In this document: positions 1 through 64,000 of the stretch, piece by piece
Layout of the letters: each line of letters starts with the position of its first letter
How positions within the stretch are numbered: position 1 is the first letter of the stretch
From: an uncultured Syntrophobacterales bacterium
GTDB lineage: Bacteria > Desulfobacterota > Binatia > UBA9968 > JAJDTQ01
Assembly (NCBI GenBank): GCA_964519455.1
Contig: CAZFIU010000003.1
Coordinates: 18,943-82,942 of the forward strand
Direction: 5' to 3'
DNA length: 64,000 bases
Made by a program: the position numbers and the translations under genes
The notes under the pieces: generated by a model
What the model saw: the letters and a program-made list of their open reading frames with translations, nothing else
Databases searched by the model: none
What the model was told of the DNA's origin: nothing

Positions 1-93
1 TTCTTCTCCGGCACGGCCTTGACCGAGGGGGAGCCCGCCGGGCCGGGTTTCGCCGTGGTCGCGGGCCTCGCCGCCAGAGACCCTGTCGAATAG
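1..93 (+). CDS. pilM: type IV pilus assembly protein PilM, C-terminal fragment (5' end lies outside the window)
   Basis: Frame 1 reads ...FFSGTALTEGEPAGPGFAVVAGLAARDPVE* ending at TAG 91-93. The hydrophobic/Gly-rich tail is typical of a PilM C-terminus, and pilN follows 52 bp downstream. Confidence 0.5.
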   Translation, partial: FFSGTALTEGEPAGPGFAVVAGLAARDPVE

Positions 94-144
94 AAACGCC
101 GCGGAGAAAAGCGCGAAGCTGCGCGGAGAAGAGGAGCCCGTTAC

Positions 145-705
145 GTGATCCCACGCGTCAACCTCCTGCCCACCCGAGAGGCTCGGGCGCTGCGGCGCAA
201 ACGCCGCCGCGTTCTCGCCTTGGCCGCCTCGCTCCTGCTGACGGGGTCGGCGCTGGGCGCCGCCAACGTCGCTCAATGTCGCCACCGGTCCGGCCTGGAG
301 AACGACTTGGCGGCATCGCGCACGTCGGCCGCGGCATTGCGCCGGGACGCCAAGGCCGCCGGTGCGCTGGAGAAACGCATCCAGGAGGAAGAGCACAGGA
401 ACGAGGCCGTCATCGGGTGGCTGGAGGGCCGCACGCGACCGGCGAAGGCGCTGCGCGGTCTCTCGGCCGCGGCGCCGGCGACCCTGTGGCTGACCCGCTA
501 TGCCGAGTCCGGCGGCACCACCGTGCTGGAAGGCCAGGCCATCGACGAGGCGTCCATAACCCGGTTTCTGCGCGACCTTCCCGGCGACTTTGCGGAACGG
601 CAACTCGTGGAGGCCGGCAAGGCGTCCGGAGACCAGGATTTCAGGCGCTTCGTCATCCGCGCGCGCACCGCCCCGCTGCCCGACCCGGCGCCGTCCGGAG
701 AATGA
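145..705 (+). CDS. pilN: type IV pilus assembly protein PilN
   Basis: N-terminal VNLLP motif, a basic stretch, one TM helix, then a coiled-coil/periplasmic region. It sits between pilM and the pilO-like gene. GTG start at 145. Confidence 0.8.
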   Translation: MIPRVNLLPTREARALRRKRRRVLALAASLLLTGSALGAANVAQCRHRSGLENDLAASRTSAAALRRDAKAAGALEKRIQEEEHRNEAVIGWLEGRTRPAKALRGLSAAAPATLWLTRYAESGGTTVLEGQAIDEASITRFLRDLPGDFAERQLVEAGKASGDQDFRRFVIRARTAPLPDPAPSGE

Positions 706-732
706 CGCGCGCCGGCCCGAGGGCCGCTTGAA

Positions 733-783
733 GGCTCATGCGATACCGGCTCGTGCGATACTGCTCGAGGGCTCATGCAATAC
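733..783 (+). repeat. three spaced copies of the 14-mer GGCTC[A/G]TGC[G/A]ATAC; the third copy contains the pilO ATG
   Basis: Copies at about 733-746, 748-761 and 770-783, read directly from the sequence. Confidence 0.4.
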
Positions 784-1785
784 TACCTGGACCTGCTGCT
801 CGAACGTTCCGCCGCGCAATGGGCGCTGTGCATCGTCGGGATGATCCTCGCGCTGGCTGCCCTGGACTACGTCCTCGTGTACCGGCCCCAGGCCGGCCGC
901 ATTGCCCAAGTCGAGGCCGGCCTGGAGATTGCCCGCCTCGAACAGGCGCGGCTGCGCCGTCAGGCGGACCGGTTGCCGCGGCTGCGCGAAGACCTCGACG
1001 TACTCCTTCGGGCTCTGCGTTCCCGTCTGCCGCGCGCCGCCGAGCCCGCCGACCCGCTGGAGAGCGTGAGCGTCCGGGCGGCCGCGGCGGACCTGGAGAT
1101 GGTACGGTTCCAACCCGGCGCCGCGGTGGCCGGGGAATTCCTCACCGAGGTCCCGCTGGAGGTGGAGTTCACGGGGGCCTACCACGACCTGCTCCGGTTC
1201 CTCGATTCCGCGGCACCCGGCACGTTGCCGGATACGCGAAAGCTCGCCGTCGCCGCGCTCCCGGACAACGGTGGCGCCACGCGTCTGCGCATCGCCCTGG
1301 AGTTGGTGACGCTCCGGCTCCCTCCGCGAGATCCGGACGCCGAGGGCGCGACGGAGACGGCGACGCCCCGGGAACCGGAGGGAGGAGGGACTCCGACCCC
1401 GCCGTCGCCGCCGTCGTTATCGGCTGGCTTGGCCGGCGTCAACGCCGCACCCTTGTCGCGCGACCCGTTCGAGCCGTACCGCGCCCCGCCGTCCGCGGAG
1501 GAACCCCTTCCCGCGACGGACCCGGAACCGGACCCGCTGCCGGAACCCACTCCACCACACCGCTTCCAGGCAACCGGGATCGCCTGGGGAACACACGACG
1601 CGGCGGCGTTGGTGAAGGATGCCGAGGGCCGCGTCCACGTGGTCCGGCCGGGCTCCCGGCTGAGAGACGACTCCAGTCGCGTCAAGACCATCACCCCGTG
1701 CGAAATCGTCCTGGAGACGCCCGGACCCGATCTGCAGCCGCGGGAGACGCGACTGCCGCTCCGGCATTGCGACTCGCAGAGATAA
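775..1785 (+). CDS. PilO-like inner-membrane pilus assembly protein with a C-terminal PilP-like domain (fused PilO/PilP)
   Basis: The N-terminal TM helix and coiled coil are PilO-like. A Pro/Glu-rich linker follows. The C-terminal ~110 aa (RDPFEP..., GIAWG...VVRPGSRL...VKTITPCEIVLE) resemble the PilP beta-domain. It follows pilN directly. Confidence 0.65.
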   Translation: MQYYLDLLLERSAAQWALCIVGMILALAALDYVLVYRPQAGRIAQVEAGLEIARLEQARLRRQADRLPRLREDLDVLLRALRSRLPRAAEPADPLESVSVRAAAADLEMVRFQPGAAVAGEFLTEVPLEVEFTGAYHDLLRFLDSAAPGTLPDTRKLAVAALPDNGGATRLRIALELVTLRLPPRDPDAEGATETATPREPEGGGTPTPPSPPSLSAGLAGVNAAPLSRDPFEPYRAPPSAEEPLPATDPEPDPLPEPTPPHRFQATGIAWGTHDAAALVKDAEGRVHVVRPGSRLRDDSSRVKTITPCEIVLETPGPDLQPRETRLPLRHCDSQR

Positions 1786-1801
1786 CCCCGTTTCGACGGG
1801 G
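1786..1801. terminator. GC hairpin CCCCGT-TTCG-ACGGGG between convergent pilO/P and the PilX-like gene
   Basis: Perfect 6-bp stem with a TTCG tetraloop immediately after the TAA at 1783-1785. There is no U-tract, which is common in high-GC genomes. Confidence 0.3.
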
Positions 1802-1828
1802 CACCGACCAACCAACACCGACGGCCCT

Positions 1829-2350
1829 TCAGTCGAGGGCGCGCCACGCCACCATGCGCACGCGTTCGCGCGGGGTGACGCCGGCCGGGTCGTGCTCGAG
1901 CAAGGCTTCCACCTCCGCCCGGGCGTGGCCGCGCGGACATGGGTTGGCGGCCGGGAAACACGCCGAGGACCGCAGGCGCAACCGGGGCGGTGCGCTGCCG
2001 GCCACCGGCGTCGCGACCACGGTGTAGCTGCCGTCGTGAAACCCTCGCCCGGCGAAGATCACCGTGGGCGCGAGGATGCCGGCGAAATCGAAGTCGCCGT
2101 CCTCGTCCGACAGTTCGTGCCGGCCATGCGTGAGTCCGGCCTCCGCGGTGTGGAACACGGCGACGCTCGCGAAGTAGGCGCCGGTGATGCGCAGGTCGGT
2201 CAAGGCAGCGTTCATGCTCGTGGCACTGACCACCGCCAACACCGCGATCAACATGAGGACGGACGGCAGGACGACGCCCTCCTCCCTTCCGAGAAGAGTC
2301 GCCGCGTTCCGAGCCGTTAACCAAAGATGCCGCCGTTCCATTCCATACAT
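1829..2350 (-). CDS. PilX N-terminal domain-containing protein (minor-pilin-like)
   Basis: The N-terminus after the basic residues is hydrophobic (VVLPSVLMLIAVLAVVSATSMNAALTDLRI...AEAGL), matching the PilX_N pattern. Start ATG at 2350, alternative 2341. Confidence 0.55.
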   Translation of the reverse strand: MYGMERRHLWLTARNAATLLGREEGVVLPSVLMLIAVLAVVSATSMNAALTDLRITGAYFASVAVFHTAEAGLTHGRHELSDEDGDFDFAGILAPTVIFAGRGFHDGSYTVVATPVAGSAPPRLRLRSSACFPAANPCPRGHARAEVEALLEHDPAGVTPRERVRMVAWRALD

Positions 2351-2429
2351 GAAGATCGGCGGCACCCAGTGGTCCTTTAGCGGGCCGTCAGGTCGGTGTT
2401 CGATCCTCGTGTGTCGATTCCCGGGTCCT

Positions 2430-3122
2430 TCAGAACTTCTCCACCCAGGGCCGCAGCTCGATGTGCGACGCCCAGGCGCTGCGGTGCTGGCGGTGGAGCT
2501 GGAGATAGGTCTCGGCGATGCTGTCGGGGCTGAGCCATGTGTCCGGGCCGCGCGCGGCATCGCGCCGAGGCGAATCGATGCCGCCGTCGATGACGATCTG
2601 GGCCACGTGGATGTTCCGCGGCTGAAGCTCCCGCGCCATGCTCTGGGCCAGGCCCGTGAGGCCGAACTTGCCCATGGCGAAGGAGGCGGAGTTGGCGTAG
2701 CCCTTGACGCTGGCCGAGGCGCCGGTGAACAGGATGGTGCCGCCGCCGGTGCCGAGCATGCTGGCGGCCGCGGCCTGCCCCACCAGGAAACCGCCGTAGC
2801 AGGTCACCATGATGGCGTCCCGGACCGCGGGCGGATCCAGCTCGGCCAGGGGTCCGCGCACGCGCGCGCTGGCGTTGTAGACCACCACGTTGGGCTCGCC
2901 CAGGTCCCGCGCCACTTGCGCGAAGAGATCGCTCACGTCCTCGGGCACCACGGCGTCGCACCGGTAGGCGCGGCAGCCGGTGCTGTCCGCGAGGCCCTGG
3001 AGCTTGTCCGGGTTGCGCGCGGCGATGGCCGCCTTCATGCCTTCCCGCGTGAACAGCCGCACGAGCGAGGAACTCAGTCCCGGCCCGCCTCCCACCACCA
3101 CTGCGACTTCCTGATCCGCCAT
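2430..3122 (-). CDS. SDR family NAD(P)-dependent oxidoreductase
   Basis: Gly-rich cofactor motif VVVGGGPGLSSSL, catalytic Y-x3-K region (YANSASFAMGK) and classical SDR length. Confidence 0.85.
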   Translation of the reverse strand: MADQEVAVVVGGGPGLSSSLVRLFTREGMKAAIAARNPDKLQGLADSTGCRAYRCDAVVPEDVSDLFAQVARDLGEPNVVVYNASARVRGPLAELDPPAVRDAIMVTCYGGFLVGQAAAASMLGTGGGTILFTGASASVKGYANSASFAMGKFGLTGLAQSMARELQPRNIHVAQIVIDGGIDSPRRDAARGPDTWLSPDSIAETYLQLHRQHRSAWASHIELRPWVEKF

Positions 3123-3143
3123 GTTTCTTCCTCCTTGATGGCC

Positions 3144-4316
3144 TCATTCGTAAAGCAACGCCCGATCGCGGCCGGCGTCGTAGACCTCCGTGCCGCCGCG
3201 GGCGATGCGCGCCACCTCGTCGAGCCCGGCGCCACCGTCAATGGCTTGCCTGACCGCGGGCCGTCCGGTCAAGAGGTCGATGGCCGGGACGTCGGCGCGG
3301 AACTCGTAGGGCTCCGTGCGCCAGGCGAACGACTCCGGCCAGAGCTTGCGCACCGCCATCAGCACGGCCAGGCCGGTCCGGTAGGGCAGGAAGGCGCGCC
3401 GGTCGGTGACGTGCAACTGCAGCGCGCCGCACCGTTCGCCCCGGAACTTGTGGAACGCCGGCTCGATGACGCAAGGGCGGAACCGCACCCCCGGCAGGTC
3501 CTGGCGCCGCAACTCGGCGGCCAGCGCCTCCGCCTCGATGAAGGGCGCGCCGAAGAGCTCGAAGGGACGCGTGGTGCCGCGGCCTTCGGACAGGTTGGTG
3601 CCCTCCAGCAGGCACATGCCCGGATAGACCAGCGCCGTGTCCGGGGTGGGCATGTTGGGCGACGGCATGACCCAGGGGAGGCCGCACTCGTCGTGGTACG
3701 CGCTCCGGCGCCAGCCCTCGCACGCCGCCACCTCCAGCTCGCAGCCGATGCCGAAGGCGTCGTTGTAGAGCCAAGCCAGCTCGCCCAGGGTCATGCCGTG
3801 GCGCTGGGGCACCGGGTAGAGGCCGCAGAAGTTCTCCAGCCCCGCGTCCAGGCCGCCGCCCTCCACCGCCACGCCGCCGATGGGGTTGGGACGGTCCAGC
3901 ACCACCACCTTGACCCCGGAGGCTCGCGCCGCGCGCATGCACAGGGCCATGGTGGCGGAATAGGTGTAGTAGCGCGCGCCCACGTCCTGGATGTCGAACA
4001 GGAGAACGTCGAGGTCCGCGAGGTGTTGCGGCGTGGGCGACAGCGACGCGAAGGTGTCGCCGTAGAGGCTTACCGCCGGCAGGCCCGTGGCCGGGTCCGC
4101 GTCGTGGGCCACCCCCACCATGTCCTGGGCGGAGCCGCGCAGCCCGTGCTCGGGACCGAACAGGCGGCGCAGGTCCACGTCCGGGTGACGGTACAACAGG
4201 TCGGCGGCGTGGGCCAGCCGGCGGTCCACCGTGGTGGGGTTGGCCACGAGCCCGACCCTGGCGGCGCCAAGCCAGCGGCGCGGATCGTCGAGCAGTCTTT
4301 CCAGTCCGGTGCGCAC
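3144..4316 (-). CDS. DUF1343 family protein (YzbB/NamZ-like exo-beta-N-acetylmuramidase family)
   Basis: The RVGLVANPTTVD...LFGPEHGLRG N-terminal signature and ~390 aa length match DUF1343. Confidence 0.7.
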   Translation of the reverse strand: MRTGLERLLDDPRRWLGAARVGLVANPTTVDRRLAHAADLLYRHPDVDLRRLFGPEHGLRGSAQDMVGVAHDADPATGLPAVSLYGDTFASLSPTPQHLADLDVLLFDIQDVGARYYTYSATMALCMRAARASGVKVVVLDRPNPIGGVAVEGGGLDAGLENFCGLYPVPQRHGMTLGELAWLYNDAFGIGCELEVAACEGWRRSAYHDECGLPWVMPSPNMPTPDTALVYPGMCLLEGTNLSEGRGTTRPFELFGAPFIEAEALAAELRRQDLPGVRFRPCVIEPAFHKFRGERCGALQLHVTDRRAFLPYRTGLAVLMAVRKLWPESFAWRTEPYEFRADVPAIDLLTGRPAVRQAIDGGAGLDEVARIARGGTEVYDAGRDRALLYE

Positions 4317-4363
4317 GGAGCCATTCTAGCGAAGCCGTACGGGAAAGGACACGGAAGCCCGGC

Positions 4364-5239
4364 CTACCCCCCGTGGCCTCTGGCGTAGACCAGCAGCAGG
4401 GTGCCGGCGAAGGTGAGGGCGACGCCGGCGCACACGCGCATGTTCACGGTCTCCACGTCGCGCAGGAAGATGGCGGTGAGGACGACGGTCAACACCGGGT
4501 TGGTGCTGATCAACGGCTCGACGATGACGATGTCGCCGGTGGAGAGGGCGTAGAAGTTGGCCAGCATTCCCGTGGTGTTGCAGATGCCCGCGGCCACGAA
4601 CCATGCGAACACCGAGCGGGACATGGGCAGGACCTTGCGCGGACCGCCCTGGGCGTAGATCATCGCCACGGCCAGCGCCAGGCCGGTGGTGGCGTTCACG
4701 CACGACGCCATGAGCGGCAGATTGGCGATGAAGAAGCCCAGTTTGCGCACGCTGGCGGAGAACGAGAACGACAGCGCTCCTAGAAGGGGGAAGATGAAGT
4801 CGCGCCGGCGGAAGTCCGCCCTCTGCTCGTGGGTGCGGGAGATGACGATGACCCCGCAGATGATCAGCACGGTGCCGAAGAAGGCCCCCAGGGTCCAGTG
4901 CTCGCCGACGATGGCCACGGCCAGGACCGAGGCGAACATCGGCGTGGTGCTCACCACCGGGATCGAGCGCGCCACCCCGAGCCGGTCGATGGAGACGTAC
5001 ACCAGCCAGCGTCCGAGGCCCGAGGCGAACAGGCCGCCGACGGCGAAGTACCAGATGCCGTGGGTCCAGAAGACGGCCAGCGGCGTGGTGGCGGCCACCA
5101 TGGACCACAGGGTCAGGCATGAGATGACGATGGAGATGGCGAAGCCGGCCAGGGGATTGGACTCGGCCAGTCCGCGGCGGATCAGGATGTGCGAGACCGC
5201 GAAGCCCAGCGAAGCGATGAGCGCCCAGCCGATGCTCAT
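4364..5239 (-). CDS. DMT superfamily (EamA-like) transporter
   Basis: About 10 predicted TM helices with two EamA-like halves. The ATG at 5239 overlaps the ferredoxin stop (ATGA), indicating translational coupling. Confidence 0.75.
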   Translation of the reverse strand: MSIGWALIASLGFAVSHILIRRGLAESNPLAGFAISIVISCLTLWSMVAATTPLAVFWTHGIWYFAVGGLFASGLGRWLVYVSIDRLGVARSIPVVSTTPMFASVLAVAIVGEHWTLGAFFGTVLIICGVIVISRTHEQRADFRRRDFIFPLLGALSFSFSASVRKLGFFIANLPLMASCVNATTGLALAVAMIYAQGGPRKVLPMSRSVFAWFVAAGICNTTGMLANFYALSTGDIVIVEPLISTNPVLTVVLTAIFLRDVETVNMRVCAGVALTFAGTLLLVYARGHGG

Positions 5240-5469
5240 GGGAGGCGGGACGCCTCGTGCCAGCGCGCGACCCGGATCCTGATGGCGCCCACGGGACAGT
5301 CCCATTCGCAGATGAAGCAGCCCTGGCAGTCTTCCTCGTACTTGGCGAACGGATAGCCGTCCTCCCCCATGCGGATCACGTCCGTCGGGCAGGCGTCGTC
5401 GCACGCGCCGCACGAGGTGCAGACTTCCTTCCAGATCTCGACCTTCGGCAGATGCAGCTCGTCGGCCAT
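5236..5469 (-). CDS. 4Fe-4S dicluster ferredoxin
   Basis: 77 aa carrying two CxxCxxCxxxCP motifs (CTSCGACDDACP and CQGCFICEWDCP). It starts 3 nt after the FAD protein stop. Confidence 0.8.
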   Translation of the reverse strand: MADELHLPKVEIWKEVCTSCGACDDACPTDVIRMGEDGYPFAKYEEDCQGCFICEWDCPVGAIRIRVARWHEASRLP

Positions 5470-5471
5470 GG

Positions 5472-7223
5472 TTACTTCTCCCCCTCCACCATTTGCCCGG
5501 CGATCTTGAAGAAAGGGTGCATCGCCCTGCCGGAGCGCGGCCAGTAGTGCAGGTAGAACTCGTCGTGGGGGATGGGCTCGTCCCAGATCTTGAGGGCGCC
5601 GTTCTCGATGATCGACTTGCTCAGCACCAGCCACTTCTCGTTGTCGGTCTCGGGATGGTCGCTGTTGATCACCGAGCCGCGGCTCTCCTGCCGGTGCAGC
5701 AGGTAGTCCAGCACCGCGGTCAGGGCCTCGATGGAGTTGCGCAGTCCCACGACCTTCACCAGGTCGTGGGGGTCCCTGGCCATGACGTTGTCGTAGGTGT
5801 CGAGGATCTCCATGAGCCCCCGCCTGACCCGCGTGATCTTCTCGTCGCTCAGGATCACCCCCAGCTCGTGCAGCAGGTCCGCGGCCCGGCCGTGGACCTC
5901 GTCGAACGCGGTGCCCTCGGGCTTGAGGTACCGGGTGACGCCGTCGGAAAGCGCCTTCACCTGCGGCGCCGCGACCCCCTTCATTTCCGCGTTCCTGGCG
6001 TAGTCGGCGGCGTGGAGCCCGGCCCACCAGCCCAGCACCATGCACCAGGAGAGGTTCAGGTTGGGCGAGATGTTCATGCCGTCGCTGCTGGCGCCGGCGG
6101 CGAACAGGCCCGGCAGCGAAGTCGCGCACTGGTCGTCCACCACCGCGCCGCCGCCGTGGCTCGAGCCGTAGGTGGCGGCCAGCACCGGCAGGTACGGGAT
6201 GCGCTCCTTGCTGATCTCGTAGCCCGCGGCCTCGAAGGTGTTCATGATGATGGGGATGACCTCGTACAGGAGGCGGACGTTCTCGGGCGGGAGCTTGGTG
6301 CAGTCCAGGTACACGGGGCCGTTGCCTTCCAGCATCTCCAGCGCCACGGCGTGTCCCAGCGACAGCCGCCGGGTGAACTCGGCCTCGGACTCGGTGAAGC
6401 GCTTCATCACGTCCACGCCCAGGCGGTTGAAGTAGCTGGTGCCCATGGTGGTGAAGTGCTCGATGCCCGGCGCGCACATGAACTCCATGGTCTGGAGGTA
6501 CTTGCTGCCGCACGCCATGTTGCCCATCACCGCGCCCGCCCGGATCTGCATGGCGACGCCGTCGCTGGTGATGTTGAGGGGCATGCCCGCGAACCACTGT
6601 CCCGGCCTCTTGTAGCCGAAATTGAAGCCGCCCGCGCACATCACCACGGACTTGGCCTCGCACACGTGCACCTCGCGCTCGCGCCCGGAGATCCCGAGGG
6701 CGCCCACCACGTGGCCGCCGGTGGGATGGCGGCCGTCCGAGGTCAGGAGGTCCGTCACCGAGACCCGGTCGAGCACGCGCACGCCGGCGCGCAGGGCCAC
6801 GCCGCGCACCACCTTCATCATCGCGGTGCCGCCACCCACCAGACCCGCCGCCAACCCGCCGCTGGCGGCCGCGCCGGAGCCCCCCTTGCCGCGCCAGAAC
6901 TCGCCGTTCTCCTTGACGAACTTGACGCCCCAGCCGTCGAGGATCTTGAGCACGTCGTAGGTGGCGTGAATCGCCTCGATGGCCTTGGTCTGGTTGGTCA
7001 GCACGCCTCGGCCGGAGAGGTGGAACTTGAGGTCGTCGCCGGGCATGTAGGTGATGTACGCCCCGGAGGCCAGCGCCGCGCAGCCGCTGCGGCCGAACAC
7101 GGACTTGTCCACCAGGAGCACGTCGGCGCCCTCCTCGCGCGCGCGGATCGCCGCCATGGCGCCGGCCGCGCCGCCGCCGATGACCAGCACGTCGGCCTTG
7201 TGATGGATGGTCTTGTAGCTCAT
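5472..7223 (-). CDS. FAD-binding oxidoreductase, fumarate reductase/succinate dehydrogenase flavoprotein-like
   Basis: Dinucleotide-binding motif DVLVIGGGAAGAMAA near the N-terminus (start taken at MSYKTIHH, ATG 7223) and overall FRD/SDH flavoprotein-like architecture. Confidence 0.8.
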   Translation of the reverse strand: MSYKTIHHKADVLVIGGGAAGAMAAIRAREEGADVLLVDKSVFGRSGCAALASGAYITYMPGDDLKFHLSGRGVLTNQTKAIEAIHATYDVLKILDGWGVKFVKENGEFWRGKGGSGAAASGGLAAGLVGGGTAMMKVVRGVALRAGVRVLDRVSVTDLLTSDGRHPTGGHVVGALGISGREREVHVCEAKSVVMCAGGFNFGYKRPGQWFAGMPLNITSDGVAMQIRAGAVMGNMACGSKYLQTMEFMCAPGIEHFTTMGTSYFNRLGVDVMKRFTESEAEFTRRLSLGHAVALEMLEGNGPVYLDCTKLPPENVRLLYEVIPIIMNTFEAAGYEISKERIPYLPVLAATYGSSHGGGAVVDDQCATSLPGLFAAGASSDGMNISPNLNLSWCMVLGWWAGLHAADYARNAEMKGVAAPQVKALSDGVTRYLKPEGTAFDEVHGRAADLLHELGVILSDEKITRVRRGLMEILDTYDNVMARDPHDLVKVVGLRNSIEALTAVLDYLLHRQESRGSVINSDHPETDNEKWLVLSKSIIENGALKIWDEPIPHDEFYLHYWPRSGRAMHPFFKIAGQMVEGEK

Positions 7224-7285
7224 GTGAGGTCCGTGGAGCCCGTGCTCCGATGCGCCCGCCGAACAGATCCGAAACGTTCCGGTCA

Positions 7286-7305
7286 ACTTGGTACGTAGAC
7301 CAAGT
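7286..7305. promoter_or_regulatory. inverted repeat ACTTGGT-N6-ACCAAGT in the divergent promoter region, a candidate operator
   Basis: Perfect 7-bp arms read directly. It lies between the FAD-oxidoreductase operon (-) and prpE (+). Confidence 0.3.
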
Positions 7306-7441
7306 CAGGGGGCACTGTCAAAGCCACGTCCGAGCCGTCTCCCGGACCGGCGTCCGAGCCCGCGGCCGGTGTTCGAGTTTGCAGGCCGGGGTCCGCCCGG
7401 TTTATGGAGAAGCCATCGGAAACCGCTTTTGGGAGACGCGA

Positions 7442-9343
7442 ATGAGCCACAACGACTACAAGGACGCTTACGCACGGGCGTTGAAGGACCCGGAAGGTTT
7501 CTGGGCCGAGGCCGCCGGCGACATCCACTGGGACCGGCGCTGGGACCGCGTGCTCGACGACTCCCGGCCGCCCTTCTACCGGTGGTTCACCGGCGGCGCC
7601 CTCAACACCTGCTACAACGCGCTGGACGTGCACGTGGAGCAGGGCAACGGCGCGCGCCCGGCGCTGATTTACGACAGCCCGGTGACGGACGGCGTCAAGA
7701 CCTTTACCTACGCAGAGCTGCGGGACGTGGTGGCGACCTTCGCCGGGGCGCTGCGCAACCACGGCGTGGGCGCCGGCGACCGGGTGATCATCTACATGCC
7801 CATGGTGCCCGAGGCGGTGGTGGCCATGCTGGCGTGCGCGCGCCTCGGCGCGGTGCACTCGGTGGTCTTCGGCGGCTTCGCCGCCAACGAGCTCGCCACC
7901 CGCATCGACGATGCCCGACCCAAGGTCATCGTGAGCGCGAGCTGCGGCATCGAGGTCAACCGCGTCGTCGAGTACAAGCCGCTGCTGGACGAGGCCATCC
8001 GCCTGGCGGGGCACAAGCCCGGCGCCTGCCTGGTGCTGCGGCGGCCCCAGGCCGAGGCCGCCATGACCGCCGACCGCGACGTGGACTGGAACGAGGCGGT
8101 GGCCGCCGCCGAACCGGCGCCATGCGTCTCCGTGGCCGCCACCGACCCCCTGTACATCCTCTACACCTCCGGCACCACCGGACAGCCCAAGGGCATCGTG
8201 CGCGACAACGGCGGCCACGCGGTGGCGCTCAAGTGGAGCATGAAGAACGTCTACGGCGTGGACGCCGGCGAGGTGTACTGGGCCGCTTCCGACGTGGGCT
8301 GGGTGGTGGGCCATTCCTACATCGTCTACGCACCGTTGCTGAAGGGCTGCACCACCGTCCTCTACGAGGGCAAGCCCGTGGGCACGCCCGATCCCGGCGC
8401 TTTCTGGCGGGTCATCAGCCAGCACGACGTCCGTGTGTTGTTCACCGCGCCCACCGCCTTCCGCGCCATCAAGAAAGAGGATCCCGACGGCGTCCATGTC
8501 GGGAAACACGACCTCAGCCGTTTCCGGACCCTGTTCCTCGCCGGCGAGCGCTGCGACCCCGATACGCTGGTGTGGGCGCGGGAGATGCTGGACGTGCCGG
8601 TCATCGACCACTGGTGGCAGACCGAGACCGGCTGGCCCATCGCGGCCAACTGCATGGGCATCGAGCCGCTCCCGGTGAAGCCCGGCTCGCCCACCCGGGC
8701 CGTGCCGGGGTACGACGTCCGCGTCCTCGACGACGAGGGACGCGAACTGCCGGCCGGCGCGATGGGCAGCATCACGCTGAAGCTGCCGCTGCCTCCGGGA
8801 TGCCTGCCCACCCTGTGGAACAACGAGCAAGGTTACCGCAGTGCCTACCTCGAGCAGCATCCCGGTTACTACGTCACCTCGGACGGCGGTTACTGCGACG
8901 AGGACGGCTACCTGTGGATCATGGGGCGCATCGACGACGTCATCAACGTCGCCGGACACCGGCTTTCCACCGGCGCCATGGAAGAGGTGGTGGCCGCCCA
9001 CCCGGCGGTGGCCGAATGCGCCGTGCTGGGCGTGGCCGACGCGCTCAAGGGCCAACTGCCCCTGGGACTGATCGTGGTCAAGGCGGGGGTGGAGACCACG
9101 GAAGAAGCCCTGGTGCCCGAACTCGTGAGCCTCGTGCGCGAAAAGATCGGGCCGGTGGCCGACTTCAAGCAGGCGCTGATGGTGAAGCGCCTGCCCAAGA
9201 CGCGCTCCGGCAAGATCCTGCGCGGCACGGTGCGGAGCATGGCGGACGGCACCCCCTACAAGGCCCCCGCCACCATCGACGATCCGGCCATACTGGACGA
9301 AATCCGGGAGGACCTGGGCCGGCTGGGGTATCCGAAAGGATGA
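7442..9343 (+). CDS. prpE: propionate--CoA ligase / acetyl-CoA-synthetase-family AMP-forming acyl-CoA synthetase
   Basis: N-terminus MSHNDYKDAYARALKDPEGFWAEAA, AMP-binding motif YTSGTTGQPKG, and C-terminal SGKILR lysine motif. GGAGA Shine-Dalgarno 6 nt upstream. Confidence 0.8.
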   Translation: MSHNDYKDAYARALKDPEGFWAEAAGDIHWDRRWDRVLDDSRPPFYRWFTGGALNTCYNALDVHVEQGNGARPALIYDSPVTDGVKTFTYAELRDVVATFAGALRNHGVGAGDRVIIYMPMVPEAVVAMLACARLGAVHSVVFGGFAANELATRIDDARPKVIVSASCGIEVNRVVEYKPLLDEAIRLAGHKPGACLVLRRPQAEAAMTADRDVDWNEAVAAAEPAPCVSVAATDPLYILYTSGTTGQPKGIVRDNGGHAVALKWSMKNVYGVDAGEVYWAASDVGWVVGHSYIVYAPLLKGCTTVLYEGKPVGTPDPGAFWRVISQHDVRVLFTAPTAFRAIKKEDPDGVHVGKHDLSRFRTLFLAGERCDPDTLVWAREMLDVPVIDHWWQTETGWPIAANCMGIEPLPVKPGSPTRAVPGYDVRVLDDEGRELPAGAMGSITLKLPLPPGCLPTLWNNEQGYRSAYLEQHPGYYVTSDGGYCDEDGYLWIMGRIDDVINVAGHRLSTGAMEEVVAAHPAVAECAVLGVADALKGQLPLGLIVVKAGVETTEEALVPELVSLVREKIGPVADFKQALMVKRLPKTRSGKILRGTVRSMADGTPYKAPATIDDPAILDEIREDLGRLGYPKG

Positions 9344-9485
9344 GGACCCGAAAACCTCGCGTCAACGGAAGACGAGCTTCTTTCCTGTCGTGGAACACGG
9401 TTTCCGCCTCATCGAACCCGATCCCGTGCTTGCGCCTGTTGTCGGCATGCTTTCGTTCATCCCATTGGAAGTGGATTTCCGGCAC
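9344..9485 (-). pseudogene. BrnT-family (DUF497) toxin N-terminal remnant
   Basis: The first ~33 aa (MPEIHFQWDERKHADNRRKHGIGFDEAETVFHD) match the BrnT N-terminus. Beyond that the frame runs antisense into the prpE 3' end with Arg/Pro/Gly-rich composition and no BrnT similarity. GTG start at 9485. Confidence 0.45.
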
Positions 9486-9490
9486 ATTTA

Positions 9491-9506
9491 CATTGTACCT
9501 ACAATG
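9491..9506. promoter_or_regulatory. palindrome CATTGTA-CC-TACAATG immediately upstream of the BrnT remnant, a TA-type operator overlapping a TACAAT -10-like hexamer
   Basis: Perfect 7-bp arms read directly. Confidence 0.35.
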
Positions 9507-9607
9507 GCGGCAGGGCTCAATCCCTTGATCCGGCGGCGGGAGGTCAGGTAGGTTGACTTGAGCCCGCCCACCCGGGCCGGCCGGCCGAAAAGGAAGGAGA
9601 CAGGCAC

Positions 9608-10036
9608 ATGCTCAAGATCGAAGGTGTGACCCATTGGTCCATTCCCGTGAACGACCTGGGCGAGGCGGAGAAGTTCTACGGCGACCTGCTGGGACTCAAG
9701 TCCCTGGGGCGGCTCGCCAACGACGTCATGGCGTGCTTCAACGTCGGCGACCACAACATTTTGCTGTGCGAGCGCAGGGAGTTGCCGGACAAGCCGGAGG
9801 ACGACCGCGTGCATCACTCCTTCACGGTCAGCCCGGAGACCCTGAACGAGGCATGCAAGGTCTTCAAGGAAGAGAACGTGAACGTGGTGGAGCTCTACTA
9901 CCGCAAGGGCGGGTACTTCCCGGGCCGCGAGCTTTACTTCACGGACCCCAGCGGCAACCGGCTGGAGCTGCGCGATCCCACCTGGAAGGACGGCATGCCC
10001 CAGCCCACGTTCGAAGAGGTGGCCGCCGCGCAGTAG
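9608..10036 (+). CDS. VOC family protein (glyoxalase/bleomycin-resistance/dioxygenase fold)
   Basis: 142 aa with the VOC beta-alpha-beta-beta-beta pattern (THWSIPVNDLGEAEKFYGDLLGL...). Confidence 0.8.
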   Translation: MLKIEGVTHWSIPVNDLGEAEKFYGDLLGLKSLGRLANDVMACFNVGDHNILLCERRELPDKPEDDRVHHSFTVSPETLNEACKVFKEENVNVVELYYRKGGYFPGRELYFTDPSGNRLELRDPTWKDGMPQPTFEEVAAAQ

Positions 10037-10075
10037 CGCGTGCGGCGCCCCCAACACGCAAGGAGAAAACGAGTG

Positions 10076-11245
10076 ATGGCGCAGGTTGACACCGACACGA
10101 GTTCCGACGATTCCTTTCCTCCCGAACTGGAGGTCAAGGAATACACTTACGACGACTGGATGGCGTCCACGGGAGTGCCGATCCACCGGGGCTACTTCAT
10201 CGAGGACCTGCGCACGGTGGAGCTGGACTGGTGGGAGCAGCGCGGGTGCGAGAGCGCCTTCATCCAGCTCGTGGGACAGGAGGGGGTCACCTCCGCCATG
10301 GTGCAGGAGATCCCGCCCGGAGAGACGTTGCCGCCGCTCAAGTTCGGTCTTGACGAACTCGTCTACGTGCTCCAGGGCCACGGTGTCACCACGGTGTGGC
10401 TGGGCGACAACGGCCCCAGGAACAGCTTCGAATGGCAGCCCCGGAGCCTGTTCCAGATCCCGCACAACTACCACCACACCCTGAGCAACATGCGCGGCGA
10501 CCAGCCCGTGCGGCTGCTGCGCTACAGCTACCTGCCGCTGGCCCTGTCGCTCAACACCGATCCCGAGTTCTTCTTCGACAACCGCTACGACGGCCAGGAC
10601 CACCTGGCCAACGGGGGCCAGCTCTACTCCGAGGCCAAGCTGGTGCGCGACGGCGATCCCACGCGCACCTGGGGCGGGCGCAGCGGCATCTTCTGGTACG
10701 GCAACTTCTTCCCGGACATGGGCTCCTGGAACAAGCTCAACCGCAGCAGCCGCCGGGGCGCGGGCGGTCACAGCGTGCTCATGACCTTTCCCAACTCCGA
10801 GATGTCCTGCCACATGTCGGTGTTCCCTTCCCGCACCTACAAGAAGGCGCACCGCCACGGTCCGGGCCGGGTCATCGTCATCCCCGCAGGCGAGGGCTAC
10901 TCCATCCTCTGGGAGGAGGGCAAGCAGAAGGTGGTGGCGCCGTGGCACGAGGCGAGCATGTTCGTGCCGCCGGGCAAGTGGTTCCACCAGCACTTCAACG
11001 CCGGCGGCACGCCGGCGCGCTACCTGGCGCTGCACCCGCCGCGGCAGTTCCGCGGCCACGCCGAGAAGGTCGAGGACCGCGCCAGGGACCAGATCGAGTA
11101 CGCGGACGAGGACCCGCAGATCCGCGAGCGGTTCGAGGGCGAACTGGACAAGCGCGGGCTCACCAGCCTGATGCCCGACGAGGTCTACAGGGACCGCGAA
11201 TTCCAGTGGACCTACCGGGACGCCGAAGCGCAGGCGGCCCCGTAG
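10076..11245 (+). CDS. bicupin protein (gentisate-1,2-dioxygenase-like cupin family)
   Basis: Two cupin beta-barrel segments with His-rich motifs (HNYHHTL... and HRHGPG...HQHFN). AAGGAG Shine-Dalgarno upstream of ATG 10076. Confidence 0.65.
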   Translation: MAQVDTDTSSDDSFPPELEVKEYTYDDWMASTGVPIHRGYFIEDLRTVELDWWEQRGCESAFIQLVGQEGVTSAMVQEIPPGETLPPLKFGLDELVYVLQGHGVTTVWLGDNGPRNSFEWQPRSLFQIPHNYHHTLSNMRGDQPVRLLRYSYLPLALSLNTDPEFFFDNRYDGQDHLANGGQLYSEAKLVRDGDPTRTWGGRSGIFWYGNFFPDMGSWNKLNRSSRRGAGGHSVLMTFPNSEMSCHMSVFPSRTYKKAHRHGPGRVIVIPAGEGYSILWEEGKQKVVAPWHEASMFVPPGKWFHQHFNAGGTPARYLALHPPRQFRGHAEKVEDRARDQIEYADEDPQIRERFEGELDKRGLTSLMPDEVYRDREFQWTYRDAEAQAAP

Positions 11246-11282
11246 CGGTCGCCCGCGCGGCATCGGCAGAGAGCCGCCGGCC

Positions 11283-12128
11283 ATGCAGATCATCGACTCA
11301 CAGGTCCACATCTGGGCGCCGGAGACGCCGGACAAGCCCTGGGACCGGGTGGACGCGGCCAAGCCGCACCGCCCGGAGCCCATCGGCCACGAGGAGTTGC
11401 TGCGCGAGATGGACGGGGCCGGGGTCCAGCGCGCGGTGCTGGTGCCGCCCACGTGGGAGGCGGACCGCAACGACACCTCGCTGGAGGCCGCCCGCCTCCA
11501 CCCGGACCGCTTCGCGGTCATGGGCCGGCTGACCCTCGACGCGCCCGAGAGCCGGGAGCGCATGGCCGCGTGGAAAGAACAGCCCGGCATGCTCGGCATC
11601 CGCCTGACCTTCCACCGCGGCCGCTACCGCACCTGGCTGGACGACGGCAGCATCGACTGGTTCTGGGCCGCGGCCGAGCGTTACGACGTCCCGGTCATGG
11701 CGCTGGCGCCGCACCACCTGCCGCGGCTGGCCGAGGTGGCCGCGCGCCACCCCGGACTGCGCCTGTGCATCGACCACATGGGGCTCAACAACAGCCTGGT
11801 AGGAAAGCCGCTGGAACCCATCATCGACGGCGTGCTCGAGCTTGCCTCCCTGCCCAACGTGGCGGTCAAGGCCTCGGCGCTGCCGTGCTATTCCACGGAG
11901 AGCTACCCGTATCCGTCGCTCCACCCGCAGGTGCGCCGCGTGGTCGACGCCTTCGGACCCAAGCGCGTCTTCTGGGGCACCGACCTGTCCCACCTGCCGT
12001 GCCCCTACCGGCAGGCCTTGACGCTGTTCACCGAAGAGCTCGACCTCACCGACGACGAGAAGGAATGGATCCTGGGACGCGCGCTGGGGGAATGGCTGGA
12101 CTGGCCGCTGTCCGGGGAGGACTCTTGA
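11283..12128 (+). CDS. amidohydrolase-2 family protein (ACMSD-like metal-dependent hydrolase/decarboxylase)
   Basis: The IIDSQVHIW N-terminal metal-binding motif and the TIM-barrel amidohydrolase_2 pattern. Confidence 0.8.
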   Translation: MQIIDSQVHIWAPETPDKPWDRVDAAKPHRPEPIGHEELLREMDGAGVQRAVLVPPTWEADRNDTSLEAARLHPDRFAVMGRLTLDAPESRERMAAWKEQPGMLGIRLTFHRGRYRTWLDDGSIDWFWAAAERYDVPVMALAPHHLPRLAEVAARHPGLRLCIDHMGLNNSLVGKPLEPIIDGVLELASLPNVAVKASALPCYSTESYPYPSLHPQVRRVVDAFGPKRVFWGTDLSHLPCPYRQALTLFTEELDLTDDEKEWILGRALGEWLDWPLSGEDS

Positions 12129-12130
12129 AG

Positions 12131-13288
12131 ATGGCACGAGAGTACCGTTGCATTTCCGCCGACAGCCATTTCGAGGCGCCTCCGGACCTGTGGCGCCATC
12201 GTGTTCCCGCGAAGTACCGGGACCGCGCGGTGCGGCGGATCCGCCTGTCGAACGGCCGCGACGCGCTGCAGAAAGAGGGCCGGCCGCTGACCTACGGCGG
12301 CACCAGCTACTACGGTGGGCGCCCGCCGGAGGAATTCGATCCAACCGTCATCGATTTCGACAACACGCCGGGCTGCGGCGGCCCCGAGCAACGGCTGCGC
12401 GAGCAGGACCAGGACGGCGTCGACGCCGAGGTGCTGTTCGCCCTGGACGTGCGCAACCCCGCCGTCCGCGACCAGGAAGCCTTCGTCGGCATCATCCACC
12501 ACTTCAACGAGTTCATGGCGGAGGAGTACTGCGCCGTGGACCCGGAGCGCCTCATCGGCGTCGGCGTCCTGCCCAACCGCGGCGTCGAGGACGACATCGC
12601 CGAGATGGAGCACTGCAAGCGCCTGGGCTGCAAGGCGGTATGGCTCGCCACCTATCCCAGCGGGCGCGGCTTCCCGTCACCGGAGGACGACCGCTTCTGG
12701 GCCGCGGCCCTGGACCTGGACATGCCGGTGGTGGTGCACACCTCCTTCACCACCAAGGTGGGTACCCGCGAAACGCCGCTCTTCGACTACCCCCTGTCAC
12801 CGCCGGCCGAGCGCCGGCCGCCCACGGACTTCATCCAGCGTCTCGCCCGCCAGGCCCCGTACCACTCGGGCTCCGTGGAGGCGAGCCAGATGGTCGTGGC
12901 CGGGATCTTCGACCGCTTCCCCAAGCTGCGCATCTACTGGGCCGAGAACAACGCCGGCTGGCTGCCGTACTTCTACGAGCAGATGGACCACGAGTACTCC
13001 GTCAACCGGTTCTGGGCCGAGCGCCAGATGGGGCTGCCGCGGCTCAAGCGCCTTCCCAGCGAGTATCTCCGGGAGCACGCCTACTGGGGCTTCTTCGAGG
13101 ACCACGTGGGCGTGCGCCTGCGCCACGACGTAGGCGTCGACCGCATGCTGTGGGGCAGCGACTTCCCCCACGTGGTGACCCGCTGGCCCCACTCCCGGGA
13201 ACTGCTCGATTCGCAGATGCAGGGCGTCCCGGCCGACGAGCGCCACTTCATGGTGGCCCGCAACGCCATCGAGTTCTTCCGTTTGTAG
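12131..13288 (+). CDS. amidohydrolase-2 family protein (second paralogue)
   Basis: CISADSHFEAP N-terminal motif and ...WGSDFPH C-terminal metal motif. It starts 3 nt after the upstream paralogue. Confidence 0.8.
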   Translation: MAREYRCISADSHFEAPPDLWRHRVPAKYRDRAVRRIRLSNGRDALQKEGRPLTYGGTSYYGGRPPEEFDPTVIDFDNTPGCGGPEQRLREQDQDGVDAEVLFALDVRNPAVRDQEAFVGIIHHFNEFMAEEYCAVDPERLIGVGVLPNRGVEDDIAEMEHCKRLGCKAVWLATYPSGRGFPSPEDDRFWAAALDLDMPVVVHTSFTTKVGTRETPLFDYPLSPPAERRPPTDFIQRLARQAPYHSGSVEASQMVVAGIFDRFPKLRIYWAENNAGWLPYFYEQMDHEYSVNRFWAERQMGLPRLKRLPSEYLREHAYWGFFEDHVGVRLRHDVGVDRMLWGSDFPHVVTRWPHSRELLDSQMQGVPADERHFMVARNAIEFFRL

Positions 13289-13290
13289 CC

Positions 13291-13397
13291 GTCGGGGCCT
13301 CCCTCGGACCTGACTTCTCCACGACACGCGGCCCGCCCGCGACCTGCCAGTTCAGGTGAGGTCGGGGCCTCCCTCGGACCTGGTTTCTCCACGACAC
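13291..13397. repeat. two direct 37-bp repeats (GTCGGGGCCTCCCTCGGACCTG[AC/GT]TTCTCCACGACAC) with a 70-bp period
   Basis: Copies at 13291-13327 and 13361-13397, 35/37 identical. Confidence 0.6.
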
Positions 13398-13460
13398 TCC
13401 GCCCGGATTCCCGCTTCCCAGGGTGTGGCAAACCCTGCTGGACACGTAGAGCCGCCACGC

Positions 13461-13646
13461 CCCCGAATCGTCATTCCCGCGAAACAGACTGTGTCAAAAC
13501 TCACACGATCCGGAAACAGCGCCGCCCCCCGTGACGTCATTCCCGCGAAAGCGGGAATCCATGGGTAGGGCGGGGCTGAAACAGGCTCGTTCCCCACCTC
13601 ACCCCGCCTGGATTCCCGCTTTCGCGGGAATGACGATTCGGGGGGC
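13461..13646. repeat. composite palindromic element of the TCATTCCCGC-GAAA-GCGGGAATGA family
   Basis: The outer arms CCCCGAATCGTCATTCCCGCGAAA (13461-13484) and TTCGCGGGAATGACGATTCGGGGGG (13621-13646) are reverse complements. An inner ~100-bp bipartite palindrome spans 13536-13634. Confidence 0.7.
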
Positions 13647-13708
13647 CGGGAATGAAGTAATGGGGACCGGGAATGACGTGTTGGGAGCCGGAAATGACGT
13701 ATTCGTAA
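13646..13708. repeat. three tandem ~21-bp copies of the half-unit CCGGGAATGA[A/C]GT...
   Basis: ccgggaatgaagtaatgggga / ccgggaatgacgtgttgggag / ccggaaatgacgtattcgtaa, read directly. Confidence 0.5.
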
Positions 13709-13838
13709 CGTCTCCGCCCGGAGGGTTTGGACACGACCGCTTTCGCGGGAACGACGGGTCGGGGTGTCGGCGGTGCTTCCCTTCCGCGGTCAACCGGAGT
13801 AGATTCCACTGCGAATTCCGAACCAGCGGGAGGGAACC

Positions 13839-14861
13839 ATGCTACCCGACATGCCACGTGACCAGCGGCTCGAGTTGCTGCGCAAGATGCTCATGATCCG
13901 GCGCGCGGAAGAGCACGTCGTCCGCTTCAACGAGGAGCACGAAGGGCTCATTCGGGGCCACTTCCACATCTACATCGGCCAGGAGGCCACCGGCGTGGGC
14001 GTGTGCGCGGCACTGGCGCCCGAGGACTACGTCTTCAGCACCCACCGGAACCACGGCCACGTCATCGCCAAGGGCGGCGACCCCGGCAAGGTGCTCGCCG
14101 AGGTCATCGGACGCGAGACCGGCTACTGCCTGGGACGCGGCGGCACCTTCCATGTGGCGGCGCCCGACCTGAACATCCTGCACACCTCCGCCATCGTGGG
14201 CGGCAGCACGGCGCTGGCCTCGGGGGCGGCGCTGGCGGCGCAGGTGCTGGAGTCCAACGCCGTCACGGTGGTCTTCTTCGGCGACGGCGCCATGGACGAG
14301 GGCGTGGCCTACGAAAGCATGAACATCGCGCGGCTGTGGAACCTGCCGCTGATCTTCGTCATGGAGAACAACTACCGGCGCGCCGGAAGGGTCAATACCG
14401 ACCACGCCGCCGACGACCTGCCCAACATTCCGCGCGCGCTCAACCTCGAGACGGTTACCGTGAACGGCGACGACGTGGGGCAGGTGCATGGCACGCTGAA
14501 GGAACTGGTGCGCCGGGTCCGCGCCGGCGAGGGTCCGTTTTTCGTCGAGGCGCGCACCCACCCGTGGCCGGGCAACGACGGCGCCCATCCCACGCTGGTG
14601 GGCGGACCGACGGACATCCACTGGGCCTGGGACCCGAGCCCGGTGCCCGAAGACGTGCGTTCCTGGTACGCCGAGGGCGATTGCATCCTGGCCTATGCGC
14701 GGGAGCTGGCGGAGAGCGAGGGGTGCGACCGGGAGGCCGTGGTGCGGGTCGACGAGGAGGTGCGGCGCGACGCCGACGCCGCGGCGCAGTTCGCGCTCAC
14801 GAGCCCGTTGCCTCCGCCGGAGGCGGCGGTCCGGTATGCGTACGCGGGAAGGAGTGAATAG
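13839..14861 (+). CDS. thiamine-pyrophosphate-dependent dehydrogenase E1 component, alpha subunit (PdhA/AcoA-like)
   Basis: TPP-binding GDG...N region (VVFFGDGAMDEGVAYESMN) in an E1-alpha-like ~340 aa protein. Confidence 0.85.
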   Translation: MLPDMPRDQRLELLRKMLMIRRAEEHVVRFNEEHEGLIRGHFHIYIGQEATGVGVCAALAPEDYVFSTHRNHGHVIAKGGDPGKVLAEVIGRETGYCLGRGGTFHVAAPDLNILHTSAIVGGSTALASGAALAAQVLESNAVTVVFFGDGAMDEGVAYESMNIARLWNLPLIFVMENNYRRAGRVNTDHAADDLPNIPRALNLETVTVNGDDVGQVHGTLKELVRRVRAGEGPFFVEARTHPWPGNDGAHPTLVGGPTDIHWAWDPSPVPEDVRSWYAEGDCILAYARELAESEGCDREAVVRVDEEVRRDADAAAQFALTSPLPPPEAAVRYAYAGRSE

Positions 14862-14863
14862 GC

Positions 14864-15841
14864 ATGGCGCGCGAGATGACCCTGGGAGAGGCGCTGGTCG
14901 AGGCGTTGGCCGAAGCCATGGAGCAGGATCGCCGGGTGGTGTTGATCGGCGGCGGTCTGGTCAGCTCGGGACCGGGCGCGGAGCGGTTCCGCTCGGTGCG
15001 CGAGCGGCACGGCAACCGCATCAAGTCCCCGCCCATCGCCGAGCTGGGCTATTGCGGCATCGCCGCGGGCGCGGCCATGGCCGGACTGCGTCCCCTGGTG
15101 GACATCGGCACCGCGACTTTTTCCTACGAGGCGATCCCGCAGATCAACAACGAGGCCGCCATCGCCTACTCCAACTCCGGCGGCCAGACCAACGCGCCGG
15201 TCACCTACTTCATGCGCTACGGCATCCGCGGCGGCGGCGGCGTGCAGCACTCCGGCAGCCCGCAGCCCTGGTACTGGAACACCCCGGGCCTGCAGGTGGC
15301 CATGCCCGCCACACCGGCGGACGCCAAGGGGCTGCTGCGGACCGCATTGCTGAAGAGCCAGGACCCCACCATCTTCTTGGCCCATGAGCGCCTGCTGGGC
15401 GAGCGCGGCCCGGTGCCCGACGGCGAGCACGAGACCGAGTTCGGCAAGGCCACGGTGGCGCGGGAAGGCAGCGACGTCACCATCGTGGCTTCCGGGGTGC
15501 AGGTGCCCCGGGCGATGGCGGCCGCGGAGGCTCTGGCCAAGGACGGCATCTCGGCGGAGGTGGTGGACCCGCGGACGCTGGAGCCGCTGGACACCGACAC
15601 TCTGCTGGCATCGGTGCGCAAGACCGGCCGCCTGGTGGTCACCGACGAAAGCCACGACAACTGCGGGGTCGCCGCCAATATCGCCGCGCTGATGGCGGAC
15701 CTGGCTTTCGACAGCCTGAAAGCGCCCATCAAGCGGGTCGCCATCCCGCACGTGCCGATCCCGTTCGCGGTGCCGCTGGAGGACTACGTGACGCCGACCG
15801 CGGGGCGTATCGCGGAGGCAGCGCGGGCCGTGATGGGATAG
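14864..15841 (+). CDS. alpha-ketoacid dehydrogenase E1 component, beta subunit (transketolase-like)
   Basis: 325 aa with a transketolase-like pyrimidine-binding N-terminal half and a C-terminal domain. It starts 3 nt after the alpha subunit. Confidence 0.85.
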   Translation: MAREMTLGEALVEALAEAMEQDRRVVLIGGGLVSSGPGAERFRSVRERHGNRIKSPPIAELGYCGIAAGAAMAGLRPLVDIGTATFSYEAIPQINNEAAIAYSNSGGQTNAPVTYFMRYGIRGGGGVQHSGSPQPWYWNTPGLQVAMPATPADAKGLLRTALLKSQDPTIFLAHERLLGERGPVPDGEHETEFGKATVAREGSDVTIVASGVQVPRAMAAAEALAKDGISAEVVDPRTLEPLDTDTLLASVRKTGRLVVTDESHDNCGVAANIAALMADLAFDSLKAPIKRVAIPHVPIPFAVPLEDYVTPTAGRIAEAARAVMG

Positions 15842-15968
15842 AGCTGACGAATCGATCGGTGTCCTTCGACGTCGCGCCGCTGACGCGGCGCTACGCCTGT
15901 CCTGGCCTGATGACGGGCTCGGGACGACGGTCCCGGGAGCGGTTTCCTGTTCGGGTTCCTCCGCTCTC

Positions 15969-16721
15969 CTATTCGGTTTCCCGGTACTCCCGCGCGAACG
16001 CGCACAGCCGTTCCACGGCCAGCTCGAACAGCTCGCCGCCTTTCTCCTTGCTGGCGAGGGTGGGGTCGCCCATGACGCCCGACGGCGACAGGTCCTCGCG
16101 CGGCGTCTGGACGTAGCCTCCGACCTTGCTGACGAAGGCCGGCATCTGCGGCCCGAGATGCGTCACCAAGCTGCCCTGCGCGCACAGCTCCTCGCGCAGG
16201 TGCAGGTTCATGGAGGTCTCCACCGCCCCGGCGTGGCCCACGCGGGCGCCGGGCATCTTCTCGTCCGGGAACAACCGGCCCATGTCCTTGTCCACGAGGC
16301 CGAACCAGTTCAGCACCACGACGCGGATACCCTCCTCGTCCTGCAGCGCCGCCACCGTGGAGCGCGACAGCGCCACCTGCCCGCCGTGGCCGTTCAGCAG
16401 TGCGATGCGCGTGAACCCGTGCCGGTGCACCGAGCGCACGATCTCGCGGATCAGCGCCATCCAGGTGGCCGCCGTCAGGCTGATACTGCCGGGGAAGTTC
16501 TTGTTGCTCGGCGTGAAGCCGAAGGACACCGTCGGCCCCACCAGGATCTCCGTGTCCCGCCGCGCGGCTGTCCTGGCGATCTCCTGCGAGATGAACGCAT
16601 CGGTGTCCAGCGGCAAGTGATGTCCGTGCTGCTCGATGACCCCGACGGGGACGATCACCACGCACCCTTTCTCCGCGCACTCCTTGATCCGCGGCCAGCT
16701 CAACTCTTGCCATATGGGCAT
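15969..16721 (-). CDS. creatininase-family amidohydrolase
   Basis: Family pattern VIVPVGVIEQHGHHLPLDTD...LNGHGG. AGGAGG Shine-Dalgarno upstream of ATG 16721. Confidence 0.8.
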   Translation of the reverse strand: MPIWQELSWPRIKECAEKGCVVIVPVGVIEQHGHHLPLDTDAFISQEIARTAARRDTEILVGPTVSFGFTPSNKNFPGSISLTAATWMALIREIVRSVHRHGFTRIALLNGHGGQVALSRSTVAALQDEEGIRVVVLNWFGLVDKDMGRLFPDEKMPGARVGHAGAVETSMNLHLREELCAQGSLVTHLGPQMPAFVSKVGGYVQTPREDLSPSGVMGDPTLASKEKGGELFELAVERLCAFAREYRETE

Positions 16722-16776
16722 CGTGTCCTCCTGACGGTTGACGGCGCTTCCCGTCGATCGGGGCATTCAGACCGCG

Positions 16777-17091
16777 CTACGGCTTCCTTGCCGTACTCCG
16801 GCGGCGCGAGCCTCCCCGCATCGGCGCATTCGCTTCCGCGGACCGGCCGGTAACCCAGTCCATCATCAAACGCTTGATCTGAGTCTGATAGGGCACGTCG
16901 TGCAGGCTCGCCTTGGCCTTGAACGCCTCCAGCAGGTTCTCCGGCACCTTGAGGCTGATCAGCTTGCTTCCCCTGCGCGCCGCGGGCGAATAGAGCCTGC
17001 GAAACTCATCGAGAAACCGCAGGATGTCCTCGGGCTTCATGCCCCTGCATTGCTCCAGGTACTCCTTCGAGAAGTACTGCACGGGTCTCAT
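16777..17091 (-). CDS. BrnA/DUF4415-like ribbon-helix-helix putative antitoxin
   Basis: The segment KLISLKVPENLLEAFKAKASLHDVPYQTQIKRLMMDWV matches the BrnA/COG3514 core. Its ATG overlaps the upstream nucleotidyltransferase stop (ATGA). Confidence 0.55.
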   Translation of the reverse strand: MRPVQYFSKEYLEQCRGMKPEDILRFLDEFRRLYSPAARRGSKLISLKVPENLLEAFKAKASLHDVPYQTQIKRLMMDWVTGRSAEANAPMRGGSRRRSTARKP

Positions 17092-17552
17092 GAGGCGATG
17101 CTCCTCAGTGCCTTGACGTCCTCGAGATCCTGTGGCCGGCCGCTCTTTTCCTTCATCCGAATCAGATCGTGAACCGCCACCACGGGCAAACGGAGTCCCC
17201 CCGCGGACACCATGTCCACCTGCATCGCCGACAGATCTTCGGTGATGATGATGTCCACCATCTCGGTGGGGTCCGCCGCATTGACGAAGCTCCAGGCGAT
17301 CAGATTGCGGTTGCGGATGTACTCTTCCCGGAAATCGAACACTTCCTGCGCCTTCAGCGGCAGGCGGGCCCGCAGTCCCAGGCGCTTCAGCGCCGATTCC
17401 GCGGCTGTAAAATTCTCACGGGACAACGCGAGCACCAAGTCCAGGTCAAGAGTGCCTCGCACCACGCCGTGCAGTGCGACCGCATGCCCGCCGGCGATGG
17501 CGAAACGGACCCGGGCTTGCCGGAGAGCGGTGACTACGCGCTCGACGAACAT
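17088..17552 (-). CDS. minimal nucleotidyltransferase (MNT-fold) protein
   Basis: The hG[GS]-x9-13-Dh[DE]h motif is present as IAGGHAVALHGVVRGTLDLDLVL. 154 aa. Confidence 0.6.
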   Translation of the reverse strand: MFVERVVTALRQARVRFAIAGGHAVALHGVVRGTLDLDLVLALSRENFTAAESALKRLGLRARLPLKAQEVFDFREEYIRNRNLIAWSFVNAADPTEMVDIIITEDLSAMQVDMVSAGGLRLPVVAVHDLIRMKEKSGRPQDLEDVKALRSIAS

Positions 17553-17557
17553 CTTTC

Positions 17558-17569
17558 TGGTATATACCA
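17558..17569. promoter_or_regulatory. perfect palindrome TGGTATATACCA (with a TATA -10-like core) upstream of the nucleotidyltransferase gene
   Basis: Read directly, 6 nt upstream of ATG 17552. Confidence 0.4.
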
Positions 17570-17606
17570 GATATATCCTATCCGGAAGGGGGCTGCTGCC
17601 TGAAGG

Positions 17607-17667
17607 GCGGACACCCGCGATCGCGGGTCCGCTTCGCCGAACCGAGGGGCATCCACCCTCGGTTCGG
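17607..17667. terminator. two strong GC hairpins downstream of the alcohol dehydrogenase gene
   Basis: GCGGACACCCGCGATCGCGGGTCCGC (17607-17632) and CCGAACCGAGGG-N8-CCTCGGTTCGG (17637-17667). Confidence 0.4.
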
Positions 17668-17695
17668 GCCTGTCGACGGCCGTGCTCCGCGGTCC

Positions 17696-18712
17696 TCAAT
17701 CCAGCACGAACACGCACTTTCCGGTGGTGGCGCCGTCGAAGACGCGGAACGCCTCCACGGCGTCGTCGAGGGCGAAGCGGTGCGTGACCAGGTCGTCCAC
17801 CGGGACGTTCTCCTCCACCATGAAGCGGCAGATCTCGATCAGCTCGGACTTGTTGAAGGTCCACGAGCCGACGATGGTGGCCACCTTGAAGATGACGTCG
17901 TCGCGGAAGTTGATGGTGGACGGGGGGCCCATGCCCACGTAGCAGCAGCGCCCGAAGGTACGCATGGCCTTGAGGATCTGGCTGCGGCATTCCGGGTTGC
18001 CGGAGGTCTCCAGCGCCGCCGTCGCCCCCAGGCCGCCGGTCAACTCCTTGATGGCTTCCACGGGGTCGGTGTCGGCGGCGTTGATGACATGGTCCGCGCC
18101 GTAACCGCGCGCCAGTTCAAGCCGCTCCGGCACCACGTCGACGGCGATGACCTTGGCCCCCATGTACTTCGCACACATCGTCCCGCTCAGACCCACCGGC
18201 CCTTGGCCGAAGATGGACACCACGTCGCCGCCGGCGATATGGATCTTCTTGAGGCCGTTCCAGGCCGTGCCGGTGCCGCAGGAGATGGCCGCCCCGGCCT
18301 CGAAGGACAGGTCCTCGGGGAGGTGGATCAGCAGGCGCGACGGCACCAGGATGTAGTCCGCGTTGGCGCCGTGGGCGTCCACGCCGCCGAAGGTCACGTG
18401 GCCGTGGGGGCAGGCCTGCTCGAACCCCATGGAGCAGATCTCGCAGATGCCGCAGCCCTCGTAGTGGTGCACCACCACCCGGTCGCCCACCTTCAGGCCG
18501 GCCGGGGCGCCGGCGCCCAGCTCGTGGATGACGCCGCAAGGCTCGTGGCCGGTGATGGCGTTGATGGCCACGTCCCCGCGGTAACGGTGCAGGTCGGTGC
18601 CGCACATGCCCGAGGCGCGGATCTTCACCACCGCCTGGCCCGGTCCCGCGTGGGGGTCCGGGAACTCCCGTATCTCGCACTCTCGGTTGCCGTTGAACAT
18701 CACGCCGCGCAT
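17696..18712 (-). CDS. zinc-dependent alcohol dehydrogenase (MDR family)
   Basis: GHE..G catalytic zinc motif (GHEPCGVIHELG), structural-zinc Cys cluster (CGICEICSMGFEQAC) and Rossmann fold GQGPVG. Confidence 0.85.
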   Translation of the reverse strand: MRGVMFNGNRECEIREFPDPHAGPGQAVVKIRASGMCGTDLHRYRGDVAINAITGHEPCGVIHELGAGAPAGLKVGDRVVVHHYEGCGICEICSMGFEQACPHGHVTFGGVDAHGANADYILVPSRLLIHLPEDLSFEAGAAISCGTGTAWNGLKKIHIAGGDVVSIFGQGPVGLSGTMCAKYMGAKVIAVDVVPERLELARGYGADHVINAADTDPVEAIKELTGGLGATAALETSGNPECRSQILKAMRTFGRCCYVGMGPPSTINFRDDVIFKVATIVGSWTFNKSELIEICRFMVEENVPVDDLVTHRFALDDAVEAFRVFDGATTGKCVFVLD

Positions 18713-18957
18713 GGGATTTCTCCTGTCTCCTCAGAGGGATTTGCCTACAGCCCGTATCACGGGGCCGGGCGGCAGGGCAACCGTGGTGGCTGAATGGCGG
18801 AGGGGCCGGGATGACGCGGAGGCGCCGCCGGGGCCGTGGGTCAAGGCGGTGGTCCGGGCCGGGCGGGCGGCATTCTCCGCGTGTCTGTCTACGGCGGACG
18901 CTTTGTGGTATTGCGTTGGGTGCCTGACGGCACAGTTTGAGAGACAGGAGGTCGCCC

Positions 18958-19290
18958 ATGGAATTTGCGAGTCTTGTGGACAAGGCGGAGACAGGGCAGC
19001 GGTTTACACGGCTCTTCGGCACGGAGAAGTCCTGCACCTGGATGCTTCATTTCAAGCCCGGCGACCACACGGACATGCACTTTCACGCGGAGCCGGAGAC
19101 CTTTCTGGTGGTGGAAGGAAAGGCCAGCGTCAAGGACATCAACGGGGGCGAACGCATCATCGAGCAGGGTGAGGTGGTCTTCTTCCCGGCCAAGGACTAC
19201 TACCAGATCACCAACGTGGGCACGGGCCGTCTGCTTCTCTACGGCAACCGACCCGAACCCTTCGGCGGGGTCCACGTCACCGCGAAATAG
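18958..19290 (+). CDS. cupin domain protein
   Basis: 110 aa single-cupin barrel (HFHAEPETFLVVEG...EVVFFPA). AGGAGG Shine-Dalgarno upstream. Confidence 0.75.
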   Translation: MEFASLVDKAETGQRFTRLFGTEKSCTWMLHFKPGDHTDMHFHAEPETFLVVEGKASVKDINGGERIIEQGEVVFFPAKDYYQITNVGTGRLLLYGNRPEPFGGVHVTAK

Positions 19291-19402
19291 CTGCGGTTTG
19301 CCGTCGCCACGCACGCACGGACGGCGCCACGTCGGGGTCAAACCTTGGAGATGGTAACTCCTTGACCTCGTTTTGAATTTTCGACATTTGCGGAGAGCGG
19401 TC

Positions 19403-20155
19403 ATGGCGAACGAGAGTGCATCTTCAGAAGCGCAATACCTCGTCGGCTCGGTCTGGCCCACCAACCGGACCGGCGTGCTCGGCGACACGGAGCTGGACCC
19501 GAAGCTGCCGGCCAGCATCCGCTTCGTGCACCTGAGCATGGAGTTCACCCAGGGCACCCAGGACGAGTTCCGGGCGGCCATGCCGGGCTACGAGGCCAAG
19601 GCGGCGGAACTGGCGGCGCTCGAACCGGACCTGATCCGGGTCATCGGGGCGCCGCCGTTCATGCTCCTGGGCTACGAGGGGGAGAGCGCCACCATCCGTT
19701 CCTGGGAAGAACGCTACGGCGTTCCGATGCTCACCTCGGGGATGAACCACGTGTGCGCGTTCCGCACCCTGGGAGTGCGACGCATCGTGGGCGCGAGCTA
19801 CTTCCCCGAGCACCTGAACGACCTGTTCCGCCAATACCTCACCGACGCGGGTTTCGAGATGCTGGGCATGGACGGTATCGACGTGCCTTTCGCCGACGTC
19901 CCCAAGGTGCCGTCCGAGGAGATCCAACGGCAGCTCACGGAGATGTTCGCCCGCCATCCGGGAGGAGAATGCCTGTACATGCTGGGGTCGGCGTGGAAGA
20001 CCCTGGACATCATCGAACCCCTGGAGGCCGACCTGGGCGTGCCCGTGGTGTACGCCCCCACCGCGCGCTGCTGGGAGACGCAGATGCGCCTGGGCGTGCG
20101 CCAGCCGATTCCGGGCTATGGACGACTGCTGGCGGAGATGCCGGAACCGGTCTGA
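19403..20155 (+). CDS. Asp/Glu/hydantoin racemase superfamily protein (maleate isomerase/arylmalonate decarboxylase-like)
   Basis: Two-domain racemase-like pattern of ~250 aa. Confidence 0.7.
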   Translation: MANESASSEAQYLVGSVWPTNRTGVLGDTELDPKLPASIRFVHLSMEFTQGTQDEFRAAMPGYEAKAAELAALEPDLIRVIGAPPFMLLGYEGESATIRSWEERYGVPMLTSGMNHVCAFRTLGVRRIVGASYFPEHLNDLFRQYLTDAGFEMLGMDGIDVPFADVPKVPSEEIQRQLTEMFARHPGGECLYMLGSAWKTLDIIEPLEADLGVPVVYAPTARCWETQMRLGVRQPIPGYGRLLAEMPEPV

Positions 20156-20172
20156 GAACTCGGGTTTCCCCG

Positions 20173-20243
20173 CCTCACCCCACCTGGATTCCCGCCCCCG
20201 ATCGGGGTCGAGGGTAAACTTTCGCGGGAATGACGTTTCGGGC
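20173..20243. repeat. degenerate copy of the GGGAATGAC palindromic element
   Basis: ...CCCCACCTGGATTCCCGC...TTTCGCGGGAATGACG, read directly. Confidence 0.55.
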
Positions 20244-20342
20244 ATTCCTCGCGGCCCATCGGCTTATCTGGTACACACGGAGGAATCTCGTCACGACATC
20301 CTGCCGAGGCAGGCCCACGCACACCTACAGGGAGGAATCGCA

Positions 20343-20633
20343 ATGTCTGTAAGACTGATCGTCACCATCAACGCCGTCGAGGGGAAGGGCGCGGAACTTG
20401 CCGATGCGTACCGGGGCCGCTGCGAGGAAGTCATGCAGGAGCCGGGGTGCGAGCAGTTCGAGGTGTTCCGCAGCGTGGTGAACCCGGACAAGATGGTGAT
20501 CATCGAGCGTTGGGTGGACCAGGCCGCCCTGGACGTGCATGCGCAGGTGAACACCACTCGTCCGCCGCTCAAGCCCGAGCTTCGCGCCGGCGCCACCGAG
20601 CGCGAGGACTACGAGTACAACCGCACTCGCTAG
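20343..20633 (+). CDS. antibiotic-biosynthesis-monooxygenase (ABM) family protein
   Basis: 96 aa ferredoxin-like ABM fold. GGAGG Shine-Dalgarno upstream. Confidence 0.75.
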   Translation: MSVRLIVTINAVEGKGAELADAYRGRCEEVMQEPGCEQFEVFRSVVNPDKMVIIERWVDQAALDVHAQVNTTRPPLKPELRAGATEREDYEYNRTR

Positions 20634-20720
20634 CCTCCCGTCCGGGTCCTCATCCCAACGCAACACACTCCGGGGGGCGCGGGCACTGTCCCCGCTCCCC
20701 GGCATGAAAGGTCCCCGTCC

Positions 20721-21902
20721 ATGCCCGCAGCACTCGAAGGCATCAAGATCCTCGACGTCACCAACTACATCGCCGGTCCCTACGCGTCGCTCCTGTTGGC
20801 CGACCTGGGCGCCGACGTGTACAAGATCGAGACCCCCGGCAAGGGGGACCCGTTCCGCACCTGGGACAAGGAGCCCAAGGACTACAGCCCGAGCTTCTGC
20901 GCGCTCAACCGCAACAAGAAGAGCGTCACCCTCGACATGAAGGCGCCGGAGGGCCGGGAGGTGTTCCTCAAGCTGGCCAGGGACGCGGACGTCATCGTCG
21001 AGAACCTGCGCCCGGGCGTGGTGGACCGGCTGGGCATCGGCTACGACGTGGTGCGGGCGATGAACCCGCGCATCATCTACTGCTCCATCTCCGCCTTCGG
21101 CCAGGACGGCCCGTACCGGGAGCGGCCCGGCTACGACACCATCGGCCAGTCCCTGAGCGGGCTGTTGAGCGTGCTCACCGACGTCGAGCAGCCCCACGGC
21201 CCGGGGGCGGCCTTCTCCGACCATCTCGGCGGCGTCTTCGGCTGCTACGGCGTGCTCGCGGCGCTGGCCGCGCGCGAGCGCACCGGCGTGGGCCAGAAAG
21301 TGGAGACCTCGCTCCTGGAGTCCACCATCTGCTTCCTGGGGCTGAGCATGACCCAGTACCTCTTCAGCGGCGAGGTGCCGAGCATGCGCAGCCGCATCAA
21401 GACCGCCGGGGTCTACGCGCTGGTGGCGGGCGACGGCAAGCCCTTCGTCATCCACCTGTCCCATCCGCCGAAGTTCTGGATCGGCGTCACCGAGGTCATG
21501 GGGCGGCCCGACTTCCAGACCGACGAGCGTACCAAGGACCGTCCGGCGCGGGCCAAGAACTACGATTTCATCTCCGAGACCTTCGGCGCGGTGGTGCAGT
21601 CCGCGCCGCGCGAGCACTGGCTCCAGGAACTGCGTGTCCGGGACGTCCCGTGCGCGCCCATCAACAACTTCGCCGAGGTGTTCGAGGATCCGCAGGTGCA
21701 GCACCTGGACCGGCTCATGGACGTGGACCATCCCGAGTTCGGCCCGTTCAAGCTGGTGCGCAACGGCCTCAACCTGCTGGACACCCCCATCACGCTGAAG
21801 CTCCGGCCGCCGACGCTGGGCGAGCACAACGAGGAGACCCTGGCGGAGCTCGGTTACGGCCCAGAGGAGATCCGCTCCCTCCAGGAAAGAAACATAGTAT
21901 GA
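20721..21902 (+). CDS. CaiB/BaiF family III CoA-transferase
   Basis: Pattern LEGIKILDVTNYIAGPYASLLLADLGADVYKIE... and ~390 aa length. Confidence 0.85.
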   Translation: MPAALEGIKILDVTNYIAGPYASLLLADLGADVYKIETPGKGDPFRTWDKEPKDYSPSFCALNRNKKSVTLDMKAPEGREVFLKLARDADVIVENLRPGVVDRLGIGYDVVRAMNPRIIYCSISAFGQDGPYRERPGYDTIGQSLSGLLSVLTDVEQPHGPGAAFSDHLGGVFGCYGVLAALAARERTGVGQKVETSLLESTICFLGLSMTQYLFSGEVPSMRSRIKTAGVYALVAGDGKPFVIHLSHPPKFWIGVTEVMGRPDFQTDERTKDRPARAKNYDFISETFGAVVQSAPREHWLQELRVRDVPCAPINNFAEVFEDPQVQHLDRLMDVDHPEFGPFKLVRNGLNLLDTPITLKLRPPTLGEHNEETLAELGYGPEEIRSLQERNIV

Positions 21903-21918
21903 CCGGCGCCGTGCTCTC

Positions 21919-23052
21919 GTGCTCGAGCCGGAATTCATGAGCCCGGCGTCCTCGCGCTTCGGCTCCCGCGCGCGCGCCGCGCTGCGCCGGAGCGTTGCCG
22001 ACCTCCGCGCGCGCATGCCCGCCATCCTGACCGCCCTGGCGGTAGGCATTCCCGCGGGATACCTGTGCGACCGGCTGGACCTGCCCATCCCCTGGATGAT
22101 CGGGCCCATGGTGGCCATCGCCGCTCTCAACCTGCTGGGCGTCCCCATGGATTCGCCGCCCTACGCGCGCCAGATGGGGCAGGTGGTGCTCGGCTCGGGG
22201 ATCTCCCTGTACTTCACCCCGCCGGTCGTGGTGGCGCTGGCGGCCAACTGGCTGCCCATCGTCCTCGCCACCCTGGCGACCTTTATCATCGGCGCCCTGG
22301 GGGCGGTGATCCTGAGCCGCGTCTCGGGAGTGGAGACGCGGTCGACCTTTTTCGCGTCCATCCCGGGCGGCGCCATGGCCATGGCCAACCTGGCCCACCG
22401 CTACGGCGCGCAGATCGCGCCGGTGGCGGTGGCCCACAGCCTGCGGGTCTCCATCCTCGTGCTGGTGATCCCCTTCGCCCTGACCTACGGCGGCATCCCG
22501 CTGGAGACCGGCGACTACCGCCCGACCGTGCCCCTGGACGTGGGCGTGCTGGTGCCCTGGCTGCTCGCCGGCTTCGTGCTGGGCGAGACCTCCGAGCGCC
22601 TGCACATTCACAACGGCTACCTGCTCATGCCGATCTTCTTCGGCGCCGCGTTCACGGTGAGCGAGGTGCCGCTCTCGGCCGTGCCCCAGTGGATGACCAA
22701 CTTCGCCCAGCTCATGTTCGGCCTGGTGCTGGGGGCGCGCTACGAACGCGCCTTCTTCATGCGCTACAAGCTGTTCATCCCGTTCGCCCTGCTCAACTCG
22801 TTCTTCGTGCTGGCGGCGTCGGTGGTGGTGGCGGCGGTGCTGTCCTGGGGCTTCCGGCTCCCCATCGCCACCATGATCATCTCCACCTCGCCCGGCGGCC
22901 TCGCCGAAATGGCCATCACCGCCCAGGCACTGGGCATCGGGGTGCCCGCGGTCATCGCCTTTCATCTGGCCCGAATCGTGGTAGTGAACATGGGCACGCA
23001 ACACATCTACGTCGGCGCCACCCGCTGGCTGCCGCGCCTCCGCCGCCGGTGA
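21919..23052 (+). CDS. AbrB-family membrane protein (COG3180, putative transporter duplication)
   Basis: About 10 TM helices with an internally duplicated hydrophobic core. The start could instead be 21937 or 22015. Confidence 0.6.
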   Translation: MLEPEFMSPASSRFGSRARAALRRSVADLRARMPAILTALAVGIPAGYLCDRLDLPIPWMIGPMVAIAALNLLGVPMDSPPYARQMGQVVLGSGISLYFTPPVVVALAANWLPIVLATLATFIIGALGAVILSRVSGVETRSTFFASIPGGAMAMANLAHRYGAQIAPVAVAHSLRVSILVLVIPFALTYGGIPLETGDYRPTVPLDVGVLVPWLLAGFVLGETSERLHIHNGYLLMPIFFGAAFTVSEVPLSAVPQWMTNFAQLMFGLVLGARYERAFFMRYKLFIPFALLNSFFVLAASVVVAAVLSWGFRLPIATMIISTSPGGLAEMAITAQALGIGVPAVIAFHLARIVVVNMGTQHIYVGATRWLPRLRRR

Positions 23053-23112
23053 TTCACGGCGCGGGTCGCGCGCACGCCCGGCGCCGTGCCCAATCTCTGC
23101 TCGGGAGGAACC

Positions 23113-24009
23113 ATGGAAGAGAAGATCCGGTTTTTCAGCGGCCCCGGCTACGGCCTGTCCGCCGTCATCACCATCCCCGACGGCCGCGACCGGTCGGACC
23201 GCCACCCCGGCGTCATCCTGTGCCAGGGATACGCCGGCCTCAAGGAGGCGCTGATGCCCTTGGTGGCGGAACGTCTCGCCGCCGAGGGGTACGTAACGCT
23301 CCGCTTCGACTATCGCGGCTTCGGCGAGAGCGAAGGGCCGCGCCATCGCCTGATCCCGCTGGAACAGATCGAGGACATCCGCAACGGCCTCACCTGCCTC
23401 GCCGTCCGCGAGGAGGTGGACCCCGACCGCCTGGCCATCTGGGGCACCAGCTTCGGCGGCGCCCACGCGGCCTACGCCGCCGCCGTCGATGAGCGGGTCC
23501 GCTGCATCGTCAGCGTCGTGGGGGTCGGCGACGGCGAACGCTGGCTCCGTTGCCTGCGCCGCGAATGGGAGTGGCAGGCGTTCCTGAAAGAGCTCGACGA
23601 CGACCGCGACCGGCGCGTGCTGAGCGGCCAGTCCCGGCGCGTCCACCCTTACCACATCATGGAGACGACTCCGGAAGGGTGGGAGTTCTGGAAGGAGACC
23701 GTGGCCGCCAACCCGGAGCGGGGCGAGGTGGAAATGCCCCTGGAATGCGCCGACGCCATCATCGAGTACAAGCCCGAGGCCGCCGCCCACGAAATCGGCT
23801 GCCCGGCCCTCTACGTCTCCGCCGAACTCGACACCCTCACCCCGCTGGAAGAACAGTTGAACCTCTACGAAGGCTCACCCGAACCCAAGGACTACATCGT
23901 GGTACCGGACGTCAACCATCACGACATCTACAAGGAGCCGCACCTGAGCCACCTGCTGGACCTGTCCGTGGCATGGTTCGACGAGTACCTGAAGGAGGCG
24001 GGAGACTAG
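23113..24009 (+). CDS. alpha/beta hydrolase
   Basis: Nucleophile elbow GTSFGG plus Asp/His downstream. GGAGG Shine-Dalgarno upstream. Confidence 0.8.
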   Translation: MEEKIRFFSGPGYGLSAVITIPDGRDRSDRHPGVILCQGYAGLKEALMPLVAERLAAEGYVTLRFDYRGFGESEGPRHRLIPLEQIEDIRNGLTCLAVREEVDPDRLAIWGTSFGGAHAAYAAAVDERVRCIVSVVGVGDGERWLRCLRREWEWQAFLKELDDDRDRRVLSGQSRRVHPYHIMETTPEGWEFWKETVAANPERGEVEMPLECADAIIEYKPEAAAHEIGCPALYVSAELDTLTPLEEQLNLYEGSPEPKDYIVVPDVNHHDIYKEPHLSHLLDLSVAWFDEYLKEAGD

Positions 24010-24088
24010 AGAGAGGAGGCAGGAGACCAGAGAGGCGAAGAGAACGGGCCTTTCCCAAAAAACAGTTGCCACCCGCTTAAGAAGGTCC

Positions 24089-24116
24089 TTGAAGTGACCG
24101 ACCTTTATTGTACAAT
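24089..24116 (+). promoter_or_regulatory. sigma70-like promoter (TTGAAG-N16-TACAAT) upstream of the small membrane protein
   Basis: Read directly in a locally AT-richer stretch. Confidence 0.3.
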
Positions 24117-24155
24117 CGATATCGTACTCGCTTCTTCATCGGGGAGGTTGCAACC

Positions 24156-24371
24156 ATGAGTGCCGTTCCGTCGGATCTCTATATCCTTGTCGCCATCATC
24201 GGCACGGGCATCTCCTTGGCGGGACTCATTCTGCCGGACCTGCGCTCAATGAAAAGGGACATCGGCGAACTCCGGGACAGTATCGGCGAGCTCCGGGAGC
24301 GCATGGCTCGTATCGAGGGGCTCTTCGAAGGCTTTGCCCGCCGGGAAAACAACCGCGACAACGTGCCCTGA
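24156..24371 (+). CDS. hypothetical small membrane protein with a tandem IGELR coiled-coil segment
   Basis: 71 aa with one TM helix. GGAGG Shine-Dalgarno upstream. No family recognised. Confidence 0.4.
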   Translation: MSAVPSDLYILVAIIGTGISLAGLILPDLRSMKRDIGELRDSIGELRERMARIEGLFEGFARRENNRDNVP

Positions 24372-24480
24372 TGCTTGACCCTATCCGTCTTCACGACATA
24401 GTCCTTTTGCGCTTCGGCGATTCTTGTACCACCGAGCTACACTCGACCCCTGAGAGCAGGGGCTTCAAGCGTGCTTGCGG

Positions 24481-24696
24481 TTAGTCCTGTGTGGCGGGCT
24501 CGCTGGCCAGGACTTCGTGGGTGACTTGAGCGATCTCATTCATGCCTCGCCGCAGCAAGCCGATTTCGTATCGTGTCAGCATCCGGGGAGCGGGCGAGGT
24601 ACCTAGCCTCCGATTGAGTAAGGCAATCGAAGGAGTGGCCGAAATTCTTCCGCCACCACCCTTCGAAGTCCGGTCCGTGTCGTTGTCGGAGTTCAT
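24481..24696 (-). CDS. hypothetical protein (weak)
   Basis: ORF only, Gly/low-complexity N-terminus and no recognisable family. Confidence 0.2.
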   Translation of the reverse strand: MNSDNDTDRTSKGGGGRISATPSIALLNRRLGTSPAPRMLTRYEIGLLRRGMNEIAQVTHEVLASEPATQD

Positions 24697-24709
24697 GCAG
24701 TTGCTCCTG

Positions 24710-25033
24710 TTAGGGGTTCAGTTTAGCGAAGGGAGTGTCCAGTCGTTCGCTGAGCCGCTTCGCCAAGGCAGCCGGAATGGCATTGACGCCTCGGCGTTCA
24801 TAGGCATGGGCGCTGACCAGCACGGGACTTCCGCCTTCGCTCACCGCGGAGATCAGTGCCTGAACCGCAGCGATTCCAGCTTCGTCCACCAGACTGCCAA
24901 CCAGCTTCGCGGCGGCGAAGGCGTCACCTGCCTTTGCGTCGAGGTACTCGGGATGCCGTCTGGTCCGCGTTTCGTCGGCGAGCAAGATTACGTCAGGAAA
25001 CGCTTCCCATACTACCCTTGGAGGATGCTTCAT
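24710..25033 (-). CDS. hypothetical 107-aa protein, translationally coupled to the upstream AAA-ATPase/PD-(D/E)xK gene
   Basis: Its ATG at 25033 abuts the AAA gene stop (TAA 25034-25036). No family recognised. Confidence 0.5.
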   Translation of the reverse strand: MKHPPRVVWEAFPDVILLADETRTRRHPEYLDAKAGDAFAAAKLVGSLVDEAGIAAVQALISAVSEGGSPVLVSAHAYERRGVNAIPAALAKRLSERLDTPFAKLNP

Positions 25034-26581
25034 TTACACCCCCTCCACCTCGAACCCCGCCAGGTTGCGTGCCTCCCCGCTGAATTCCACCGCCACCAAG
25101 TGGATCGGCTCGCCGAGGCTCCGGTACTTGTCCGCGTAGCCCCTCTCCTTCAACTGCGTCATGGCAGAACCCGGCGGCGCCGTCTCGACCACCTTGAACT
25201 CGAACAGGTAGACGTTGCCGTTGAACCGCACGGCCATGTCCAGTCGCCCGTGGTTGCTGCTGTCCTCCACCGTGATATCCAGCCCCAGGCCTGCGAAGTA
25301 GGAGTAGAACACACTGGCGTAGTAGCCCTCGTAGTCGGCGATGTCGTTGTTCGTGTACCACTGGTGCGGGATGCTGGCGAAGAACGCGTGGAACAGCGTC
25401 CGAAGCCCGTCGAAGTCGTTGGCAAGGAGCAGGTTGTAGAGCTTGGCGCTGTTCGACACCCGCCTCGACGCGTCCCCCGTCATGCGGTTCAGCAGGCTTC
25501 TGTTCAGGCTTTGGCGGACCTCCCGGTTGGGATAGCCCAGACGGTAGAGCATCTCCCCGCCGCGAGGCTCGGCGCGCACGATGGTCAGGTAGCCGGTCTG
25601 GAACAGCAGCGCCTCCGTCGGTATGTCGTCCACGTCGAACCGCGACAGCAACTCGCCGCTGCCGACCATGCCGTCCAGCGACAAGGCGCTGACCCGGCGC
25701 TCGAACAGCGTGTCCACGAGAAACGCCGGTGAGCCCGTCTCGAACCAATGGCCGCCGAACTCCCGGTTGCGGAACAGCAGCAGGATGTCGACCGGATTGT
25801 AGACATTCTCCTCGCCCAACCAGCCGTAGCCGTTGTACCAGTCGCGGATCTCGCCTCGGTCGAGGCCCGGCAACTCCGCGGCAAACACCGTGTCCAGGTC
25901 CGCGTCCGTATAGCCGCACACCGCGGAATAGCCGGGGTCCAGCGTGATGTCGGTAAGGTTGTTGAGCCCGGAGAACAAGCTCACCTTGGAGAACTTGCTC
26001 ACTCCGGTGATGAAGCTGAACCGTAGATGCGCGTCGCTGTCCTTTATCACCGCGTACAGACCGCGCAGAAAATCACGGTTGGCGCGCGCGACTTCCGGCA
26101 CATCCAGCGCATCCAGGATGGGCTTGTCGTACTCGTCAATCAGCACCGCCACGGGCTGCCCCGCCTGGTGGTGCAGCGCCTCCAGGAGATAGCGCAAGCG
26201 TTCGACCGGTGTAGAGTATGGCGAGTCCAGCCCCGCCTTGCGTTCCACCGTGTCAAGTTGGGCCATCAGGTTCGTGTGCAGGTAGCCGGGCTCCTTGAAG
26301 TTGCCGCCGCCGAAACTCAGGCGTACGACGGGATGCCGCACCGACCAATCCCACCGATCGTGGATGTAGAGCCCTTTGAACAGCGGCTCATTGCCCTCGA
26401 ACAACTCCTTGCACGTGTCCAGGAACAGGCTCTTGCCGAAGCGTCGGGGACGGGACAGGAAGTAGTGCGTTCCCTCGTCCAGTAGCCGGCGGACATACGC
26501 GGTCTTGTCCACGTAGTAACAGCCGTCTTCGCGAATCTTGCGGAAGGTCTGAATGCCGATGGGCAGCCTGCGCCTGGTCAT
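25034..26581 (-). CDS. predicted AAA-ATPase (PF09820-like) with C-terminal PD-(D/E)xK nuclease domain (DUF1703-like)
   Basis: N-terminus LPIGIQTFRKIREDGCYYVDKTAYV...FLSRPRRFGKSL. The C-terminus carries a ...D...FEFK PD-(D/E)xK-like core (GRLDMAVRFNGNVYLFEFKV). Confidence 0.8.
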   Translation of the reverse strand: MTRRRLPIGIQTFRKIREDGCYYVDKTAYVRRLLDEGTHYFLSRPRRFGKSLFLDTCKELFEGNEPLFKGLYIHDRWDWSVRHPVVRLSFGGGNFKEPGYLHTNLMAQLDTVERKAGLDSPYSTPVERLRYLLEALHHQAGQPVAVLIDEYDKPILDALDVPEVARANRDFLRGLYAVIKDSDAHLRFSFITGVSKFSKVSLFSGLNNLTDITLDPGYSAVCGYTDADLDTVFAAELPGLDRGEIRDWYNGYGWLGEENVYNPVDILLLFRNREFGGHWFETGSPAFLVDTLFERRVSALSLDGMVGSGELLSRFDVDDIPTEALLFQTGYLTIVRAEPRGGEMLYRLGYPNREVRQSLNRSLLNRMTGDASRRVSNSAKLYNLLLANDFDGLRTLFHAFFASIPHQWYTNNDIADYEGYYASVFYSYFAGLGLDITVEDSSNHGRLDMAVRFNGNVYLFEFKVVETAPPGSAMTQLKERGYADKYRSLGEPIHLVAVEFSGEARNLAGFEVEGV

Positions 26582-28899
26582 GAAACCATCTTAAACCCCG
26601 GCCGGAAGATGTTAAAGGCTACCCGCTCCGGCCTGAGCGGCAGGTCCTTCACCCGCACGCCTCCCAGCGCGTTGGCGACGGCGTTGCCGATGGCGGGTTC
26701 CACCGGGCCCAAGGCGGCTTCGCCCATGCCCTTGGCGCCAAAGGGGCCGTCGGGGTGCGGGTGTTCGACCAGGAGGGAGGTGAAGGTCTCGGGGTGGTCC
26801 TGCATGGATGGGGGGAGGTAGCTCAGGAAGGTGCAGTTGATGGGTTGGCCGTTGTCGAAGACCATCTCCTCGAACAGCGACGAGCCCAGGGACATGAGCA
26901 TGGAGCCTTCGTTCTGCAGGTGGCACTGGCGCGGGTTGATGGCCTTGCCCGCGTCCACCGCGGTGGCGAGGCGCACCACGCGCACCTTGCCGGTCTCGGT
27001 GTCCACCTCCACCTCGGCGGCGCAGGCGGACAGGAAGAAGAAGGCCGACGCCTTGCCCTTGCCGGTGGCGGGGTCGACGCCGCCGCGGCTCTGGAAGCCG
27101 GCGTTGCCGAAGAGACTGCCCACGGCGCCGCCGAAACGGGCGCGGAAAAGGTCGCCGAAGGCGAGGCGCCGCTCGGGGACGCCGGCCACCTGCACGTGGC
27201 CGTCGCGCAACTCCAGGTCCGCCGCGTCGGCCTCCAGTTCGCCGGCGCCGATCTCCAGGAGCTGGTCGGCCACCTGGCGGGCCGCGGCGACCGCGGCGTT
27301 GCCCATGCTGAAGACCGTGCGGCTGGAGCTGGTGGACTGGTCGAAAGGGGTCACGTCGGTGTCGGGCAGGGTGACGGAGACCCGCTCCCGCGGGATTCCC
27401 AGCACCTCGCTCACCATCTGCGCCAGGCTGGTCTGAACCCCCTGGCCGATGTCCACGCTGCCGGACAGCAGCGTGGCGGAGCCGTCTGCGTTGAGCCGCA
27501 GGCCCGCCGAGGAATGGGACGGCGTCATGGTGGTCTTGATCATGACCGCGAGGCCCTTGCCGCGCACCAGCGGCCCCGCCGGTCGGGGCGCCTGCTCCGC
27601 CCCGCCCTGCCACTCCACCGCCTCGGCCGCGGCCCGCAGGCAGTCCTCCAGCCCCACCGCCTCCAGGGTATCGCCGGTGACGAACACGTCGCCGTCGTGC
27701 ACCAGGTTCCGGAGGCGCATCTCCAGCGGGTCCAGCTCCAGGCGCCGCGCCATGTCGTCCATCTGCGCCTCGTAGGCCCAGCACACCTGGGGCACGCCGA
27801 AGCCCCGGTAGGGGCCGGTGGGCGGGGTGTTGGTGTAGACGCAGTAGGAGGTCAGGCGCTGGTGCGGTATCCGGTAGGGTCCGCCGGACACCTCGCCGCC
27901 GTTGCGCGAGGTGGAGGGACCGGTCAAGGCGTAGGCGCCGGTATCGTAGACCGCTTCCACCTGACGCGCCAGGATGGTGCCGTCGCGCTTGACGCCGGTC
28001 TTGATGCGCACCACCGCCGCGTGGCAGTGGCCGGTGAGGAAGACTTCCTCGCGCGTGAGCTTCCACTGGACCGGCCGGCGCGCCTTCCGCGCCAGCGCCG
28101 CGGCCAAGGGCTCCAACCGCAGGTGCACCTTGCCGCCGTAGCCGCCGCCGACGTAGGGCACCACCACCCGCACCATGGACTGCGGCAGCTCGAACAGCTC
28201 CGCGAGCTGGACCCGGATAGACGAAGGGTTCTGCGTGGCCGAATACACCGTGAGCTTCCCTTCCGCGTCCCAGAAGGCCGTGACCACGTGGGGTTCGAGG
28301 TGGCCGTGCTGGATCTTGGGGGTGGTGTAGGTGTCTTCGAAGACCAGGTCCGAGGCGGCAAAACCCGCGTCGACGTCGCCGCGCCCGACGCTGTAGGAGG
28401 TGAGCACGTTGGCGCGGTCCTCGTAGTGGTAGTGGCCCTTGTCGAGACGGCTCTCGGACTGCACCCGAGACGCGTGCAGCACGGGCCCGCCGGGAGACAT
28501 GGCCTCGATGGGGTCCAGCACCGGCTCCAGGGGCTCGTACTCCACGCGGATGAGATCGAGGGCTTCCTCGGCAATGTCCGGCTCTTCGGCGGCCACCGCG
28601 GCCACCACCTCACCGGCGTAGCGCACCCGGTCCACCGCCACGATGGGCTGGTCCTTGACCACGGGGCCGAAGTGGCAACGTTCCGGCGGAAGGTCCGCGC
28701 CGGTGAGCACGGCCACCACACCGGGCAGCGCCGCCGCGGCGCTCGCGTCTACCGAGACGAGCCGTGCGTGAGGGTGGACGCTCCTCAGCGCCTTGACATG
28801 GACCAGCCCCGGGAACTCCAGGTCGCCCGTGTACTGGGCCGCGCCCGTGACTTTCGCCGGCCCGTCCACCCGTGATGCGTTTTCGCCGATGTGATTCAT
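26578..28899 (-). CDS. xanthine dehydrogenase family molybdopterin-binding subunit (aldehyde oxidoreductase large subunit-like)
   Basis: 773 aa with Ald_Xan_dh hammerhead and MoCo-binding domains. No adjacent FeS or FAD subunit genes. Confidence 0.85.
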   Translation of the reverse strand: MNHIGENASRVDGPAKVTGAAQYTGDLEFPGLVHVKALRSVHPHARLVSVDASAAAALPGVVAVLTGADLPPERCHFGPVVKDQPIVAVDRVRYAGEVVAAVAAEEPDIAEEALDLIRVEYEPLEPVLDPIEAMSPGGPVLHASRVQSESRLDKGHYHYEDRANVLTSYSVGRGDVDAGFAASDLVFEDTYTTPKIQHGHLEPHVVTAFWDAEGKLTVYSATQNPSSIRVQLAELFELPQSMVRVVVPYVGGGYGGKVHLRLEPLAAALARKARRPVQWKLTREEVFLTGHCHAAVVRIKTGVKRDGTILARQVEAVYDTGAYALTGPSTSRNGGEVSGGPYRIPHQRLTSYCVYTNTPPTGPYRGFGVPQVCWAYEAQMDDMARRLELDPLEMRLRNLVHDGDVFVTGDTLEAVGLEDCLRAAAEAVEWQGGAEQAPRPAGPLVRGKGLAVMIKTTMTPSHSSAGLRLNADGSATLLSGSVDIGQGVQTSLAQMVSEVLGIPRERVSVTLPDTDVTPFDQSTSSSRTVFSMGNAAVAAARQVADQLLEIGAGELEADAADLELRDGHVQVAGVPERRLAFGDLFRARFGGAVGSLFGNAGFQSRGGVDPATGKGKASAFFFLSACAAEVEVDTETGKVRVVRLATAVDAGKAINPRQCHLQNEGSMLMSLGSSLFEEMVFDNGQPINCTFLSYLPPSMQDHPETFTSLLVEHPHPDGPFGAKGMGEAALGPVEPAIGNAVANALGGVRVKDLPLRPERVAFNIFRPGFKMVS

Positions 28900-29003
28900 A
28901 CAAACTGCCGAATTACCGTCATCAGTCGGAACCGGACAACGACGACCCGAATACGTCAGTCCCGCGCAACAAGTGTGTCAAAACACCGCTCGGACACGAA
29001 ATG

Positions 29004-29061
29004 ACACCAACGCATAGAACGTCATTCCCGCTTTCGCGGGAATGACGTTCTATGCGTTGGT
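29004..29061. repeat. perfect 58-bp palindrome built on the TCATTCCCGC-TTTC-GCGGGAATGA unit
   Basis: CACCAACGCATAGAACGTCATTCCCGC tttc GCGGGAATGACGTTCTATGCGTTGGTG gives a 27-bp stem and a 4-nt loop, read directly. Confidence 0.75.
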
Positions 29062-29140
29062 GCCCATTCCCTGTTCGTGCGGAGTTTGACGCAGCCCGAG
29101 AAGCCGGTGTCCATCTTCCCGCTTCCGCGGGAACGTCTTT
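29062..29140. repeat. degenerate repeat copies: a CATTCCC...TTCGTG.GGAG.TTGAC.CAGCCCG.GAAGC variant and a TTCCCGC-TTCC-GCGGGAA hairpin
   Basis: Resembles the 40911-40965 variant. Confidence 0.45.
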
Positions 29141-29166
29141 GATCGCGGGCATGGACGGACGAGTTC

Positions 29167-30252
29167 CTACGACTCCGCCGCGGCCCAGAGCACGCGTATG
29201 GCCGGGAGGCCCAGGAACTGGGTGCCGCGCTTCTGCCGTCCGATGCGTTCCCAGGTGTCGCCCCGGTCGCCGCTCCGGTAGATGTCCCCTTCCCCCGGCG
29301 GGCCGGCGGTGTGGCCTCGGGCCACGTCGCCGAAGGCGGCGATGATCGCGTCGCCGTCGTAAGGGTCGCGGGCCAGTTGCCAGCACATGCCGGGATGCGT
29401 CACCGGCAGGCCGGCGCCCACCTGCCGCCAGGTGCGGCCCGAGTCCTCGCTCCGGTAGATGCGGCCGTCCGCGCCGGTGGGGCGGTCCCAGTACTGGGGC
29501 GACCCGTGGCCGCCCGCCAGGAACAGCGCCGGCGGGTCGCCCGGCAGCATCACCACGTCGTGGAAGTAGTCGCTCTCCATGCCGCGTTCGGCGCGCCGCC
29601 AGCCGGCCTCGGGCGGGTCGCCGCGGAAGAACCCGCGGGAGGTGGCGGTGAAGAAGGCGGCAGGGTCCTCGGGCGAGCGGACGATCATGTGCACGTCCGG
29701 GTACTCGATGCCCGCGCTCACGTCCTCCCAGGTTTCGCCCCGGTCGAAGCTGCGTACGATGCCGCCGTGCTCCAGCGCCAGGTATAGGGTGCCGGTGTTG
29801 TCCGGGTCGATGTAGATGTGGCGCACGTGGCCGTGGTGCGGCGGGTATGGGAACCACCAGTGGTGCTGCACCTCCGGCGGCAGCGCCCGCAAGCCCTCCA
29901 GCTCCTCCCAGGAGTCGCCGCCGTCCTCGCTGCGGAAGAGCATCACCGGCTCGGTGCCGGCGTAGACCACCCGGTCCTCGGCGGGGTCCACGGTGACCCA
30001 GCGGATGTCCCCCTCGAGCACCCGCTGCCAGTGGCGTCCCTCATCGCGCGTGCGGTAGAGGCCGTCCTGGGTCACGCCCGCGTACACCACCTCCGGGGTC
30101 TCCCGGCAGCCCCAGACCGAGTCCACCACCTGGTCGGCGAAGAAGCTCTGGTACTCCCGCGACCCCCGCATGGAGGTCCAGATGTCCCCCACGCCGCGCA
30201 GGATCACCATGCCGGCCTGGGTGCCGGCGTAGAGTCGTAGAGCCTCGGCCAC
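29167..30252 (-). CDS. BNR/Asp-box repeat protein (sialidase-like glycosyl hydrolase fold)
   Basis: Four SxDxGxTW Asp-box motifs (SEDGGDSWEE, SFDRGETWED, SEDSGRTWRQ, SGDRGDTWER). Confidence 0.75.
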   Translation of the reverse strand: MAEALRLYAGTQAGMVILRGVGDIWTSMRGSREYQSFFADQVVDSVWGCRETPEVVYAGVTQDGLYRTRDEGRHWQRVLEGDIRWVTVDPAEDRVVYAGTEPVMLFRSEDGGDSWEELEGLRALPPEVQHHWWFPYPPHHGHVRHIYIDPDNTGTLYLALEHGGIVRSFDRGETWEDVSAGIEYPDVHMIVRSPEDPAAFFTATSRGFFRGDPPEAGWRRAERGMESDYFHDVVMLPGDPPALFLAGGHGSPQYWDRPTGADGRIYRSEDSGRTWRQVGAGLPVTHPGMCWQLARDPYDGDAIIAAFGDVARGHTAGPPGEGDIYRSGDRGDTWERIGRQKRGTQFLGLPAIRVLWAAAES

Positions 30253-30286
30253 GTGCTGTCCCCTCCGAAAACGGCGCCGGCGCGGG

Positions 30287-30913
30287 TCAGGACTGCCGGA
30301 GCCTTTCCAGGAACGCCGCCGAGTCCATCACCACGCCGAAGTGCTTGTCGAAGTTCCGCAGGGTCGCCTCCTGTTCCTCGTCCGAGAAGCAGGCGTTGGA
30401 ATCCGACAGGAAGAGCACCTTGAAGTCGCGCATGGCCCCGTCCCGGGCGGTGCTGTCGCAGCACACGTTGGTGGCCACCCCGGTGATGGCGACGGTGTCC
30501 CGTCCCAAGCGCCGCAGCACGTTCTCCAGGTTGGTGCCGTAGAAGCCGCTGTAGCGGAACTTCTTGATGACGATCTCGTCCGGCTCGGGCTTCACGCTCT
30601 CGCAGAACTGCGCGCCTGGAGCCCCTTCGAGGTTGGTCCAGGGATCCTCCGTGTCGTGGGTCATGGGCTTCAGGTCGGCGAACACGCCCACGTCCGCCAG
30701 GTCCTTGCGCTTGGTGGTGTAGAGGTAGATGACCGGCACGTCGGACGACCGGCACACCTTCAGGAGATGCTGGATCTTGGGGATGATGTCCTCGGACGAC
30801 GGCAGGTAGCGGGTGCCCCTGGGGTCCACCCACATGTTCTGCATGTCCACCACGATCAACGCCGTGTTGTCCTTGCCGATGCGCCAGCGGTCCGCGGGAC
30901 GGGTCTCCTCCAT
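30287..30913 (-). CDS. cysteine hydrolase (isochorismatase family)
   Basis: ALIVVDMQN catalytic-Asp region and ...VATNVCC catalytic-Cys region. AGGAGG Shine-Dalgarno upstream of ATG 30913. Confidence 0.8.
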   Translation of the reverse strand: MEETRPADRWRIGKDNTALIVVDMQNMWVDPRGTRYLPSSEDIIPKIQHLLKVCRSSDVPVIYLYTTKRKDLADVGVFADLKPMTHDTEDPWTNLEGAPGAQFCESVKPEPDEIVIKKFRYSGFYGTNLENVLRRLGRDTVAITGVATNVCCDSTARDGAMRDFKVLFLSDSNACFSDEEQEATLRNFDKHFGVVMDSAAFLERLRQS

Positions 30914-31392
30914 GTTCCACCTCCTGTGCGATACGTAACCGGGGGCATCCGGGGCGGGCACCGGAATTCCCGTCTATCACAGACGAAACCGCGGTCACAA
31001 GCCAGCGTCCTTCGCCTGACGAAGGTCCGGGCAAAGAGCGTGATGAGCGCGGTATTCGAGGCCCTCCGGGACACCTTGGCGAACGGGGAATCGGAATGTA
31101 CCCGGTCTCGCGTAACTCGTCACTCGACGGTCTCGGCTACCCTCTCATCCAGCTCCTACTTTGATCTCCGCCTTCTGCTCCTTTTCAGGTGCTCTGGAAG
31201 TCGCCTTCTTCATAGGCTCCCCTTTCGTGGGCGGTAGCCTTCCGGGCACTGATTATGTGACCCACTTCGATGCCGGTCTCACGCTCCGCCTTGGGCCAAG
31301 CTTCTCGTCAACCGGTGCCGGCGTCGGTGGTTGGTCGAGGATAGTGAGGTGCGCAGGCAGATTGCTTGGCAGAGTGTTATGGTTGCATGAAA

Positions 31393-31418
31393 TACACGGC
31401 CAAGTTTGAAACCCGCCC
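31393..31418 (+). repeat. 26-nt conserved motif TACACGGCCAAGTTTGAAACCCGCCC (copy A), followed by TGGAAC and a small hairpin
   Basis: 24/26 identical to 57377-57402. Confidence 0.4.
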
Positions 31419-31476
31419 CTGGAACATCTTTGTCCAGTCGCCAGACGGGAACCCGATGAGCACGCCCGCGCGCCTT

Positions 31477-32931
31477 TCACCTGTCCCGCAACGCCTCGGT
31501 GCCGAACCGTTCGATGGCCTCCAGGGTCTCGCGCACGTCGTCCCAGGTGGTGTTGTGGTTGATGATGCAAAGCCTGAGCGAGAACTTCTTCGCCAGCGTC
31601 GTCGATGAAATGAGCGCGCGGTCCTCCCAGAAGACGCGGGCGAGCACGTTGCGGTTCACCTGCTCCAGGACCTCCTCGTCCACGTCACGGTCGCGGGGGT
31701 TCACCCGGAAGCACACGATTCCCAGCGATGCGGGGTTGAGGGTCTCGAGCAAGGGGCTCTGCCGGACATACTCGTCGGCCCTTGCCGCCAACTCCATCCC
31801 CTTGGACACCGCCTGGCGGAATGCGGCCATCCCGAAGGTCTGCACCGACATCCAGATCTTCAACGCTCGGGCCGAACGGCTGAGCTGCAGGCCGCGGTCC
31901 GAGAAGTTGGGGTGGTTCGTGCCCCATATGGTGTCCTGAAGCACGTCGTGATGCACCTCGAACGCCCTCTCCAGCGTCGCGGCGTCCTTCACCAGCAGGC
32001 CTCCCACCTCGTACGGTTGAAAGAACCACTTGTGCGCATCCAGGTTCACCGAATCGGCGCGCTCGATGCCCCGCATGAGATCCTTGCCCTTCTCGGTCAC
32101 CACCGCGAAGCCGCCGTACGCCGCGTCCGCGTGCAGCCAGATGCCTTCCGCCTGGCAGTAGTCGGCCATGTCTTCGAGCGGGTCGATGGCCCCGGTGCTG
32201 CTGGCACCGGCATTGGCACACACGGCGATGGGGTTGAAACCCGCGGCGCGGTCCTCCGCCACGCTGCGAGCGAGCGCGTCCATGTCCAGGCGGAAGCGTT
32301 CATCGGTGGGAAGCAGCCGTGTGCACTCCGGCCGGACGCCGATGATCCTGGCCGCCCGGATGTGCGCGCTATGGCTCTGGTCGCTCATGTACACGGTGGC
32401 GCGCTCGGGGTTGCCCGCGGCTTCCCGTGCGGCGACGAAGGCATCCACGCTGGCCGCCGAGCCCCCGCTCGTCAGAAGCCCTCCGGCGCTCTCCGGAAAG
32501 CCCAGCCAGCGCTTCAACCAGTCGATGACCACCAGCTCGATGGCGCTGGGACCGCTCGCCACCAGCCAGGTGCATTGGTTGAAGTTGTACCCGGCGGCCA
32601 TGAAGTCCGCCAGGATCCCCGGCCAGGTGGGCGCCGACGGGATGAACGCGAAGCAACGCGGGTGGTCCAGGCGCGTCGCGAACGGCAGCACCTCGCGCGC
32701 CACCCATTCGATCACCTCCGCGGCCGGTCGGCCGTCCTCGGGAGGATCCCCTTTCAGCTTGGCGTCGAGCGCCTGCTGAAAGTCGCCGTCCCAGGCATTG
32801 TCCGCGGGCAGGCCGTCGATGCGGTCCACCAGGATCTCCGCCGTCTTGCGCGCGAGGTCGAGCATGACGTCGGGCGCCATCCCGAGGTCCCCACGATTGC
32901 TTCCATTGCTTTTCCGATCCGAAGCCGTCAT
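31477..32931 (-). CDS. pyridoxal-phosphate-dependent group II decarboxylase (aromatic-L-amino-acid/glutamate decarboxylase family)
   Basis: PLP-lysine region (SVNLDAHKW) and group II decarboxylase fold. The start may be 32880 (MAPDVMLD...). Confidence 0.8.
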   Translation of the reverse strand: MTASDRKSNGSNRGDLGMAPDVMLDLARKTAEILVDRIDGLPADNAWDGDFQQALDAKLKGDPPEDGRPAAEVIEWVAREVLPFATRLDHPRCFAFIPSAPTWPGILADFMAAGYNFNQCTWLVASGPSAIELVVIDWLKRWLGFPESAGGLLTSGGSAASVDAFVAAREAAGNPERATVYMSDQSHSAHIRAARIIGVRPECTRLLPTDERFRLDMDALARSVAEDRAAGFNPIAVCANAGASSTGAIDPLEDMADYCQAEGIWLHADAAYGGFAVVTEKGKDLMRGIERADSVNLDAHKWFFQPYEVGGLLVKDAATLERAFEVHHDVLQDTIWGTNHPNFSDRGLQLSRSARALKIWMSVQTFGMAAFRQAVSKGMELAARADEYVRQSPLLETLNPASLGIVCFRVNPRDRDVDEEVLEQVNRNVLARVFWEDRALISSTTLAKKFSLRLCIINHNTTWDDVRETLEAIERFGTEALRDR

Positions 32932-33171
32932 GGACAAAGACAAATAGCATGGCCATTCTGGAAAGACACCCCCGGGCAACCCTCTACAGCGGTACGGAAT
33001 GCGGTTCCGTACCGCTGTCCCCCTGACAGCAAGTCATTCCCCACGCAGTCGGCGCGTTTTCGCTGCGTCAAGACCGTGGATGCGAATGGCATCGAACCGC
33101 GCTTGAACCCCGGCGAAACGGCAGGATAGACTGACCGTCTGCCACTTGCGCACCCATCAGGAGGATTCGAT

Positions 33172-33993
33172 ATGACCGAGGTCATCATGATCGGCACCGG
33201 AGTCCCGGAGCCCAACCCCAACCGGCAGGGATCCTGCGTCGCCATCATCATCGACGGGAAGCCCGTTCTGCTCGACTGCGGCCGCGGCGCGCTGACGCAG
33301 CTCGTGCGCGCGGGCATCGACCCGGCACAGGTGGAGCAGGTCTTCCTTTCGCACCTCCACTACGACCACATCATCGGGCTTCCGGATCTCCTGCTGGGGA
33401 GCTGGATGGTCGGGCGCAGCACGGGAGTCGAAGTGTTCGGCCCGGCGGGGACCACGGCTTTCGTGGAAGGGCTCCTGGACGCCTTCAAGGTCGACATCCA
33501 GGGGCGCAAGGCCACCGGCACCAACTCGAAGTTCGAGGTCTCCACCCGCGAGATCGACCAGGGACCGGTGTGGGAGACGCCGGACTGGAAGCTCGACGCC
33601 GTGCGGGTGGTGCACATTCCGGGCAGCCTGGGCTTTCGCGTGGACACCTCGGACCGGTCCATCGTCTTCTCCGGCGACACCCGACCGTGCCCGGCTCTGG
33701 TGGAGCTGGCCAGGGACTGCGACCTGCTCATCCACGAGGTGCTCTTCTCTCCGGAAATGGAGCAGAACGGCGCCCCCGCCGGCCGCCATCCGGAGTTCAT
33801 CCACCCCGAGTGGGCCAACCGCGTGCGCCATACCAAGCCGCATCAGGTGGGGAGGATCGCCGCCGAAGCGAATGCCAAGAAGCTCGTGCTGACCCACTTG
33901 TGGTCCGAGAAGGAAGAGGAGCGGCTCAAGGCGGAGGTGGCCGCCCATTATTCCGGTGAGATCGTCGTGGCCGAGGATCTGATGCGGGTGTGA
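33172..33993 (+). CDS. MBL-fold metallo-hydrolase
   Basis: HxHxDH motif (SHLHYDHIIG). AGGAGGA Shine-Dalgarno upstream. Confidence 0.8.
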   Translation: MTEVIMIGTGVPEPNPNRQGSCVAIIIDGKPVLLDCGRGALTQLVRAGIDPAQVEQVFLSHLHYDHIIGLPDLLLGSWMVGRSTGVEVFGPAGTTAFVEGLLDAFKVDIQGRKATGTNSKFEVSTREIDQGPVWETPDWKLDAVRVVHIPGSLGFRVDTSDRSIVFSGDTRPCPALVELARDCDLLIHEVLFSPEMEQNGAPAGRHPEFIHPEWANRVRHTKPHQVGRIAAEANAKKLVLTHLWSEKEEERLKAEVAAHYSGEIVVAEDLMRV

Positions 33994-34119
33994 ACCAACC
34001 AACCCGTCGAACTTCCCCGGGAAACCGTGGTCGATGGGAACCGTGCGCTAAGCGAAGCGAAGTCGGAGGACGCCCTGTTGCCCGGCGACAATTGAACGGA
34101 ATCTTCCAAGGAGGACGAC

Positions 34120-35082
34120 ATGCTCGAAGCCAAGGACGTGCAGGGGGTGCTGGCGATCATGCCGACGCCGGCCAAGGAAGGCGCGGACAGTCTGGAGGCG
34201 GTGGACACCGTGGACCTGGACGAGACCGCGCGGCTGGCGGAGAGCCTGGTGCGTGACGGCGTCGCCGGCATCATGGTGCTGGGGACCATGGGGGAATGCG
34301 CCACGGTCTCGCGGAGCGACTACGAGGCCTACGTGACCTGTCTCCTGGAGACCGTGCGCGGCCGCGTGCCCACCTTCGTCGGCACCACCGCCCTCGGGGG
34401 CCACGAGATCGCCCAGCGCATCCGCTTCGTCAAGGACCGCGGCGCCACCGGCACGCTCCTGGGCATCCCCATGTGGCAGCCCGCGACCCCGGACATGGCC
34501 GTGCGGTTCTACGCCAAGGTAGCCGAGACCTTCCCGGACTTCCCCATCATGGTCTACGCCAACGCGCGGGCGTTCCGGTTCGCCTTCGACACCGACTTCT
34601 GGCGGCGGGTGGTGAACGTCGCGCCCACGGTGATGTCCGCCAAGTTCTCCAACCGGGGCATCCTCCGGGACGTGGTGGCGGCCACCGAGGGACGGGTTAA
34701 CTTCGTGCCGCCCATCGGACTGGCCTACGAGTTCGCGCAGATTTCGCCGCAGACCGCCAACACCTGCTGGACCCCCTCGGTGGGGCCGCAGCCGGCGCTG
34801 GCGCTGATGAACGCCCTGGCGGCCGGCGACGGCGAACGGGCCAAGGCCGTGGCCGACGACATCGCCTGGGCCGCCGAGCCCCATCACGCCATCACCGGCT
34901 CCCAGGAAGTCTTCGCCTCCTACAACATCCAGATGGAGAAGGTCCTCATGGGCGCCTCGGGCTACTGCAAGCCCGGCCCCATCCGGCCGCCCTACGACGT
35001 CATGCCCGAGGACTTCGAGGAGGCGTGCCGGGAGTCGGGCCGGCGCTACGCGGAGTTGCGGACCCGGTACGCCCAACCCTAG
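34120..35082 (+). CDS. dihydrodipicolinate synthase/N-acetylneuraminate lyase family protein
   Basis: DapA-family TIM-barrel pattern. AAGGAGGA Shine-Dalgarno upstream. Confidence 0.75.
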   Translation: MLEAKDVQGVLAIMPTPAKEGADSLEAVDTVDLDETARLAESLVRDGVAGIMVLGTMGECATVSRSDYEAYVTCLLETVRGRVPTFVGTTALGGHEIAQRIRFVKDRGATGTLLGIPMWQPATPDMAVRFYAKVAETFPDFPIMVYANARAFRFAFDTDFWRRVVNVAPTVMSAKFSNRGILRDVVAATEGRVNFVPPIGLAYEFAQISPQTANTCWTPSVGPQPALALMNALAAGDGERAKAVADDIAWAAEPHHAITGSQEVFASYNIQMEKVLMGASGYCKPGPIRPPYDVMPEDFEEACRESGRRYAELRTRYAQP

Positions 35083-35161
35083 CGGCCCGCGGCGTCCGGA
35101 TCGAGACGAGGGTTACGACCACCAGGACCCACCCGCCACGGGGCTCCGGCGGCGCAGCACC

Positions 35162-36247
35162 ATGACGCTGATCCTCACCAACGAGGAGATCGAGAGCTGC
35201 TTCACCCTGGAGGAATGCTTCAGGGTGATGGAGCCCGCGTTCATCGACCTGGGCAACGGCGCCGCCGCCAACCTGCCCCGCCAGGACCTGCTGGTGCCCG
35301 GTCCCCTGGAGGGCAGCTACCACGGCCTCAAGTCCGCCGGCGGCTCCATGCCGCGCTTCGGCGTGACCGCCGCCCGGCTGACCTCGGACATCGTCACCTG
35401 GCCTGAAGTGGACGGCGAGAGACGGCGTGTCAAGGTGCCGCTGGCCATGGGCAACAAGTACGTCGGCCTGGTGTTTCTCTTCAGCACCGCCACCGGCGAG
35501 TTGCTGGCCATCTTCCCCGACGGCCTGGTGCAGGCCATCCGCGTGGGCGTCACCAACGCCCTTTCCGCCAAGTACATGGCGCGACCGGAATCGTCGGTGC
35601 TGGGGCTCTACGGCTCCGGCTGGCAGGCACGCTCCGGCCTCCTGGCCATGTGCTCGGCCATGCCCATCCGGGAGGTTCAGGTGTACAGCCCGACCGAGGA
35701 GCACCGACGGGCCTTCGCCCGAGAAATGGATCGCCGGGTGGAGGCCGAGGTACGGGCGGTGGACGTTCCCGAGCACGCGGCCCGCGGCGCCGACATCGCG
35801 CTTCTGACCACCAACGCGCTGGTGCCCTTCTTTCCGGCCGACTGGATTCGCCAAGGCATGCACATCGCCACCGTCCGCTCCAGCGAGATGACCGTGGACG
35901 CGCTGCTGCGGTGCGACCGGCTGGTGGTGTCGAGCCGGGAAGCTGCCCGGCTGGTGACGCTGCCCGGCGAGGAGGAGCGAATCCCGGAGGCCGGCGAGGG
36001 CGACTACAGGCGAGAGGAACTGAGCGGCACCGAGGCCGACTGGAGCCGGAAGCCGGAGTTGGGAGAGGTCATGGCGGGAAGAGCCGCGGGCAGGGAAAGC
36101 GCGGCGGAGGCGACCTGCATGCTCAACTATGTCGGACTCGGGCTCCAGTTCGCCGCCGCTGGAGCCCGAATCTACGAGTTGGCCCGGGAACGCGGCCTCG
36201 GCAGGGAGCTTCCCACCGAATGGTTCTCGCAGGACGTTCACTCGTAG
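35162..36247 (+). CDS. ornithine cyclodeaminase/mu-crystallin family protein
   Basis: Rossmann motif GLYGSGWQA and OCD-family length and pattern. Confidence 0.8.
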   Translation: MTLILTNEEIESCFTLEECFRVMEPAFIDLGNGAAANLPRQDLLVPGPLEGSYHGLKSAGGSMPRFGVTAARLTSDIVTWPEVDGERRRVKVPLAMGNKYVGLVFLFSTATGELLAIFPDGLVQAIRVGVTNALSAKYMARPESSVLGLYGSGWQARSGLLAMCSAMPIREVQVYSPTEEHRRAFAREMDRRVEAEVRAVDVPEHAARGADIALLTTNALVPFFPADWIRQGMHIATVRSSEMTVDALLRCDRLVVSSREAARLVTLPGEEERIPEAGEGDYRREELSGTEADWSRKPELGEVMAGRAAGRESAAEATCMLNYVGLGLQFAAAGARIYELARERGLGRELPTEWFSQDVHS

Positions 36248-36323
36248 GTGGCGCCGTGGGAGGGTTCGCGTTGAGATTTTGGACTATGTGTCACCAAGCC
36301 GACACTTCATCCTCCTTTTCCTT

Positions 36324-37214
36324 GTGCTAAAGATCATTACATGTTACCCGTTCGCCTCAGTGATTGCCAACCCAGAATTCAAACGGCAACCAAAGTACTT
36401 TTCGGCTTACGTGCGAACGCTCAGTCAGTACCTCGGTTACACTGTTCGGAGCAAAGGGATCGTAAAAGTGCCGACGCTTTCCGAAATAGGGGCAGGACTC
36501 GGCAACTTGGGGCTCGATCCGGGAAGAATTGTGGACGCGTTTGGTAAACCAACCCAGCTTGGTGCAGACTTGAATAGGTACTTTGAATATCGCTCGAGCA
36601 TTCTCAACAATTCAGTACAACATCAATTGATGACAGTCGAAGAGGCACGGCACACCTTCGAGGAGTTGCGCGAGGCCATGGTCTACGGTTGCCCCCTTCC
36701 GCTAAACAAGCAAAAAGGTGACAAGGCAGGCCCAGCGTACTTTACGGGAATCATCAATATGCTGATCGCTAACGGCTTGAGGGGGACTCAGTGCGACTAT
36801 TCACCCATGAAACTCACAACAATCACGAGAAACGCTACAGTAATCCGAACACTATCTAGACGGGTCGATGGCGCTTTCCCTGCCGTCGTGAATCCGTTGG
36901 CGTTGTGGGAAATCAAAGAGTACTACTACACTACCACGTTCGGAAGCAGAATCGCCGACGGAGTATACGAAACCCTTTTGGATGGCATGGAACTGCAAGA
37001 ACTCCGGGAACATGAGAATATTGACGTCAAACATTATCTGATGGTCGATGCGTACAACACGTGGTGGGAAATGGGTAGACCGTACCTCTGCCGTATGGTG
37101 GACATGCTCCACATGGGCTATGTCGATGAAGTCCTCTTTGGCAGGGATGTGATTGAGCGAATTCCCGAACTTACCAAGGAATGGCTGTCTCTGCTGGAGA
37201 ACAAGCCAGTCTAA
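36324..37214 (+). CDS. putative type II restriction endonuclease, DpnII/MboI-like (start uncertain: GTG 36324, TTG 36279 or GTG 36288)
   Basis: Low-GC (~50%) gene convergent with and overlapping a Dam-family methyltransferase. The segment PLALWEIKEYYYTTTFGSRIADGVYETLL resembles the DpnII ExK...SGSK catalytic core. No ATG is present, so an alternative start codon is required. Confidence 0.45.
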   Translation: MLKIITCYPFASVIANPEFKRQPKYFSAYVRTLSQYLGYTVRSKGIVKVPTLSEIGAGLGNLGLDPGRIVDAFGKPTQLGADLNRYFEYRSSILNNSVQHQLMTVEEARHTFEELREAMVYGCPLPLNKQKGDKAGPAYFTGIINMLIANGLRGTQCDYSPMKLTTITRNATVIRTLSRRVDGAFPAVVNPLALWEIKEYYYTTTFGSRIADGVYETLLDGMELQELREHENIDVKHYLMVDAYNTWWEMGRPYLCRMVDMLHMGYVDEVLFGRDVIERIPELTKEWLSLLENKPV

Positions 37215-38101
37215 TCGGGGCTGTAAGTCAACAACAGACGGTCGGCTACCTTTTCTTCCTCCAACGTTTCACCGTTCATCTGAAAGCGCCGCAACATGGA
37301 ACGTCCGCAGTCAATAAAAACCTCTCGATCAAATAGGCCTTTCGGGATTGAAAGGTCCACTTTGTGCTTCCCGGACTTCTTTGTCCCATCAATGCTCAGG
37401 GCGACGTAAACACCCCTGTTTTTGCAGTCCTCAATAGCGTTAAAGAGATCGGGCAAGTGGAAGGACTGTGCCCCGTAGAGTATCGCTTGGGAGTTACTAT
37501 AGGGCGGATCGCAATAGATGAGATCGTTAGGCCTAGCTTGTGCCATGGCCTCTTGATAATCCATCAGCAAGAATTGCGTGCCCGATGTTCTTGAGACCCA
37601 CTCATCCACGCGCCTTGAGAAGCTACTCGGGTGAATTGGATCGTGGGCACCGCAGGGCGTGGACATATACCCGTCGCGTTGCCTGAAACGCACTACGCCG
37701 CCATAGCACGACCGGCAGAGAAACACGAGGTCTGCTCCATTCGGATTGACGTTATATGCTGCCTTGATCTTCTCATACTGCCGTATCTTGTCCCCGCCTT
37801 TCAAAAACAGCCATCTCTCGGCGTACCAGAGTTTTAGCAGCTCGGGGTCGTTTGAGAGTGTCTGCCAGATTTCAACGAGAGGTTTGAAGGAATCAGAAGC
37901 GACCCCGCAACTCGGTGCAAGCGTTGCGAGGACGGCTGCACTTCCTACAAACGGTTCCCGGTACGTGCCCATCTGGGAGGGAAAGAATGAGGCTATCTGA
38001 TGGGCGAATCGCTGCTTGTTGCCAACCCACTTGAGCAACCCTGCCCTGAAGGGGCGGACCATCGCAGTATCCGAAAAAGGAAACCGTTGTTGGTAAACCA
38101 T
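37211..38101 (-). CDS. Dam-family N6-adenine DNA methyltransferase (D12 class)
   Basis: Motif I-like KWVGNK, EPFVGSAAV, and catalytic IYCDPPY (DPPY). Alternative start at 38062. Confidence 0.8.
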   Translation of the reverse strand: MVYQQRFPFSDTAMVRPFRAGLLKWVGNKQRFAHQIASFFPSQMGTYREPFVGSAAVLATLAPSCGVASDSFKPLVEIWQTLSNDPELLKLWYAERWLFLKGGDKIRQYEKIKAAYNVNPNGADLVFLCRSCYGGVVRFRQRDGYMSTPCGAHDPIHPSSFSRRVDEWVSRTSGTQFLLMDYQEAMAQARPNDLIYCDPPYSNSQAILYGAQSFHLPDLFNAIEDCKNRGVYVALSIDGTKKSGKHKVDLSIPKGLFDREVFIDCGRSMLRRFQMNGETLEEEKVADRLLLTYSPD

Positions 38102-38452
38102 TCTTATCTCACTGACTTGCCGACCGTGCTCCGGCGGTCCTTCGCCTTACCGGACACAAGTTTCATCTACTTCAACCGCGATGTCGAAGGCAACCCCTTC
38201 CCGCGACCAGCGGTTTTCTGCCTGAGCCACCGGTTGCCCCGAAGTTGAGGCATGACACGCTCTTCAGGTTGGCCACGAGTAATCGATGCCTATGGGCTCC
38301 CCGTAGAATTCATTACAGCCCGAACGTTCCAACAAGTCAACAACCGACACATACACGCCCTGGCCCTCAACCATGGTATCGGTCTTTCCTGCCGATTCTT
38401 TAACATCGGGGCAGCGTTTTCGGCCGACAACAGATGGGTCAAGTCCCAGCGG

Positions 38453-39442
38453 TTACGGGATCAGCAGGATCTTACCGGTGGTCTTACGGGACTCAAGCAG
38501 GCGATGCGCTTCTCCCGCCCGAGACAGTGGAACCGCCGCGCCGGTGAGCGCCGTGAGCGGTCCCGCCTCGAGCCAACGCAGCACGTCTCCGGCCCGCGAA
38601 AGGATCTCGGCGCGGTCGGCGGTATGGTGGGTGAGGCTGGGACGGCTCAGGGTAAGCGATCCCTTTGCGTTGAGGATGGCGGTGTCGAACGGCGGCACGG
38701 CGCCGCTGGACTGGCCGTAGATCACCATGCAGCCGCGCGGCGCCAGGGCGTCCAGACTCTTCTCGAAGGTGCTCTTTCCCACCGAATCGTAGACGACGTT
38801 GACGCCGCGTCCATCGGTCAGGCGGCGTGCCTCGACCGCGAAGTCGACGGCGGTGTAGTCCATGACCGCGTCGGCGCCGGCTTCCTCGGCGATGCGCGCC
38901 TTCTCGGGGGTCGATGCCGTGCCGAATACCCGCGCGCCGCGCATCTTGGCCATCTGTACCACCAGCAGTCCGGTGCCGCCGGCGGCGGCGTGGACGAGCA
39001 CCGTGTCTCCGGGGCCCACCGCATAGGTATCGCGGGTGAGGTAGTGGGCGGTCATGCCCTGGAGCATGGCCGCGGCCGCCGAACGCAGGTCCACGGACTC
39101 GGGGACGCGCACCAAGTGGCGTTCCGGCACCGCGGCGAGGTCGGCATAGGAACCGTAGCCGTTGGAGATGCCGTAGGCGACCCTGTCGCCGACGCTGACC
39201 TCGGAGACGTCCGCTCCGACGGCGAGCACGATGCCGGCCCCCTCGGCGCCGGGGACGTACGGGAGCGGACGTTGGTGATGGCCGCCCCAGTGGAAACCCG
39301 AGCGGTAGTAGATGTCCAGGTAGTTGACCCCCGCGGCGGCCACCTCCACCAACGCCTCGTCCGCCCGCGGCTCGGGCGCCTCCACCTCTTCGTAGCGGAG
39401 CACCTCCGGACCGCCCAGCTCGTGAACGCGGACGGCCTTCAT
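38453..39442 (-). CDS. NADPH:quinone oxidoreductase (zinc-binding dehydrogenase family, Qor-like)
   Basis: MDR/Qor pattern, GxGxxG as AAAGGTGLL. Confidence 0.85.
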   Translation of the reverse strand: MKAVRVHELGGPEVLRYEEVEAPEPRADEALVEVAAAGVNYLDIYYRSGFHWGGHHQRPLPYVPGAEGAGIVLAVGADVSEVSVGDRVAYGISNGYGSYADLAAVPERHLVRVPESVDLRSAAAAMLQGMTAHYLTRDTYAVGPGDTVLVHAAAGGTGLLVVQMAKMRGARVFGTASTPEKARIAEEAGADAVMDYTAVDFAVEARRLTDGRGVNVVYDSVGKSTFEKSLDALAPRGCMVIYGQSSGAVPPFDTAILNAKGSLTLSRPSLTHHTADRAEILSRAGDVLRWLEAGPLTALTGAAVPLSRAGEAHRLLESRKTTGKILLIP

Positions 39443-39551
39443 CGCGGACAGGGAAACCTTGATGGACCGCGGGACAGAGTGTAGGCCCGGTCGCTGCATT
39501 TCGTTGCCGCGGGCGGCCTTGGCGGCCCCGTGCGGCGGGACGTCGCCGCCA

Positions 39552-40250
39552 TCAGTCCAGCAGCGCCACCACCCGGGCCGGGGCGGATTCGGTCTTCCAC
39601 TTGGCCGGGAGCGCGATGATCCGAGCGGTGGGGCCGATCTGGTCCAGGTTGATCAGGTTCTCGATCTGGCAGGTGACCTTGGGCAGAATGGTGCGGTGCA
39701 CGGTCATGCCGCTGCCGAGAATCTCGTCGGCGTGCTGGTAGTCCGAGCCCTTCTCTTCCTGGGCGAAGTCGTAGCCGATGACCGCGGGCTCTTTGTCCAC
39801 GACCCATTGGGCCGCCTCGCGGGACAGGAACGGCGAATCGTTCCACCACGACGGATCGGTGGTCCGGTGTCCCTTGGGCCAGTCGGTGCGCAGCAGCAGG
39901 ATGCCGCCGGGCTCGATCCGCACCCCCTGCTCCGCGAGCGCCGCCTCGGCCCGCTCCATGTCTTCCGGCGTGATGCGCGCGCCGGGCTGGCAGCGGAAAG
40001 ACAGGTCCAGCACCACCGCCGTGCCGATCAACGGCTCCAGCGGAAGCTGCTCCACCGACGGCTTGTCGCGGAAGAAATGGTGCGGCGAATCGATGTGCGT
40101 GCCGGCGTGGACGGTCAGCTCCACGAGGTTGGAGACGAACCCCTTGTCCTCCCAGTCGATGATGGGCTTGATCTTGAAGTAGGTCTCGTCGGGCGCGAAC
40201 GGAGCCGAGTCGCACTCCTCCACGGTCATGCTGAGATCGACGATGCGCAT
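39552..40250 (-). CDS. cyclase family protein (kynurenine-formamidase-like)
   Basis: HAGTHIDSPHH metal motif. Confidence 0.8.
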   Translation of the reverse strand: MRIVDLSMTVEECDSAPFAPDETYFKIKPIIDWEDKGFVSNLVELTVHAGTHIDSPHHFFRDKPSVEQLPLEPLIGTAVVLDLSFRCQPGARITPEDMERAEAALAEQGVRIEPGGILLLRTDWPKGHRTTDPSWWNDSPFLSREAAQWVVDKEPAVIGYDFAQEEKGSDYQHADEILGSGMTVHRTILPKVTCQIENLINLDQIGPTARIIALPAKWKTESAPARVVALLD

Positions 40251-40385
40251 GGAAACGGCTCCTTTCCCCAAGACAAACGGCTCGCGTCCTTATATCATTG
40301 CACCGCGTCCTAAAGTCAACGCGCCGCGACGCGTCCACCCCCCACGGGCCGGACCGCGGCAACACACATCACAGGAGGCGACAGC

Positions 40386-40673
40386 ATGATCTATGAAGTG
40401 AGGATTCAAACGGTGGATCCCGACAAGCGCAGCGAGTACGTGAAAGCCTACAAGGATGCCATCCAGTCCAGCAAGGAAGCCGGATGCAACGGCGGGTTCA
40501 TCATGTGCAGCGACGAAGATCCCTCGAAGGTCATGGTCCTGCTCCACTGGCCGACCCGCGAGCACCACGAACGCTGGCGCGGCACGCCGACCCACGTGAA
40601 GTTCAGGGAGACCATCGACCCCTGGCAGACGCAGCCCAGTATCGGCGACTACTACGTGGCGGAGACCATCTGA
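40386..40673 (+). CDS. ABM/Dabb-like small monooxygenase-fold protein
   Basis: 95 aa ferredoxin-like fold. AGGAGG Shine-Dalgarno upstream. Confidence 0.65.
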   Translation: MIYEVRIQTVDPDKRSEYVKAYKDAIQSSKEAGCNGGFIMCSDEDPSKVMVLLHWPTREHHERWRGTPTHVKFRETIDPWQTQPSIGDYYVAETI

Positions 40674-40690
40674 CTGCTCCCGGCCCCTCA

Positions 40691-40750
40691 TCGTCATTCC
40701 CTGCCTCTCTCCGTCATTCCTACCCCTCTCCGTCATTCCCGCGAAAGCGG
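40691..40750. repeat. three tandem ~20-bp copies of the half-unit (t/c)CGTCATTCC leading into a full palindromic element
   Basis: tcgtcattccctgcctctct / ccgtcattcctacccctctc / cgtcattcccgcgaaagcgg. Confidence 0.5.
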
Positions 40751-40830
40751 GAATCCAGGCGGGGTGGGGTCGGGGAGTCTCTGCCGTTTCCCCTCCACCA
40801 CTCCTGGATTCCCGCTTTCGCGGGAATGAC
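40732..40830. repeat. ~100-bp bipartite palindromic element (GTCATTCCCGCGAAAGCGGGAATCCAGG...CCTGGATTCCCGCTTTCGCGGGAATGAC)
   Basis: Near-identical to the elements at 13536-13634 and 53024-53123. Confidence 0.75.
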
Positions 40831-40871
40831 TCTTCCGGGGGTTGTTGCCTCTCCAAGATGGTGTTCTGACA

Positions 40872-40965
40872 CAGCCTGTTTCGCGGGAATGACGATTCGG
40901 GGCGACCACGTCATTCCCCATTCGTGAGGAGCTTGACAGCCCGGGAAGCGGGAATGACGCATTCG
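40872..40965. repeat. further copies: a right-arm half unit (TTTCGCGGGAATGACGATTCGGGG) and a variant element (GTCATTCCC-cattcgtgaggagcttgacagcccgggaagc-GGGAATGAC)
   Basis: Read directly. The variant resembles 29062-29100. Confidence 0.55.
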
Positions 40966-41109
40966 TAGCGCCTCTGCCGGCCGGGGAAATTGCAAAGGGC
41001 GGGACTCCTGTGATAACCCCGGCGAGTGTGCGGCGCGGGACCGCCACACGGGCGCGAAGCGCAGTCGTGCGTGGCTCGGGTTTGGCAAAATCTGCCAGGG
41101 AGGTGAACC

Positions 41110-42123
41110 ATGCGGAGAAGAACGAGTTTGCGGAAGTCGTTTGCCATGGCCGGCGCGGGCATGGCGGCGTTGTTTCTGTGCCTGCTGATCGGCACCACGG
41201 CCGGCGCCCAGAATCTGCCGAGCAAAATCACCTGGATCGTGCCCTTCGGGCTCGGGGGCGGCACCGGGACGTCGGCGCTGCTGCTGGCGCCGAAGCTCCA
41301 GGCGAAGCTCGCGGGCAACGGCGTCAAGGAAGTCAAGGTGGTGAGCCTGCCGGGAGCAGGCGGCACGGTGGGGACGAAGAAGCTCTTCACCTCGCCGGCG
41401 GACGGGAGCGTCATCGGCAGCATGCTGCCGGCGGGCGGACTGGCGCAGTCGGCGACACGGGACGTGGGCTTCGACCTCTCCAAGTTCACCTACCTGGCCA
41501 AGATCACCACGGCGCCGCGTTTCCTCTTCGTGAAAGGGGACTCCCCCATCAAGACACTTGACGACCTCATCGCGGAAGGCAAGAAACGTCCGCTGAAGGT
41601 CTCGTCCGTGGGTCCCGCCTCGGCCGGCTCCTTCGTCCTGGCCAACATCATCGACAAGACCGGCATCCAGGTGAAGGACGTCACCGGGTACAAGAGCGGC
41701 CGTTCGCTGGTGGTGGCGGTAGCCCGCGGCGACGTGGACACCACCATCAAGACCACCGGCGGCGTGATCACCTTCATCAAGTCCGGCGAGGTCCGCGGCC
41801 TGGTGCAACTCTCCTCGGAGAAGGACAAGGACCCGTTCTTCCCGGACGTGCCTTCGGCCGAGGCCTTGGGCCGCAAGGACCTCATGGCCGGCGGCATTCT
41901 CTACATCCTCGTGGCGGCCCCGCCCAAGGTGCCCCAGGCCGTCGCGGACGTGCTGCGCAACGCCGTCCACCAGGTCATCTCCGAGTCCAAGGCCGAACTG
42001 GAGAGCAAGGCCCAGGTCATCCACGCACCCGCCACCGGGGAAGAAACGACGGTGCTCGTGAACAACCTGATCAAGGACTACGCGAACCTGATCGCCCTCT
42101 ACAAGGCGCAACAGAAGAAGTAG
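41110..42123 (+). CDS. tctC: tripartite tricarboxylate transporter substrate-binding protein (TctC/Bug family)
   Basis: Signal peptide followed by a Bug-family periplasmic binding fold of ~337 aa. Confidence 0.85.
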   Translation: MRRRTSLRKSFAMAGAGMAALFLCLLIGTTAGAQNLPSKITWIVPFGLGGGTGTSALLLAPKLQAKLAGNGVKEVKVVSLPGAGGTVGTKKLFTSPADGSVIGSMLPAGGLAQSATRDVGFDLSKFTYLAKITTAPRFLFVKGDSPIKTLDDLIAEGKKRPLKVSSVGPASAGSFVLANIIDKTGIQVKDVTGYKSGRSLVVAVARGDVDTTIKTTGGVITFIKSGEVRGLVQLSSEKDKDPFFPDVPSAEALGRKDLMAGGILYILVAAPPKVPQAVADVLRNAVHQVISESKAELESKAQVIHAPATGEETTVLVNNLIKDYANLIALYKAQQKK

Positions 42124-42288
42124 GCTCGAAAGAGGCTTGAAGCCTCCTGCCGTACCGTCCGGCCCGGATGATCCGCGCGTTGTCTTCCGCGCATCCGGGC
42201 CGGCCCTGGCGGCGCGGCGACCCGTCTGGCCGCCACGCCAAGCCGCGTTCCGTGCACGCCGCGGCCGGCGCGCTGAAAGAGATGCTCC

Positions 42289-43803
42289 GTGATTGAGGCC
42301 ATCGGCGAAGCGCTGGTCAACGTTTTCGGGTTCCCCAACGTGCTGGTGGTGCTGATCGGCGTCACCGTGAGCATGCTCTTCGGCGCCCTGCCCGGCCTGG
42401 GCGGCATCGTCATCCTGACGCTGTCGCTGCCCATCATCATGGCGATGGAGACGAAGCTGGCCATGATGGTCTTCGCCGCTTCCATCGGCGGCATCACCTT
42501 CGGCGGCTCCATATCCGCCATCCTGCTCAACGTCCCCGGCACCGTCGCCAACATCGCCACGGTCTTCGACGGGCACCCGCTGGCCCGGCAGGGCCGCGCC
42601 GGCTACGCCCTCGCCATCTCCGCGACGGCGTCCGCCCTGGGCTCGGTGTTCGGCTACGTCATCTTCCTGCTGCTCTTGCCGGTGGTGCGCTCGGTGGTGT
42701 TCTCCTTCGGTCCGCCGGAGTTCTTCCTCATGGCGCTGCTGGGAATCAGCCTGATCGCGTCGCTGACCCAGAGCGAACCGATCAAGGGCCTCATCTCCGC
42801 GGGGCTGGGATTCCTGGTGGCCTTCATCGGGTACTCTCCCATCACGGGAGACATGCGCTTCACCTTCGACCTGCTGTACCTGTGGGACGGGGTCCACACC
42901 GGGGTCATCGCCATCGGCATCTTCGCCGTCTCCGAGATGTTCTTCCTGGCCGTCAAGGGAGAGGAGCTGGTGCAGCAGAGCGACGTGGAGCGCGCCACGA
43001 CGCGGGACGTCCTCGACGGCATCCGCTTCGTGTTGTCCAACTTCTTCCTGCTGATCAGGAGCGCGGCCATCGGCTGCGTGGTGGGGATCATCCCCGGCGT
43101 GGGCGCCAACGTGGCGGCGTTCCTGTCGTACGCCCAGGGCCAGGCCACCTCTCCCAACCGCGCCAACTTCGGCCGCGGGGCGCCCGAGGGCGTGCTCGCG
43201 CCGGAAGCCGCCAACGACGCCAAGGACGGCGGCGCGCTGCTGCCCACCGTGGCCTTCGGCATCCCCGGGAGCGCGCCTCACGCCATCCTGCTGGTGGGGC
43301 TGCTGCTGCTCGGATTGAACCCCGGCAAGGAACTGCTGACCACGCACCAGGCCACGGTCTTCACCCTGGTGCTGGCGCTGATCGCCGCCAACGTGTGGAC
43401 CTCCGTCCTGGGGCTCCTCTTCGCCAACCAGCTCGTCAAGATCACGCGCATCCGGGTCACGCTCATCATCCCCATCGTCCTGGTCATCAGCTTCGTCGGC
43501 GCCTTCGTGCTGCGCAACAACCTCCTGGACGCGTTCGCCGTGCTCGTGTTCGGCTTCATCGGCTACGGCATGAAGAAGTACAACTACTCCTTCATCACCT
43601 TCATCCTCGCCTACGTCCTCGGGGAGATCGCCGAGGTGTCGCTGTTCCAGACGCTGCTGATCTCGGACACGGGCTTCCTGATCTTCGTGACCCGTCCGAT
43701 CTCGCTGGTGCTGACCCTGCTCATCCTGGCGGCCCTGGCCCTCCCGCTGCTGGCGCCGCTCAAGCGCGCCTTGCAACGGCGTCGACTGACGGACACGCCG
43801 TAG
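42289..43803 (+). CDS. tctA: tripartite tricarboxylate transporter permease TctA
   Basis: 504 aa polytopic membrane protein with the conserved LPGLGG motifs. GTG start at 42289. Confidence 0.85.
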   Translation: MIEAIGEALVNVFGFPNVLVVLIGVTVSMLFGALPGLGGIVILTLSLPIIMAMETKLAMMVFAASIGGITFGGSISAILLNVPGTVANIATVFDGHPLARQGRAGYALAISATASALGSVFGYVIFLLLLPVVRSVVFSFGPPEFFLMALLGISLIASLTQSEPIKGLISAGLGFLVAFIGYSPITGDMRFTFDLLYLWDGVHTGVIAIGIFAVSEMFFLAVKGEELVQQSDVERATTRDVLDGIRFVLSNFFLLIRSAAIGCVVGIIPGVGANVAAFLSYAQGQATSPNRANFGRGAPEGVLAPEAANDAKDGGALLPTVAFGIPGSAPHAILLVGLLLLGLNPGKELLTTHQATVFTLVLALIAANVWTSVLGLLFANQLVKITRIRVTLIIPIVLVISFVGAFVLRNNLLDAFAVLVFGFIGYGMKKYNYSFITFILAYVLGEIAEVSLFQTLLISDTGFLIFVTRPISLVLTLLILAALALPLLAPLKRALQRRRLTDTP

Positions 43804-43828
43804 CGGCCGGTGGAGAACGCCCGGGATC

Positions 43829-47122
<3,294 letters not shown>

Positions 47123-47136
47123 GCCGGGAGACGAGT

Positions 47137-47598
47137 TCAAGATAGCGGGTCAAGGTCGAACAACCGGACATCTCCCGCTCTGGTAATGCGTGCGACCAAG
47201 GGCGGTTGCGTCCCTTCCACGACGCGCTGGATCTTCGGGAGCGCCTCGATGACCGCATAGGCCATCTCATCACCGGACATGTTGCCGGAAGGCAGAATGA
47301 AAGCTCTCGCGCGGCTTCGCTGCAGAGCATGACGCTCTACGGGTCGCCGACGTATCCGATCGTCTTTGGTCAGGATTAACCAGCCCCGCCGTCCTACTTC
47401 GGGGAGCCACTCACTGTCGGGTGAATTCGTTGGGAAATGGTCCTTGAGCAGTTCTACCGTAAGCCCCTGGCGACGAAGTGCAGACGCGACGACCTTGTCT
47501 CCCAGGCTCTGGTCGAGGAAGAAGGTTGGGCTCTCATGCGGCGTGTCTGTACTGCTCGCAACGGATCGCTTCTTCGATTTCCGATGGCGTTCGGCCAT
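47137..47598 (-). CDS. DUF5615 (PIN-like/Mut7-C) putative toxin
   Basis: FFLDQSLGDKVVASALRRQG...WLILTKDDRI matches the DUF5615 core. Its start overlaps the upstream DUF433 gene by ~65 nt, and no alternative in-frame start exists. Confidence 0.6.
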   Translation of the reverse strand: MAERHRKSKKRSVASSTDTPHESPTFFLDQSLGDKVVASALRRQGLTVELLKDHFPTNSPDSEWLPEVGRRGWLILTKDDRIRRRPVERHALQRSRARAFILPSGNMSGDEMAYAVIEALPKIQRVVEGTQPPLVARITRAGDVRLFDLDPLS

Positions 47599-48265
47599 AG
47601 TCGTCCGCGAGCTCTTCGACGGATTCGCCAGCCCCAAAGCGCTGGGAAATGACCTCCGTGGGTATGTGTGTCCCTGCCAACACCGGGCGCCCGAAGGCAA
47701 CACGAGGATCAACAACGATCACCTGCGGTCCAGCTTCGGCAGTATCGGCGACGTCAAGTTGAGGGTGCCGGCGGGTGAACAGGTAAAGCCTCACGGCCAG
47801 TCCTGAGGGGTCTCGCTCGATTCTGCGCAAGTGGATCTCCAGAACCTTGCGCATGCCGAGCTGGCCTTCCTTCGAAATGTTGACCAATTGCTCGAAGCTC
47901 TGGACGAAGAGATCCAGTCCATCCGTTTCGAAGCTGCGATCAGCCAACGGATGGGATGAAGGGTGTTTCCGCTTCAAGTAATCCAACGCCTGCCTGACAG
48001 TTGTCAACGAAACGTGATGCTGCCGGCGGATGGCGGCCAGGACATGGACTTCAACCAAGTTGACGAATGACAGCAAGCAACGGGCGGCGTCGGCGAGATC
48101 GACCAGGGGCTCAGAAAATTGCTGTCCACGGGATGTCGGATACCCACGCCCTCGGACCCAGGACCGCAGTGTCGCGACTGGTACCTGCAGATAGTGCGCG
48201 GCCTCCGAAATACCATAGGCCGGCAACTCAACGGGACTCTTTCCGCCGTAGAGATCGATCGTCAT
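47534..48265 (-). CDS. DUF433 domain protein with N-terminal HTH (putative antitoxin partner of DUF5615)
   Basis: C-terminal segment VIVVDPRVAFGRPVLAGTHIPTEVISQRFGAGESVEELADDYGRTPSEIEEAI matches DUF433. AAGGAG Shine-Dalgarno upstream of ATG 48265. Confidence 0.7.
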   Translation of the reverse strand: MTIDLYGGKSPVELPAYGISEAAHYLQVPVATLRSWVRGRGYPTSRGQQFSEPLVDLADAARCLLSFVNLVEVHVLAAIRRQHHVSLTTVRQALDYLKRKHPSSHPLADRSFETDGLDLFVQSFEQLVNISKEGQLGMRKVLEIHLRRIERDPSGLAVRLYLFTRRHPQLDVADTAEAGPQVIVVDPRVAFGRPVLAGTHIPTEVISQRFGAGESVEELADDYGRTPSEIEEAIRCEQYRHAA

Positions 48266-48534
48266 CTTCTCCTTCGGGGCTTCTCCGGGTTTCCAACTCC
48301 CAATCCGCACTTGGTCGCCGGGGCGATTGTAACACGAAAGGAGTACCAGATAACAACAAACGGACCCCCAGACGCACGGTGCATGTCATTTGGGGTTGAC
48401 TCTGACCCGTGTTCTGGAAAAATGGTGAGATAGATGGACAACTAGTCCACCGCGGCATCAGTAGAAGATTGCTTCGGGACTATGAAGCTCGGCTGCTGAG
48501 GCGAGCCGAGCCCGATCAAGAACAAGGAGACGCC

Positions 48535-49011
48535 ATGCACGCACTGAGACTCGCACTGGTCGGGTTGTTGGCCATATCCCTGTCCGGCTGTCTGAGCGGG
48601 GCGGGCGAGAAGGAAAGCGCGGGGACGCTGCTGGGCGCCGTGGCCGGCGGCATCGCCGGGGCACAACTCGGCAAGGGAGATGGACAGCTCCTCGCCACCG
48701 GAATCGGCACGCTCCTCGGCGCCGCCATCGGCAACGAGATCGGCAGATCCCTCGACCGGGCAGACCAACTCGCCTTGGAGCGGGCAACACAGAGTTCGCT
48801 GGAGACGGCGCCCGTCGGGCGGACCACCACCTGGAAGAATCCCGATTCCGGCAACCAGGGCACCATCACGCCGCGCAAGACGTTCAAGCGCAACGACGGT
48901 ACCTATTGCCGCGAGTTCACCCAGACCATCACCATCGGCGGCAAGACCGAAGAAGCCTACGGCACCGCATGCCGTCAGCCCGACGGCACCTGGAAGCTGG
49001 TCTCAGCGTAA
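48535..49011 (+). CDS. lipoprotein with Gly-zipper (17-kDa surface-antigen-like) region
   Basis: Signal peptide plus lipobox (LSGC), Gly-zipper segment GAVAGGIAGAQLG...GTLLGAAIGN. AAGGAG Shine-Dalgarno upstream. Confidence 0.65.
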   Translation: MHALRLALVGLLAISLSGCLSGAGEKESAGTLLGAVAGGIAGAQLGKGDGQLLATGIGTLLGAAIGNEIGRSLDRADQLALERATQSSLETAPVGRTTTWKNPDSGNQGTITPRKTFKRNDGTYCREFTQTITIGGKTEEAYGTACRQPDGTWKLVSA

Positions 49012-49328
49012 CGGCCCTTCTCTGAGCCGGGGTTCCACCTCAGCGGCGAAAATAGCTGAACCGTCACGTTCCAGTGCGCTAATCCGCCACCGTTCCACGG
49101 CTTGTTGCAGCCCATGTTGCTGGAAACGCTTTCCGTGCGGATTTCAGCGTGTTACCGGGGTAGGGTCAGTGCAGGCCAGCACACTTGACCGCAATTGTAA
49201 TAGTTCGCTGATGAGAACCATTATGCTGTTGCCTGCATCGACGTCCCCGCGCTCCACCTGCACCATTGACCGTAACAACAGTCGCCTTGAGCTTGTCGCC
49301 CACAGGATCCGCGTTACAGGAAAGTTCG

Positions 49329-50849
49329 ATGCCTAGGCTTGACGTCGCCTACGACGAGGTCCGTCACGGAAACTTGGTGACCGAGAAATCACTAGACACG
49401 GACTGCGTCGAAGTTTACTACGTCCCCTCAAGGGAACAGCTCGCATATGCCGGCCTGGACCCGGAGAACGCCTCCTCCTACCGTGTGAAGCTCTTAGAAT
49501 GGGGCCTCACCGACGGAAGTGATCGCCTTACCGTCTTCCCAATCAACACTTTCGGTGACCGGCCCGCCTTTCTCAAGCCAAAATACAAGAAGATCGAACG
49601 GATTACCCTAGCCGGCGCTAAACCAGTCCTTTCGCGGTCTCACGACGACGATGGCGAAGCGCCCAAGTACGCCAACTCCATTACGTTCGGCCCCACTAGA
49701 CCTATGGACCGACCTATCGATGACGTCCAGATTGAAGAACTTCCAACGTCACGCGAACAGGTCATCAGCATACTCGAGACGTTGCCGCCCGTATTCACCA
49801 AGGACTACGACTATGGACTTGGGTTGGCGAAGCCCTATCGATTCATTGTCGAAGCAGTTGAACACCTTTGTGACTGTACCGAACTCGTCATATCAGACGA
49901 CCACCACACGGAGGCCGTTGAGAACGTGTTCTATATTTCAACTGCTGACTTCGAGCATGTCCGACGATTTTTGAATAGCACTACCACCAACAGTCAAACA
50001 GCGACGCGATCAGTGAAAACGGCCGAAACCTACAATTTCTTCGCAGAAAGGCTAGGGAAACCAACGGTTCCGGCCAGCATTGGACGCCACCCCTTGCGCA
50101 AGAAACTAACGGCCCTTCTTCAACGAAAGGAGCCCGAACTGTCAGAGGAGGAACAAGAAGAACTCCTTGACACCATGGTGAGAAACGTCAAGACAATGTC
50201 GCAGGAGAACCCGCAACGGTTGGCGAGCCTGCAACGCGATATTGACCTCGTCAATCTGGAGGGGCTGATATCACGGTTCGAGGCAATGCTGACGAGTCCT
50301 CACAAAGAGGGAGTATGGCAAGAGTTTCTTAAAATAAACCCTTTCATCCTCAGTTTAGCGTTCGGTTACCCCATTATCCAGATCCAGGAGAAAGCCTCCG
50401 TAGGAGGACGCACCATTTCTGGCAAGGGCGACAAGTTTACGGACTTCCTCGTCACAAACAGCCTTACCAACAATACCGCGATAATCGAGATTAAGACACC
50501 GGAGACAAGGTTGCTGAGCAGCAAGAGTTATCGTGACGCTGTCTTGACGCCGTCGGCAGAACTATCAGGCGCAATCAACCAAACATTGGACCAGAAACAC
50601 CGCCTAGAGAAGGAAATTGTCCAGATCAAAGAAAACAGCGGACTGCACAACCTCAAATCGTACTCTGTAAACTGCTGCCTCATTATTGGTACTATGCCCA
50701 CGGAGGAACCCCGTATGAAGTCGTTCGAACTCTTTCGGGGAAACTCAAAGGATGTAGAAATAGTGACTTTCGATGAATTGCTAAAAAAGCTACGCAACCT
50801 TCAGTCTTTTCTAACGGCCCCGCCAGGGGACAACGACGTGCCGTTCTAG
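49329..50849 (+). CDS. Shedu-like defence protein (DUF4263 PD-(D/E)xK nuclease domain) with an uncharacterised ~330-aa N-terminal region
   Basis: C-terminal WQEFLKINPFIL...GDKFTDFLV...AIIEIKTPETRL...CLIIGTMP...FELFRG...IVTFDELL fits the DUF4263/SduA core. The gene is low-GC (~52%). The TTG at 49266 is an alternative start. Confidence 0.65.
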   Translation: MPRLDVAYDEVRHGNLVTEKSLDTDCVEVYYVPSREQLAYAGLDPENASSYRVKLLEWGLTDGSDRLTVFPINTFGDRPAFLKPKYKKIERITLAGAKPVLSRSHDDDGEAPKYANSITFGPTRPMDRPIDDVQIEELPTSREQVISILETLPPVFTKDYDYGLGLAKPYRFIVEAVEHLCDCTELVISDDHHTEAVENVFYISTADFEHVRRFLNSTTTNSQTATRSVKTAETYNFFAERLGKPTVPASIGRHPLRKKLTALLQRKEPELSEEEQEELLDTMVRNVKTMSQENPQRLASLQRDIDLVNLEGLISRFEAMLTSPHKEGVWQEFLKINPFILSLAFGYPIIQIQEKASVGGRTISGKGDKFTDFLVTNSLTNNTAIIEIKTPETRLLSSKSYRDAVLTPSAELSGAINQTLDQKHRLEKEIVQIKENSGLHNLKSYSVNCCLIIGTMPTEEPRMKSFELFRGNSKDVEIVTFDELLKKLRNLQSFLTAPPGDNDVPF

Positions 50850-50913
50850 CCGGTCAACGGCCAGACACGGGCGTAACTCGGCAGCCCTGTTCTGGGCACA
50901 ATCTGGGCTCTTT

Positions 50914-51429
50914 TCACATCCCCATCGCCTTCCACACCACCCCCTCGTGCAGGGGCGCGCCCATTATCACGATAAAGACGAAGTAGACGAACGCCCACGT
51001 GACGGCGGTGATGGAGAGGGTCATGAACCAGCGCTCCGCGGAGCGCAGGCGCATGAACAGGATCATGAAGAGCGGGATGGCCGCGAGGTAGCCGATGAAG
51101 TAGATCAGCGCCACGAGGAACAGGAGCCAGGCGGCGAAGCTGATCTCGCGGCGGAAGACGTTGCCGGAGGGGCGGCTTTCCTCGGACGGCGCGGCGGCGC
51201 GGCCGGTGTCGATGCCGAAGAGGTCGTATTCCTGGAAGAAGCTGAAGCGGCGGCCGACGGCGGGGATGGCGTCGATCAGGAACTGGAACAGGGTCAGGAG
51301 CAGCGTCGGGACGGCGATGATGAGCGGCACCAGGCGGGCGCGCGGCTGGTAGTCCAGGGCGAGGATGAGGAACAAGAGGACGAGGACGAAGACGCCGAGG
51401 GTGAAAAGGGTGCGGTCGTTGAATTTCAC
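50914..51429 (-). CDS. small 4-TM membrane protein, TctB-like (DUF1468)
   Basis: 171 aa with hydropathy and length like TctB. Assignment is tentative. Confidence 0.45.
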   Translation of the reverse strand: MKFNDRTLFTLGVFVLVLLFLILALDYQPRARLVPLIIAVPTLLLTLFQFLIDAIPAVGRRFSFFQEYDLFGIDTGRAAAPSEESRPSGNVFRREISFAAWLLFLVALIYFIGYLAAIPLFMILFMRLRSAERWFMTLSITAVTWAFVYFVFIVIMGAPLHEGVVWKAMGM

Positions 51430-51476
51430 GAGTGCTCCCGTTCAGGATATCGCGGGTGCCGGTGACGCGGAGGCGC

Positions 51477-52943
51477 TCAGGCTTCCCGTTGTCCGAGATG
51501 CATCGACAGGTCGCCCCGACGAACGTGGACCTGCCGGAGCTCGCGGGCGCCGGCGAGCTGCTTGAGCAACGCGGAGACCGGGCGCCCGGCGTCGAGGAAT
51601 TCCCTGGGCGCGCCGGCGTCCAGCATGGCCTTGACGGACTCCGCGCCGGTGATGACCCGGAGCACCAGTTCCTCGTCCGAGACGCCGGGGCCGCCGAACT
51701 TTTGCCGCACCTCGTCCAGCGTGGGCTCGGGCCGGACCCAGGACCGCCACTCCGCCGCCCGCGGGCGGCTCAGGATCCTGTCCTTCACGTCCGGGTCCAT
51801 GAGGCGTGCGCCCTCCTCTCCCCAATACCCCAGGGCGTACTGGATGCTCTGGTCGGTGACCTCCTTGTAGCGCTCCCCCACCATGACGTTGACCGCCGCC
51901 TGAGTGCCGACGAACTGGGCCAGGGGCGTCACCATGATGGGGTAACCGTACTCCTCGCGCACGCGGCCGGCTTCCTCCAGGGTCTCTTCCAGCCGGTCGC
52001 CCATGCCCACGGCGCCGAGCTGGTAGCGCAGGTTGGAGATCATGCCGCCGGGCACCTGGTGGCGGTACTGCGCGTGGTCATATTCCCGCGGTGCACCGAA
52101 GGGAAAGTTCTCCTGCCGCGCCACGCGGGTGAAGTGTTCCTCCACCGGCTCGATTGCCTCCAGGTCCACCAGCGGCGTCAACCCCATGGCCCGGGCGTTG
52201 GCCGCGACGTTGAAGATGGAGGGTTGGGCGGAGCCGTTGGCCAGGGGCGGTATGGACGTGTGCAGCGTCTTGACCCCCAGTTTCAGGGCTTCGACGTAGT
52301 TCAGCGGTGCAAGACCGTTGTTGCAGTGGGCGTGGAACTCGAGCGGGATGTCACCGACGTTGGCCATGACCAACCGGAGCATTTCCCGGGTGCGGTCCGG
52401 CGTCAGCAGACCGCCGACGTCCTTGAAGCAGATCCGGTAGGGGCGCAACGCCGCCAACTCCCGGACCTTGCGCTCGTAGTACTCGTTGGTGTGCTTGGGA
52501 GACACCGAGTAGATGACGTTGGCCACCACCTCCATGCCCATGCTCCCCAGGATTTCGATCTCCTTGGCGAGCACGGTGTAGTCGTTCCACGGGTTGGACG
52601 AGCGCGTGAGGGTGATGCCGTGGGCGATGACGCGCTCCAGCACGAGCCGGATCACGCACGCGGGTATGGGCTCGAACCCCGAACCCAGACCGCCGTGGTA
52701 GCGCAGCCGCGTCCTGGAAAATTCCCTGACCCCCAGCCGCACCCAGTCCCAGGGGTTCTCCTTGAGCTCGCGCACCTGCTTGATGATGCTGGCGAAGCCG
52801 AAGAACTCCATGGACTCGAAGCCGCAGCGGTCCATCTGCCGGGCGGCGCCCAACATGTGGCCGATGCGCATGCGCAGCGCCCACAGGCTCAAATGCCCGT
52901 CCCTGAGGGTGGTGTCGATGAATCGTATCTCGCTCATGTCCAA
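51477..52943 (-). CDS. pyruvate-carboxyltransferase domain protein (oxaloacetate decarboxylase alpha / pyruvate carboxylase subunit B-like, no biotinyl domain)
   Basis: IRFIDTTLRDGHLSLWA HMGL-like TIM barrel with a C-terminal carboxylase conserved domain. Confidence 0.8.
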   Translation of the reverse strand: MDMSEIRFIDTTLRDGHLSLWALRMRIGHMLGAARQMDRCGFESMEFFGFASIIKQVRELKENPWDWVRLGVREFSRTRLRYHGGLGSGFEPIPACVIRLVLERVIAHGITLTRSSNPWNDYTVLAKEIEILGSMGMEVVANVIYSVSPKHTNEYYERKVRELAALRPYRICFKDVGGLLTPDRTREMLRLVMANVGDIPLEFHAHCNNGLAPLNYVEALKLGVKTLHTSIPPLANGSAQPSIFNVAANARAMGLTPLVDLEAIEPVEEHFTRVARQENFPFGAPREYDHAQYRHQVPGGMISNLRYQLGAVGMGDRLEETLEEAGRVREEYGYPIMVTPLAQFVGTQAAVNVMVGERYKEVTDQSIQYALGYWGEEGARLMDPDVKDRILSRPRAAEWRSWVRPEPTLDEVRQKFGGPGVSDEELVLRVITGAESVKAMLDAGAPREFLDAGRPVSALLKQLAGARELRQVHVRRGDLSMHLGQREA

Positions 52944-53023
52944 CGCCTCGAACCGTCATTGATATGAAAACAAAAACTCGTCCAATGATTTCTGGTAGTT
53001 ACGGAATCCTGCTACACCCCGAT

Positions 53024-53123
53024 GAGTCATTCCCGCGAAAGCGGGAATCCAGGCGGGGTGGGGCCGGGCCATGAGGCCGCCACACCCCCCACCCCTGGAT
53101 TCCCGCTTCCGCGGGAATGACTC
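53024..53123. repeat. ~100-bp bipartite palindromic element (GAGTCATTCCCGCGAAAGCGGGAATCCAGGCGGGGTGGGG...CCCCACCCCTGGATTCCCGCTTCCGCGGGAATGACTC)
   Basis: Read directly. Same family as 13536-13634 and 40732-40830. Confidence 0.75.
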
Positions 53124-53138
53124 ATTGGGGGCCGCCGC

Positions 53139-54572
53139 TCACGGACGCAGCCGCCGCAACCACCGCGCCAGGGAAACGACTCTCTCCAGCGACCAGAGTT
53201 CTTCCACGAACTTCCGCAGGCTTTGCCCCTTCCCCATGCCCGCGTAGGCGGCGCATTCGTAAAATTTCTGTTCCAGCGCCGCCCGGCCCGGCCGCTTCGC
53301 CGGCCCCGTCGGCGCGGCTTCATAGTACCGAACGCCGCCGGCCAAAACCAGTTCCACACCGGCCGCGGCGCCTTGGCCGTTCGGCGACTCCGAACCACCA
53401 TCACGCACGAGTTCCACCTTGCGCATCAGCGCCCGGATCCGGGAGTCCCGCACCCGGGCGTCCGTGTATTCGCCCAGCGTCAGCCGACCATCGGTCCAGG
53501 CCGCCGCGAACGTGAAAGGGAGGCTGAACTTGCCCTGAAGGCCGCCCTCGGGACGGTCGTATACGAGCGGCAGCGCCGCTTCGGGAGAAAGGTGAATGCG
53601 CAAGCGGCTCACCTCTTCCGGTTCCACCGGGTGGCGCCGAAGCACCGCAAACAGGGCGTCCAGTGCCGGATGCATGACGCCCGCGCAGGGGTAACGCTTG
53701 ATGACGATGCCCGGTTCGCGCAGGAACCACGGGCTGCCGAATCGGAGCAGGTCCGGGTCGTAGCGATTGCGGCAGGCCGCGCTGAAAAAGCCCATGGGAT
53801 CCTCGAAGACTTCGGCGGAGGCGGTGAAGCCACCGGCCGCGAGGGTCGCGGCAACGACGCCGTTCTCCGCCGCCCGCCCGGCGTTGAGCGCCTTGGCCAT
53901 GGTGCCCCGGTGGGCGCGGAGCCCGGAACTCAGGGTGCCGGCAATACCCAGTGCCCAGACGGTGCGCTCGCGGTCGAGCCCGACGAGGTGGCTGCACGCC
54001 GCCGCCGCACCGAACGTTCCCAGCGTACCGGTGGGATGGAACCCGTCCATGTAGTGATCCGGCGCAATCGCGTCGCCCAAACGGCAGGCCACCTCCACGC
54101 CTGCCGCGTAGGCGGCCAGCAGGCCGGCGCCGCCGGTGCGGGTCTGCTGCGCCAGCGCAAGCGCCGCCGCCAGGACCGGCGTCGTGGGATGGGTCTGCTG
54201 GCCCAAGGGCCGCCCCGGCGCCGTAGTGCGCTGGGCATCGTCGTAGTCGTGCACGTGCCCCTGCACTCCGTTGGCCAGGGCCGCCGATCGGCACGGCACC
54301 TTGAAGCCCGTCCCGACGATGCCCGCCTCGCCCCGGCCGCCCATGGCGCGCACGTGCGCGCGCACCCGGCGGCTCGCCGCTTCCGGCACGCCGCCAAGCA
54401 TGTTCGCGAAACCGTCGAGCAGGTGCTCCTTCGCGGTCTCCCGGACACCGCGTGGCACGCCGCGGCTTCGGACCCTCCGGAGAAACGTGGCGATCAGATG
54501 CGAAAGCGGTTCCCCTGAAACGATCTCGGTGCTGCGTTCGGTCTCCACAACCTTTCCTGCCGCGAGCCTCAC
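53139..54572 (-). CDS. MmgE/PrpD family protein (2-methylcitrate-dehydratase-like)
   Basis: ~477 aa with MmgE/PrpD N- and C-domain pattern. Confidence 0.8.
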   Translation of the reverse strand: MRLAAGKVVETERSTEIVSGEPLSHLIATFLRRVRSRGVPRGVRETAKEHLLDGFANMLGGVPEAASRRVRAHVRAMGGRGEAGIVGTGFKVPCRSAALANGVQGHVHDYDDAQRTTAPGRPLGQQTHPTTPVLAAALALAQQTRTGGAGLLAAYAAGVEVACRLGDAIAPDHYMDGFHPTGTLGTFGAAAACSHLVGLDRERTVWALGIAGTLSSGLRAHRGTMAKALNAGRAAENGVVAATLAAGGFTASAEVFEDPMGFFSAACRNRYDPDLLRFGSPWFLREPGIVIKRYPCAGVMHPALDALFAVLRRHPVEPEEVSRLRIHLSPEAALPLVYDRPEGGLQGKFSLPFTFAAAWTDGRLTLGEYTDARVRDSRIRALMRKVELVRDGGSESPNGQGAAAGVELVLAGGVRYYEAAPTGPAKRPGRAALEQKFYECAAYAGMGKGQSLRKFVEELWSLERVVSLARWLRRLRP

Positions 54573-54620
54573 CGCCCGATCAGTGAAACACCGGCAAGGC
54601 GGACTTGCAATTCACCGCAT

Positions 54621-54633
54621 AACGTACTACGTT
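54621..54633. promoter_or_regulatory. palindrome AACGTA-C-TACGTT upstream of higB, a candidate HigA operator
   Basis: Read directly, ~7 nt upstream of ATG 54640. Confidence 0.35.
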
Positions 54634-54639
54634 TCTGCC

Positions 54640-54927
54640 ATGATCCGGTCTTGGCGCAACGCCGCGACCCGCAGGGTCTGGGACGGCGAACAACCCAAGG
54701 CGTTCCGAAGTCTGGACGTGGACATGGCCACGGACCTGCTGCTCGCACTCAACGCGGCCGAAACGCTCCGGGACTTGAGCCCGCTCAGGAGCGTCGGCCT
54801 CCACAAACTCAAGGGCGAGCGCAAGGCGCAGTGGGCCATGACCGTAAACGGCCCCTGGCGAATCTGCTTCGAGTTCCGCAAGGGCGATGCCTTTAACGTG
54901 GAGATTGTCGATTATCACAAAGGATGA
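54640..54927 (+). CDS. higB: type II toxin HigB (RelE/ParE superfamily, plasmid maintenance system killer)
   Basis: MIRSWRNAATRRVWDG...LKGERKAQWAMTVNGPWRICFEF...VEIVDYH is the classic HigB killer-protein pattern. Confidence 0.8.
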   Translation: MIRSWRNAATRRVWDGEQPKAFRSLDVDMATDLLLALNAAETLRDLSPLRSVGLHKLKGERKAQWAMTVNGPWRICFEFRKGDAFNVEIVDYHKG

Positions 54928-54931
54928 TGCC

Positions 54932-55219
54932 ATGCCCCCTGTTGTCCATCCCGGAAGACTGCTGAAACGTGAGATCGAGGCCCGCGGACTGAGCGCCAAC
55001 CGGCTAGCCCTGGCCCTCGGCGTTCCTTCCGGCCGTGTCACCGACATCCTGAACGGACGGCGTTCGATCACCGCGGAAACGGCGGTGCGGCTGGGGCGCT
55101 ACTTCGGCAATCGCCCCGGTTTCTGGCTTGCACTCCAAAGCCAGTACGACATCGCGCTGGTGGAGCGGGACCGGGGCGCGGAGATCGACAACCAAGTGAG
55201 GCCGGCGGCCTCGACCTGA
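54932..55219 (+). CDS. higA: HigA antitoxin (XRE-family HTH)
   Basis: HPGRLLKREIEARGLSANRLALALGVPSGRVTDILNGRRSITAETAVRLGRYFG is an HTH_3/HigA pattern. It starts 4 nt after the higB stop. Confidence 0.8.
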   Translation: MPPVVHPGRLLKREIEARGLSANRLALALGVPSGRVTDILNGRRSITAETAVRLGRYFGNRPGFWLALQSQYDIALVERDRGAEIDNQVRPAAST

Positions 55220-55375
55220 CCGCGGCTTGAAGCGGACCCATCACCGCCGGGAATGCCTGCAAGATCTCTCGAATCACGCGCGGGATCCGGTCGCGCGGCA
55301 GGACCCTGTCTGATAACATGACGCCTCTTTCGGGTGCGCATGGAAACCCCGCGGAGCGCGGGAAAGGAGATGCCG

Positions 55376-55981
55376 ATGGCCGATCGAGTGACCCTGGAGG
55401 TCTTCTCGGACTTCGTTTGACCGTGGTGCTATCTCAGTACCGGGCGTATTGAGAAACTGAGGCACAATTTCGATCTCGACGTCGTCTACACGCAGTTCCC
55501 CTTGCATCCCGAAACCCCGACCGAGGGCCAACCCCGCAACATGAGCGGACCGAGCCGGGTGGATGCCATGCTCGCGCGCGAGGGCCTGCCGTTCACGGAA
55601 CGGAAGTTCAGCTACAACAGCCGGCTGGCCCAGGAACTGGCGAAATGGGCCAAGCGCGAGGGCCGGGAAGATGCCTTCAACGATGCGGTGTTCCGCGCCT
55701 ACTTCGTCGGCGCGGTGAACATCGGGGAGCCTGATGTCCTGCTCGGACTGGCGGAAGAGGCGGGACTGCCGGTGGAAGAAGCGCGCCGGGTCTTGTCCGA
55801 CCGTCCCTTCGAACAGGAGGTCAACGACGACTGGCAGCGCTGCCATTCCCTCGGGGTGCGCGCGGTGCCCACCTACCTCTCGGAGGGCCTGGCCATCGTC
55901 GGCGCGGAGCCGTACGACAGGCTGGAGCAGCTCGTCACGGAAGCGGGCGCCACCCGTTTGACGGATTCCGCGGACGCTTGA
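55376..55981 (+). CDS. DsbA-family FrnE-like thiol:disulfide oxidoreductase with an in-frame TGA (55418-55420) at the first active-site Cys position, a candidate selenoprotein (UPWC)
   Basis: MADRVTLEVFSDFV-[TGA]-PWCYLS... aligns with the FrnE/DsbA VCPWCY active site. The frame continues without further stops into the 55502..55981 ORF (LGVRAVPTYL...). GGAAAGGAG Shine-Dalgarno 6 nt upstream. A hairpin lies 11 nt after the TGA. Confidence 0.6.
55432..55454 (+). promoter_or_regulatory. bSECIS-like hairpin (UCUCAGUAC-CGGGC-GUAUUGAGA) starting 11 nt downstream of the in-frame UGA
   Basis: 9-bp stem (one G-U pair) with a 5-nt GG-containing apical loop, read directly. The spacing matches bacterial SECIS elements. 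Confidence 0.45.
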
Positions 55982-56095
55982 TCGGCGGGCGTCCCGGCCC
56001 GGAAGCGTAGGGTCGGAACTTGGACAACGAACCACAACTCGCTGGTGTTGTTGAGTAAACCTGCTTGACCGAATAGGTTTTGTGACGGACGAGCC

Positions 56096-57013
56096 ATGTC
56101 ATCCGGCATTCCGGAAGTCGATTTCGAACCGTTCCTGAACGGGGACGCGGCGGCGCGCCGCCGGGTCGCGGAAGAGATCCGCGCGGCCTGCGGCGAGTAC
56201 GGCTTTCTCAATGTCGTCAACCTGCCTCTGCCCAACGGGTTGGTCCAGCGCGTTTCCGCCAAGGCCAAGAAGTTCTTCGCCTTGCCCGCGGAGGTCAAGG
56301 ACGCCATCGGCCGGTCCGACCTCGACGTCATCTCGGGCTACGTCGGCATCGCCGTCGAACACCTCGACACGCAGCAGCCGGGGGACCTCAAGGAATCCTT
56401 CAGCCTGAACCAGGCCAGCCTGAAGCTGCTGGACCGCTGGCACATCCCGGTGGCCGGCTTTCGCGAGACGGTCCTGGAACTCCACGAGGCCGCCGCGCAC
56501 GCGTGCGCGGCGCTGGTGCGCGCCATGGCGCTGTCCCTGGACGCGCCCGAGGATTTCTTCGAGGACAAGCACGCGCCCCACGCCAGCACCGTGCGCTTTT
56601 TCCACTACCCGCCGCTGACGCGTCCGCCCGGAGACGGGCAACTGCGCGCGGGAAGCCACACGGACTACGGCACCGTCACGCTGGTCTTCCAGGACGAGGT
56701 GGAGGGTCTGGAGGCGCTGGTGGACGGCCGGTGGGTGACGGTCCCCGTGGTGCCCGGTACCGTCACGGTCAACGTGGCGGACCTGCTGTCACGCTGGAGC
56801 AACGGCATCTACCGTTCGCCCAAGCACCGGGTGGCCCTGCCGAGCGCCAACGCGGACCGGTCCCGGTACTCCAACGTATTCTTCTACAACCCCAACAGCG
56901 CGGCCACGGTCCGGTGCCTCGACTCCTGCTGCGACGCCGGCCGGCCTGCCCGGTATCCACCCATTGCCGCCGGGGAGTTCCTCAGACAGCGGCGCGCCGC
57001 ACAGTATCAGTAA
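56096..57013 (+). CDS. 2OG-Fe(II) oxygenase (isopenicillin-N-synthase-like non-haem dioxygenase)
   Basis: H-x-D...H facial triad region (GSHTDYGTVTLVFQD ... SPKHRV) and DIOX_N-like N-terminus. Confidence 0.8.
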   Translation: MSSGIPEVDFEPFLNGDAAARRRVAEEIRAACGEYGFLNVVNLPLPNGLVQRVSAKAKKFFALPAEVKDAIGRSDLDVISGYVGIAVEHLDTQQPGDLKESFSLNQASLKLLDRWHIPVAGFRETVLELHEAAAHACAALVRAMALSLDAPEDFFEDKHAPHASTVRFFHYPPLTRPPGDGQLRAGSHTDYGTVTLVFQDEVEGLEALVDGRWVTVPVVPGTVTVNVADLLSRWSNGIYRSPKHRVALPSANADRSRYSNVFFYNPNSAATVRCLDSCCDAGRPARYPPIAAGEFLRQRRAAQYQ

Positions 57014-57376
57014 GACGCTCCGCTCTCAAGGACGAAGATGAGGTCGCTCGGTACCGAGGGTTGGAAGCATGAGCGACTGATAGTCACGGATCGGCGTCGA
57101 TCACCACTCCGTCACGCGACCGACTGTCCGGGAGTGACACGTGGCCGGTAGGCCGGCGCCAGGCGGGATTTCTGCGAACGTTCCTGGAACGGCACCGGGA
57201 ACAACTGTTGGGGAAGCACTCAGTGGATGCGCACCAGGGGTCCGGGGTGCAGCACGTATCCCGTTGACTCCACCGGTCCTTTCGCCGCAAGGTCGACCAG
57301 CAACTCCAGGGTTTCCGGGGCCACGCCCAGGTCCATCATGAAGCGGGGTCCGGCCACCTGGCTGCAGGACAAACGC

Positions 57377-57402
57377 TACACGGCCAATTTTGAAACCCTC
57401 CC
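57377..57402 (+). repeat. 26-nt conserved motif TACACGGCCAATTTTGAAACCCTCCC (copy B), ~125 bp upstream of the sterol-cluster ORF
   Basis: 24/26 identical to 31393-31418. Followed by TGGAAC and a CGGAG/CTCCG hairpin. Confidence 0.4.
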
Positions 57403-57526
57403 GTTTATCCATTGGAACCGGAGGGTGGCAACGACGACTCCGTTTCGGTACATTGTAGCGTAGAGGGATTATGATTCCCGGTTTCGTGACAGGCTCGACA
57501 CGGTATCGGGCGATGTTGCGGCACGC

Positions 57527-64000: not shown

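Follow-up and report, generated by a model that had tools for sequence, protein, structure and literature searches.

Intergenic hairpin repeats of a high-GC deltaproteobacterial lineage as members of the pan-bacterial NTS/SRM (CGTC-tagged REP) family

The gene associated with the Neisseria Transformation Sequence (NTS) and the Ssn-related motif (SRM) is ssnA, which encodes a GIY-YIG ssDNA nuclease (Chenal et al., Nat Commun 2025; PMC11893778). SsnA of Neisseria and three tested homologues are GIY-YIG proteins of ∼95 aa that bind the hairpin only as ssDNA and cut just upstream of it. The biochemistry of ssDNA-specific binding and cleavage comes from the Neisseria and Wolbachia enzymes, and the RNA form of the motif is not bound by SsnA. 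In all but about one in five SRM-rich genomes ssnA is detectable (Chenal et al., 2025). An earlier survey of CGTC-tagged REPs found no transposase associated with them (Di Nocera et al., 2013; PMC3733652). NTS/SRM and the CGTC-1 REPs of that survey are one family, which includes the Neisseria repeat dRS3.

We analyzed a 64-kb stretch of DNA (the window) from a “Deltaproteobacteria bacterium” MAG lineage with 67% GC. Scanning it with the published NTS consensus CGTCATTCCCGCGMAVGCGGGAATCYRG yielded two units with 28/28 identity and three further units with one mismatch. The degenerate SRM motif HGTCWYN(0-2)YYVSBRHN(0-5)WNVSBRGN(0-2)RNCYNB, taken like the consensus from Chenal et al. (2025; PMC11893778), matches those five units and, probably by chance, position 24495. 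These exact and near-exact matches place the window element in the NTS/SRM family. An Rfam scan of the window returned no family. The repeats, originally predicted as a dispersed intergenic family of REP-like palindromes, are real, but not new: the same hairpin repeat has been described across bacteria as Neisseria NTS/dRS3 or “CGTC-tagged REP”.

The unit is directional and 28 nt long. Its canonical 8-bp stem ATTCCCGC/GCGGGAAT is closed by a GAAA loop and flanked by unpaired bases, the CGTC tag 5′ and the CCAG tail 3′ of it. All canonical units have (C)GTC upstream and C right after the stem, so that the flanks are directional and non-palindromic. The features of CGTC-1 REPs, that is, the tag, an 8-bp stem opening with A/T pairs, a 4-nt loop, and a CCA tail, are all present in the window units (CGTC-ATTCCCGC-GAAA-GCGGGAAT-CCA). 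A single NTS unit folds into the 8-bp stem with the 4-nt loop at -9 kcal/mol (z -4.2). The 10-bp stem originally proposed for the core is found only in the symmetric copy at 29020-29047. A 58-bp palindrome had been placed at 29004-29061; a perfect hairpin does exist there, but it lies one base further and consists of two 27-nt arms with a 4-nt loop.

The core TCATTCCCGCGAAAGCGGGAATGA has seven matches with at most three mismatches in the window, compared to none in 100 shuffles, and the octamer ATTCCCGC occurs 23 times versus 3.7 expected. The copies are held by five intergenic regions (13289-13838, 20156-20342, 28900-29166, 40674-41109, and 52944-53138; loci A to E), all of which lie between co-directional genes and start 3-30 nt past the upstream stop codon. 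The three predicted inverted composite elements of ∼100 bp and the two predicted tandem half-site arrays are confirmed (Table 1). In this MAG lineage the composite elements are doublets of convergent units with G/C-rich inner arms; folded as ssDNA, they have energies of -50 to -57 kcal/mol (z about -11). There are also mosaics directly downstream of genes, resembling Neisseria NIMEs, with lineage-specific spacer modules; in locus A (550 nt) and locus D (436 nt), hairpin units alternate with RS-like modules.

Table 1. Repeat features in the 64-kb window
Feature	Position	Strand	Remarks
Two 45-nt direct repeats (13291-13335, 13361-13405), then decayed NTS right half GGATTCCCGCTTCCCAGGG	13291..13420		direct repeats
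Variant unit: NTS 5′ half and loop fused to local module CAGACTGTGTCAAAAC	13466..13500	+	inverted repeats
Doublet A, convergent: CGTC tags on the outside, CCAGG tails and G/C-rich arms on the inside	13524..13646		inverted repeat; -56.7 kcal/mol, z -11.1
NTS unit CGTC-ATTCCCGC-GAAA-GCGGGAAT-CCAT, left unit of doublet A	13535..13562	+	1 mismatch to NTS; SRM motif match; -9 kcal/mol
NTS unit, right unit of doublet A	13608..13635	-	exact 28/28 NTS match
Three orphan 5′ half-sites (flank + GTCATTCCC), period 21-22, upstream of minus-strand NTS	13636..13708	-	
Diverged inverted partner of variant unit, outer arms of nested locus A mosaic	13725..13773	-	73% complementary to 13452-13500
Split NTS subfamily: CGTCATTCCCGCGAAA + 22-nt insert + GCGGGAATCCAGG, G-rich tail	20166..20240	-	
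Diverged variant unit CGTCAGTCCCGCGCAACAAGTGTGTCAAAAC	28955..28988	+	
58-nt perfect hairpin (27-nt arms + TTTC loop), symmetric NTS core CGTC...GACG	29005..29062		3 mismatches to NTS
Local RS-like module (CATTCCCTGTTCGTGCGGAGTTTGAC...), then degenerate NTS hairpin TTCCCGCTTCCGCGGGAA	29064..29136		
Two orphan 5′ half-sites, period 19-20, directly upstream of NTS at 40731	40691..40731	+	
NTS unit	40731..40758	+	exact 28/28 consensus match
NTS unit	40804..40831	-	one mismatch; with 40731-40758 forms doublet D (40722-40842), -50 kcal/mol, z -12
Variant unit: NTS 5′ half + loop + CAGGCTGTGTCAGAAC	40863..40902	-	95% complementary to 13461-13500
GTCATTCCC ... GGGAATGAC arms, ∼30-nt local RS-like module between	40910..40960		
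NTS unit, left unit of doublet E	53025..53052	+	one mismatch
NTS unit, loop GGAA, right unit of doublet E (53014-53139)	53095..53122	-	two mismatches; doublet -57 kcal/mol, z -11.2

The window repeats agree with the NTS/SRM system (Chenal et al., 2025; PMC11893778) in their 28-nt sequence, in the 8-bp hairpin with its directional CGTC tag and the C that follows the stem, in being clustered between genes, and in their broad phylogenetic distribution; cassettes of the NTS-ssn-NTS type, with a candidate ssn, are reproduced in independent loci. The repeats differ in the host, a 67% GC deltaproteobacterial MAG lineage, in the lack of ssnA within 64 kb, in the doublets, whose G-rich inner arms are specific to the lineage and which have local mosaic modules, and in that close relatives carry an SRM variant (ACCCCGGG stem) or other families at the same sites. 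With CGTC-1 REPs (Di Nocera et al., 2013; PMC3733652) they share, in addition to the tag, stem, loop, and tail described above, the location downstream of ORFs, the absence of an associated transposase, and the inverted arrangement: inverted homodimers with 20-100 nt spacers predominate in that family, and the window has three doublets. By contrast, the repeats of that survey were listed mainly in Alphaproteobacteria and four other phyla, which do not include this lineage and most of the phyla matched here.

Neisseria dRS3 has the same ATTCCC-N8-GGGAAT core and positions varying between related genomes, although the loop is GAAA here and mostly GCAG/CTGC in dRS3. NIMEs likewise alternate hairpins with short RS-like module families, as in loci A and D, while the window modules (e.g. 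CAGRCTGTGTCARAAC and TTCGTGAGGAGCTTGAC) are not common to the other genomes sampled. As the host is not Neisseria, the resemblance to dRS3 and NIMEs is a structural likeness only. Finally, REPINs and GTAG REPs of Pseudomonas and E. coli also form inverted doublets folding into one long hairpin, are intergenic, and have lineage-specific abundance, and REPINs have a single-copy cognate nuclease gene flanked by repeats. Unlike REPINs, whose sequences are species-specific, NTS is conserved across phyla, its tag is CGTC and not GTAG, and the nuclease is of the GIY-YIG and not of the HUH/Y1 transposase type.

Had the copies been confined to the window, they would have indicated a local duplication, but they recur elsewhere. 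The same composite elements are found in other contexts on three other contigs of the lineage (L233-L235), in addition to the five loci in 64 kb, and the split NTS subfamily of locus B has a 92% identical copy in another genomic context (L233/L235). Unrelated genomes, numbering in the hundreds, also contain the element. At the density of the window, several hundred copies would be predicted for a genome of 4-5 Mb, the size of the closed relatives. Among the matches listed, 98 IMG/VR contigs contain the exact 24-mer, as do more than 120 species genomes, with Proteobacteria, Chloroflexota, CPR, Planctomycetota, Acidobacteriota, Nitrospirota, Omnitrophota, and others represented. Over 259 occurrences, conservation is confined to the 28-mer, and the flanks are not conserved. 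The hairpin is under selection: stem changes among 158 distinct variants include 68 compensatory doubles versus three broken doubles. Wobble (G-T/G-U) intermediates are rare (13 versus the 68 full compensations). The unpaired G2, T3, C4, and C25 are conserved at 94-99% and are the positions critical in SsnA mutagenesis. Since sequence, including unpaired bases, and not structure alone is conserved across phyla, this fits a protein-recognised site. The family identity, the hairpin, the conservation pattern of the contact bases, and the cross-phylum spread are established by the present analysis. Across genomes, about 75 of 245 units have an inverted partner 56-137 nt downstream, compared to 12 with a partner upstream.

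To characterize the partner gene, we examined 218 loci selected by the motif. Candidate Ssn, single-domain GIY-YIG ORFs (PF01541), were found in six of them; SRMs lie within about 150 nt of the ORF in five of the six and on both sides of it in four. In particular, NTS-ssn-NTS-type architecture is seen in L021, L175, L142, L174, and L202, the candidate Ssn being assigned by PF01541. The small GIY-YIG family comprises 5,474 clusters of ∼97 aa proteins; NCBIfam has no model for it, and in the PDB only UPF0213 GIY-YIG structures match, weakly. In the window itself, no GIY-YIG/Ssn gene was detected by regular expressions and jackhmmer, and a Pfam scan of forty window ORFs, including those in low-GC islands, revealed no RAYT, IS110, or IS200 transposase and no Ssn. 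ORF clustering over all 218 loci was dominated by related prophage loci and spurious ORFs and was restricted to 120 species loci, where only ubiquitous families (GGDEF/EAL, ABC ATPases) recur and no transposase or integrase family does.

The original prediction had named a RAYT or an IS200-like gene as the partner. In such a scheme, the doublets would be non-autonomous REP/REPIN elements mobilized by a REP-associated tyrosine transposase of the IS200/IS605 type, and indeed they fold into long REPIN-like hairpins, and the copies are intergenic and multi-copy; moreover, families of the RAYT type are in circulation in this clade, since GTAG-type REPs are found at the orthologous site in the relative L229. 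However, the tag is CGTC in every unit and not GTAG that RAYT cleaves, no RAYT is flanked by CGTC repeats in the earlier survey (Di Nocera et al., 2013), and the associated gene is ssnA (Chenal et al., 2025). With no Y1 transposase in the window and no transposase family recurring in the 120 species loci, the proposed partner is wrong for the CGTC family, and we consider RAYT mobilization very unlikely. It is also quite improbable that the main function of the repeats is to provide site-specific recombinases with attachment or target sites, the candidates being IS110/Piv-family transposases encoded by insertion sequences and by filamentous phages (cf. Nf/MDA into dRS3). Phage integration into dRS3 is reported in the Neisseria literature, an IS110-family transposase gene (7067-7956) adjoins a four-unit SRM array (8013-8158) in the relative L225, and the IMG/VR contigs listed above carry the 24-mer. 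Still, neither IS110 nor phage genes are found in the window, the motif-selected loci share no recurrent integrase family, and this role would account for how the repeats are exploited but not for how they arose or why they are conserved across phyla. Several units are clustered within loci A and D, as a local duplication would have it, but five separate loci across 40 kb, no core matches expected by chance, and the same elements in other contigs and species genomes leave local duplication or chance similarity practically no probability.

The repeats could also act primarily at the RNA level, as transcribed 3′-UTR hairpins that terminate transcription or block 3′-exonucleases and stabilize the upstream mRNA, the link to Ssn being incidental. 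The position of all five loci just past stop codons between co-directional genes and the very stable stems agree with this, as does the observation that REPs are mostly downstream of ORFs (Di Nocera et al., 2013). On the other hand, terminators, also part of the original prediction, find no support in the sequence: there is no T/U tract 3′ of the hairpins, and counts of terminator-like matches equal the shuffled expectation; the sole NTS-derived match is on the non-transcribed strand. The cross-phylum conservation of unpaired bases, the rarity of wobble intermediates, and the lack of SsnA binding to the RNA form (Chenal et al., 2025) also argue against a primary RNA-level role, which we regard as unlikely. 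Nevertheless, transcription would place the repeats of all five loci in 3′ UTRs, where they may stabilize the mRNA, and a role at the RNA level might exist alongside that of Ssn or even outweigh it. Altogether, NTS-type SRMs with a cognate Ssn presumably encoded elsewhere in the genome are the best, and a likely, explanation of the repeats.

Under the Ssn explanation, each unit would fold into a hairpin whenever its DNA becomes single-stranded, that is, during replication, repair, or as incoming DNA. A single-domain GIY-YIG nuclease of ∼95 aa (Ssn, cd10448), encoded elsewhere in the genome, would bind this hairpin sequence-specifically and nick that strand alone, about 4 nt 5′ of CGTC; at a doublet, both strands would carry a site. 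In Neisseria, this shortens incoming ssDNA and lowers recombination at the flanked loci, and the NTS-ssnA-NTS cassette appears to be a selfish or domesticated element seeding the repeats. We infer that this genome would encode and the organism would use a cognate Ssn, whose cleavage might have some effect in the cell; a role in restricting transformation would presuppose natural competence. In this case, a high-GC deltaproteobacterial MAG lineage is added to the hosts of the Ssn/NTS system.

A possibly new detail is the directional arrays of 5′ half-sites upstream of complete units. They consist of one to five tandem orphan copies of a 7-10 nt flank, (C)GTC, and the 5′ stem arm, with a period of 18-22, just upstream of a complete unit. 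Among 239 NTS units, orphan half-sites are upstream in 21 and downstream in one. Such arrays are found in Chloroflexota, CPR, Omnitrophota, Beta- and Gammaproteobacteria, and the window, and also beside the different SRM variant of the relative L225. Each of the orphan 5′ arms could in principle base-pair with the one 3′ arm and thus offer an alternative place to cut. Tentatively, the arrays may be footprints left where Ssn nicks were repaired with slippage or from a template, although we find this doubtful. If true, the footprint reading would show directly from sequence that Ssn, by its activity, reshapes and spreads the repeats it targets; a tie between the arrays and Ssn cleavage would be the first hint of how the repeats grow, a question left open by their discoverers. 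A literature search for follow-up work on Ssn-mediated mobility found none.

The NTS family is present in this genome and absent from its close relatives. The ATTCCCGC hairpin is missing in four syntenic relatives (84 kb examined); for L225, the one relative aligned, nucleotide identity to the window is 81-92%. At loci B and C, the sites are empty in relatives. In the spacer upstream of E1_dh, where the window has NTS, the four relatives carry other palindromic families, and hence the NTS family differs between close relatives. The hot spot has one family per genome: NTS, an SRM variant, a GTAG REP, or a GGGAGAGGG-type palindrome. The SRM variant of L225 has the ACCCCGGG stem and a CTTGA loop (units CGTCACCCCGGG), and its type, CGTCACCCCGG, is not enriched in the window. 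This intergenic hot spot with changing palindromes is a clean natural example of rapid turnover of repeat families.

The repeats also affect annotation and assembly. The peptides VIPAKAGIQ, SFPRKRES, and IPAFAGMT, which the original prediction had listed as able to mislead annotation, are correct translations, and together with LDSRFRGND they are recurrent pseudo-peptides that the repeats can yield in spurious ORFs. Short-read assemblies of the source sample (Logan contigs) break inside NTS. Recognising the repeats therefore prevents false genes and explains contig ends.

The elements in the window are NTS/SRM repeats, i.e. CGTC-1 REPs, a kind already described, here in a new host lineage. The class of CGTC-tagged REPs was defined by Di Nocera et al. 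2013 (PMC3733652); these are for the most part inverted dimers and, unlike GTAG REPs, have no associated RAYT (REP-associated tyrosine transposase) or other transposase. Their family CGTC-1, with an 8-bp stem, a 4-nt loop and a CCA tail, is dRS3 in Neisseria. Chenal et al. 2025 (PMC11893778) widened dRS3 to the 28-nt Neisseria Transformation Sequence (NTS), CGTCATTCCCGCGMAVGCGGGAATCYRG, and also defined a degenerate Ssn-related motif (SRM). Two units (hairpin copies with the CGTC tag) match the NTS consensus at 28/28 positions; the others depart from it at one position (three units), two positions (one unit) or three (the symmetric copy). In the window, the SRM regular expression selects the same five units as the NTS set with at most one mismatch.

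The predicted repeat family is real: the 24-nt core has seven matches at ≤3 mismatches in the window and none in 100 dinucleotide-preserving shuffles, and all copies are intergenic. The octamer ATTCCCGC occurs 23 times versus 3.7 expected. With genes assigned from a GC3-based gene map and Pfam, against our reading of the five repeat-bearing regions (loci A–E), every copy lies between two same-strand genes, the element starting 3–30 nt after the upstream stop codon. The three proposed inverted composite elements are present, each measuring ∼120 nt; their folding energies as single-stranded DNA lie between −50 and −57 kcal/mol, with z-scores of about −11. The core is a hairpin, but its canonical stem has 8 bp rather than the proposed 10, with unpaired CGTC and CCAG on its flanks; only the symmetric copy has 10 bp. 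The 58-nt perfect palindrome exists at a corrected position (see the table), and the peptides VIPAKAGIQ, IPAFAGMT and SFPRKRES are correct translations. Locus A also contains a 45-nt direct repeat (91% identity, 70-nt spacing) directly after the stop codon, upstream of the NTS mosaic.

Coordinates of repeats and genes in the window and in other loci (L-numbers)
Feature	Sequence	Coordinates	Strand	Description
Locus A (E1_dh spacer)	window	13289-13838		NTS; unknown ORF, then E1_dh (Pfam)
Locus B	window	20156-20342		Amdase, then ABM / CoA-transferase (Pfam)
Locus C	window	28900-29166		BNR protein, then MoCoBD, both minus (Pfam)
Locus D	window	40674-41109		ABM, then TctC (Pfam)
Locus E	window	52944-53138		PrpD, then carboxylase, both minus (Pfam)
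Inverted doublets	window	13524-13646; 40722-40842; 53014-53139		
28/28 NTS unit	window	13608-13635	minus	
28/28 NTS unit	window	40731-40758	plus	
Symmetric copy	window	29020-29047		
Perfect hairpin	window	29005-29062		
Direct repeat	window	13291-13335; 13361-13405		
Half-site array	window	40691-40731	plus	
Half-site array	window	13636-13708	minus	
Half-site array	L210	1380-1465		
Half-site array	L179	60-140		
Half-site arrays	L019; L173; L150			
Half-site array	L225	9399-9500		SRM variant
E1_dh spacer	L225	739-1340		SRM variant CGTC-ACCCCGG(G/C)-CTTGA-...-CCAG
E1_dh spacer	L229	3252-3725		arrays of GTAG-tagged REPs, TGTAGGGGCGGGTTTCAAACCCGCCC
E1_dh spacer	L231	2329-2956		arrays of CCCTCTCCCTCTGGGAGAGGG-type palindromes
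E1_dh spacer	L232	2568-3346		arrays of CCCTCTCCCTCTGGGAGAGGG-type palindromes
IS110 transposase gene and adjoining SRM-variant units	L225	7067-8158		
Head-to-tail NTS units	L203	5780-5925		
Epoxidase–cyclase ORF	window	57527-60871	plus	
GPP34–P450 ORF	window	60908-62929	plus	
Shedu-domain protein	window	49266-50849	plus	
Low-GC island	window	36129-38101		
PDDEXK_9 protein	window	25034-26581	minus	
PIN_10 and DUF433/HTH_66 ORFs	window	47137-48310	minus	

The repeats are not confined to the window, since three other contigs (GC 0.66), found in a metagenome scan with the lineage-specific tail GCGGGAATCCAGGCGGGGTGGGG, contain these doublets and mosaic modules next to other genes; the "split" element of locus B recurs there at 92% identity. 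One Logan contig corresponds exactly to window positions 13617–20212, beginning within the locus A repeats and finishing within those of locus B; multi-copy repeats break short-read assemblies in this way.

Ordinary REPs are species-specific, whereas the 24-mer of the window is not. Exact copies were found in 98 IMG/VR contigs and, among the matches listed, in >120 species-representative genomes. The hosts include Alpha-, Beta-, Gamma- and Deltaproteobacteria, Dehalococcoidia and other Chloroflexota, several CPR lineages, Planctomycetota, Acidobacteriota, Nitrospirota, Omnitrophota, Armatimonadota, Bacteroidota, and a Rickettsia endosymbiont. Comparison of 259 exact-core occurrences shows that conservation does not extend past the 28-mer (G at position −1 in 96%, A at +24 in 93%). 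Among 158 distinct variants, stem pairs changed at both bases are compensatory in 68 cases and broken in three, and conservation reaches 94–99% at the unpaired G2, T3 and C4 and at the C that follows the stem; mutation of these unpaired positions abolished SsnA cleavage or binding (PMC11893778). The convergent doublet dominates across phyla, since, of 245 units, about 75 have an inverted partner 56–137 nt downstream and 12 have one upstream. In an Ignavibacterium album MAG (L203), complete NTS units recur head-to-tail every 36 nt, separated by a T-rich spacer of constant length (12 nt); the array is superficially CRISPR-like but too closely spaced.

The repeats are accompanied across phyla by ssnA, encoding a 94-aa single-domain GIY-YIG protein (cd10448); this nuclease binds the hairpin only as ssDNA, not as dsDNA or RNA, cuts one strand a few nucleotides upstream of it, and in N. 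meningitidis lowers transformation with NTS-bearing DNA (PMC11893778). Small GIY-YIG ORFs (PF01541 only) were present in 6 of 218 motif-selected loci, five of them with SRMs within about 150 nt (on both sides in four), in an Omnitrophota, an Anaerolineales, a Gammaproteobacteria, a Peribacteria, and a viral-bin contig. The family comprises 5,474 clusters at E ≤ 1e-5, nearly all of ∼97 aa, with members frequently on very short contigs. The 64-kb window contains no GIY-YIG gene. As 81% of genomes with >200 SRMs encode Ssn (PMC11893778), we infer that the source genome probably carries a cognate one.

On the best supported reading, an Ssn nuclease uses the units as its target sites, recognised as hairpins in ssDNA. 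A convergent doublet would then offer one site on each strand. By analogy with Neisseria, the consequences could include restriction or shaping of ssDNA recombination, or the selfish propagation of an NTS-ssn-NTS cassette. The REP-like interpretation in the original prediction was broadly correct but pointed to the wrong partner enzyme: assignment to RAYT-associated REPs (REPINs) fails, as both defining features, the GTAG tag and a flanking RAYT gene, are missing from the window. No transposase was found in the 64-kb window, nor a recurrent transposase family across 120 species loci.

The sequence does not support the proposed role as intrinsic terminators: no T-tract follows the hairpins, terminator-like counts equal those in shuffles, and the sole NTS-derived match is on the wrong strand. 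The hairpins may act as 3'-UTR stabilisers, as each locus would be co-transcribed with its upstream gene. The units could also be recombinase targets, a role known for dRS3 in Neisseria. In L225, a syntenic relative, an IS110-family transposase gene (DEDD_Tnp_IS110 + Transposase_20) between ADH and cupin genes directly abuts four SRM-variant units repeated in tandem every 39 nt; the insertion is absent from the orthologous window site. Such recombinases would exploit the repeats without having caused them.

The predicted tandem half-site arrays were found directly upstream of complete units and in the same orientation, as copies of [7–10 nt flank + GTCATTCC(CGC)] without the 3' arm and with a period of 18–22. 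Such orphan 5' half-sites lie upstream of 21 of 239 non-redundant units and downstream of one; orphan 3' halves number two on either side. The arrays lie on the side where SsnA cuts. They recur in Dehalococcoidia, Peribacteria, Omnitrophota, Burkholderiales, Povalibacter, and contigs from isolate-genome IMG/VR bins, and some are perfect 20–21-nt duplications ending at the stem-loop junction. In L225, five 21-nt [flank + CGTCACCCCGG] units precede a complete hairpin, so that upstream arrays are seen for two different SRM sequences and in several phyla. SsnA still cleaves split stems with loop extensions (PMC11893778). The text of Chenal et al. (PMC11893778) does not mention tandem half-site arrays, and these directional arrays may be a new detail. 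We speculate that they are a footprint of nick-and-slip repair.

We compared four syntenic 21-kb loci from relatives (L225, L229, L231, L232). Genes of L225, the one aligned, are 81–92% identical to the window in nucleotides. None of the four loci contains the ATTCCCGC hairpin, and the spacer upstream of E1_dh holds a different palindromic family per genome, the L225 variant having 11 copies in 21 kb. The site of locus B is empty in L229 (119 nt) and in L231/L232 (38 nt), and that of locus C is 5 nt in L229. Since these sites hold other palindromes or stand empty, the NTS family, judging by sequence comparison, occupies recurrent intergenic hot spots in a lineage-specific manner. Such turnover is consistent with elements that move or expand and whose sequence follows a partner specific to the lineage.

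Several other genes in the window deserve mention. Two consecutive ORFs resemble a cluster for sterol-type biosynthesis, here in a bacterial MAG: the first, of 1,114 aa, combines squalene epoxidase/FAD domains with squalene-hopene/oxidosqualene cyclase domains, and in the second GPP34 is joined to a cytochrome P450. A lower-GC stretch (0.58–0.60) encodes a protein whose C-terminal domain is that of Shedu SduA, an anti-phage defence protein. In a low-GC island (0.53), possibly a restriction-modification or defence module, a DUF7690/DUF7687 protein adjoins a D12-class N6-adenine DNA methyltransferase. An AAA-ATPase_like + PDDEXK_9 nuclease-domain protein is encoded in a stretch with GC 0.61, and a PIN_10-domain ORF overlapping a DUF433/HTH_66 ORF looks like a toxin-antitoxin pair.

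Follow-up and report, generated by a model that had tools for sequence, protein, structure and literature searches.

An intact DUF1703-family gene in a decayed accessory islet between two convergent core genes

The DUF1703 family, whose members combine an AAA-ATPase_like domain (PF09820) with a PDDEXK_9 domain (PF08011), has been described computationally (Knizewski et al. 2007; PMC1913061) and is expanded in Cardinium (Siozios et al. 2019; PMC6387759). The family is very large, with 24,011 clusters at 50% identity recovered in a profile search (E ≤ 1e-3), and the literature that we searched holds no biochemical or genetic data for any DUF1703 protein, ATP hydrolysis and nucleic-acid cleavage included. 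A second gene of the locus studied here is related to KfrC, a protein of IncP-1 and IncU plasmids that has a type I PRTase fold and is linked to plasmid stability and effects on host growth. KfrC toxicity requires the PRT domain and its DDT motif (PMC8124265).

In the window, by which we mean the whole 64-kb stretch of DNA analyzed, a DUF1703 gene lies between an XDH-family gene and a 107-aa ORF, and the original prediction read the overlapping and abutting stops and starts of these genes as coupling. Our result is mostly corrective: the tight three-gene arrangement is in fact an islet in decay, where the overlaps were made by deletions and a pseudogene mimics a small orphan protein. The features of the locus are as follows.

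23086–24009, plus strand: alpha/beta-hydrolase, 307 aa, flanking core gene convergent with the XDH gene (Pfam; synteny)
24010–26620, no strand: whole insertion relative to the empty site (blastn against L088)
24089–24116, plus strand: promoter-like site TTGAAG-16-TACAAT (sigma-70-like) in an AT-rich stretch, serving the membrane-protein gene (promoter scan)
24156–24371, plus strand: gene for a 71-aa protein with one N-terminal transmembrane (TM) helix, heptad repeats and a conserved C-terminal motif, DLRERMARxEGLFEGF
24481–24696, minus strand: 71-aa ORF judged spurious, as it reads the 3′ part of the KfrC-like pseudogene in another frame and overlaps the in-frame C-terminal coding sequence
24536–25033, minus strand: pseudogene derived from a KfrC-like gene (PRTase fold, 241 aa when intact), with residues 1–103 and 179–241 kept (cluster-mates, in-frame translation, tblastn/blastn)
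24710–25033, minus strand: 107-aa ORF, the first part of the KfrC-like pseudogene; the DUF1703 TAA abuts its ATG
25034–26581, minus strand: intact DUF1703-family gene, 515 aa, with a STAND/ORC-like P-loop ATPase (PF09820), followed by a winged-helix-like module and a helical linker, and with a PF08011 PD-(D/E)xK nuclease domain at the C-terminus
26578–26620, minus strand: derived XDH C-terminal tail (…RPERV-AFNIFRPGFKMVS, then stop), including the ATGA overlap; a deletion of about 123 bp joined the reading frame of XDH to the 5′ region of DUF1703
26588–26615, minus strand: DUF1703 sigma-70-like promoter TTAACA-16-TAAGAT, now inside the last XDH codons (promoter scan)
26578–28899, minus strand: XDH-family molybdopterin-binding (MoCo) subunit, 773 aa, flanking core gene (Pfam and NCBIfam; synteny with L004, L087, L088 and L113)

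An accessory islet at a variable site

Relative to the empty site of three relatives (L088–L090), the window contains 2611 extra bases (24010–26620); homology to L088 ends at 26621 and picks up again at 24009, and both flanks are 92–94% identical to the window at the nucleotide level. The empty site is composed of the XDH gene, a 17-bp hairpin (terminator) and the alpha/beta-hydrolase gene, with the two genes convergent. Other relatives carry other cargo at this site: a RelE/HTH pair (RelE-type toxin–antitoxin) in L087, type I-G cas genes with a second DUF1703 copy in L004 and L005 (a single haplotype sampled twice), GSU0053/GSU0054 and Cas10/Csm genes in L113, and a KfrC-like gene that is still intact in L086 and L092. 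In the larger islands of close relatives (L086/L092, L004/L005 and L113), DUF1703 always comes first after XDH, and the remaining cargo varies. The proposal that the block is an inserted accessory cassette is thus borne out: it is a horizontally acquired accessory islet in a recombination or insertion hotspot between two convergent core genes, and it is a decayed form of a larger island that close relatives carry at the XDH site. We found no tRNA gene or Rfam family marking the insertion site. The dS of XDH to the window is 0.28 for L088 (empty site) and 0.43 for L004 (filled site). That the empty-site relative is the closer one counts against the explanation that we favor below; the islet may have been gained and lost in either order, or may have been transferred via recombination in the flanks.

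The block is AT-richer than its surroundings, as had been pointed out, with a GC content of 0.61 compared with a window mean of 0.658 (sd 0.036). GC and tetranucleotide composition nevertheless fail to single it out among 123 windows of the same size, of which 14 have a lower GC content and 17 an equal or larger tetranucleotide distance, so that by composition it is only mildly atypical. The only clearly atypical part is the pseudogene, with a GC3 of 0.62; DUF1703 has a GC3 of 0.878 and the neighbors range from 0.82 to 0.95. Other low-GC defence islets in the window are an R-M-like pair and Shedu.

The promoter-like AT-rich stretch and the 71-aa TM/coiled-coil protein are real features; however, they are not upstream of the minus-strand genes, as had been supposed, but on the plus strand, convergent with these genes and downstream of them. 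The promoter scan, which also gave the DUF1703 promoter, found three sites where 0.4 were expected. A GGGGAGG Shine–Dalgarno sequence is positioned 8 nt before the ATG of the TM gene, and the protein has 367 homologues of 60–92 aa, whose alignment contains 18 invariant columns and a 7-residue indel. Paralogues are located in core contexts, and the gene adjoins the alpha/beta-hydrolase gene in L093 and XDH in L091. The 71-aa TM gene is a real gene with its own promoter, and we infer that it is an independent neighbor.

The DUF1703 protein and its genomic associations

The two-domain architecture originally assigned to the 515-aa protein is fully supported by profile matches to PF09820 (211.7 bits, gathering cut-off 26.1; residues 7–203, covering profile positions 1–201 in full) and to PF08011/PDDEXK_9 (76.2 bits, gathering cut-off 25.5; residues 417–507). 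Using the published motif definition (Walker A RPRRFGKS, Walker B DEYD, and nuclease E, D, ExK and Q; PMC1913061), we identified all ATPase and nuclease motifs (R44–S51, D149–D152, E418, D448, E461, K463 and Q476). These residues are invariant in close relatives and, with the exception of Q476, at least 90% conserved in an alignment of 84 sequences (A5). With a dN/dS of 0.215, DUF1703 is the only gene of the window islet that is still intact and under purifying selection.

A shallow alignment (77–86% identity) gave a poor AF2 model (pLDDT 60.6), the Foldseek matches of which were discarded. The model from a diverse alignment has a pLDDT of 93.1 and a pTM of 0.90, and its best Foldseek matches are Orc1/Cdc6; STAND/PF01637 ATPases are the closest of its structural neighbors, among which TnsC and MuB are also found. 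Neither Foldseek (E ≤ 1e-3) nor sequence and profile searches matched the protein to an entry in the PDB, and PADLOC-DB v2 gave no match at E ≤ 0.1 for the 515-aa, 107-aa, 71-aa or 87-aa products. The confident AF2 model places the ATPase domain nearest to switch ATPases of the PF01637/STAND/ORC type, here fused to a PD-(D/E)xK nuclease domain.

Overall, we consider it probable that the locus is a decayed foreign islet at a hotspot, that its intact DUF1703 gene encodes a stand-alone, ATP-switched nuclease, and that the gene overlaps are incidental. In this explanation the KfrC-like gene has lost its PRTase core and gained a nonsense codon, spacer deletions have made the ATGA overlap with XDH and the TAA/ATG abutment, and the promoter that DUF1703 has of its own is predicted to give a leaderless mRNA for its expression. 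The STAND/ORC-like P-loop module together with the winged helix would bind nucleotide and probably DNA; the ATPase module would then oligomerize or change state, and the switched ATPase would license the C-terminal PD-(D/E)xK domain to cut nucleic acid. A role in genome conflict, either in defence against mobile elements or in competition among them, seems most likely for the protein. The description of the family as enigmatic and tied to selfish elements or defence is a fair remark, but this locus alone does not settle such a link. DUF1703 genes are seldom found on plasmids (64 of 72,556 records) or viral contigs (11 loci), and most of their neighbors are ordinary metabolic genes; therefore, the linkage of the family to defence or mobile elements is circumstantial. 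Nor do we find a conserved partner: the commonest neighbor cluster occurs in 7 of 80 loci, and the 115 ORFs adjoining DUF1703 contain 158 Pfam families, none of which occurs in more than four.

An unlikely alternative to this explanation is that DUF1703 is a selfish, self-mobilizing single-gene cassette, whose ATPase–nuclease drives its own insertion or recombination and nucleates or brackets islands. Copies that are 57–86% identical occur across at least seven phylum-level groups, often as several copies per genome or in tandem arrays, and similarity between copies stops at the ends of the ORF. In L004 the cas genes lie between two direct copies, and L092/L093 retain a 146-bp remnant of a second copy. 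Some copies are flanked by long target duplications: a decayed XDH 3′ fragment directly past the DUF1703 stop in two haplotypes (L004 and L092/L093), with XDH upstream of the insert having a full-length native 3′ end (seen directly in L004), and a 68-nt duplication in L022 that scores 35 against a control maximum of 16. The presence of TnsC and MuB among the structural neighbors also fits such a cassette. However, clear target duplications are present in only 2–3 of about 60 solitary loci and are long and irregular, and we found neither terminal inverted repeats nor short target duplications around DUF1703 in the window or L004, nor conserved ends between loci, the upstream regions of which are unrelated. 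The scarcity on plasmids and viruses also argues against self-mobilization, as do the closer structural similarity to STAND/PF01637 than to transposition ATPases and a DUF1703 dS (0.39) close to that of XDH (0.43), as vertical residence predicts. A 130-nt flanking repeat in L035 was rejected as a target duplication and is a tandem-array remnant.

The neighborhoods of the window's own subclade are distinctive in one respect. Nine DUF1703 loci (L004/L005 being a haplotype sampled twice) are beside or inside type I-G CRISPR-Cas systems; all nine copies belong to the window's subclade of about 30 leaves, and none is found among the other copies (about 68). The rough binomial P of this association is ∼1e-6 under a background rate of 0.9% that was assumed rather than measured. 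The link spans phyla and involves type I-G in all cases but one, with cas genes or an array adjacent in L004/L005, L008, L009, L028, L045, L048, L057 and L113, the last a further relative at the XDH site. In L004/L005, L028 and L057, DUF1703 follows the interference module, is embedded in it or closes it, and in L028 and L057 the cas4-cas1 adaptation module is on its other side; L057 contains two DUF1703 paralogues at this place. In L008, L009, L045 and L048, DUF1703 follows the array, and in L009 a partial repeat is found just past its stop. The arrays near these copies have one common repeat family.

We regard it as quite improbable that DUF1703 of this subclade is an accessory part of type I-G or hybrid I-G/III CRISPR-Cas systems, with the window copy orphaned by deletion of cas genes. 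The cas genes directly after DUF1703 at the XDH site in L004/L005 and L113, the proximity to interference modules and arrays elsewhere, the single repeat family and the confinement of linked copies to one subclade all favor such a role. Yet cas genes are missing from the neighborhood in about 70% of the subclade and throughout the rest of the family; the window has no cas gene, no CRISPR array and no match to the repeat family; the position and orientation of DUF1703 relative to the cas genes vary; and the pattern would look no different if DUF1703 and the cas genes had come to lie together in variable or defence regions. A broader proposal, which we put forward tentatively as a possibility, is that the subclade has a functional link to CRISPR-Cas islands, whether it acts as an accessory switch-nuclease or anchors or mobilizes the islands, because DUF1703 is the constant first gene of the variable CRISPR-Cas-bearing island at the XDH site, is directly at or in the type I-G interference module in three unrelated lineages (with the adaptation module beyond it in two) and is just past the array in others. 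If so, the window would be a decayed end-state in which the cas genes are gone, the PRTase gene is broken and the nuclease is kept. In L113, a KfrC-like PRTase module is inserted in-frame in the Cas_GSU0054 (Csb2/GSU0054) protein; because of this in-frame position, the module would be a second, unnoticed CRISPR-linked component, and it hints at an unexplored enzymatic module.

Gene junctions and the KfrC-like remnant

The DUF1703 ATG does overlap the TGA of the molybdoenzyme gene as ATGA, and its TAA does abut the ATG of the 107-aa ORF, as originally described; the interpretation of these junctions as functional coupling is contradicted by related loci. Native XDH ends in …RPERVVEV(L/V)RGG… in 11 of 11 orthologues, and L004 retains the native stop followed by 130 bp before DUF1703. 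A related deletion-derived junction, 12 nt away and with a 1-nt overlap (TAATG), is found in L113 alone; otherwise, the arrangement seen in the window is not conserved among orthologous loci. Where the window has TAA/ATG, L086 and L092 have a spacer of 67–115 bp between DUF1703 and the KfrC-like gene. Both the overlap and the abutment are incidental products of lineage-specific spacer deletions and not of operon design. The DUF1703 promoter element is kept in L004 and L113, and a leaderless transcript is predicted because the promoter ends 6 nt before the ATG; 17 of 49 homologues have TANNNT at 4–9 nt before the start, compared with 3 of 49 in a shifted control.

The 107-aa ORF was thought to belong to no recognizable family, and neither it nor the 71-aa and 87-aa ORFs have matches in NCBIfam, PADLOC or Pfam. 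Its KfrC-like identity was revealed only by PHROGs, where it matches positions 12–94 of the 242 of phrog_22413 (E 1.4e-13), and by cluster membership: it is >90% identical to the N-terminal part of KfrC-like proteins whose members P0133–P0135 are 241 aa long. These intact relatives align with KfrC at about 40% identity over 98% of their length, and one scores 5e-5 against PF00156. They carry a PRPP-loop-like segment, VMVDDFVGQGGT, which in the window falls within the deleted part (residues 104–178). The lesions are a 76-codon in-frame deletion at about 24725–24727 and a TCA-to-TAA nonsense mutation at 24710–24712; when the nonsense codon is read through, the in-frame translation continues to …AAARHE, followed by a stop. 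Intact copies occur in near-identical strains, and a further short contig, L003, has the identical 107-aa ORF. The ORF is a truncated pseudogene without the catalytic PRTase core, not a small protein. The proposed recurrence of a small partner is also contradicted, as no KfrC-like homologue is found within ±8 kb of DUF1703 in 80 other loci (L006–L085). We also considered the minus-strand 71-aa ORF as a conserved neighbor, given 45% identity to an 87-aa ORF of L004, and rejected it: the sole "homologue" lies in the corresponding frame of the L004/L005 KfrC remnant, and both ORFs read KfrC-like remnants out of frame.

A functional operon of XDH, DUF1703 and a translationally coupled, dedicated 107-aa partner is largely refuted, and we give it very little credence: the two junctions do exist, the L113 overlap resembles one of them and the ORF recurs in L003, but the ORF is the 5′ end of a 241-aa gene that has suffered a deletion and a nonsense mutation and has spaced, intact versions in near-identical strains, the XDH tail is derived, empty-site genomes keep XDH without DUF1703, and the other 80 loci have no such partner.

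The locus thereby cautions against taking gene overlaps as evidence of function. For the DUF1703 family it provides functional handles in the form of a switch-ATPase/nuclease model, a subclade association with CRISPR-Cas, and filled, empty and decayed alleles at one site.

Comparison with known systems

Prophage e14, inserted in the icd gene of Escherichia coli, brings with it a replacement for the 3′ end of that gene, and the original 3′ end, now displaced, stays behind as a remnant. The decayed XDH 3′ copies just beyond the DUF1703 stop in L004 and L092/L093, with a native 3′ end on the upstream XDH gene, are similar; in contrast to e14, the XDH site has no integrase, and in the window the remnant is gone. 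The KfrC-like remnant differs from KfrC and its intact relatives in lacking full-length (∼240 aa) similarity, with a premature stop at codon 108, and in lacking the PRPP-binding acidic loop (DDT/DDF motif). No kfrA or kfrB is beside it; on this chromosome-like contig it adjoins DUF1703 and a small TM gene.

Unlike STAND NTPase immune proteins with nuclease effectors (bacterial Avs/AVAST proteins and Mrr-NACHT fusions) and the PF01637 "archaeal ATPases", the window protein has no C-terminal repeat or sensor domain and ends in a nuclease domain, which is C-terminal and not N-terminal; its Walker A and sensor residues are atypical, and it has no PADLOC match. With the described DUF1703 proteins it shares domain order, length (about 515 aa), the numbering of the unusual Walker A (44-RPRRFGKS-51) and of Walker B (DEYD), the segments GVSK and VYNP, all four nuclease motifs (E, D, ExK, Q), and multi-copy, horizontally spread behavior. 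Cardinium DUF1703 proteins are predicted to be secreted, whereas the window protein has, by eye, no obvious signal-like hydrophobic segment at its N-terminus. The window protein itself is thus no different from the known DUF1703 family; what is new is the history of the locus and the recurrent CRISPR-Cas neighborhood of its subclade.

A gene block at a variable insertion site

The original prediction described an AAA-ATPase/PD-(D/E)xK gene that overlaps the end of a xanthine dehydrogenase (XDH)-like gene and abuts a 107-aa reading frame, and all of these elements are present in the sequence. The finding is real; its most striking features are artefacts of decay. The block and its flank comprise:

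26578-28899 (-): XDH-family molybdopterin subunit, 773 aa, first of three successive minus-strand frames
25034-26581 (-): DUF1703 protein, 515 aa; PF09820, 211.7 bits; PF08011/PDDEXK_9, 76.2 bits
24710-25033 (-): 107-aa ORF, third of the three frames
24156-24371 (+): 71-aa ORF, one transmembrane (TM) helix followed by heptad repeats
24089-24116 (+): TTGAAG-16-TACAAT, promoter-like, ahead of the 71-aa TM ORF

The DUF1703 start overlaps the XDH stop (ATGA), and its TAA directly abuts the ATG of the 107-aa ORF. The TM ORF, preceded by a GGGGAGG ribosome-binding site, and its promoter both exist as described, but they do not lie upstream: the TM gene is convergent with and downstream of the DUF1703 gene. 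Members of the TM family (60-92 aa; also at L094-L101, where L-numbers denote relatives' loci) share the invariant motif …LRERMARxEGLFEGF… and vary by an indel of 7 residues, one heptad; in several related genomes, one paralogue is flanked by dprA and a GIDA-family (trmFO/gidA-like) gene.

Allelic states of the site, collected from relatives via the XDH protein cluster, bear out the suggestion of an inserted accessory cassette. Three relatives with an empty site (L088-L090, including NCBI assembly GCA_001753035.1) are 92-94% identical to the window in both flanks and have the gene order isochorismatase, BNR, XDH, a 17-bp perfect hairpin, convergent alpha/beta-hydrolase, AbrB, CoA-transferase, ABM, Amdase, and cupin, which is the order of the window minus the block. 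Homology to these alleles ends at 26621 and restarts at 24009, so the insert spans 24010-26620. Other relatives carry different cargo at the same gap:

Cargo at the XDH gap in relatives
L087: RelE/HTH pair and a 166-aa gene
L004/L005 (one haplotype sampled twice): DUF1703, KfrC remnant, cas3 (HD + Fic), 771-aa gene, Cas_GSU0053, 558-aa GSU0054-like protein, second DUF1703 copy
L113: DUF1703, GSU0053, GSU0054, Cas10, Csm2, RAMP

The 771-aa gene, in the cas8u position of L004/L005, has no Pfam match. L113 is 96.5% identical to the window across XDH-DUF1703. The L004 locus belongs to contig ERZ26167216 ctg495429, and L113 to JAJEAI010000183.1. The predicted compositional anomaly at 24.0-26.6 kb was borne out in part: the GC content of the block is 0.61 versus 0.658 (sd 0.036), its tetranucleotide distance ranks 17th of 123, and the remains of a KfrC-like gene (GC3 0.62) are its only clearly foreign part. 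Composition points only weakly to a foreign origin.

Other low-GC regions occur in the window. Probably a restriction-modification-type islet, the lowest-GC stretch (36129-38101, GC 0.52-0.55) has genes for a DUF7690/DUF7687 protein and, convergent to it, a D12-class N6-adenine DNA methyltransferase. A second (47534-50849) contains the gene of a 527-aa protein (49266-50849) that has a Shedu SduA_C nuclease domain; a DUF433/HTH protein and a glycine-zipper outer-membrane-antigen-like protein are encoded nearby, and just upstream is a 1097-aa UvrD/REP-type helicase (43829-47122, +) with no Pfam match in its ~530-residue N-terminal region. In another lower-GC region, a 673-aa ORF (60908-62929, +) joins a GPP34 (Golgi phosphoprotein 3-like) domain at its N-terminus to a cytochrome P450 domain, an unusual fusion.

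The 107-aa reading frame and the history of the locus

The 107-aa ORF, thought to lack a recognisable family, aligns with positions 12-94 of a 242-residue family (PHROGs) and shares its 90%-identity cluster with 240-241-aa proteins. Read in the same frame beyond its TAA, the window encodes QEQLHELRQRHG…AAARHE followed by a stop, the C-terminus of those proteins. The window copy keeps residues 1-103 and 179-241 (tblastn, blastn), an in-frame deletion of 228 bp having taken the middle segment with VMVDDFVGQGGT; codon 108 is TAA in the window and TCA in intact copies. Judged from these alignments, the 107-aa "partner" is a pseudogene. A minus-strand 71-aa ORF (24481-24696) was ruled out as a gene, being an out-of-frame reading of the pseudogene 3' end. 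Over 98% of its length, the intact protein aligns at ~40% identity with KfrC of IncP-1 plasmids, an annotated phosphoribosyltransferase (PRT), and it matches PF00156 at 5e-5. The toxicity of over-produced KfrC rests on the PRT domain and its acidic motif (PMC8124265), exactly the portion missing from the window copy. KfrC-like sequence was absent within 8 kb of DUF1703 at 80 other genomic loci, which argues against a coupled or recurrent small partner.

The tight junctions are deletion scars and not signs of coupling, as had been proposed. The native XDH end, …RPERVVEV(L/V)RGG…, is found in 11/11 orthologues, and in L004 it is followed by a stop and then 130 bp to the DUF1703 ATG. In the window, XDH passes from …CGGAGCGGGT directly into AGCCTTTAACATCTTCCGGCCGGGGTTTAAGATGGTTTCATGA; the XDH tail AFNIFRPGFKMVS therefore comes from the DUF1703 5' region. 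The L113 junction lies 12 nt from that of the window, with a TAATG overlap, so the fusion is older than the split between the two, yet derived. At the other end, spacers of 67 and 115 bp separate the DUF1703 stop from the KfrC-like ATG in L086 and L092, close strains with an intact KfrC-like gene, and the TAA|ATG abutment in the window arose because this spacer was lost. Within the fused XDH segment, TTAACA-16-TAAGAT stops 6 nt short of the DUF1703 ATG and is a predicted promoter placed for a leaderless mRNA; a TANNNT hexamer occurs 4-9 nt 5' of the start in 17/49 homologues versus 3/49 in a shifted control.

Comparison of alleles permits a reconstruction, partly inferred, of the history of the locus. 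L092 and L093, near-identical strains of the window's genome, have the order alpha/beta-hydrolase, TM gene, XDH 3' remnant, 146-bp 3' remnant of a second DUF1703 copy, palindromic element, intact KfrC-like gene, and DUF1703. A 46-nt XDH fragment (L004:11553-11597; 44/46 identical to the L088 allele) begins 4 nt past the first DUF1703 stop of L004, and a decayed XDH 3' copy lies just past the DUF1703 stop at L092:304-356 and its L093 equivalent. Upstream of the insert, XDH itself keeps its native 3' end in full (directly visible in L004). The remnants must then stem either from duplication of at least ~135 nt of the target or from a substitute 3' end carried by the element. The DUF1703-stop/XDH junction is identical in the L004 and L092/L093 haplotypes, which points to one founding event, an insertion about 138 nt before the XDH stop. 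The XDH 3' end would have been re-supplied on the left, after which cargo would have been gained and deleted in varied ways. Of the filled alleles, that of the window is the most reduced. A solitary DUF1703 cassette in L022 shows something comparable: the same promoter-like segment of 68 nt flanks it on either side (7792-7860 and 9564-9632; alignment score 35, versus at most 16 among about 500 mismatched upstream/downstream controls). At L092:~590-660, a long near-perfect palindrome, GAGTCATTCCCGCGGAAGCTTGCCCCCG…CGGGGGCAAGCTTCCGCGGGAATGACTC, separates the KfrC-like gene from the DUF1703 remnant; the window lacks it, and L004 has a shorter hairpin of similar type after XDH.

Distribution of DUF1703 and its CRISPR-Cas neighbors

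The closest 120 cluster representatives of the DUF1703 protein are 77-100% identical to it and nearly all 514-516 aa. In one-genome-per-species data, proteins at 57-81% identity occur in Vicinamibacterales, Latescibacterota, Gemmatimonadota, several gammaproteobacterial lineages, Spirochaetia, Entotheonella, Rhodothermales, and others. By their names, many of these MAGs look like sponge or coral bins. Several genomes have 2-5 copies, often in tandem. The gene is rare on viral contigs and on plasmids (64/72,556 records, most of them non-mobilisable). Its neighborhoods are heterogeneous, and no recurrent small partner emerged: the commonest neighbor cluster is found at only 7/80 loci, and 115 adjoining ORFs represent 158 Pfam families, each in at most four ORFs and mostly metabolic.

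The only specific recurring neighbor is type I-G CRISPR-Cas (Cas4-Cas1 fusion, GSU0053/GSU0054). A DUF1703 gene comes after the last interference gene in L004/5, lies between cas3 and cas2-cas4/cas1 in L028 (15 bp from the latter), and is present as two genes between a csb2-like gene and cas4-cas1 at L057:2823-6302; of this pair, the + strand gene is a close homologue and the - strand gene a divergent paralogue of 613 aa. The order cas4/1, cas2, array, DUF1703 is found in L008, L009, and L045, with the gene 145-270 bp past the array, and in L048, about 2.5 kb past it. In L009 a partial repeat (…CCGGCCTCATTGAAGC, 9549-9575) follows the DUF1703 stop after 9 nt and the array lies at the opposite side of the gene, which therefore seems to be located inside the array end. 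In L012 a cas4-cas1 gene is 6.4 kb away. The repeats of all arrays belong to a single family and show compensatory changes in the stem. In an NJ tree, the nine CRISPR-associated copies all fall in the ~30-leaf subclade that holds the window's protein, with 0 among the other ~68, and L113, the closest relative at the XDH site, is a further case (GSU0053/GSU0054 and Cas10/Csm genes). The association (P~1e-6) uses a background of 0.9% that was assumed, not measured, and we therefore regard the CRISPR-Cas link of this subclade as a lead, not a result; the window has no cas genes or CRISPR repeats.

Two Cas proteins of these relatives have additional domains. Between the GSU0053 and Cas10/Csm2/RAMP genes of L113, a 787-aa Cas_GSU0054 (Csb2-like) protein (12578-14941, +) contains a complete in-frame KfrC-like PRTase module (residues ~227-470, own MKRPPR start included; 75% identity to the stand-alone 241-aa gene), which may be a CRISPR-linked enzymatic domain. 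The 1168-aa type I-G Cas3 at L005:2275-5781 (= L004:12061-15567) has helicase and HD domains and an extra C-terminal Fic/DOC domain (residues 1023-1116, E 1e-8).

The DUF1703 protein

The DUF1703 gene of the window is intact and constrained, with a dN/dS of 0.215 versus the L004 copy and a dS (0.39) near that of the adjacent XDH (0.43). All family-defining motifs (PMC1913061) are present: 44-RPRRFGKS-51, 149-DEYD-152, E418, D448, E461-x-K463, and Q476. They are invariant in close relatives and, except Q476, at least 90% conserved in an alignment of 84 sequences (36-85% identity). With 24,011 clusters (50% identity) at E<=1e-3 and 4,330 at E<=1e-30 in a profile search, the family is very large, and the best-scoring 150 are mostly stand-alone proteins of about 500-540 aa. 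The gene adds a new member to a family that is known but uncharacterised: we found no experimental study in the literature searched, PADLOC does not list the family, and no relative was detectable in the PDB by sequence. Its moderate interest is owed to the structural assignment and the CRISPR-linked subclade, not to the overlaps or the 107-aa ORF.

Structural neighbors of the DUF1703 model, with scores
PF01637-type archaeal ATPase 2qen: 13.9
PF01637-type archaeal ATPase 2fna: 13.5
Plant NLR NB-ARC modules: ~12
CED-4: 10.6
Bacterial Avs5/Avs3: 10.3-10.4
BrxC: 10.2
CidB/CinB nucleases: 9.7-9.8
ORC/Cdc6: 9.7
TnsC: 9.0

Foldseek placed Orc1/Cdc6 best, with no match at E<=1e-3. The CidB/CinB match, with 145-178 aligned residues, would be to the C-terminal domain. 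From the secondary structure of the model, four parts can be proposed: residues ~1-300 would form the ATPase core and its lid and ~305-349 a helix-helix-hairpin module, followed by a helical linker and the nuclease (~418-515). By analogy, we infer that the protein may work like a nucleotide-switched, probably oligomerising, DNA-binding module that would control its nuclease. A possible member of the STAND class, it has none of the sensor repeats that Avs and NLR proteins typically carry.

Follow-up and report, generated by a model that had tools for sequence, protein, structure and literature searches.

The window analysed here is a stretch of 64,000 nucleotides from an uncultured Syntrophobacterales bacterium, and it contains a low-GC islet between two convergent host genes. 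On the left is OCD, a gene of the ornithine cyclodeaminase/mu-crystallin family (35162–36247, plus strand; Pfam PF02423, 2.4e-34), and on the right is ADH, a zinc-type alcohol dehydrogenase/quinone oxidoreductase gene (38453–39499, minus strand; Pfam PF00107, PF08240, and PF13602). The DNA from 36249 to 38452 has a GC content of 0.524, compared with 0.662 for the remaining window. In 300-nt windows the values are 0.48–0.57 from about 36250 to about 38450 and 0.65–0.72 in both flanks. The islet begins directly after the OCD stop, as a preliminary description of this DNA had stated. Its first segment is a junction spacer (36249–36304) with no match to the intergenic DNA of relatives or to related cassettes. 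DNA common with the cassettes of other genomes starts at 36305 with a 55-bp leader (36305–36359, plus strand), which was delimited by blastn and by alignment with these cassettes and includes a conserved CCTTGTGC.AAAGA block. The leader is followed by an endonuclease gene on the plus strand (36360–37214), which converges on a methyltransferase gene on the minus strand (37211–38101); their stop codons, TAA and TAG, overlap tail to tail in the 4-bp sequence CTAA (37211–37214), in keeping with the earlier report of a 4-bp overlap. The methyltransferase gene and ADH have the same orientation. Beyond the methyltransferase start lie a decayed transposase fragment (38117–38260, minus strand) and a spacer of intermediate GC content, about 0.57 (38261–38414). 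Two details of the preliminary description changed: the non-coding left margin, from the OCD stop to the endonuclease start, is only 112 bp long instead of about 0.35 kb, and the 0.35 kb beyond the methyltransferase start, described as gene-free, holds the transposase relic. At the edges of the islet we found no target-site duplication and no terminal inverted repeats; a single inverted match of 8 nt was seen, as expected by chance.

The flanks were compared with those of 17 Binatia relatives, whose OCD is 88–97% identical to that of the window. The gene order DHDPS-OCD-ADH-cyclase (DHDPS, dihydrodipicolinate synthase) is kept in all of them, with an OCD-ADH spacer of 70–780 bp that contains neither the endonuclease gene nor the methyltransferase gene. 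DNA homology with the relatives ends at 36246–36263, at the OCD stop, and restarts at 38415 in one of them (L019) and at 38449–38454 in most. Since the flanking order is kept and the cassette is absent in the 17 relatives, the islet was inserted here and does not represent an orphan Dam gene. When the closest empty-site spacer (L006) was aligned to the islet margins only 7-mers were found, and thus the insertion point can be placed no finer than 36249–36304 on the left and 38261–38414 on the right. A related module of 1.8 kb occurs in unrelated contexts with 76–86% DNA identity; by blastn, window positions 36305–38113 correspond to positions 7946–9757 of locus L004 with 86% identity. The islet was acquired horizontally and recently, and the earlier reading of it as a horizontally acquired type II restriction-modification islet, with a D12 methyltransferase and a PD-(D/E)xK endonuclease, is borne out.

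The methyltransferase gene encodes 296 amino acids with the motifs LLKWVGNK, EPFVG (motif I, 37943–37957), and DPPY (motif IV, 37499–37510), and the protein matches Pfam PF02086, the D12-class (alpha-class) N6-adenine methyltransferases (1.2e-21), which agrees with its first assignment. An alternative start at Met14 (38062) was weighed for the shorter N-terminus of M.BclI, and ATG 38101 was preferred since it is conserved, together with an upstream GAGATAAGA block, in loci L004 and L005. In a PDB sequence search the best match was DpnM, the DpnII methylase (6e-13), and EcoDam was also matched (3e-9). The equivalents of K9, Y119, L122, R124, and P134 of EcoDam and DpnM are kept; the residue roles were reportedly described by Horton et al. 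in 2006. By alignment, the GATC-contacting positions are retained in the DNA-reading hairpin of the window protein. The positions equivalent to EcoDam R137 and Y138 are occupied by A152 and H153, and M.BclI has the same histidine and a proline at the other position. The protein scored 108.5 against TIGR00571 (cut-off 114.85) and 52.4 against the E. coli Dam equivalog NF008152 (cut-off 441). Since both scores are below the NCBIfam cut-offs, it is a D12-class enzyme but not a Dam orthologue.

Orphan D12 methyltransferases are common, and the preliminary description had allowed for an orphan Dam conserved at this locus, that is, a Dam-like regulatory methyltransferase of the lineage that happens to adjoin an unrelated ORF. 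The protein does share with E. coli Dam the fold, the motifs KW.G.K, F.G.G, and DPPY, and the GATC-contacting hairpin residues, and the orphan-methyltransferase models of PADLOC match it weakly (1e-22). However, its best PADLOC match is the methyltransferase of a type II system (MTase_II PDLC03290, 2.6e-66), its GC content is foreign, the gene is missing from the locus in 17 of 17 relatives, and unlike Dam it is paired with an endonuclease. The two genes keep together elsewhere as well: the endonuclease family has an adjacent D12 methyltransferase in all 70 informative metagenomic loci and also at loci L001–L005 and L105–L109. An orphan of the lineage is therefore already refuted, and we give it a negligible probability.

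The endonuclease gene has no in-frame ATG between the OCD stop (36247) and Met91 (36630). The earlier observation that an ATG start is lacking was thus correct, but the start itself is not missing, since a GTG at 36360 is kept in the closest cassettes and gives a protein of 284 amino acids. NCBI's own annotation of this genome has only a C-terminal fragment of 194 amino acids (P0038). Two Pfam domains together cover the whole protein, the N-terminal helical DUF7690 and the C-terminal PD-(D/E)xK domain DUF7687, and PADLOC matched it to REase_II PDLC03423 with 230 bits. Within the frame that ends at 37214, the segment LALWEIKEYYYTTTFGSRI, already noted as a PD-(D/E)xK-like core, holds E184-x-K186. 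The candidate catalytic residues D170 (36867–36869), E184 (36909–36911), and K186 (36915–36917) are invariant in an alignment of 52 sequences, and the window protein keeps every invariant residue. The family is strongly conserved over its full length, with a mean column identity of 53%, and the AF2 model of the window protein has a pLDDT of 94.5. The protein, encoded by a separate gene next to the methyltransferase gene, is thus nuclease-like in fold and residues and is predicted to be an endonuclease of the PD-(D/E)xK type; that the ORF might not be a nuclease, which had been considered at the outset, is not what we found. No NCBIfam family covers the protein, a PDB sequence search gave no match at E<=10, Foldseek with the model gave no significant match in PDB, and a literature search on DUF7687 and DUF7690 found no papers. 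Solved PD-(D/E)xK type IIP enzymes that leave 5' overhangs (BstEII, NgoMIV, BsoBI, PspGI, SgrAI, and Cfr10I) are only 10–12% identical to it, with non-significant Foldseek scores, and have no counterpart of its DUF7690 helical domain.

The endonuclease had been taken for a DpnII/MboI-like enzyme, and hence the pair for a GATC endonuclease with a Dam methylase. Like the DpnII/MboI systems, the window has a D12/alpha methyltransferase whose best PDB match is DpnM (2DPM), and the core of its probable site, TGATCA, is GATC. However, the DpnII profile PF04556 did not match the endonuclease in Pfam even at E<=0.1; the two are unrelated at the level of sequence families, and full-length matches to DUF7690 plus DUF7687 and to the R.BclI model were obtained instead. 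In addition, the methyltransferase fails to reach the TIGR00571 cut-off and is a long way from that of the Dam equivalog, and the probable site is a hexamer and not a tetramer. A DpnII/MboI system is refuted at the family level and very improbable overall, and the enzyme belongs to the BclI family instead.

The link to BclI was found by tblastn, which located the endonuclease family on plasmid pBcl1 of [Bacillus] caldolyticus NEB414, the original source of BclI (PMC5805893). An HTH gene of pBcl1 is 100% identical to C.BclI (PDB 2B5A), and the ORF directly downstream of it matches PDLC03423 along all 285 of the 285 model positions (681 bits). Because of its position after C.BclI and because the strain is the BclI producer, we infer that this ORF is R.BclI, and PDLC03423 would then be in effect the R.BclI model. 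The window endonuclease is 44% identical to it (2e-80, residues 1–277), and the window methyltransferase is 46% identical (3e-88) to the methyltransferase adjoining C.BclI, with which it shares PDLC03290 as the best PADLOC model. Both window proteins are thus homologous over their full length to the BclI pair, and the two systems have in common the DUF7690 and DUF7687 domains, an alpha/D12 methyltransferase, and the invariant catalytic D...ExK.

The two systems also differ. BclI has a C controller, and its methyltransferase gene is divergent from the C-R operon, whereas the window genes are convergent with overlapping stops and no C.BclI-like gene is present: no HTH ORF lies 5' of the endonuclease gene, where the 112 bp from the OCD stop leave no room for one. 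Other differences are the GTG start of the window endonuclease, a site that is inferred in the window, and the location, which is a plasmid for BclI and the chromosome of a high-GC Binatia genome, beside an IS1595 transposase relic, for the window cassette. The convergent layout without a C gene is common to all loci with at least 65% identity. A C gene upstream of the endonuclease gene with a divergent methyltransferase gene is an architectural trait of most BclI-family members and not a criterion of family membership.

BclI cuts T^GATCA, and the sole type II alpha methyltransferase motif in NEB414 is m6A in TGATCA (PMC5805893). The site of the window system is probably TGATCA as well, by extrapolation across 44–46% identity to the BclI pair. 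The preliminary description had expected methylation of every GATC (291 sites in the window); TGATCA (14 sites) is the most likely target judging from the BclI family. It had also suggested looking for GATC under-representation. The observed/expected ratio of GATC is 0.90 in the window, TGATCA was observed 14 times for 13.7 expected, and neither sequence is under-represented here or across 212 kb from relatives. Since no site is avoided, the specificity cannot be read from composition; the absence of TGATCA or GATC avoidance in the window fits a recent arrival but gives no positive support to TGATCA as the site.

The same family and function with another site, either plain GATC or another GATC-containing hexamer, would mean that the reading of the flanking bases has diverged from that of BclI. 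The modest identity to the BclI pair, the A152 and H153 that differ from EcoDam R137/Y138, and the rearranged genes of the clade, together with its loss of the C gene, are in favor of such a change. Nevertheless, the endonuclease and the methyltransferase have co-diverged across the whole conserved family, and the DNA-reading hairpin (CYGGVVRF...FSRRV) is the part of the methyltransferase best conserved relative to M.BclI, with 68% identity vs 46% overall. To our knowledge, no BclI-family member has a site other than TGATCA. We therefore consider another site rather unlikely and TGATCA the probable one.

Close relatives of the cassette are often found inside an IS1595-family transposon. In L004, the transposon carries the endonuclease gene, the methyltransferase gene, and a small ORF as cargo; its transposase matches PF12762 (9.8e-32) and also PF12760, and the element has imperfect 23-bp terminal inverted repeats (7733–7755 and 10746–10768) with a flanking 9–10-bp direct duplication, CCTTT(G)CTAC. 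Another inverted-repeat pair of L004 (7893/10814) was dropped for 7733/10768, which has the flanking duplication. Units in which an intact transposase gene precedes the methyltransferase gene occur at L004, L105, L106, and L109, and the junction of L109 is the same as that of L004 in a different context. The window relic, identified by blastn and tblastn only, covers about 144 bp or 48 codons with an in-frame stop and corresponds to about residues 116–162 of 312. By blastn, positions 38137–38209 match an internal part of the transposase gene of L004 with 81% identity over 78 nt (E=2.8e-13), and by tblastn the relic is 40% identical over 48 amino acids (E=3e-4), the stop lying within the match. 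The relic sits where the intact transposase gene abuts the methyltransferase gene in the closest cassettes. The cassette was probably brought in by an IS1595-family transposon, and the transposase gene of this vehicle decayed afterwards. In contrast to L004, the window has no intact transposase and both transposon ends are missing, and the window copy is no longer mobile by the IS1595 route.

Both genes of the cassette are of full length, and compared with cassettes in other hosts they have dN/dS values of 0.09–0.18 (0.09–0.10 for the methyltransferase). Judged by these comparisons, the cassette is intact and under purifying selection. A scan for promoters and terminators from 36000 to 38700 gave hits at or below the shuffled expectation. 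At the 55-bp leader there is no consensus sigma-70 promoter on the plus strand, there is no recognisable Shine-Dalgarno sequence for the GTG at 36360, and the small divergent ORF of some of the closest relatives is absent from the window cassette. These features, together with the lack of an ATG, the short annotated piece of the endonuclease, the loss of the regulator and of the transposon context, the decay of the adjoining transposase, and a relative at L033 whose endonuclease gene is split by an IS element, could indicate a decaying remnant with a working methyltransferase that is in effect solitary and an endonuclease that is expressed hardly or not at all. However, the endonuclease is complete in length and in its invariant residues, intact cassettes at other loci share the GTG and the 55-bp leader, and the dN/dS values are low. 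A remnant of this kind is distinctly unlikely, somewhat more so than a different recognition site.

The islet is most likely a type IIP restriction-modification cassette that belongs to the BclI family, is intact, and was acquired horizontally. In such a cassette the SAM-dependent alpha-class methyltransferase on the minus strand would place m6A in TGATCA on both strands, most likely, and the Mg2+-dependent PD-(D/E)xK endonuclease of 284 amino acids on the plus strand, with the candidate active site D170/E184/K186, would most likely act as a homodimer that cuts unmethylated T^GATCA to leave 5'-GATC ends. Incoming unmethylated DNA would be cut, and methylation would protect the DNA of the host. 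The cassette landed in the gap between the convergent genes OCD and ADH, where each of its genes is co-oriented with its host neighbour and read-through transcription may be possible. A more tentative proposal, which we regard as possible but doubtful, concerns the whole C-less convergent branch of the BclI family. Its members might be IS1595 transposon cargo, with a small ORF, the endonuclease gene, the methyltransferase gene on the opposite strand, and the transposase gene; translational coupling of the methyltransferase to the transposase gene might then express transposition and protective methylation jointly and replace the timing switch of the C protein. The window cassette would be a stranded copy without the transposase, the ends, and the small ORF, all of them lost, and its two genes might now rely on read-through from the two convergent host genes.

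The islet is an ordinary, recently acquired bacterial defence or selfish module, and the known workings of restriction-modification systems are unchanged by it. It corrects the predicted methylation target of the organism: instead of all GATC sites, probably only TGATCA is methylated, which occurs about once in 4.4 kb. The correction bears on the interpretation of methylomes, on binning by methylation, and on transformation attempts. It is also a clean example of a restriction-modification cassette inserted between convergent genes, since the site is empty in 17 related genomes and the IS1595 vehicle has left traces. Moreover, the analysis shows that the endonucleases of the BclI family are made up of two Pfam domains, DUF7690 and DUF7687. 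In public data, about 7,000 proteins carry the label "hypothetical" or "DUF7687 domain-containing", and R.BclI itself is one of them in the RefSeq record of the producer strain. Members of the family with a GTG start tend to be truncated by annotation pipelines.

GC content in 300-nt windows was 0.48-0.57 from about 36250 to about 38450 versus 0.65-0.72 on the flanks, and over the whole islet (36249-38452) it was 0.524 versus 0.662 over the remaining 61.8 kb of the window, so the compositional islet of the preliminary description is real. In the ORF list, its left neighbour is a plus-strand gene for ornithine cyclodeaminase (OCD) that ends at 36247, and its right neighbour is a minus-strand gene (38453..39499) for a zinc-type alcohol dehydrogenase/quinone oxidoreductase (ADH); both were confirmed by Pfam. 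Between them are the endonuclease gene (R), a long open frame on the plus strand that ends at 37214, and a 296-aa minus-strand methyltransferase ORF (M, 37211..38101). The two genes converge, and their stop codons share the CTAA at 37211-37214, the 4-bp overlap already described. All of the quoted motifs were found as well; the minus-strand ORF has KWVGNK, EPFVG, and DPPY, and the plus-strand ORF has LALWEIKEYYYTTTFGSRI. No tRNA genes were found in the 64-kb window, and no Rfam families at the gathering threshold.

A search with the OCD protein identified 17 Candidatus Binatia MAG loci (88-97% identity), some of which are filed under Thermodesulfobacteriota, Syntrophobacterales, or Deltaproteobacteria. 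In 17/17 relatives the genes keep the order dihydrodipicolinate synthase (DHDPS)-OCD-ADH-cyclase with an OCD/ADH spacer of 70-780 bp, and R and M are absent from this spacer in every one of them. DNA homology to the relatives ends at the OCD stop (36246-36263), right where the islet had been said to begin, and resumes at the ADH stop (38449-38454; 38415 in the relative L019). The islet is an insertion and not lineage heritage. An orphan Dam conserved at this locus was the alternative, and it is ruled out because homology to the empty-site relatives stops and restarts at these two stop codons, with the cassette missing in all 17. The locus offers a tidy comparison of an empty and an occupied site.

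The plus-strand protein had been called a DpnII/MboI-like endonuclease. A Pfam search gave no match to PF04556, the DpnII endonuclease family; instead, the protein is wholly spanned by DUF7690 (N-terminal, 1.2e-19) and DUF7687 (C-terminal, 2.6e-81), two recent Pfam domains of unknown function, and matches the PADLOC REase_II model PDLC03423 end to end (1.2e-68). A tblastn search of plasmids with the endonuclease found a match on pBcl1 of [Bacillus] caldolyticus NEB414, where the annotated layout is a DNA adenine methylase (-), an HTH regulator (+), and a 'hypothetical protein' (+). The HTH protein is C.BclI (PDB 2B5A, 100% identity). Since the 'hypothetical protein' scores 681 bits on PDLC03423 over all 285 positions, this model in effect represents R.BclI. 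BclI, which cuts T^GATCA, was originally obtained from NEB414, and the methylome of that strain contains m6A in TGATCA, attributed to a type II alpha methyltransferase (PMC5805893). Adenine methylation blocks BclI (PMC4471560). The window endonuclease is 44% identical to the pBcl1 ORF (residues 1-277, 2e-80) and the window methyltransferase 46% identical to the pBcl1 methylase (3e-88), and the homology of both proteins therefore places them in the BclI family and not in the DpnII/MboI family. Judging by sequence, the system is most probably a BclI-type type IIP restriction-modification system, a further member of a known family, and its architectural variation and mobility are both of known kinds.

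In RefSeq and UniRef, the R.BclI gene itself (pBcl1, NZ_CP025075.1; 4001-4858 of our plasmid locus; protein P0121) goes under the label 'hypothetical protein' or 'DUF7687 domain-containing protein', as do about 7,000 homologues. This gene must encode the R.BclI of the producer strain, and the Pfam pair DUF7690 and DUF7687 can be taken to represent the family of the BclI endonuclease.

AlphaFold2 on a 52-sequence alignment of the endonuclease gave a model with pLDDT 94.5 and pTM 0.91. The enzymes matched to it were BstEII (13.2), NgoMIV (9.8), BsoBI (9.8), PspGI (9.4), SgrAI (9.0), NucC (8.2), and Cfr10I (7.9), the majority of which leave 4- or 5-nt 5' overhangs, like BclI. In the model, D170 is just past strand 160-168 and E184-I-K186 is on strand 181-187, a predicted placement that corresponds to the canonical motif arrangement; all three residues are invariant across the alignment.

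The ORF indeed has no ATG start, but the start is not missing. The members of this family (about 7,000) are nearly all 280-290 aa, and 52/52 aligned sequences begin at the position of the window GTG at 36360 with M-[IKQ]-A-N-P-x-F, where position 1 of the PADLOC profile likewise aligns. L004 and L005, the two cassettes closest to this one, keep this GTG and the 55 nt upstream, and thus the absent ATG reflects a conserved GTG start. Since the true start is GTG, the 194-aa NCBI protein, which starts at the internal Met91 and matches part of R (36630-37214) at 100% identity, is a shortened call in the source genome annotation.

The minus-strand protein matches Pfam PF02086 (1.2e-21) and, over its full length, the PADLOC MTase_II model PDLC03290 (2.6e-66), and its best PDB sequence matches are DpnM (6e-13) and E. 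coli Dam (3e-9). It is thus a predicted D12/alpha-class N6-adenine DNA methyltransferase. The earlier label of Dam-family methyltransferase holds for the class but not for orthology: a Dam orthologue is ruled out by scores of 108.5 on TIGR00571 (cut-off 114.85) and 52 on the Dam equivalog (cut-off 441). Its start, the ATG at 38101, and the upstream block GAGATAAGA are both kept in L004 and L005.

The recognition sequence is probably TGATCA, because R and M are both still homologous to the BclI pair and the methyltransferase retains equivalents of the GATC-reading residues of EcoDam. In the alignment, K9, Y119, L122, R124, and P134 of EcoDam correspond to K24, Y133, V136, R138, and P149; these residues reportedly have roles in GATC reading in the EcoDam-DNA structure of Horton et al. 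(2006). In addition, the hairpin segment (CYGGVVRF...FSRRV) is closer to M.BclI (68% identity) than the whole protein is (46%). Another site with a GATC core is unlikely. The proposed check for GATC under-representation gave neutral counts, which do not bear on specificity. The host part of the window has 281 GATC (313 expected) and no avoidance of TGATCA (14 observed, 13.7 expected), and both counts are neutral in 212 kb of Binatia relatives too, as expected for a recently arrived system. The methylation predicted for this organism should be corrected from GATC to TGATCA, the inferred site.

A module of about 1.8 kb (36305-38113) was found in unrelated contexts at 86% (L004), 79% (L005), and 76% (L109) DNA identity. 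Both genes have been under purifying selection, since dN/dS for R is 0.18 in the comparison with L004 and 0.09 with L005, and for M it is 0.09 and 0.10, respectively. M is directly preceded on its own strand by an IS1595-family transposase gene (PF12762, 9.8e-32; PF12760, 2e-6) in L004, as in its variants L105 and L106, and independently in L109; the two genes are separated by 2 bp or overlap by 4 bp. The L004 unit (7733-10768, about 3.0 kb) contains R and M together with a 63-aa ORF and the transposase. Its ends are imperfect inverted repeats of 23 bp (7733-7755 and 10746-10768; GGAACTATATACGATAGTGCCAA and GGAATGATATACGAAAGTGCCAT), and a direct duplication that is nearly perfect, CCTTT(G)CTAC (CCTTTCTAC / CCTTTGCTAC), flanks the unit. 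It is a complete IS1595-family transposon with restriction-modification cargo. The right margin of the window islet, thought to be gene-free, is a decayed transposase, because 38137-38209 matches an internal part of the L004 transposase gene at 81% identity (E=2.8e-13) and 38117-38260 translates as transposase residues 116-162 with a stop codon. L005 has a comparable relic of the transposase C-terminus. Neither transposon end was found at the islet in the window copy.

Among 80 metagenomic loci with homologues 54-81% identical, 70 have an adjoining D12 methyltransferase. In the remaining 10 the contig extends less than 700 bp 5' of R, the side on which a divergent methyltransferase would sit, and could not show one there. 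In 61 loci M and R diverge, as they do in BclI, and a C.BclI-like HTH controller gene (C gene) abuts R in 50 of them. Nine loci are convergent without a C gene, like the window. Eight are those at least 65% identical to the window that show the methyltransferase, and the ninth is L090 (58%). The window is in a sub-clade with altered gene order and the controller lost. Candidate means of limiting the endonuclease may be the conserved GTG start without a visible Shine-Dalgarno, the tail-to-tail packing, with its lack of space for terminators and the convergent, mutually antisense transcription that it implies, and the coupling of M to the transposase in intact elements. The cassette genes are co-oriented with their host neighbours (OCD with R, ADH with M), so read-through transcription is possible; a scan around the cassette found no consensus promoter or terminator. 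The 63-65-aa ORF divergent from R (L004 7760-7951, L109 4714-4911, and L025 186-371, all minus strand) is shared by cassettes in differing contexts (52% identity, E=7e-17), has no Pfam or PADLOC family match, and is missing from L005 and L107 as well as from the window. It may have a regulatory role in the C-less clade.

Other mobile elements were seen at related loci. In the metagenomic locus L033 (1221-2976), R homology ends at residue 261 and is followed by an IS1595-like transposase gene (37% to that of L004), with R and M 3.6 kb apart; the endonuclease looks inactivated by an IS element. In L107 (77% identity; 2839-3983 and 8706-9835), and likewise in L108, two same-orientation IS3-family elements (HTH_Tnp_1 and rve) bracket the R-M pair and a HEPN_Toprim_N gene, and an McrBC system adjoins. 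The whole looks like a composite transposon within a defence island.

Three other sites are depleted. CAGCTG (PvuII site) does not occur in the window outside the islet (15.5 expected in 61.8 kb, z=-3.9) and occurs 5 times in 212 kb of related Binatia loci (67 expected). GGGCCC occurs 6 times in the same part of the window (21 expected) and 40 times in the relatives (76 expected), and CTAG has an observed/expected ratio of 0.26 in the window and occurs 52 times in the relatives (243 expected). The depletion suggests that the lineage has long been exposed to a restriction system specific for CAGCTG, or is under another constraint. An intergenic cluster of REP-like palindromic units GTCATTCCCGCGAAAGCGGGAATCC is at 40680-40960; in one pair the arms, 36 nt long, are 94% complementary. 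The spurious 'IPAFAGMT/PRKRES' peptides in the ORF list come from these units.

Follow-up and report, generated by a model that had tools for sequence, protein, structure and literature searches.

The window, the 64-kb stretch of DNA analyzed here, carries on its forward strand the complete coding sequence of a DsbA/FrnE-like protein (55376..55981, +), with 201 codons, a Pfam DSBA match, and a putative selenocysteine (Sec) at residue 15. Its ATG start (55376) lies 6 nt downstream of a Shine-Dalgarno motif, AAGGAG (55364..55369, +), read from the sequence, and the gene's own stop is its second TGA (55979-55981). The first in-frame TGA, at codon 15 (55418..55420, +), is the UGA codon that we propose is read as Sec (U15); it encodes the first residue of a U-P-W-C redox motif, and its translated context is F-S-D-F-V-U-P-W-C-Y-L-S-T-G-R. 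The second redox residue of the UxxC motif, Cys18, is encoded by a TGC codon (55427..55429, +) and is the candidate partner for a selenenylsulfide; the sole other Cys in the protein is C156, and the C-terminus reads ...TRLTDSADA. A hairpin assigned here as a bacterial SECIS element, on the basis of folding, covariation, and the bSECIS consensus, lies within the coding sequence at 55432..55454 (+), and a gene for a 2OG-Fe(II) oxygenase (Pfam DIOX_N and 2OG-FeII_Oxy) follows at 56096..57013 (+). In the mechanical list of open reading frames, only a 159-aa piece of the selenoprotein gene appears (55502-55981, from TTG 55502), as a sequence-only reading of this DNA had remarked of the six-frame track.

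When Sec is replaced by Cys (U to C), residues 6-186 of the protein match positions 1-189 of the 191-position profile for the Pfam DSBA domain (PF01323; E=1.2e-31), and this match spans the recoded codon. The nearest solved structure is that of the DsbA-like protein SCO1869 (3gl5; E=1e-18, query residues 6-194), in which CPWCY stands opposite the U/C-PWCY of the query in the printed alignment, and the second nearest is D. radiodurans FrnE (5cnw; E=8e-17, query residues 3-181). These matches bear out the proposal of the sequence-only reading that the 201-codon frame from ATG 55376 is homologous to FrnE/DsbA proteins along its full length. A specific model for the selenoprotein was not found in NCBIfam, where the protein matched a (seleno)lipoprotein family only partially and below threshold, at 25 bits vs. 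a cut-off of 190. No signal peptide is present, and the sequence places the start of the first beta-strand near residue 5. The absence of a signal peptide argues for a cytoplasmic location, and the protein is accordingly best described, as far as its sequence indicates, as a cytoplasmic FrnE/DsbA-like thioredoxin-fold oxidoreductase. As a member of the cytoplasmic, FrnE-like branch, it probably functions as a reductase or isomerase rather than as a periplasmic oxidant.

Like FrnE (5cnw) and SCO1869 (3gl5), the window protein is a cytoplasmic, COG2761 DsbA-like protein with a CPWC-type site and no signal peptide, but it differs from both in the predicted presence of Sec in place of the first Cys, and in its length of 201 aa, compared with 239-260 aa (260 aa in FrnE). 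D. radiodurans FrnE also has an extra C-terminal tail that contains Cys; as the window protein is 201 aa long and has no Cys after C156, it lacks a tail of this type. The periplasmic DsbA of E. coli, which is disulfide-forming and has a CPHC site, shares the thioredoxin fold, helical insert included, and falls in the same Pfam clan/family, whereas the window protein has no signal peptide and carries the dipeptide PW instead of PH.

Candidatus Binatia is an uncultured lineage, and it is represented here by metagenome-assembled genomes only. A genome scan assigns the window to Candidatus Binatia, with 98% identity at the best locus, and TGA was found at codon 15 in all 19 of the Candidatus Binatia orthologs (82-98% identity). 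The ortholog is also present on complete Binatia chromosomes (OZ243916.1, OZ244617.1, OY729432.1, OZ219754.1, OZ241976.1, OY762897.2, OY761465.1, and OX638375.1). A SAR324 homolog (L021) with 45% identity also has TGA at codon 15, while homologs from Terriglobia, Acidobacteriota, and Desulfarculia with 44-46% identity have TGC or TGT in its place. Altogether, 60 loci (including L020 and L022-L024) have the Cys form at the TGA position, with the codons TGY-CCN-TGG-TGY, such that CPWC corresponds to UPWC. In the sequence-only reading, the TGA at 55418-55420, followed by P-W-C-Y, had been placed at the first Cys of a CPWC motif and taken as Sec substituting for Cys in a thiol-oxidoreductase fold; its alignment with the TGY of the Cys homologs, which gives a UPWC vs. 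CPWC pair, confirms the placement and favors the substitution.

A metagenome scan with the TGA-containing pattern GAYTTYNNNTGACCNTGGTGYTAYNT retrieved at least 120 contigs, all of which translate as DsbA-like N-termini with U-P-W-C-Y. The complete metagenomic proteins matched by blastp (~97 among the matches listed) are 25-57% identical to the window protein. A TGA is one base from TGC or TGT, and the codon could in principle have arisen from a Cys codon through a sequencing or assembly error, in which case the hairpin would be fortuitous, a side effect of conserving the peptide YLSTGRIEK; however, the identical TGA occurs in 19 independent genome assemblies as well as in the metagenome contigs, and further evidence against such an artifact comes from the hairpin region, as described below.

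In the protein database, the ~52 closest proteins (63-95% identity) are all 133-179-aa calls that lack the N-terminus, the public gene calls at the window locus itself are 146 or 155 aa long, and full-length CPWC homologs occur only at 52% identity or below. Truncated calls among close relatives are the usual signature of a selenoprotein gene that has been cut at its UGA. Gene products of 146-179 aa are also what would be assumed under an internal start, and, together with a search of the window and ~370 kb of Binatia flanks that found no Sec machinery, they favor the alternative of a pseudogene or truncated gene, in which the TGA truly terminates translation, the 14 codons before it survive as a relic, and the product, at most, begins internally (at TTG 55502 or a nearby ATG). 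The upstream region, however, is not that of a relic: in Binatia the amino acids encoded by the 14 codons that precede the TGA are retained despite drift at the third position (11 of 14 third positions are variable), and these codons are therefore translated and under purifying selection. The Shine-Dalgarno region (ggag...ccgATG) is likewise kept in the 19 Binatia orthologs, whereas conservation does not extend to the other possible start, ATG 55370; purifying selection on the 14 codons and the Shine-Dalgarno motif extends across 19 species-level genomes. In addition, the TGA is kept, rather than randomized, in proteins down to ~25% identity, a truncated product would be without strand beta1 and the whole redox motif (the Pfam match begins at residue 6), and a covarying hairpin, as is found here, would not be expected of a relic. 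We therefore regard a pseudogene or truncated gene as extremely unlikely, and return to the reading of the gene as intact and recoded at its UGA.

The alignment of 20 Binatia sequences contains a frozen 41-nt block (55418..55458, +), which starts at the TGA, ends 4 nt beyond the hairpin, and has 40 invariant positions out of 41. The sole variable column is 55429 (C/T), the third base of the Cys18 codon, and it separates invariant runs of 11 nt (55418-55428) and 29 nt (55430-55458); elsewhere in the gene, no invariant run exceeds 8 nt. Of the 13 codons in this block, 1 has a variable third position, compared with 74% gene-wide, and given the background invariance of 26%, the probability of 12 invariant third positions in 13 is ~1e-6 by our own arithmetic. 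Synonymous sites are thus frozen inside the hairpin in a manner that conservation of the peptide does not explain, which argues against the hairpin being a by-product of that peptide.

The hairpin is composed of a 5' arm, UCUCAGUAC (55432-55440), an apical loop, CGGGC (55441-55445), and a 3' arm, GUAUUGAGA (55446-55454), and has a 9-bp stem and a 5-nt loop, starting 11 nt past the UGA (spacer 55421-55431). Family-wide, the conserved core of the stem is 7 bp (55434-55440 with 55446-55452), and the conserved G of the loop is at 55442. The fold energy is -9.4 kcal/mol for the 23-nt hairpin alone and -14.6 kcal/mol in a 53-nt context, where the single-sequence fold is unremarkable (z = -1.48; 19 of 200 shuffles are as stable). 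Since the hairpin alone is not significant, the case rests on comparison with relatives. An outer helix that 55426-55430 and 55461-55465 form in the 53-nt context was rejected as part of the element on reading the alignment, as the orthologs carry uncompensated changes on its 3' side.

The minimal SECIS element of E. coli fdhF, the bacterial reference, which is bound by SelB and known from the work of the Böck laboratory and of Engelberg-Kulka, starts 11 nt past the UGA and has a critical G-[G/U] in its apical loop. The window hairpin is similar to it in its position inside the coding sequence, in starting 11 nt past the UGA, and in the G-[G/U] of its loop, but sequence similarity is absent: the loop is CGGGC and not that of fdhF, and the stem has neither the bulged U nor the conserved lower helix that includes the UGA. 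For bacterial SECIS elements in general, we used the bSECISearch model as quoted in the legend to Figure 2 of a recent review (PMC13188914), in which the apical loop is 3-9 nt and the upper stem 4-16 bp, loop position 1, 2, or both carry a G (as a rule with G or U after it), the distance from UGA to apical loop is 16-37 nt, and the minimum free energy is -7.5 kcal/mol or lower (PMC13188914). The corresponding values in the window are a 5-nt loop on a 9-bp stem, the loop sequence C-G-G-G-C, a distance of 20 nt (the 11-nt spacer plus the 9-nt 5' arm), and -9.4 kcal/mol. The hairpin therefore folds as had been predicted from the sequence alone (11 nt past the UGA, a 9-bp stem, a GG-containing loop), and the accompanying proposal that it matches bacterial SECIS geometry agrees with the published consensus on all four counts.

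These generic properties are not exclusive to Sec-encoding sequences: a crude implementation of the bSECIS filters passes 86 of 119 Sec forms (among the matches listed) and also 25 of 58 Cys forms, and this, together with a hairpin that is not statistically unusual by itself, is in keeping with the artifact described above. Searches of Rfam returned no SECIS-like match in the whole window at the gathering score, and the covariance-model check that the sequence-only reading had recommended for the hairpin region was negative for SECIS (55300-55600, E<=10), the single match being to a viral hairpin at E=7.9 and attributable to chance. Because bacterial SECIS elements are gene-family specific, the Rfam result is no argument against function.

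For the analysis of covariation, a test that goes beyond the published bSECIS filter, 75 distinct Sec-form sequences of 42 nt (among the matches listed) were aligned without gaps. In the register of the window stem, 80.1% of cells in these 75 Sec forms are paired, compared with 33-44% after a shift of the 3' arm by 1-3 columns. Double-sided changes occur in 133 cells vs. 47.5 ± 5.3 in shuffles, and the covariation score of 0.52 (0.19 in shuffles) is reached by none of 500 shuffles. Five stem pairs each show between 5 and 38 compensatory double-sided changes, and RNAalifold independently recovered 6 of the 7 core pairs; the two outer pairs of the stem are specific to a Binatia-like subset. Conservation of the second loop residue, a G (55442; alignment column 25), is 90% or higher across the 75 Sec forms; a G or U generally comes next, and the loops include CGGGC, CGUGC, GGUUC, CGUGG, and others. 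As a negative control, 58 distinct Cys forms were compared in the same register, and these pair at 4.5 of 9 positions, vs. 7.4 of 9 in the Sec forms.

The peptides encoded across the hairpin differ among the Sec forms (YLSTGRIEK, YLVTGRVEK, YVGTVRLDK, and YIGLVEVER), and the pairing is kept nonetheless, so the amino acid changes are themselves tuned to pairing. Taken over the sequences compared, this pattern indicates that the RNA hairpin is under structural selection. Loss of the hairpin in orthologs that keep the TGA had been named in the sequence-only reading as evidence that would count against a selenoprotein, and the opposite was found: the hairpin is invariant in the 19 orthologs and compensated in the 75 Sec forms. 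The retention of pairing by compensatory changes under differing peptides, and the lack of pairing in this register among the Cys forms, likewise go against a sequencing or assembly error with a fortuitous hairpin, an explanation that the comparative sequence data have already refuted and to which we attach a negligible probability.

The machinery for Sec was sought in the window and in the flanks of related loci. No tRNA of any kind was detected in the 64-kb window by ARAGORN, and a Pfam scan of ~60 ORFs across it found no selA, selB, or selD. Neither sel genes nor a tRNA-Sec were found in ~370 kb of Binatia flanks. Both results say little, given that the genomes are 4-5 Mb. Across 200 loci, ARAGORN identified a single tRNA-Sec, in locus L122, where selA (TIGR00474, E=1.5e-171), selB (TIGR00475, E=7.6e-109), and the tRNA-Sec are situated ~2.7 kb from the Sec-DsbA gene, all of them within ~6 kb of it. 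SelA and SelB of L122 and E. coli SelD were used as tblastn probes against the window and all loci, and gave matches in L122 only. The named matches to the L122 SelA probe are almost all from Betaproteobacteria/Burkholderiales, and none is a Binatia-labeled SelA. L122 was considered as a Binatia relative and rejected on account of its Burkholderiales-like SelA; the search with this SelA is therefore uninformative for the window genome.

Elsewhere in the window, and at the end of the selenoprotein gene, UGA serves as an ordinary stop, the latter without a hairpin, and the genetic code is therefore not reassigned. A crude, GC3-based screen for further genes with in-frame TGA yielded no credible candidate in the window; the candidates that were traced were rejected, as they lay opposite real genes on the other strand, were in the wrong frame, or coincided with ordinary stops.

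It is also conceivable that the UGA is read through without Sec, by a near-cognate Cys or Trp tRNA or through another form of recoding, with a hairpin that merely slows the ribosome. Stimulatory hairpins do exist for other recoding events, and the Binatia sequence that was searched (the 64-kb window and ~370 kb of flanks) did not reveal the Sec machinery; both points lend some weight to this explanation. The features of the hairpin are nevertheless of the SelB type (the loop is small, carries at positions 2-3 a G-[G/U] with conservation of 90% or more, and lies at the right spacing), the recoded position is that of a redox Cys, which makes a standard Sec/Cys pair, and in L122 a homologous gene in the Sec form lies beside selA-selB-selC. 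Furthermore, the DsbA-like family has already been catalogued as a selenoprotein family (PMC1088965, PMC13188914). Read-through independent of Sec is, in our assessment, very unlikely.

DsbA-like selenoproteins with a UxxC motif (COG2761, PF01323) were described in 2005 by Zhang, Fomenko, and Gladyshev as a new family from the Sargasso Sea metagenome, with nine sequences and an illustration of the predicted SECIS element (PMC1088965). Further members were later reported in Anaeromyxobacter dehalogenans, Desulfovibrio desulfuricans, and Desulfotomaculum reducens (PMC1794560), and a 2026 review lists the "DsbA-like protein form 1" (PMC13188914). The window gene was compared with form 1 by way of the descriptions of its published members (e.g., NIP15863.1). 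The two have in common the Pfam domain, a UxxC motif with Sec in first position, a bSECIS element that follows directly and has a small, G-containing apical loop, widespread Cys homologs, and TGA homologs in other organisms. They differ in that the Binatia stem is extended to 9 bp within a near-invariant 41-nt block (40 of 41 nt), that the Binatia gene is fixed beside a 2OG-Fe(II) oxygenase gene, and that the host, Candidatus Binatia, does not appear as a Sec user in the literature searched; that search returned nothing relevant linking Binatia or Binatota to selenocysteine, selenoproteins, or selenium. Judged by its sequence, the window gene has every testable defining feature of form 1 and represents this known family in a lineage so far unrecorded as a Sec user.

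We conclude that the locus very probably contains a real gene for a cytoplasmic FrnE/DsbA-like oxidoreductase in which the nucleophilic residue of the CxxC motif is a putative Sec, encoded by UGA together with a SECIS element. For the window genome, the argument for Sec decoding is an evolutionary one: the UGA, the hairpin, and the upstream codons have stayed intact over wide divergence, so the UGA would have to be read. What the sequences establish is the structure of the gene, the correspondence of Sec with Cys, selection on the translated N-terminus, and structural selection on the hairpin. Standard recoding through SelB and a SECIS element is the mechanism best supported, and from the established bacterial Sec pathway we infer a dependence on SelB, the insertion of Sec, and the catalytic role of the protein along with its direction and substrate, as follows. 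Translation would begin at ATG 55376, and with the UGA in the A site of the ribosome, SelB carrying Sec-tRNA(Sec) would bind the apical part of the hairpin, which starts 11 nt past the UGA and whose G-G-containing apical loop begins 20 nt past it. Insertion of Sec at position 15 would then replace termination, and translation would end normally at the second UGA, which has no hairpin. In the product, the attacking residue would be a selenolate, and the protein would cycle between the selenolate/thiol form and a selenenylsulfide with Cys18, reducing or isomerizing disulfides.

More broadly, that Binatia decode Sec at all is highly likely. On the boldest reading, Candidatus Binatia would be a uniformly Sec-decoding lineage with a fixed two-gene module of Sec-DsbA and oxygenase. 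The 2OG-Fe(II) oxygenase gene lies directly downstream on the same strand in 19 of 19 Binatia loci, with gaps of roughly 10-180 nt, and such a gene stands directly downstream of the homolog in none of the loci outside Binatia. The oxygenase may be an operon partner that forms a functional pair with Sec-DsbA. That the Sec-DsbA/FrnE protein is functionally coupled to it, as a redox partner or repair factor dedicated to the oxygenase or to its product, is a more specific proposal that we put forward tentatively and consider rather unlikely.

The finding leaves the knowledge of how Sec is decoded unchanged and is, in this respect, solid but ordinary. Its practical value lies in annotation, as at least ~50 protein clusters are systematically mis-annotated and called without their active site, which leaves both the redox capacity of Binatia and their dependence on selenium unrecorded. 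The 75 distinct sequences with UGA and hairpin (among the matches listed) could seed a covariance model for this class of SECIS, and the set also provides a clean example of an RNA structure that is embedded in, and co-evolves with, a coding sequence.

The gene for the DsbA/FrnE-like protein with the predicted Sec residue (55376–55981, + strand) has a 2OG-Fe(II) oxygenase gene (56096–57013, + strand) as its immediate 3′ neighbor. This arrangement is retained in all of the 19 Binatia genomes carrying an orthologue, where the oxygenase gene lies directly downstream on the same strand, at a distance which varies among genomes from roughly 10 to 180 nt. Among the loci compared, no such gene was seen adjoining DsbA homologues outside Binatia.

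Directly 5′ of the selenoprotein gene is a pair encoding a HigB-like toxin and a HigA-like helix-turn-helix (HTH) antitoxin (∼54580–55219, + strand). Both genes were found in 8 of the 19 orthologous loci; the locus encoding the closest orthologue (L001, 98% identity) has HigA only, and two others (L003 and L004) have a partial HigA match. This patchy presence marks the pair as a mobile insertion, which lies between the genes for MmgE/PrpD and DsbA.

Further downstream, a 1114-residue open reading frame (57527–60871, + strand) has domain matches indicating a fusion of a squalene epoxidase/FAD monooxygenase (residues 9–392) with the N and C domains of a squalene-hopene/oxidosqualene cyclase (residues 480–1105). 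The next frame (60908–62929, + strand) matches a fusion of GPP34 and cytochrome P450 domains, and together the two resemble a compact sterol-type biosynthesis cluster. In none of the 19 Binatia genomes, including the one with the 98% identical protein, does either frame have a homologue less than 10 kb away from the DsbA orthologue. The GC content of the window drops from ∼0.65 to 0.56–0.60 past position 60500, suggesting an acquired island.

Defence or mobile-type genes are abundant in the window. Along with HigBA and a DNA methyltransferase, they include a frame with a predicted AAA-ATPase and a PD-(D/E)XK nuclease domain (PDDEXK_9; 25034–26581, − strand), and a 527-residue frame that matches the C-terminal nuclease domain of Shedu SduA (49266–50849, + strand; E = 5e-26), which is a candidate anti-phage defence gene and was not found in the orthologous flanks compared. 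The methyltransferase, a D12-class N6-adenine DNA methyltransferase, is encoded opposite a frame with DUF7690 and DUF7687 (36129–38101; E = 4e-81); the two genes converge from opposite strands and possibly form a restriction-modification or defence module.

In a Burkholderiales-like soil contig (Ga0335085_10004480; L122), selA, selB, and the Sec-tRNA gene are consecutive (5375–8588), ∼2.7 kb from a DsbA-like gene predicted to contain Sec. Nesting of selC in selB has been described for other Proteobacteria (Mukai, 2021, as cited in PMC13188914); the overlap seen here, between the Sec-tRNA gene (8495–8588) and the 3′-terminal part of selB (whose reading frame extends to 8553), resembles that organization.
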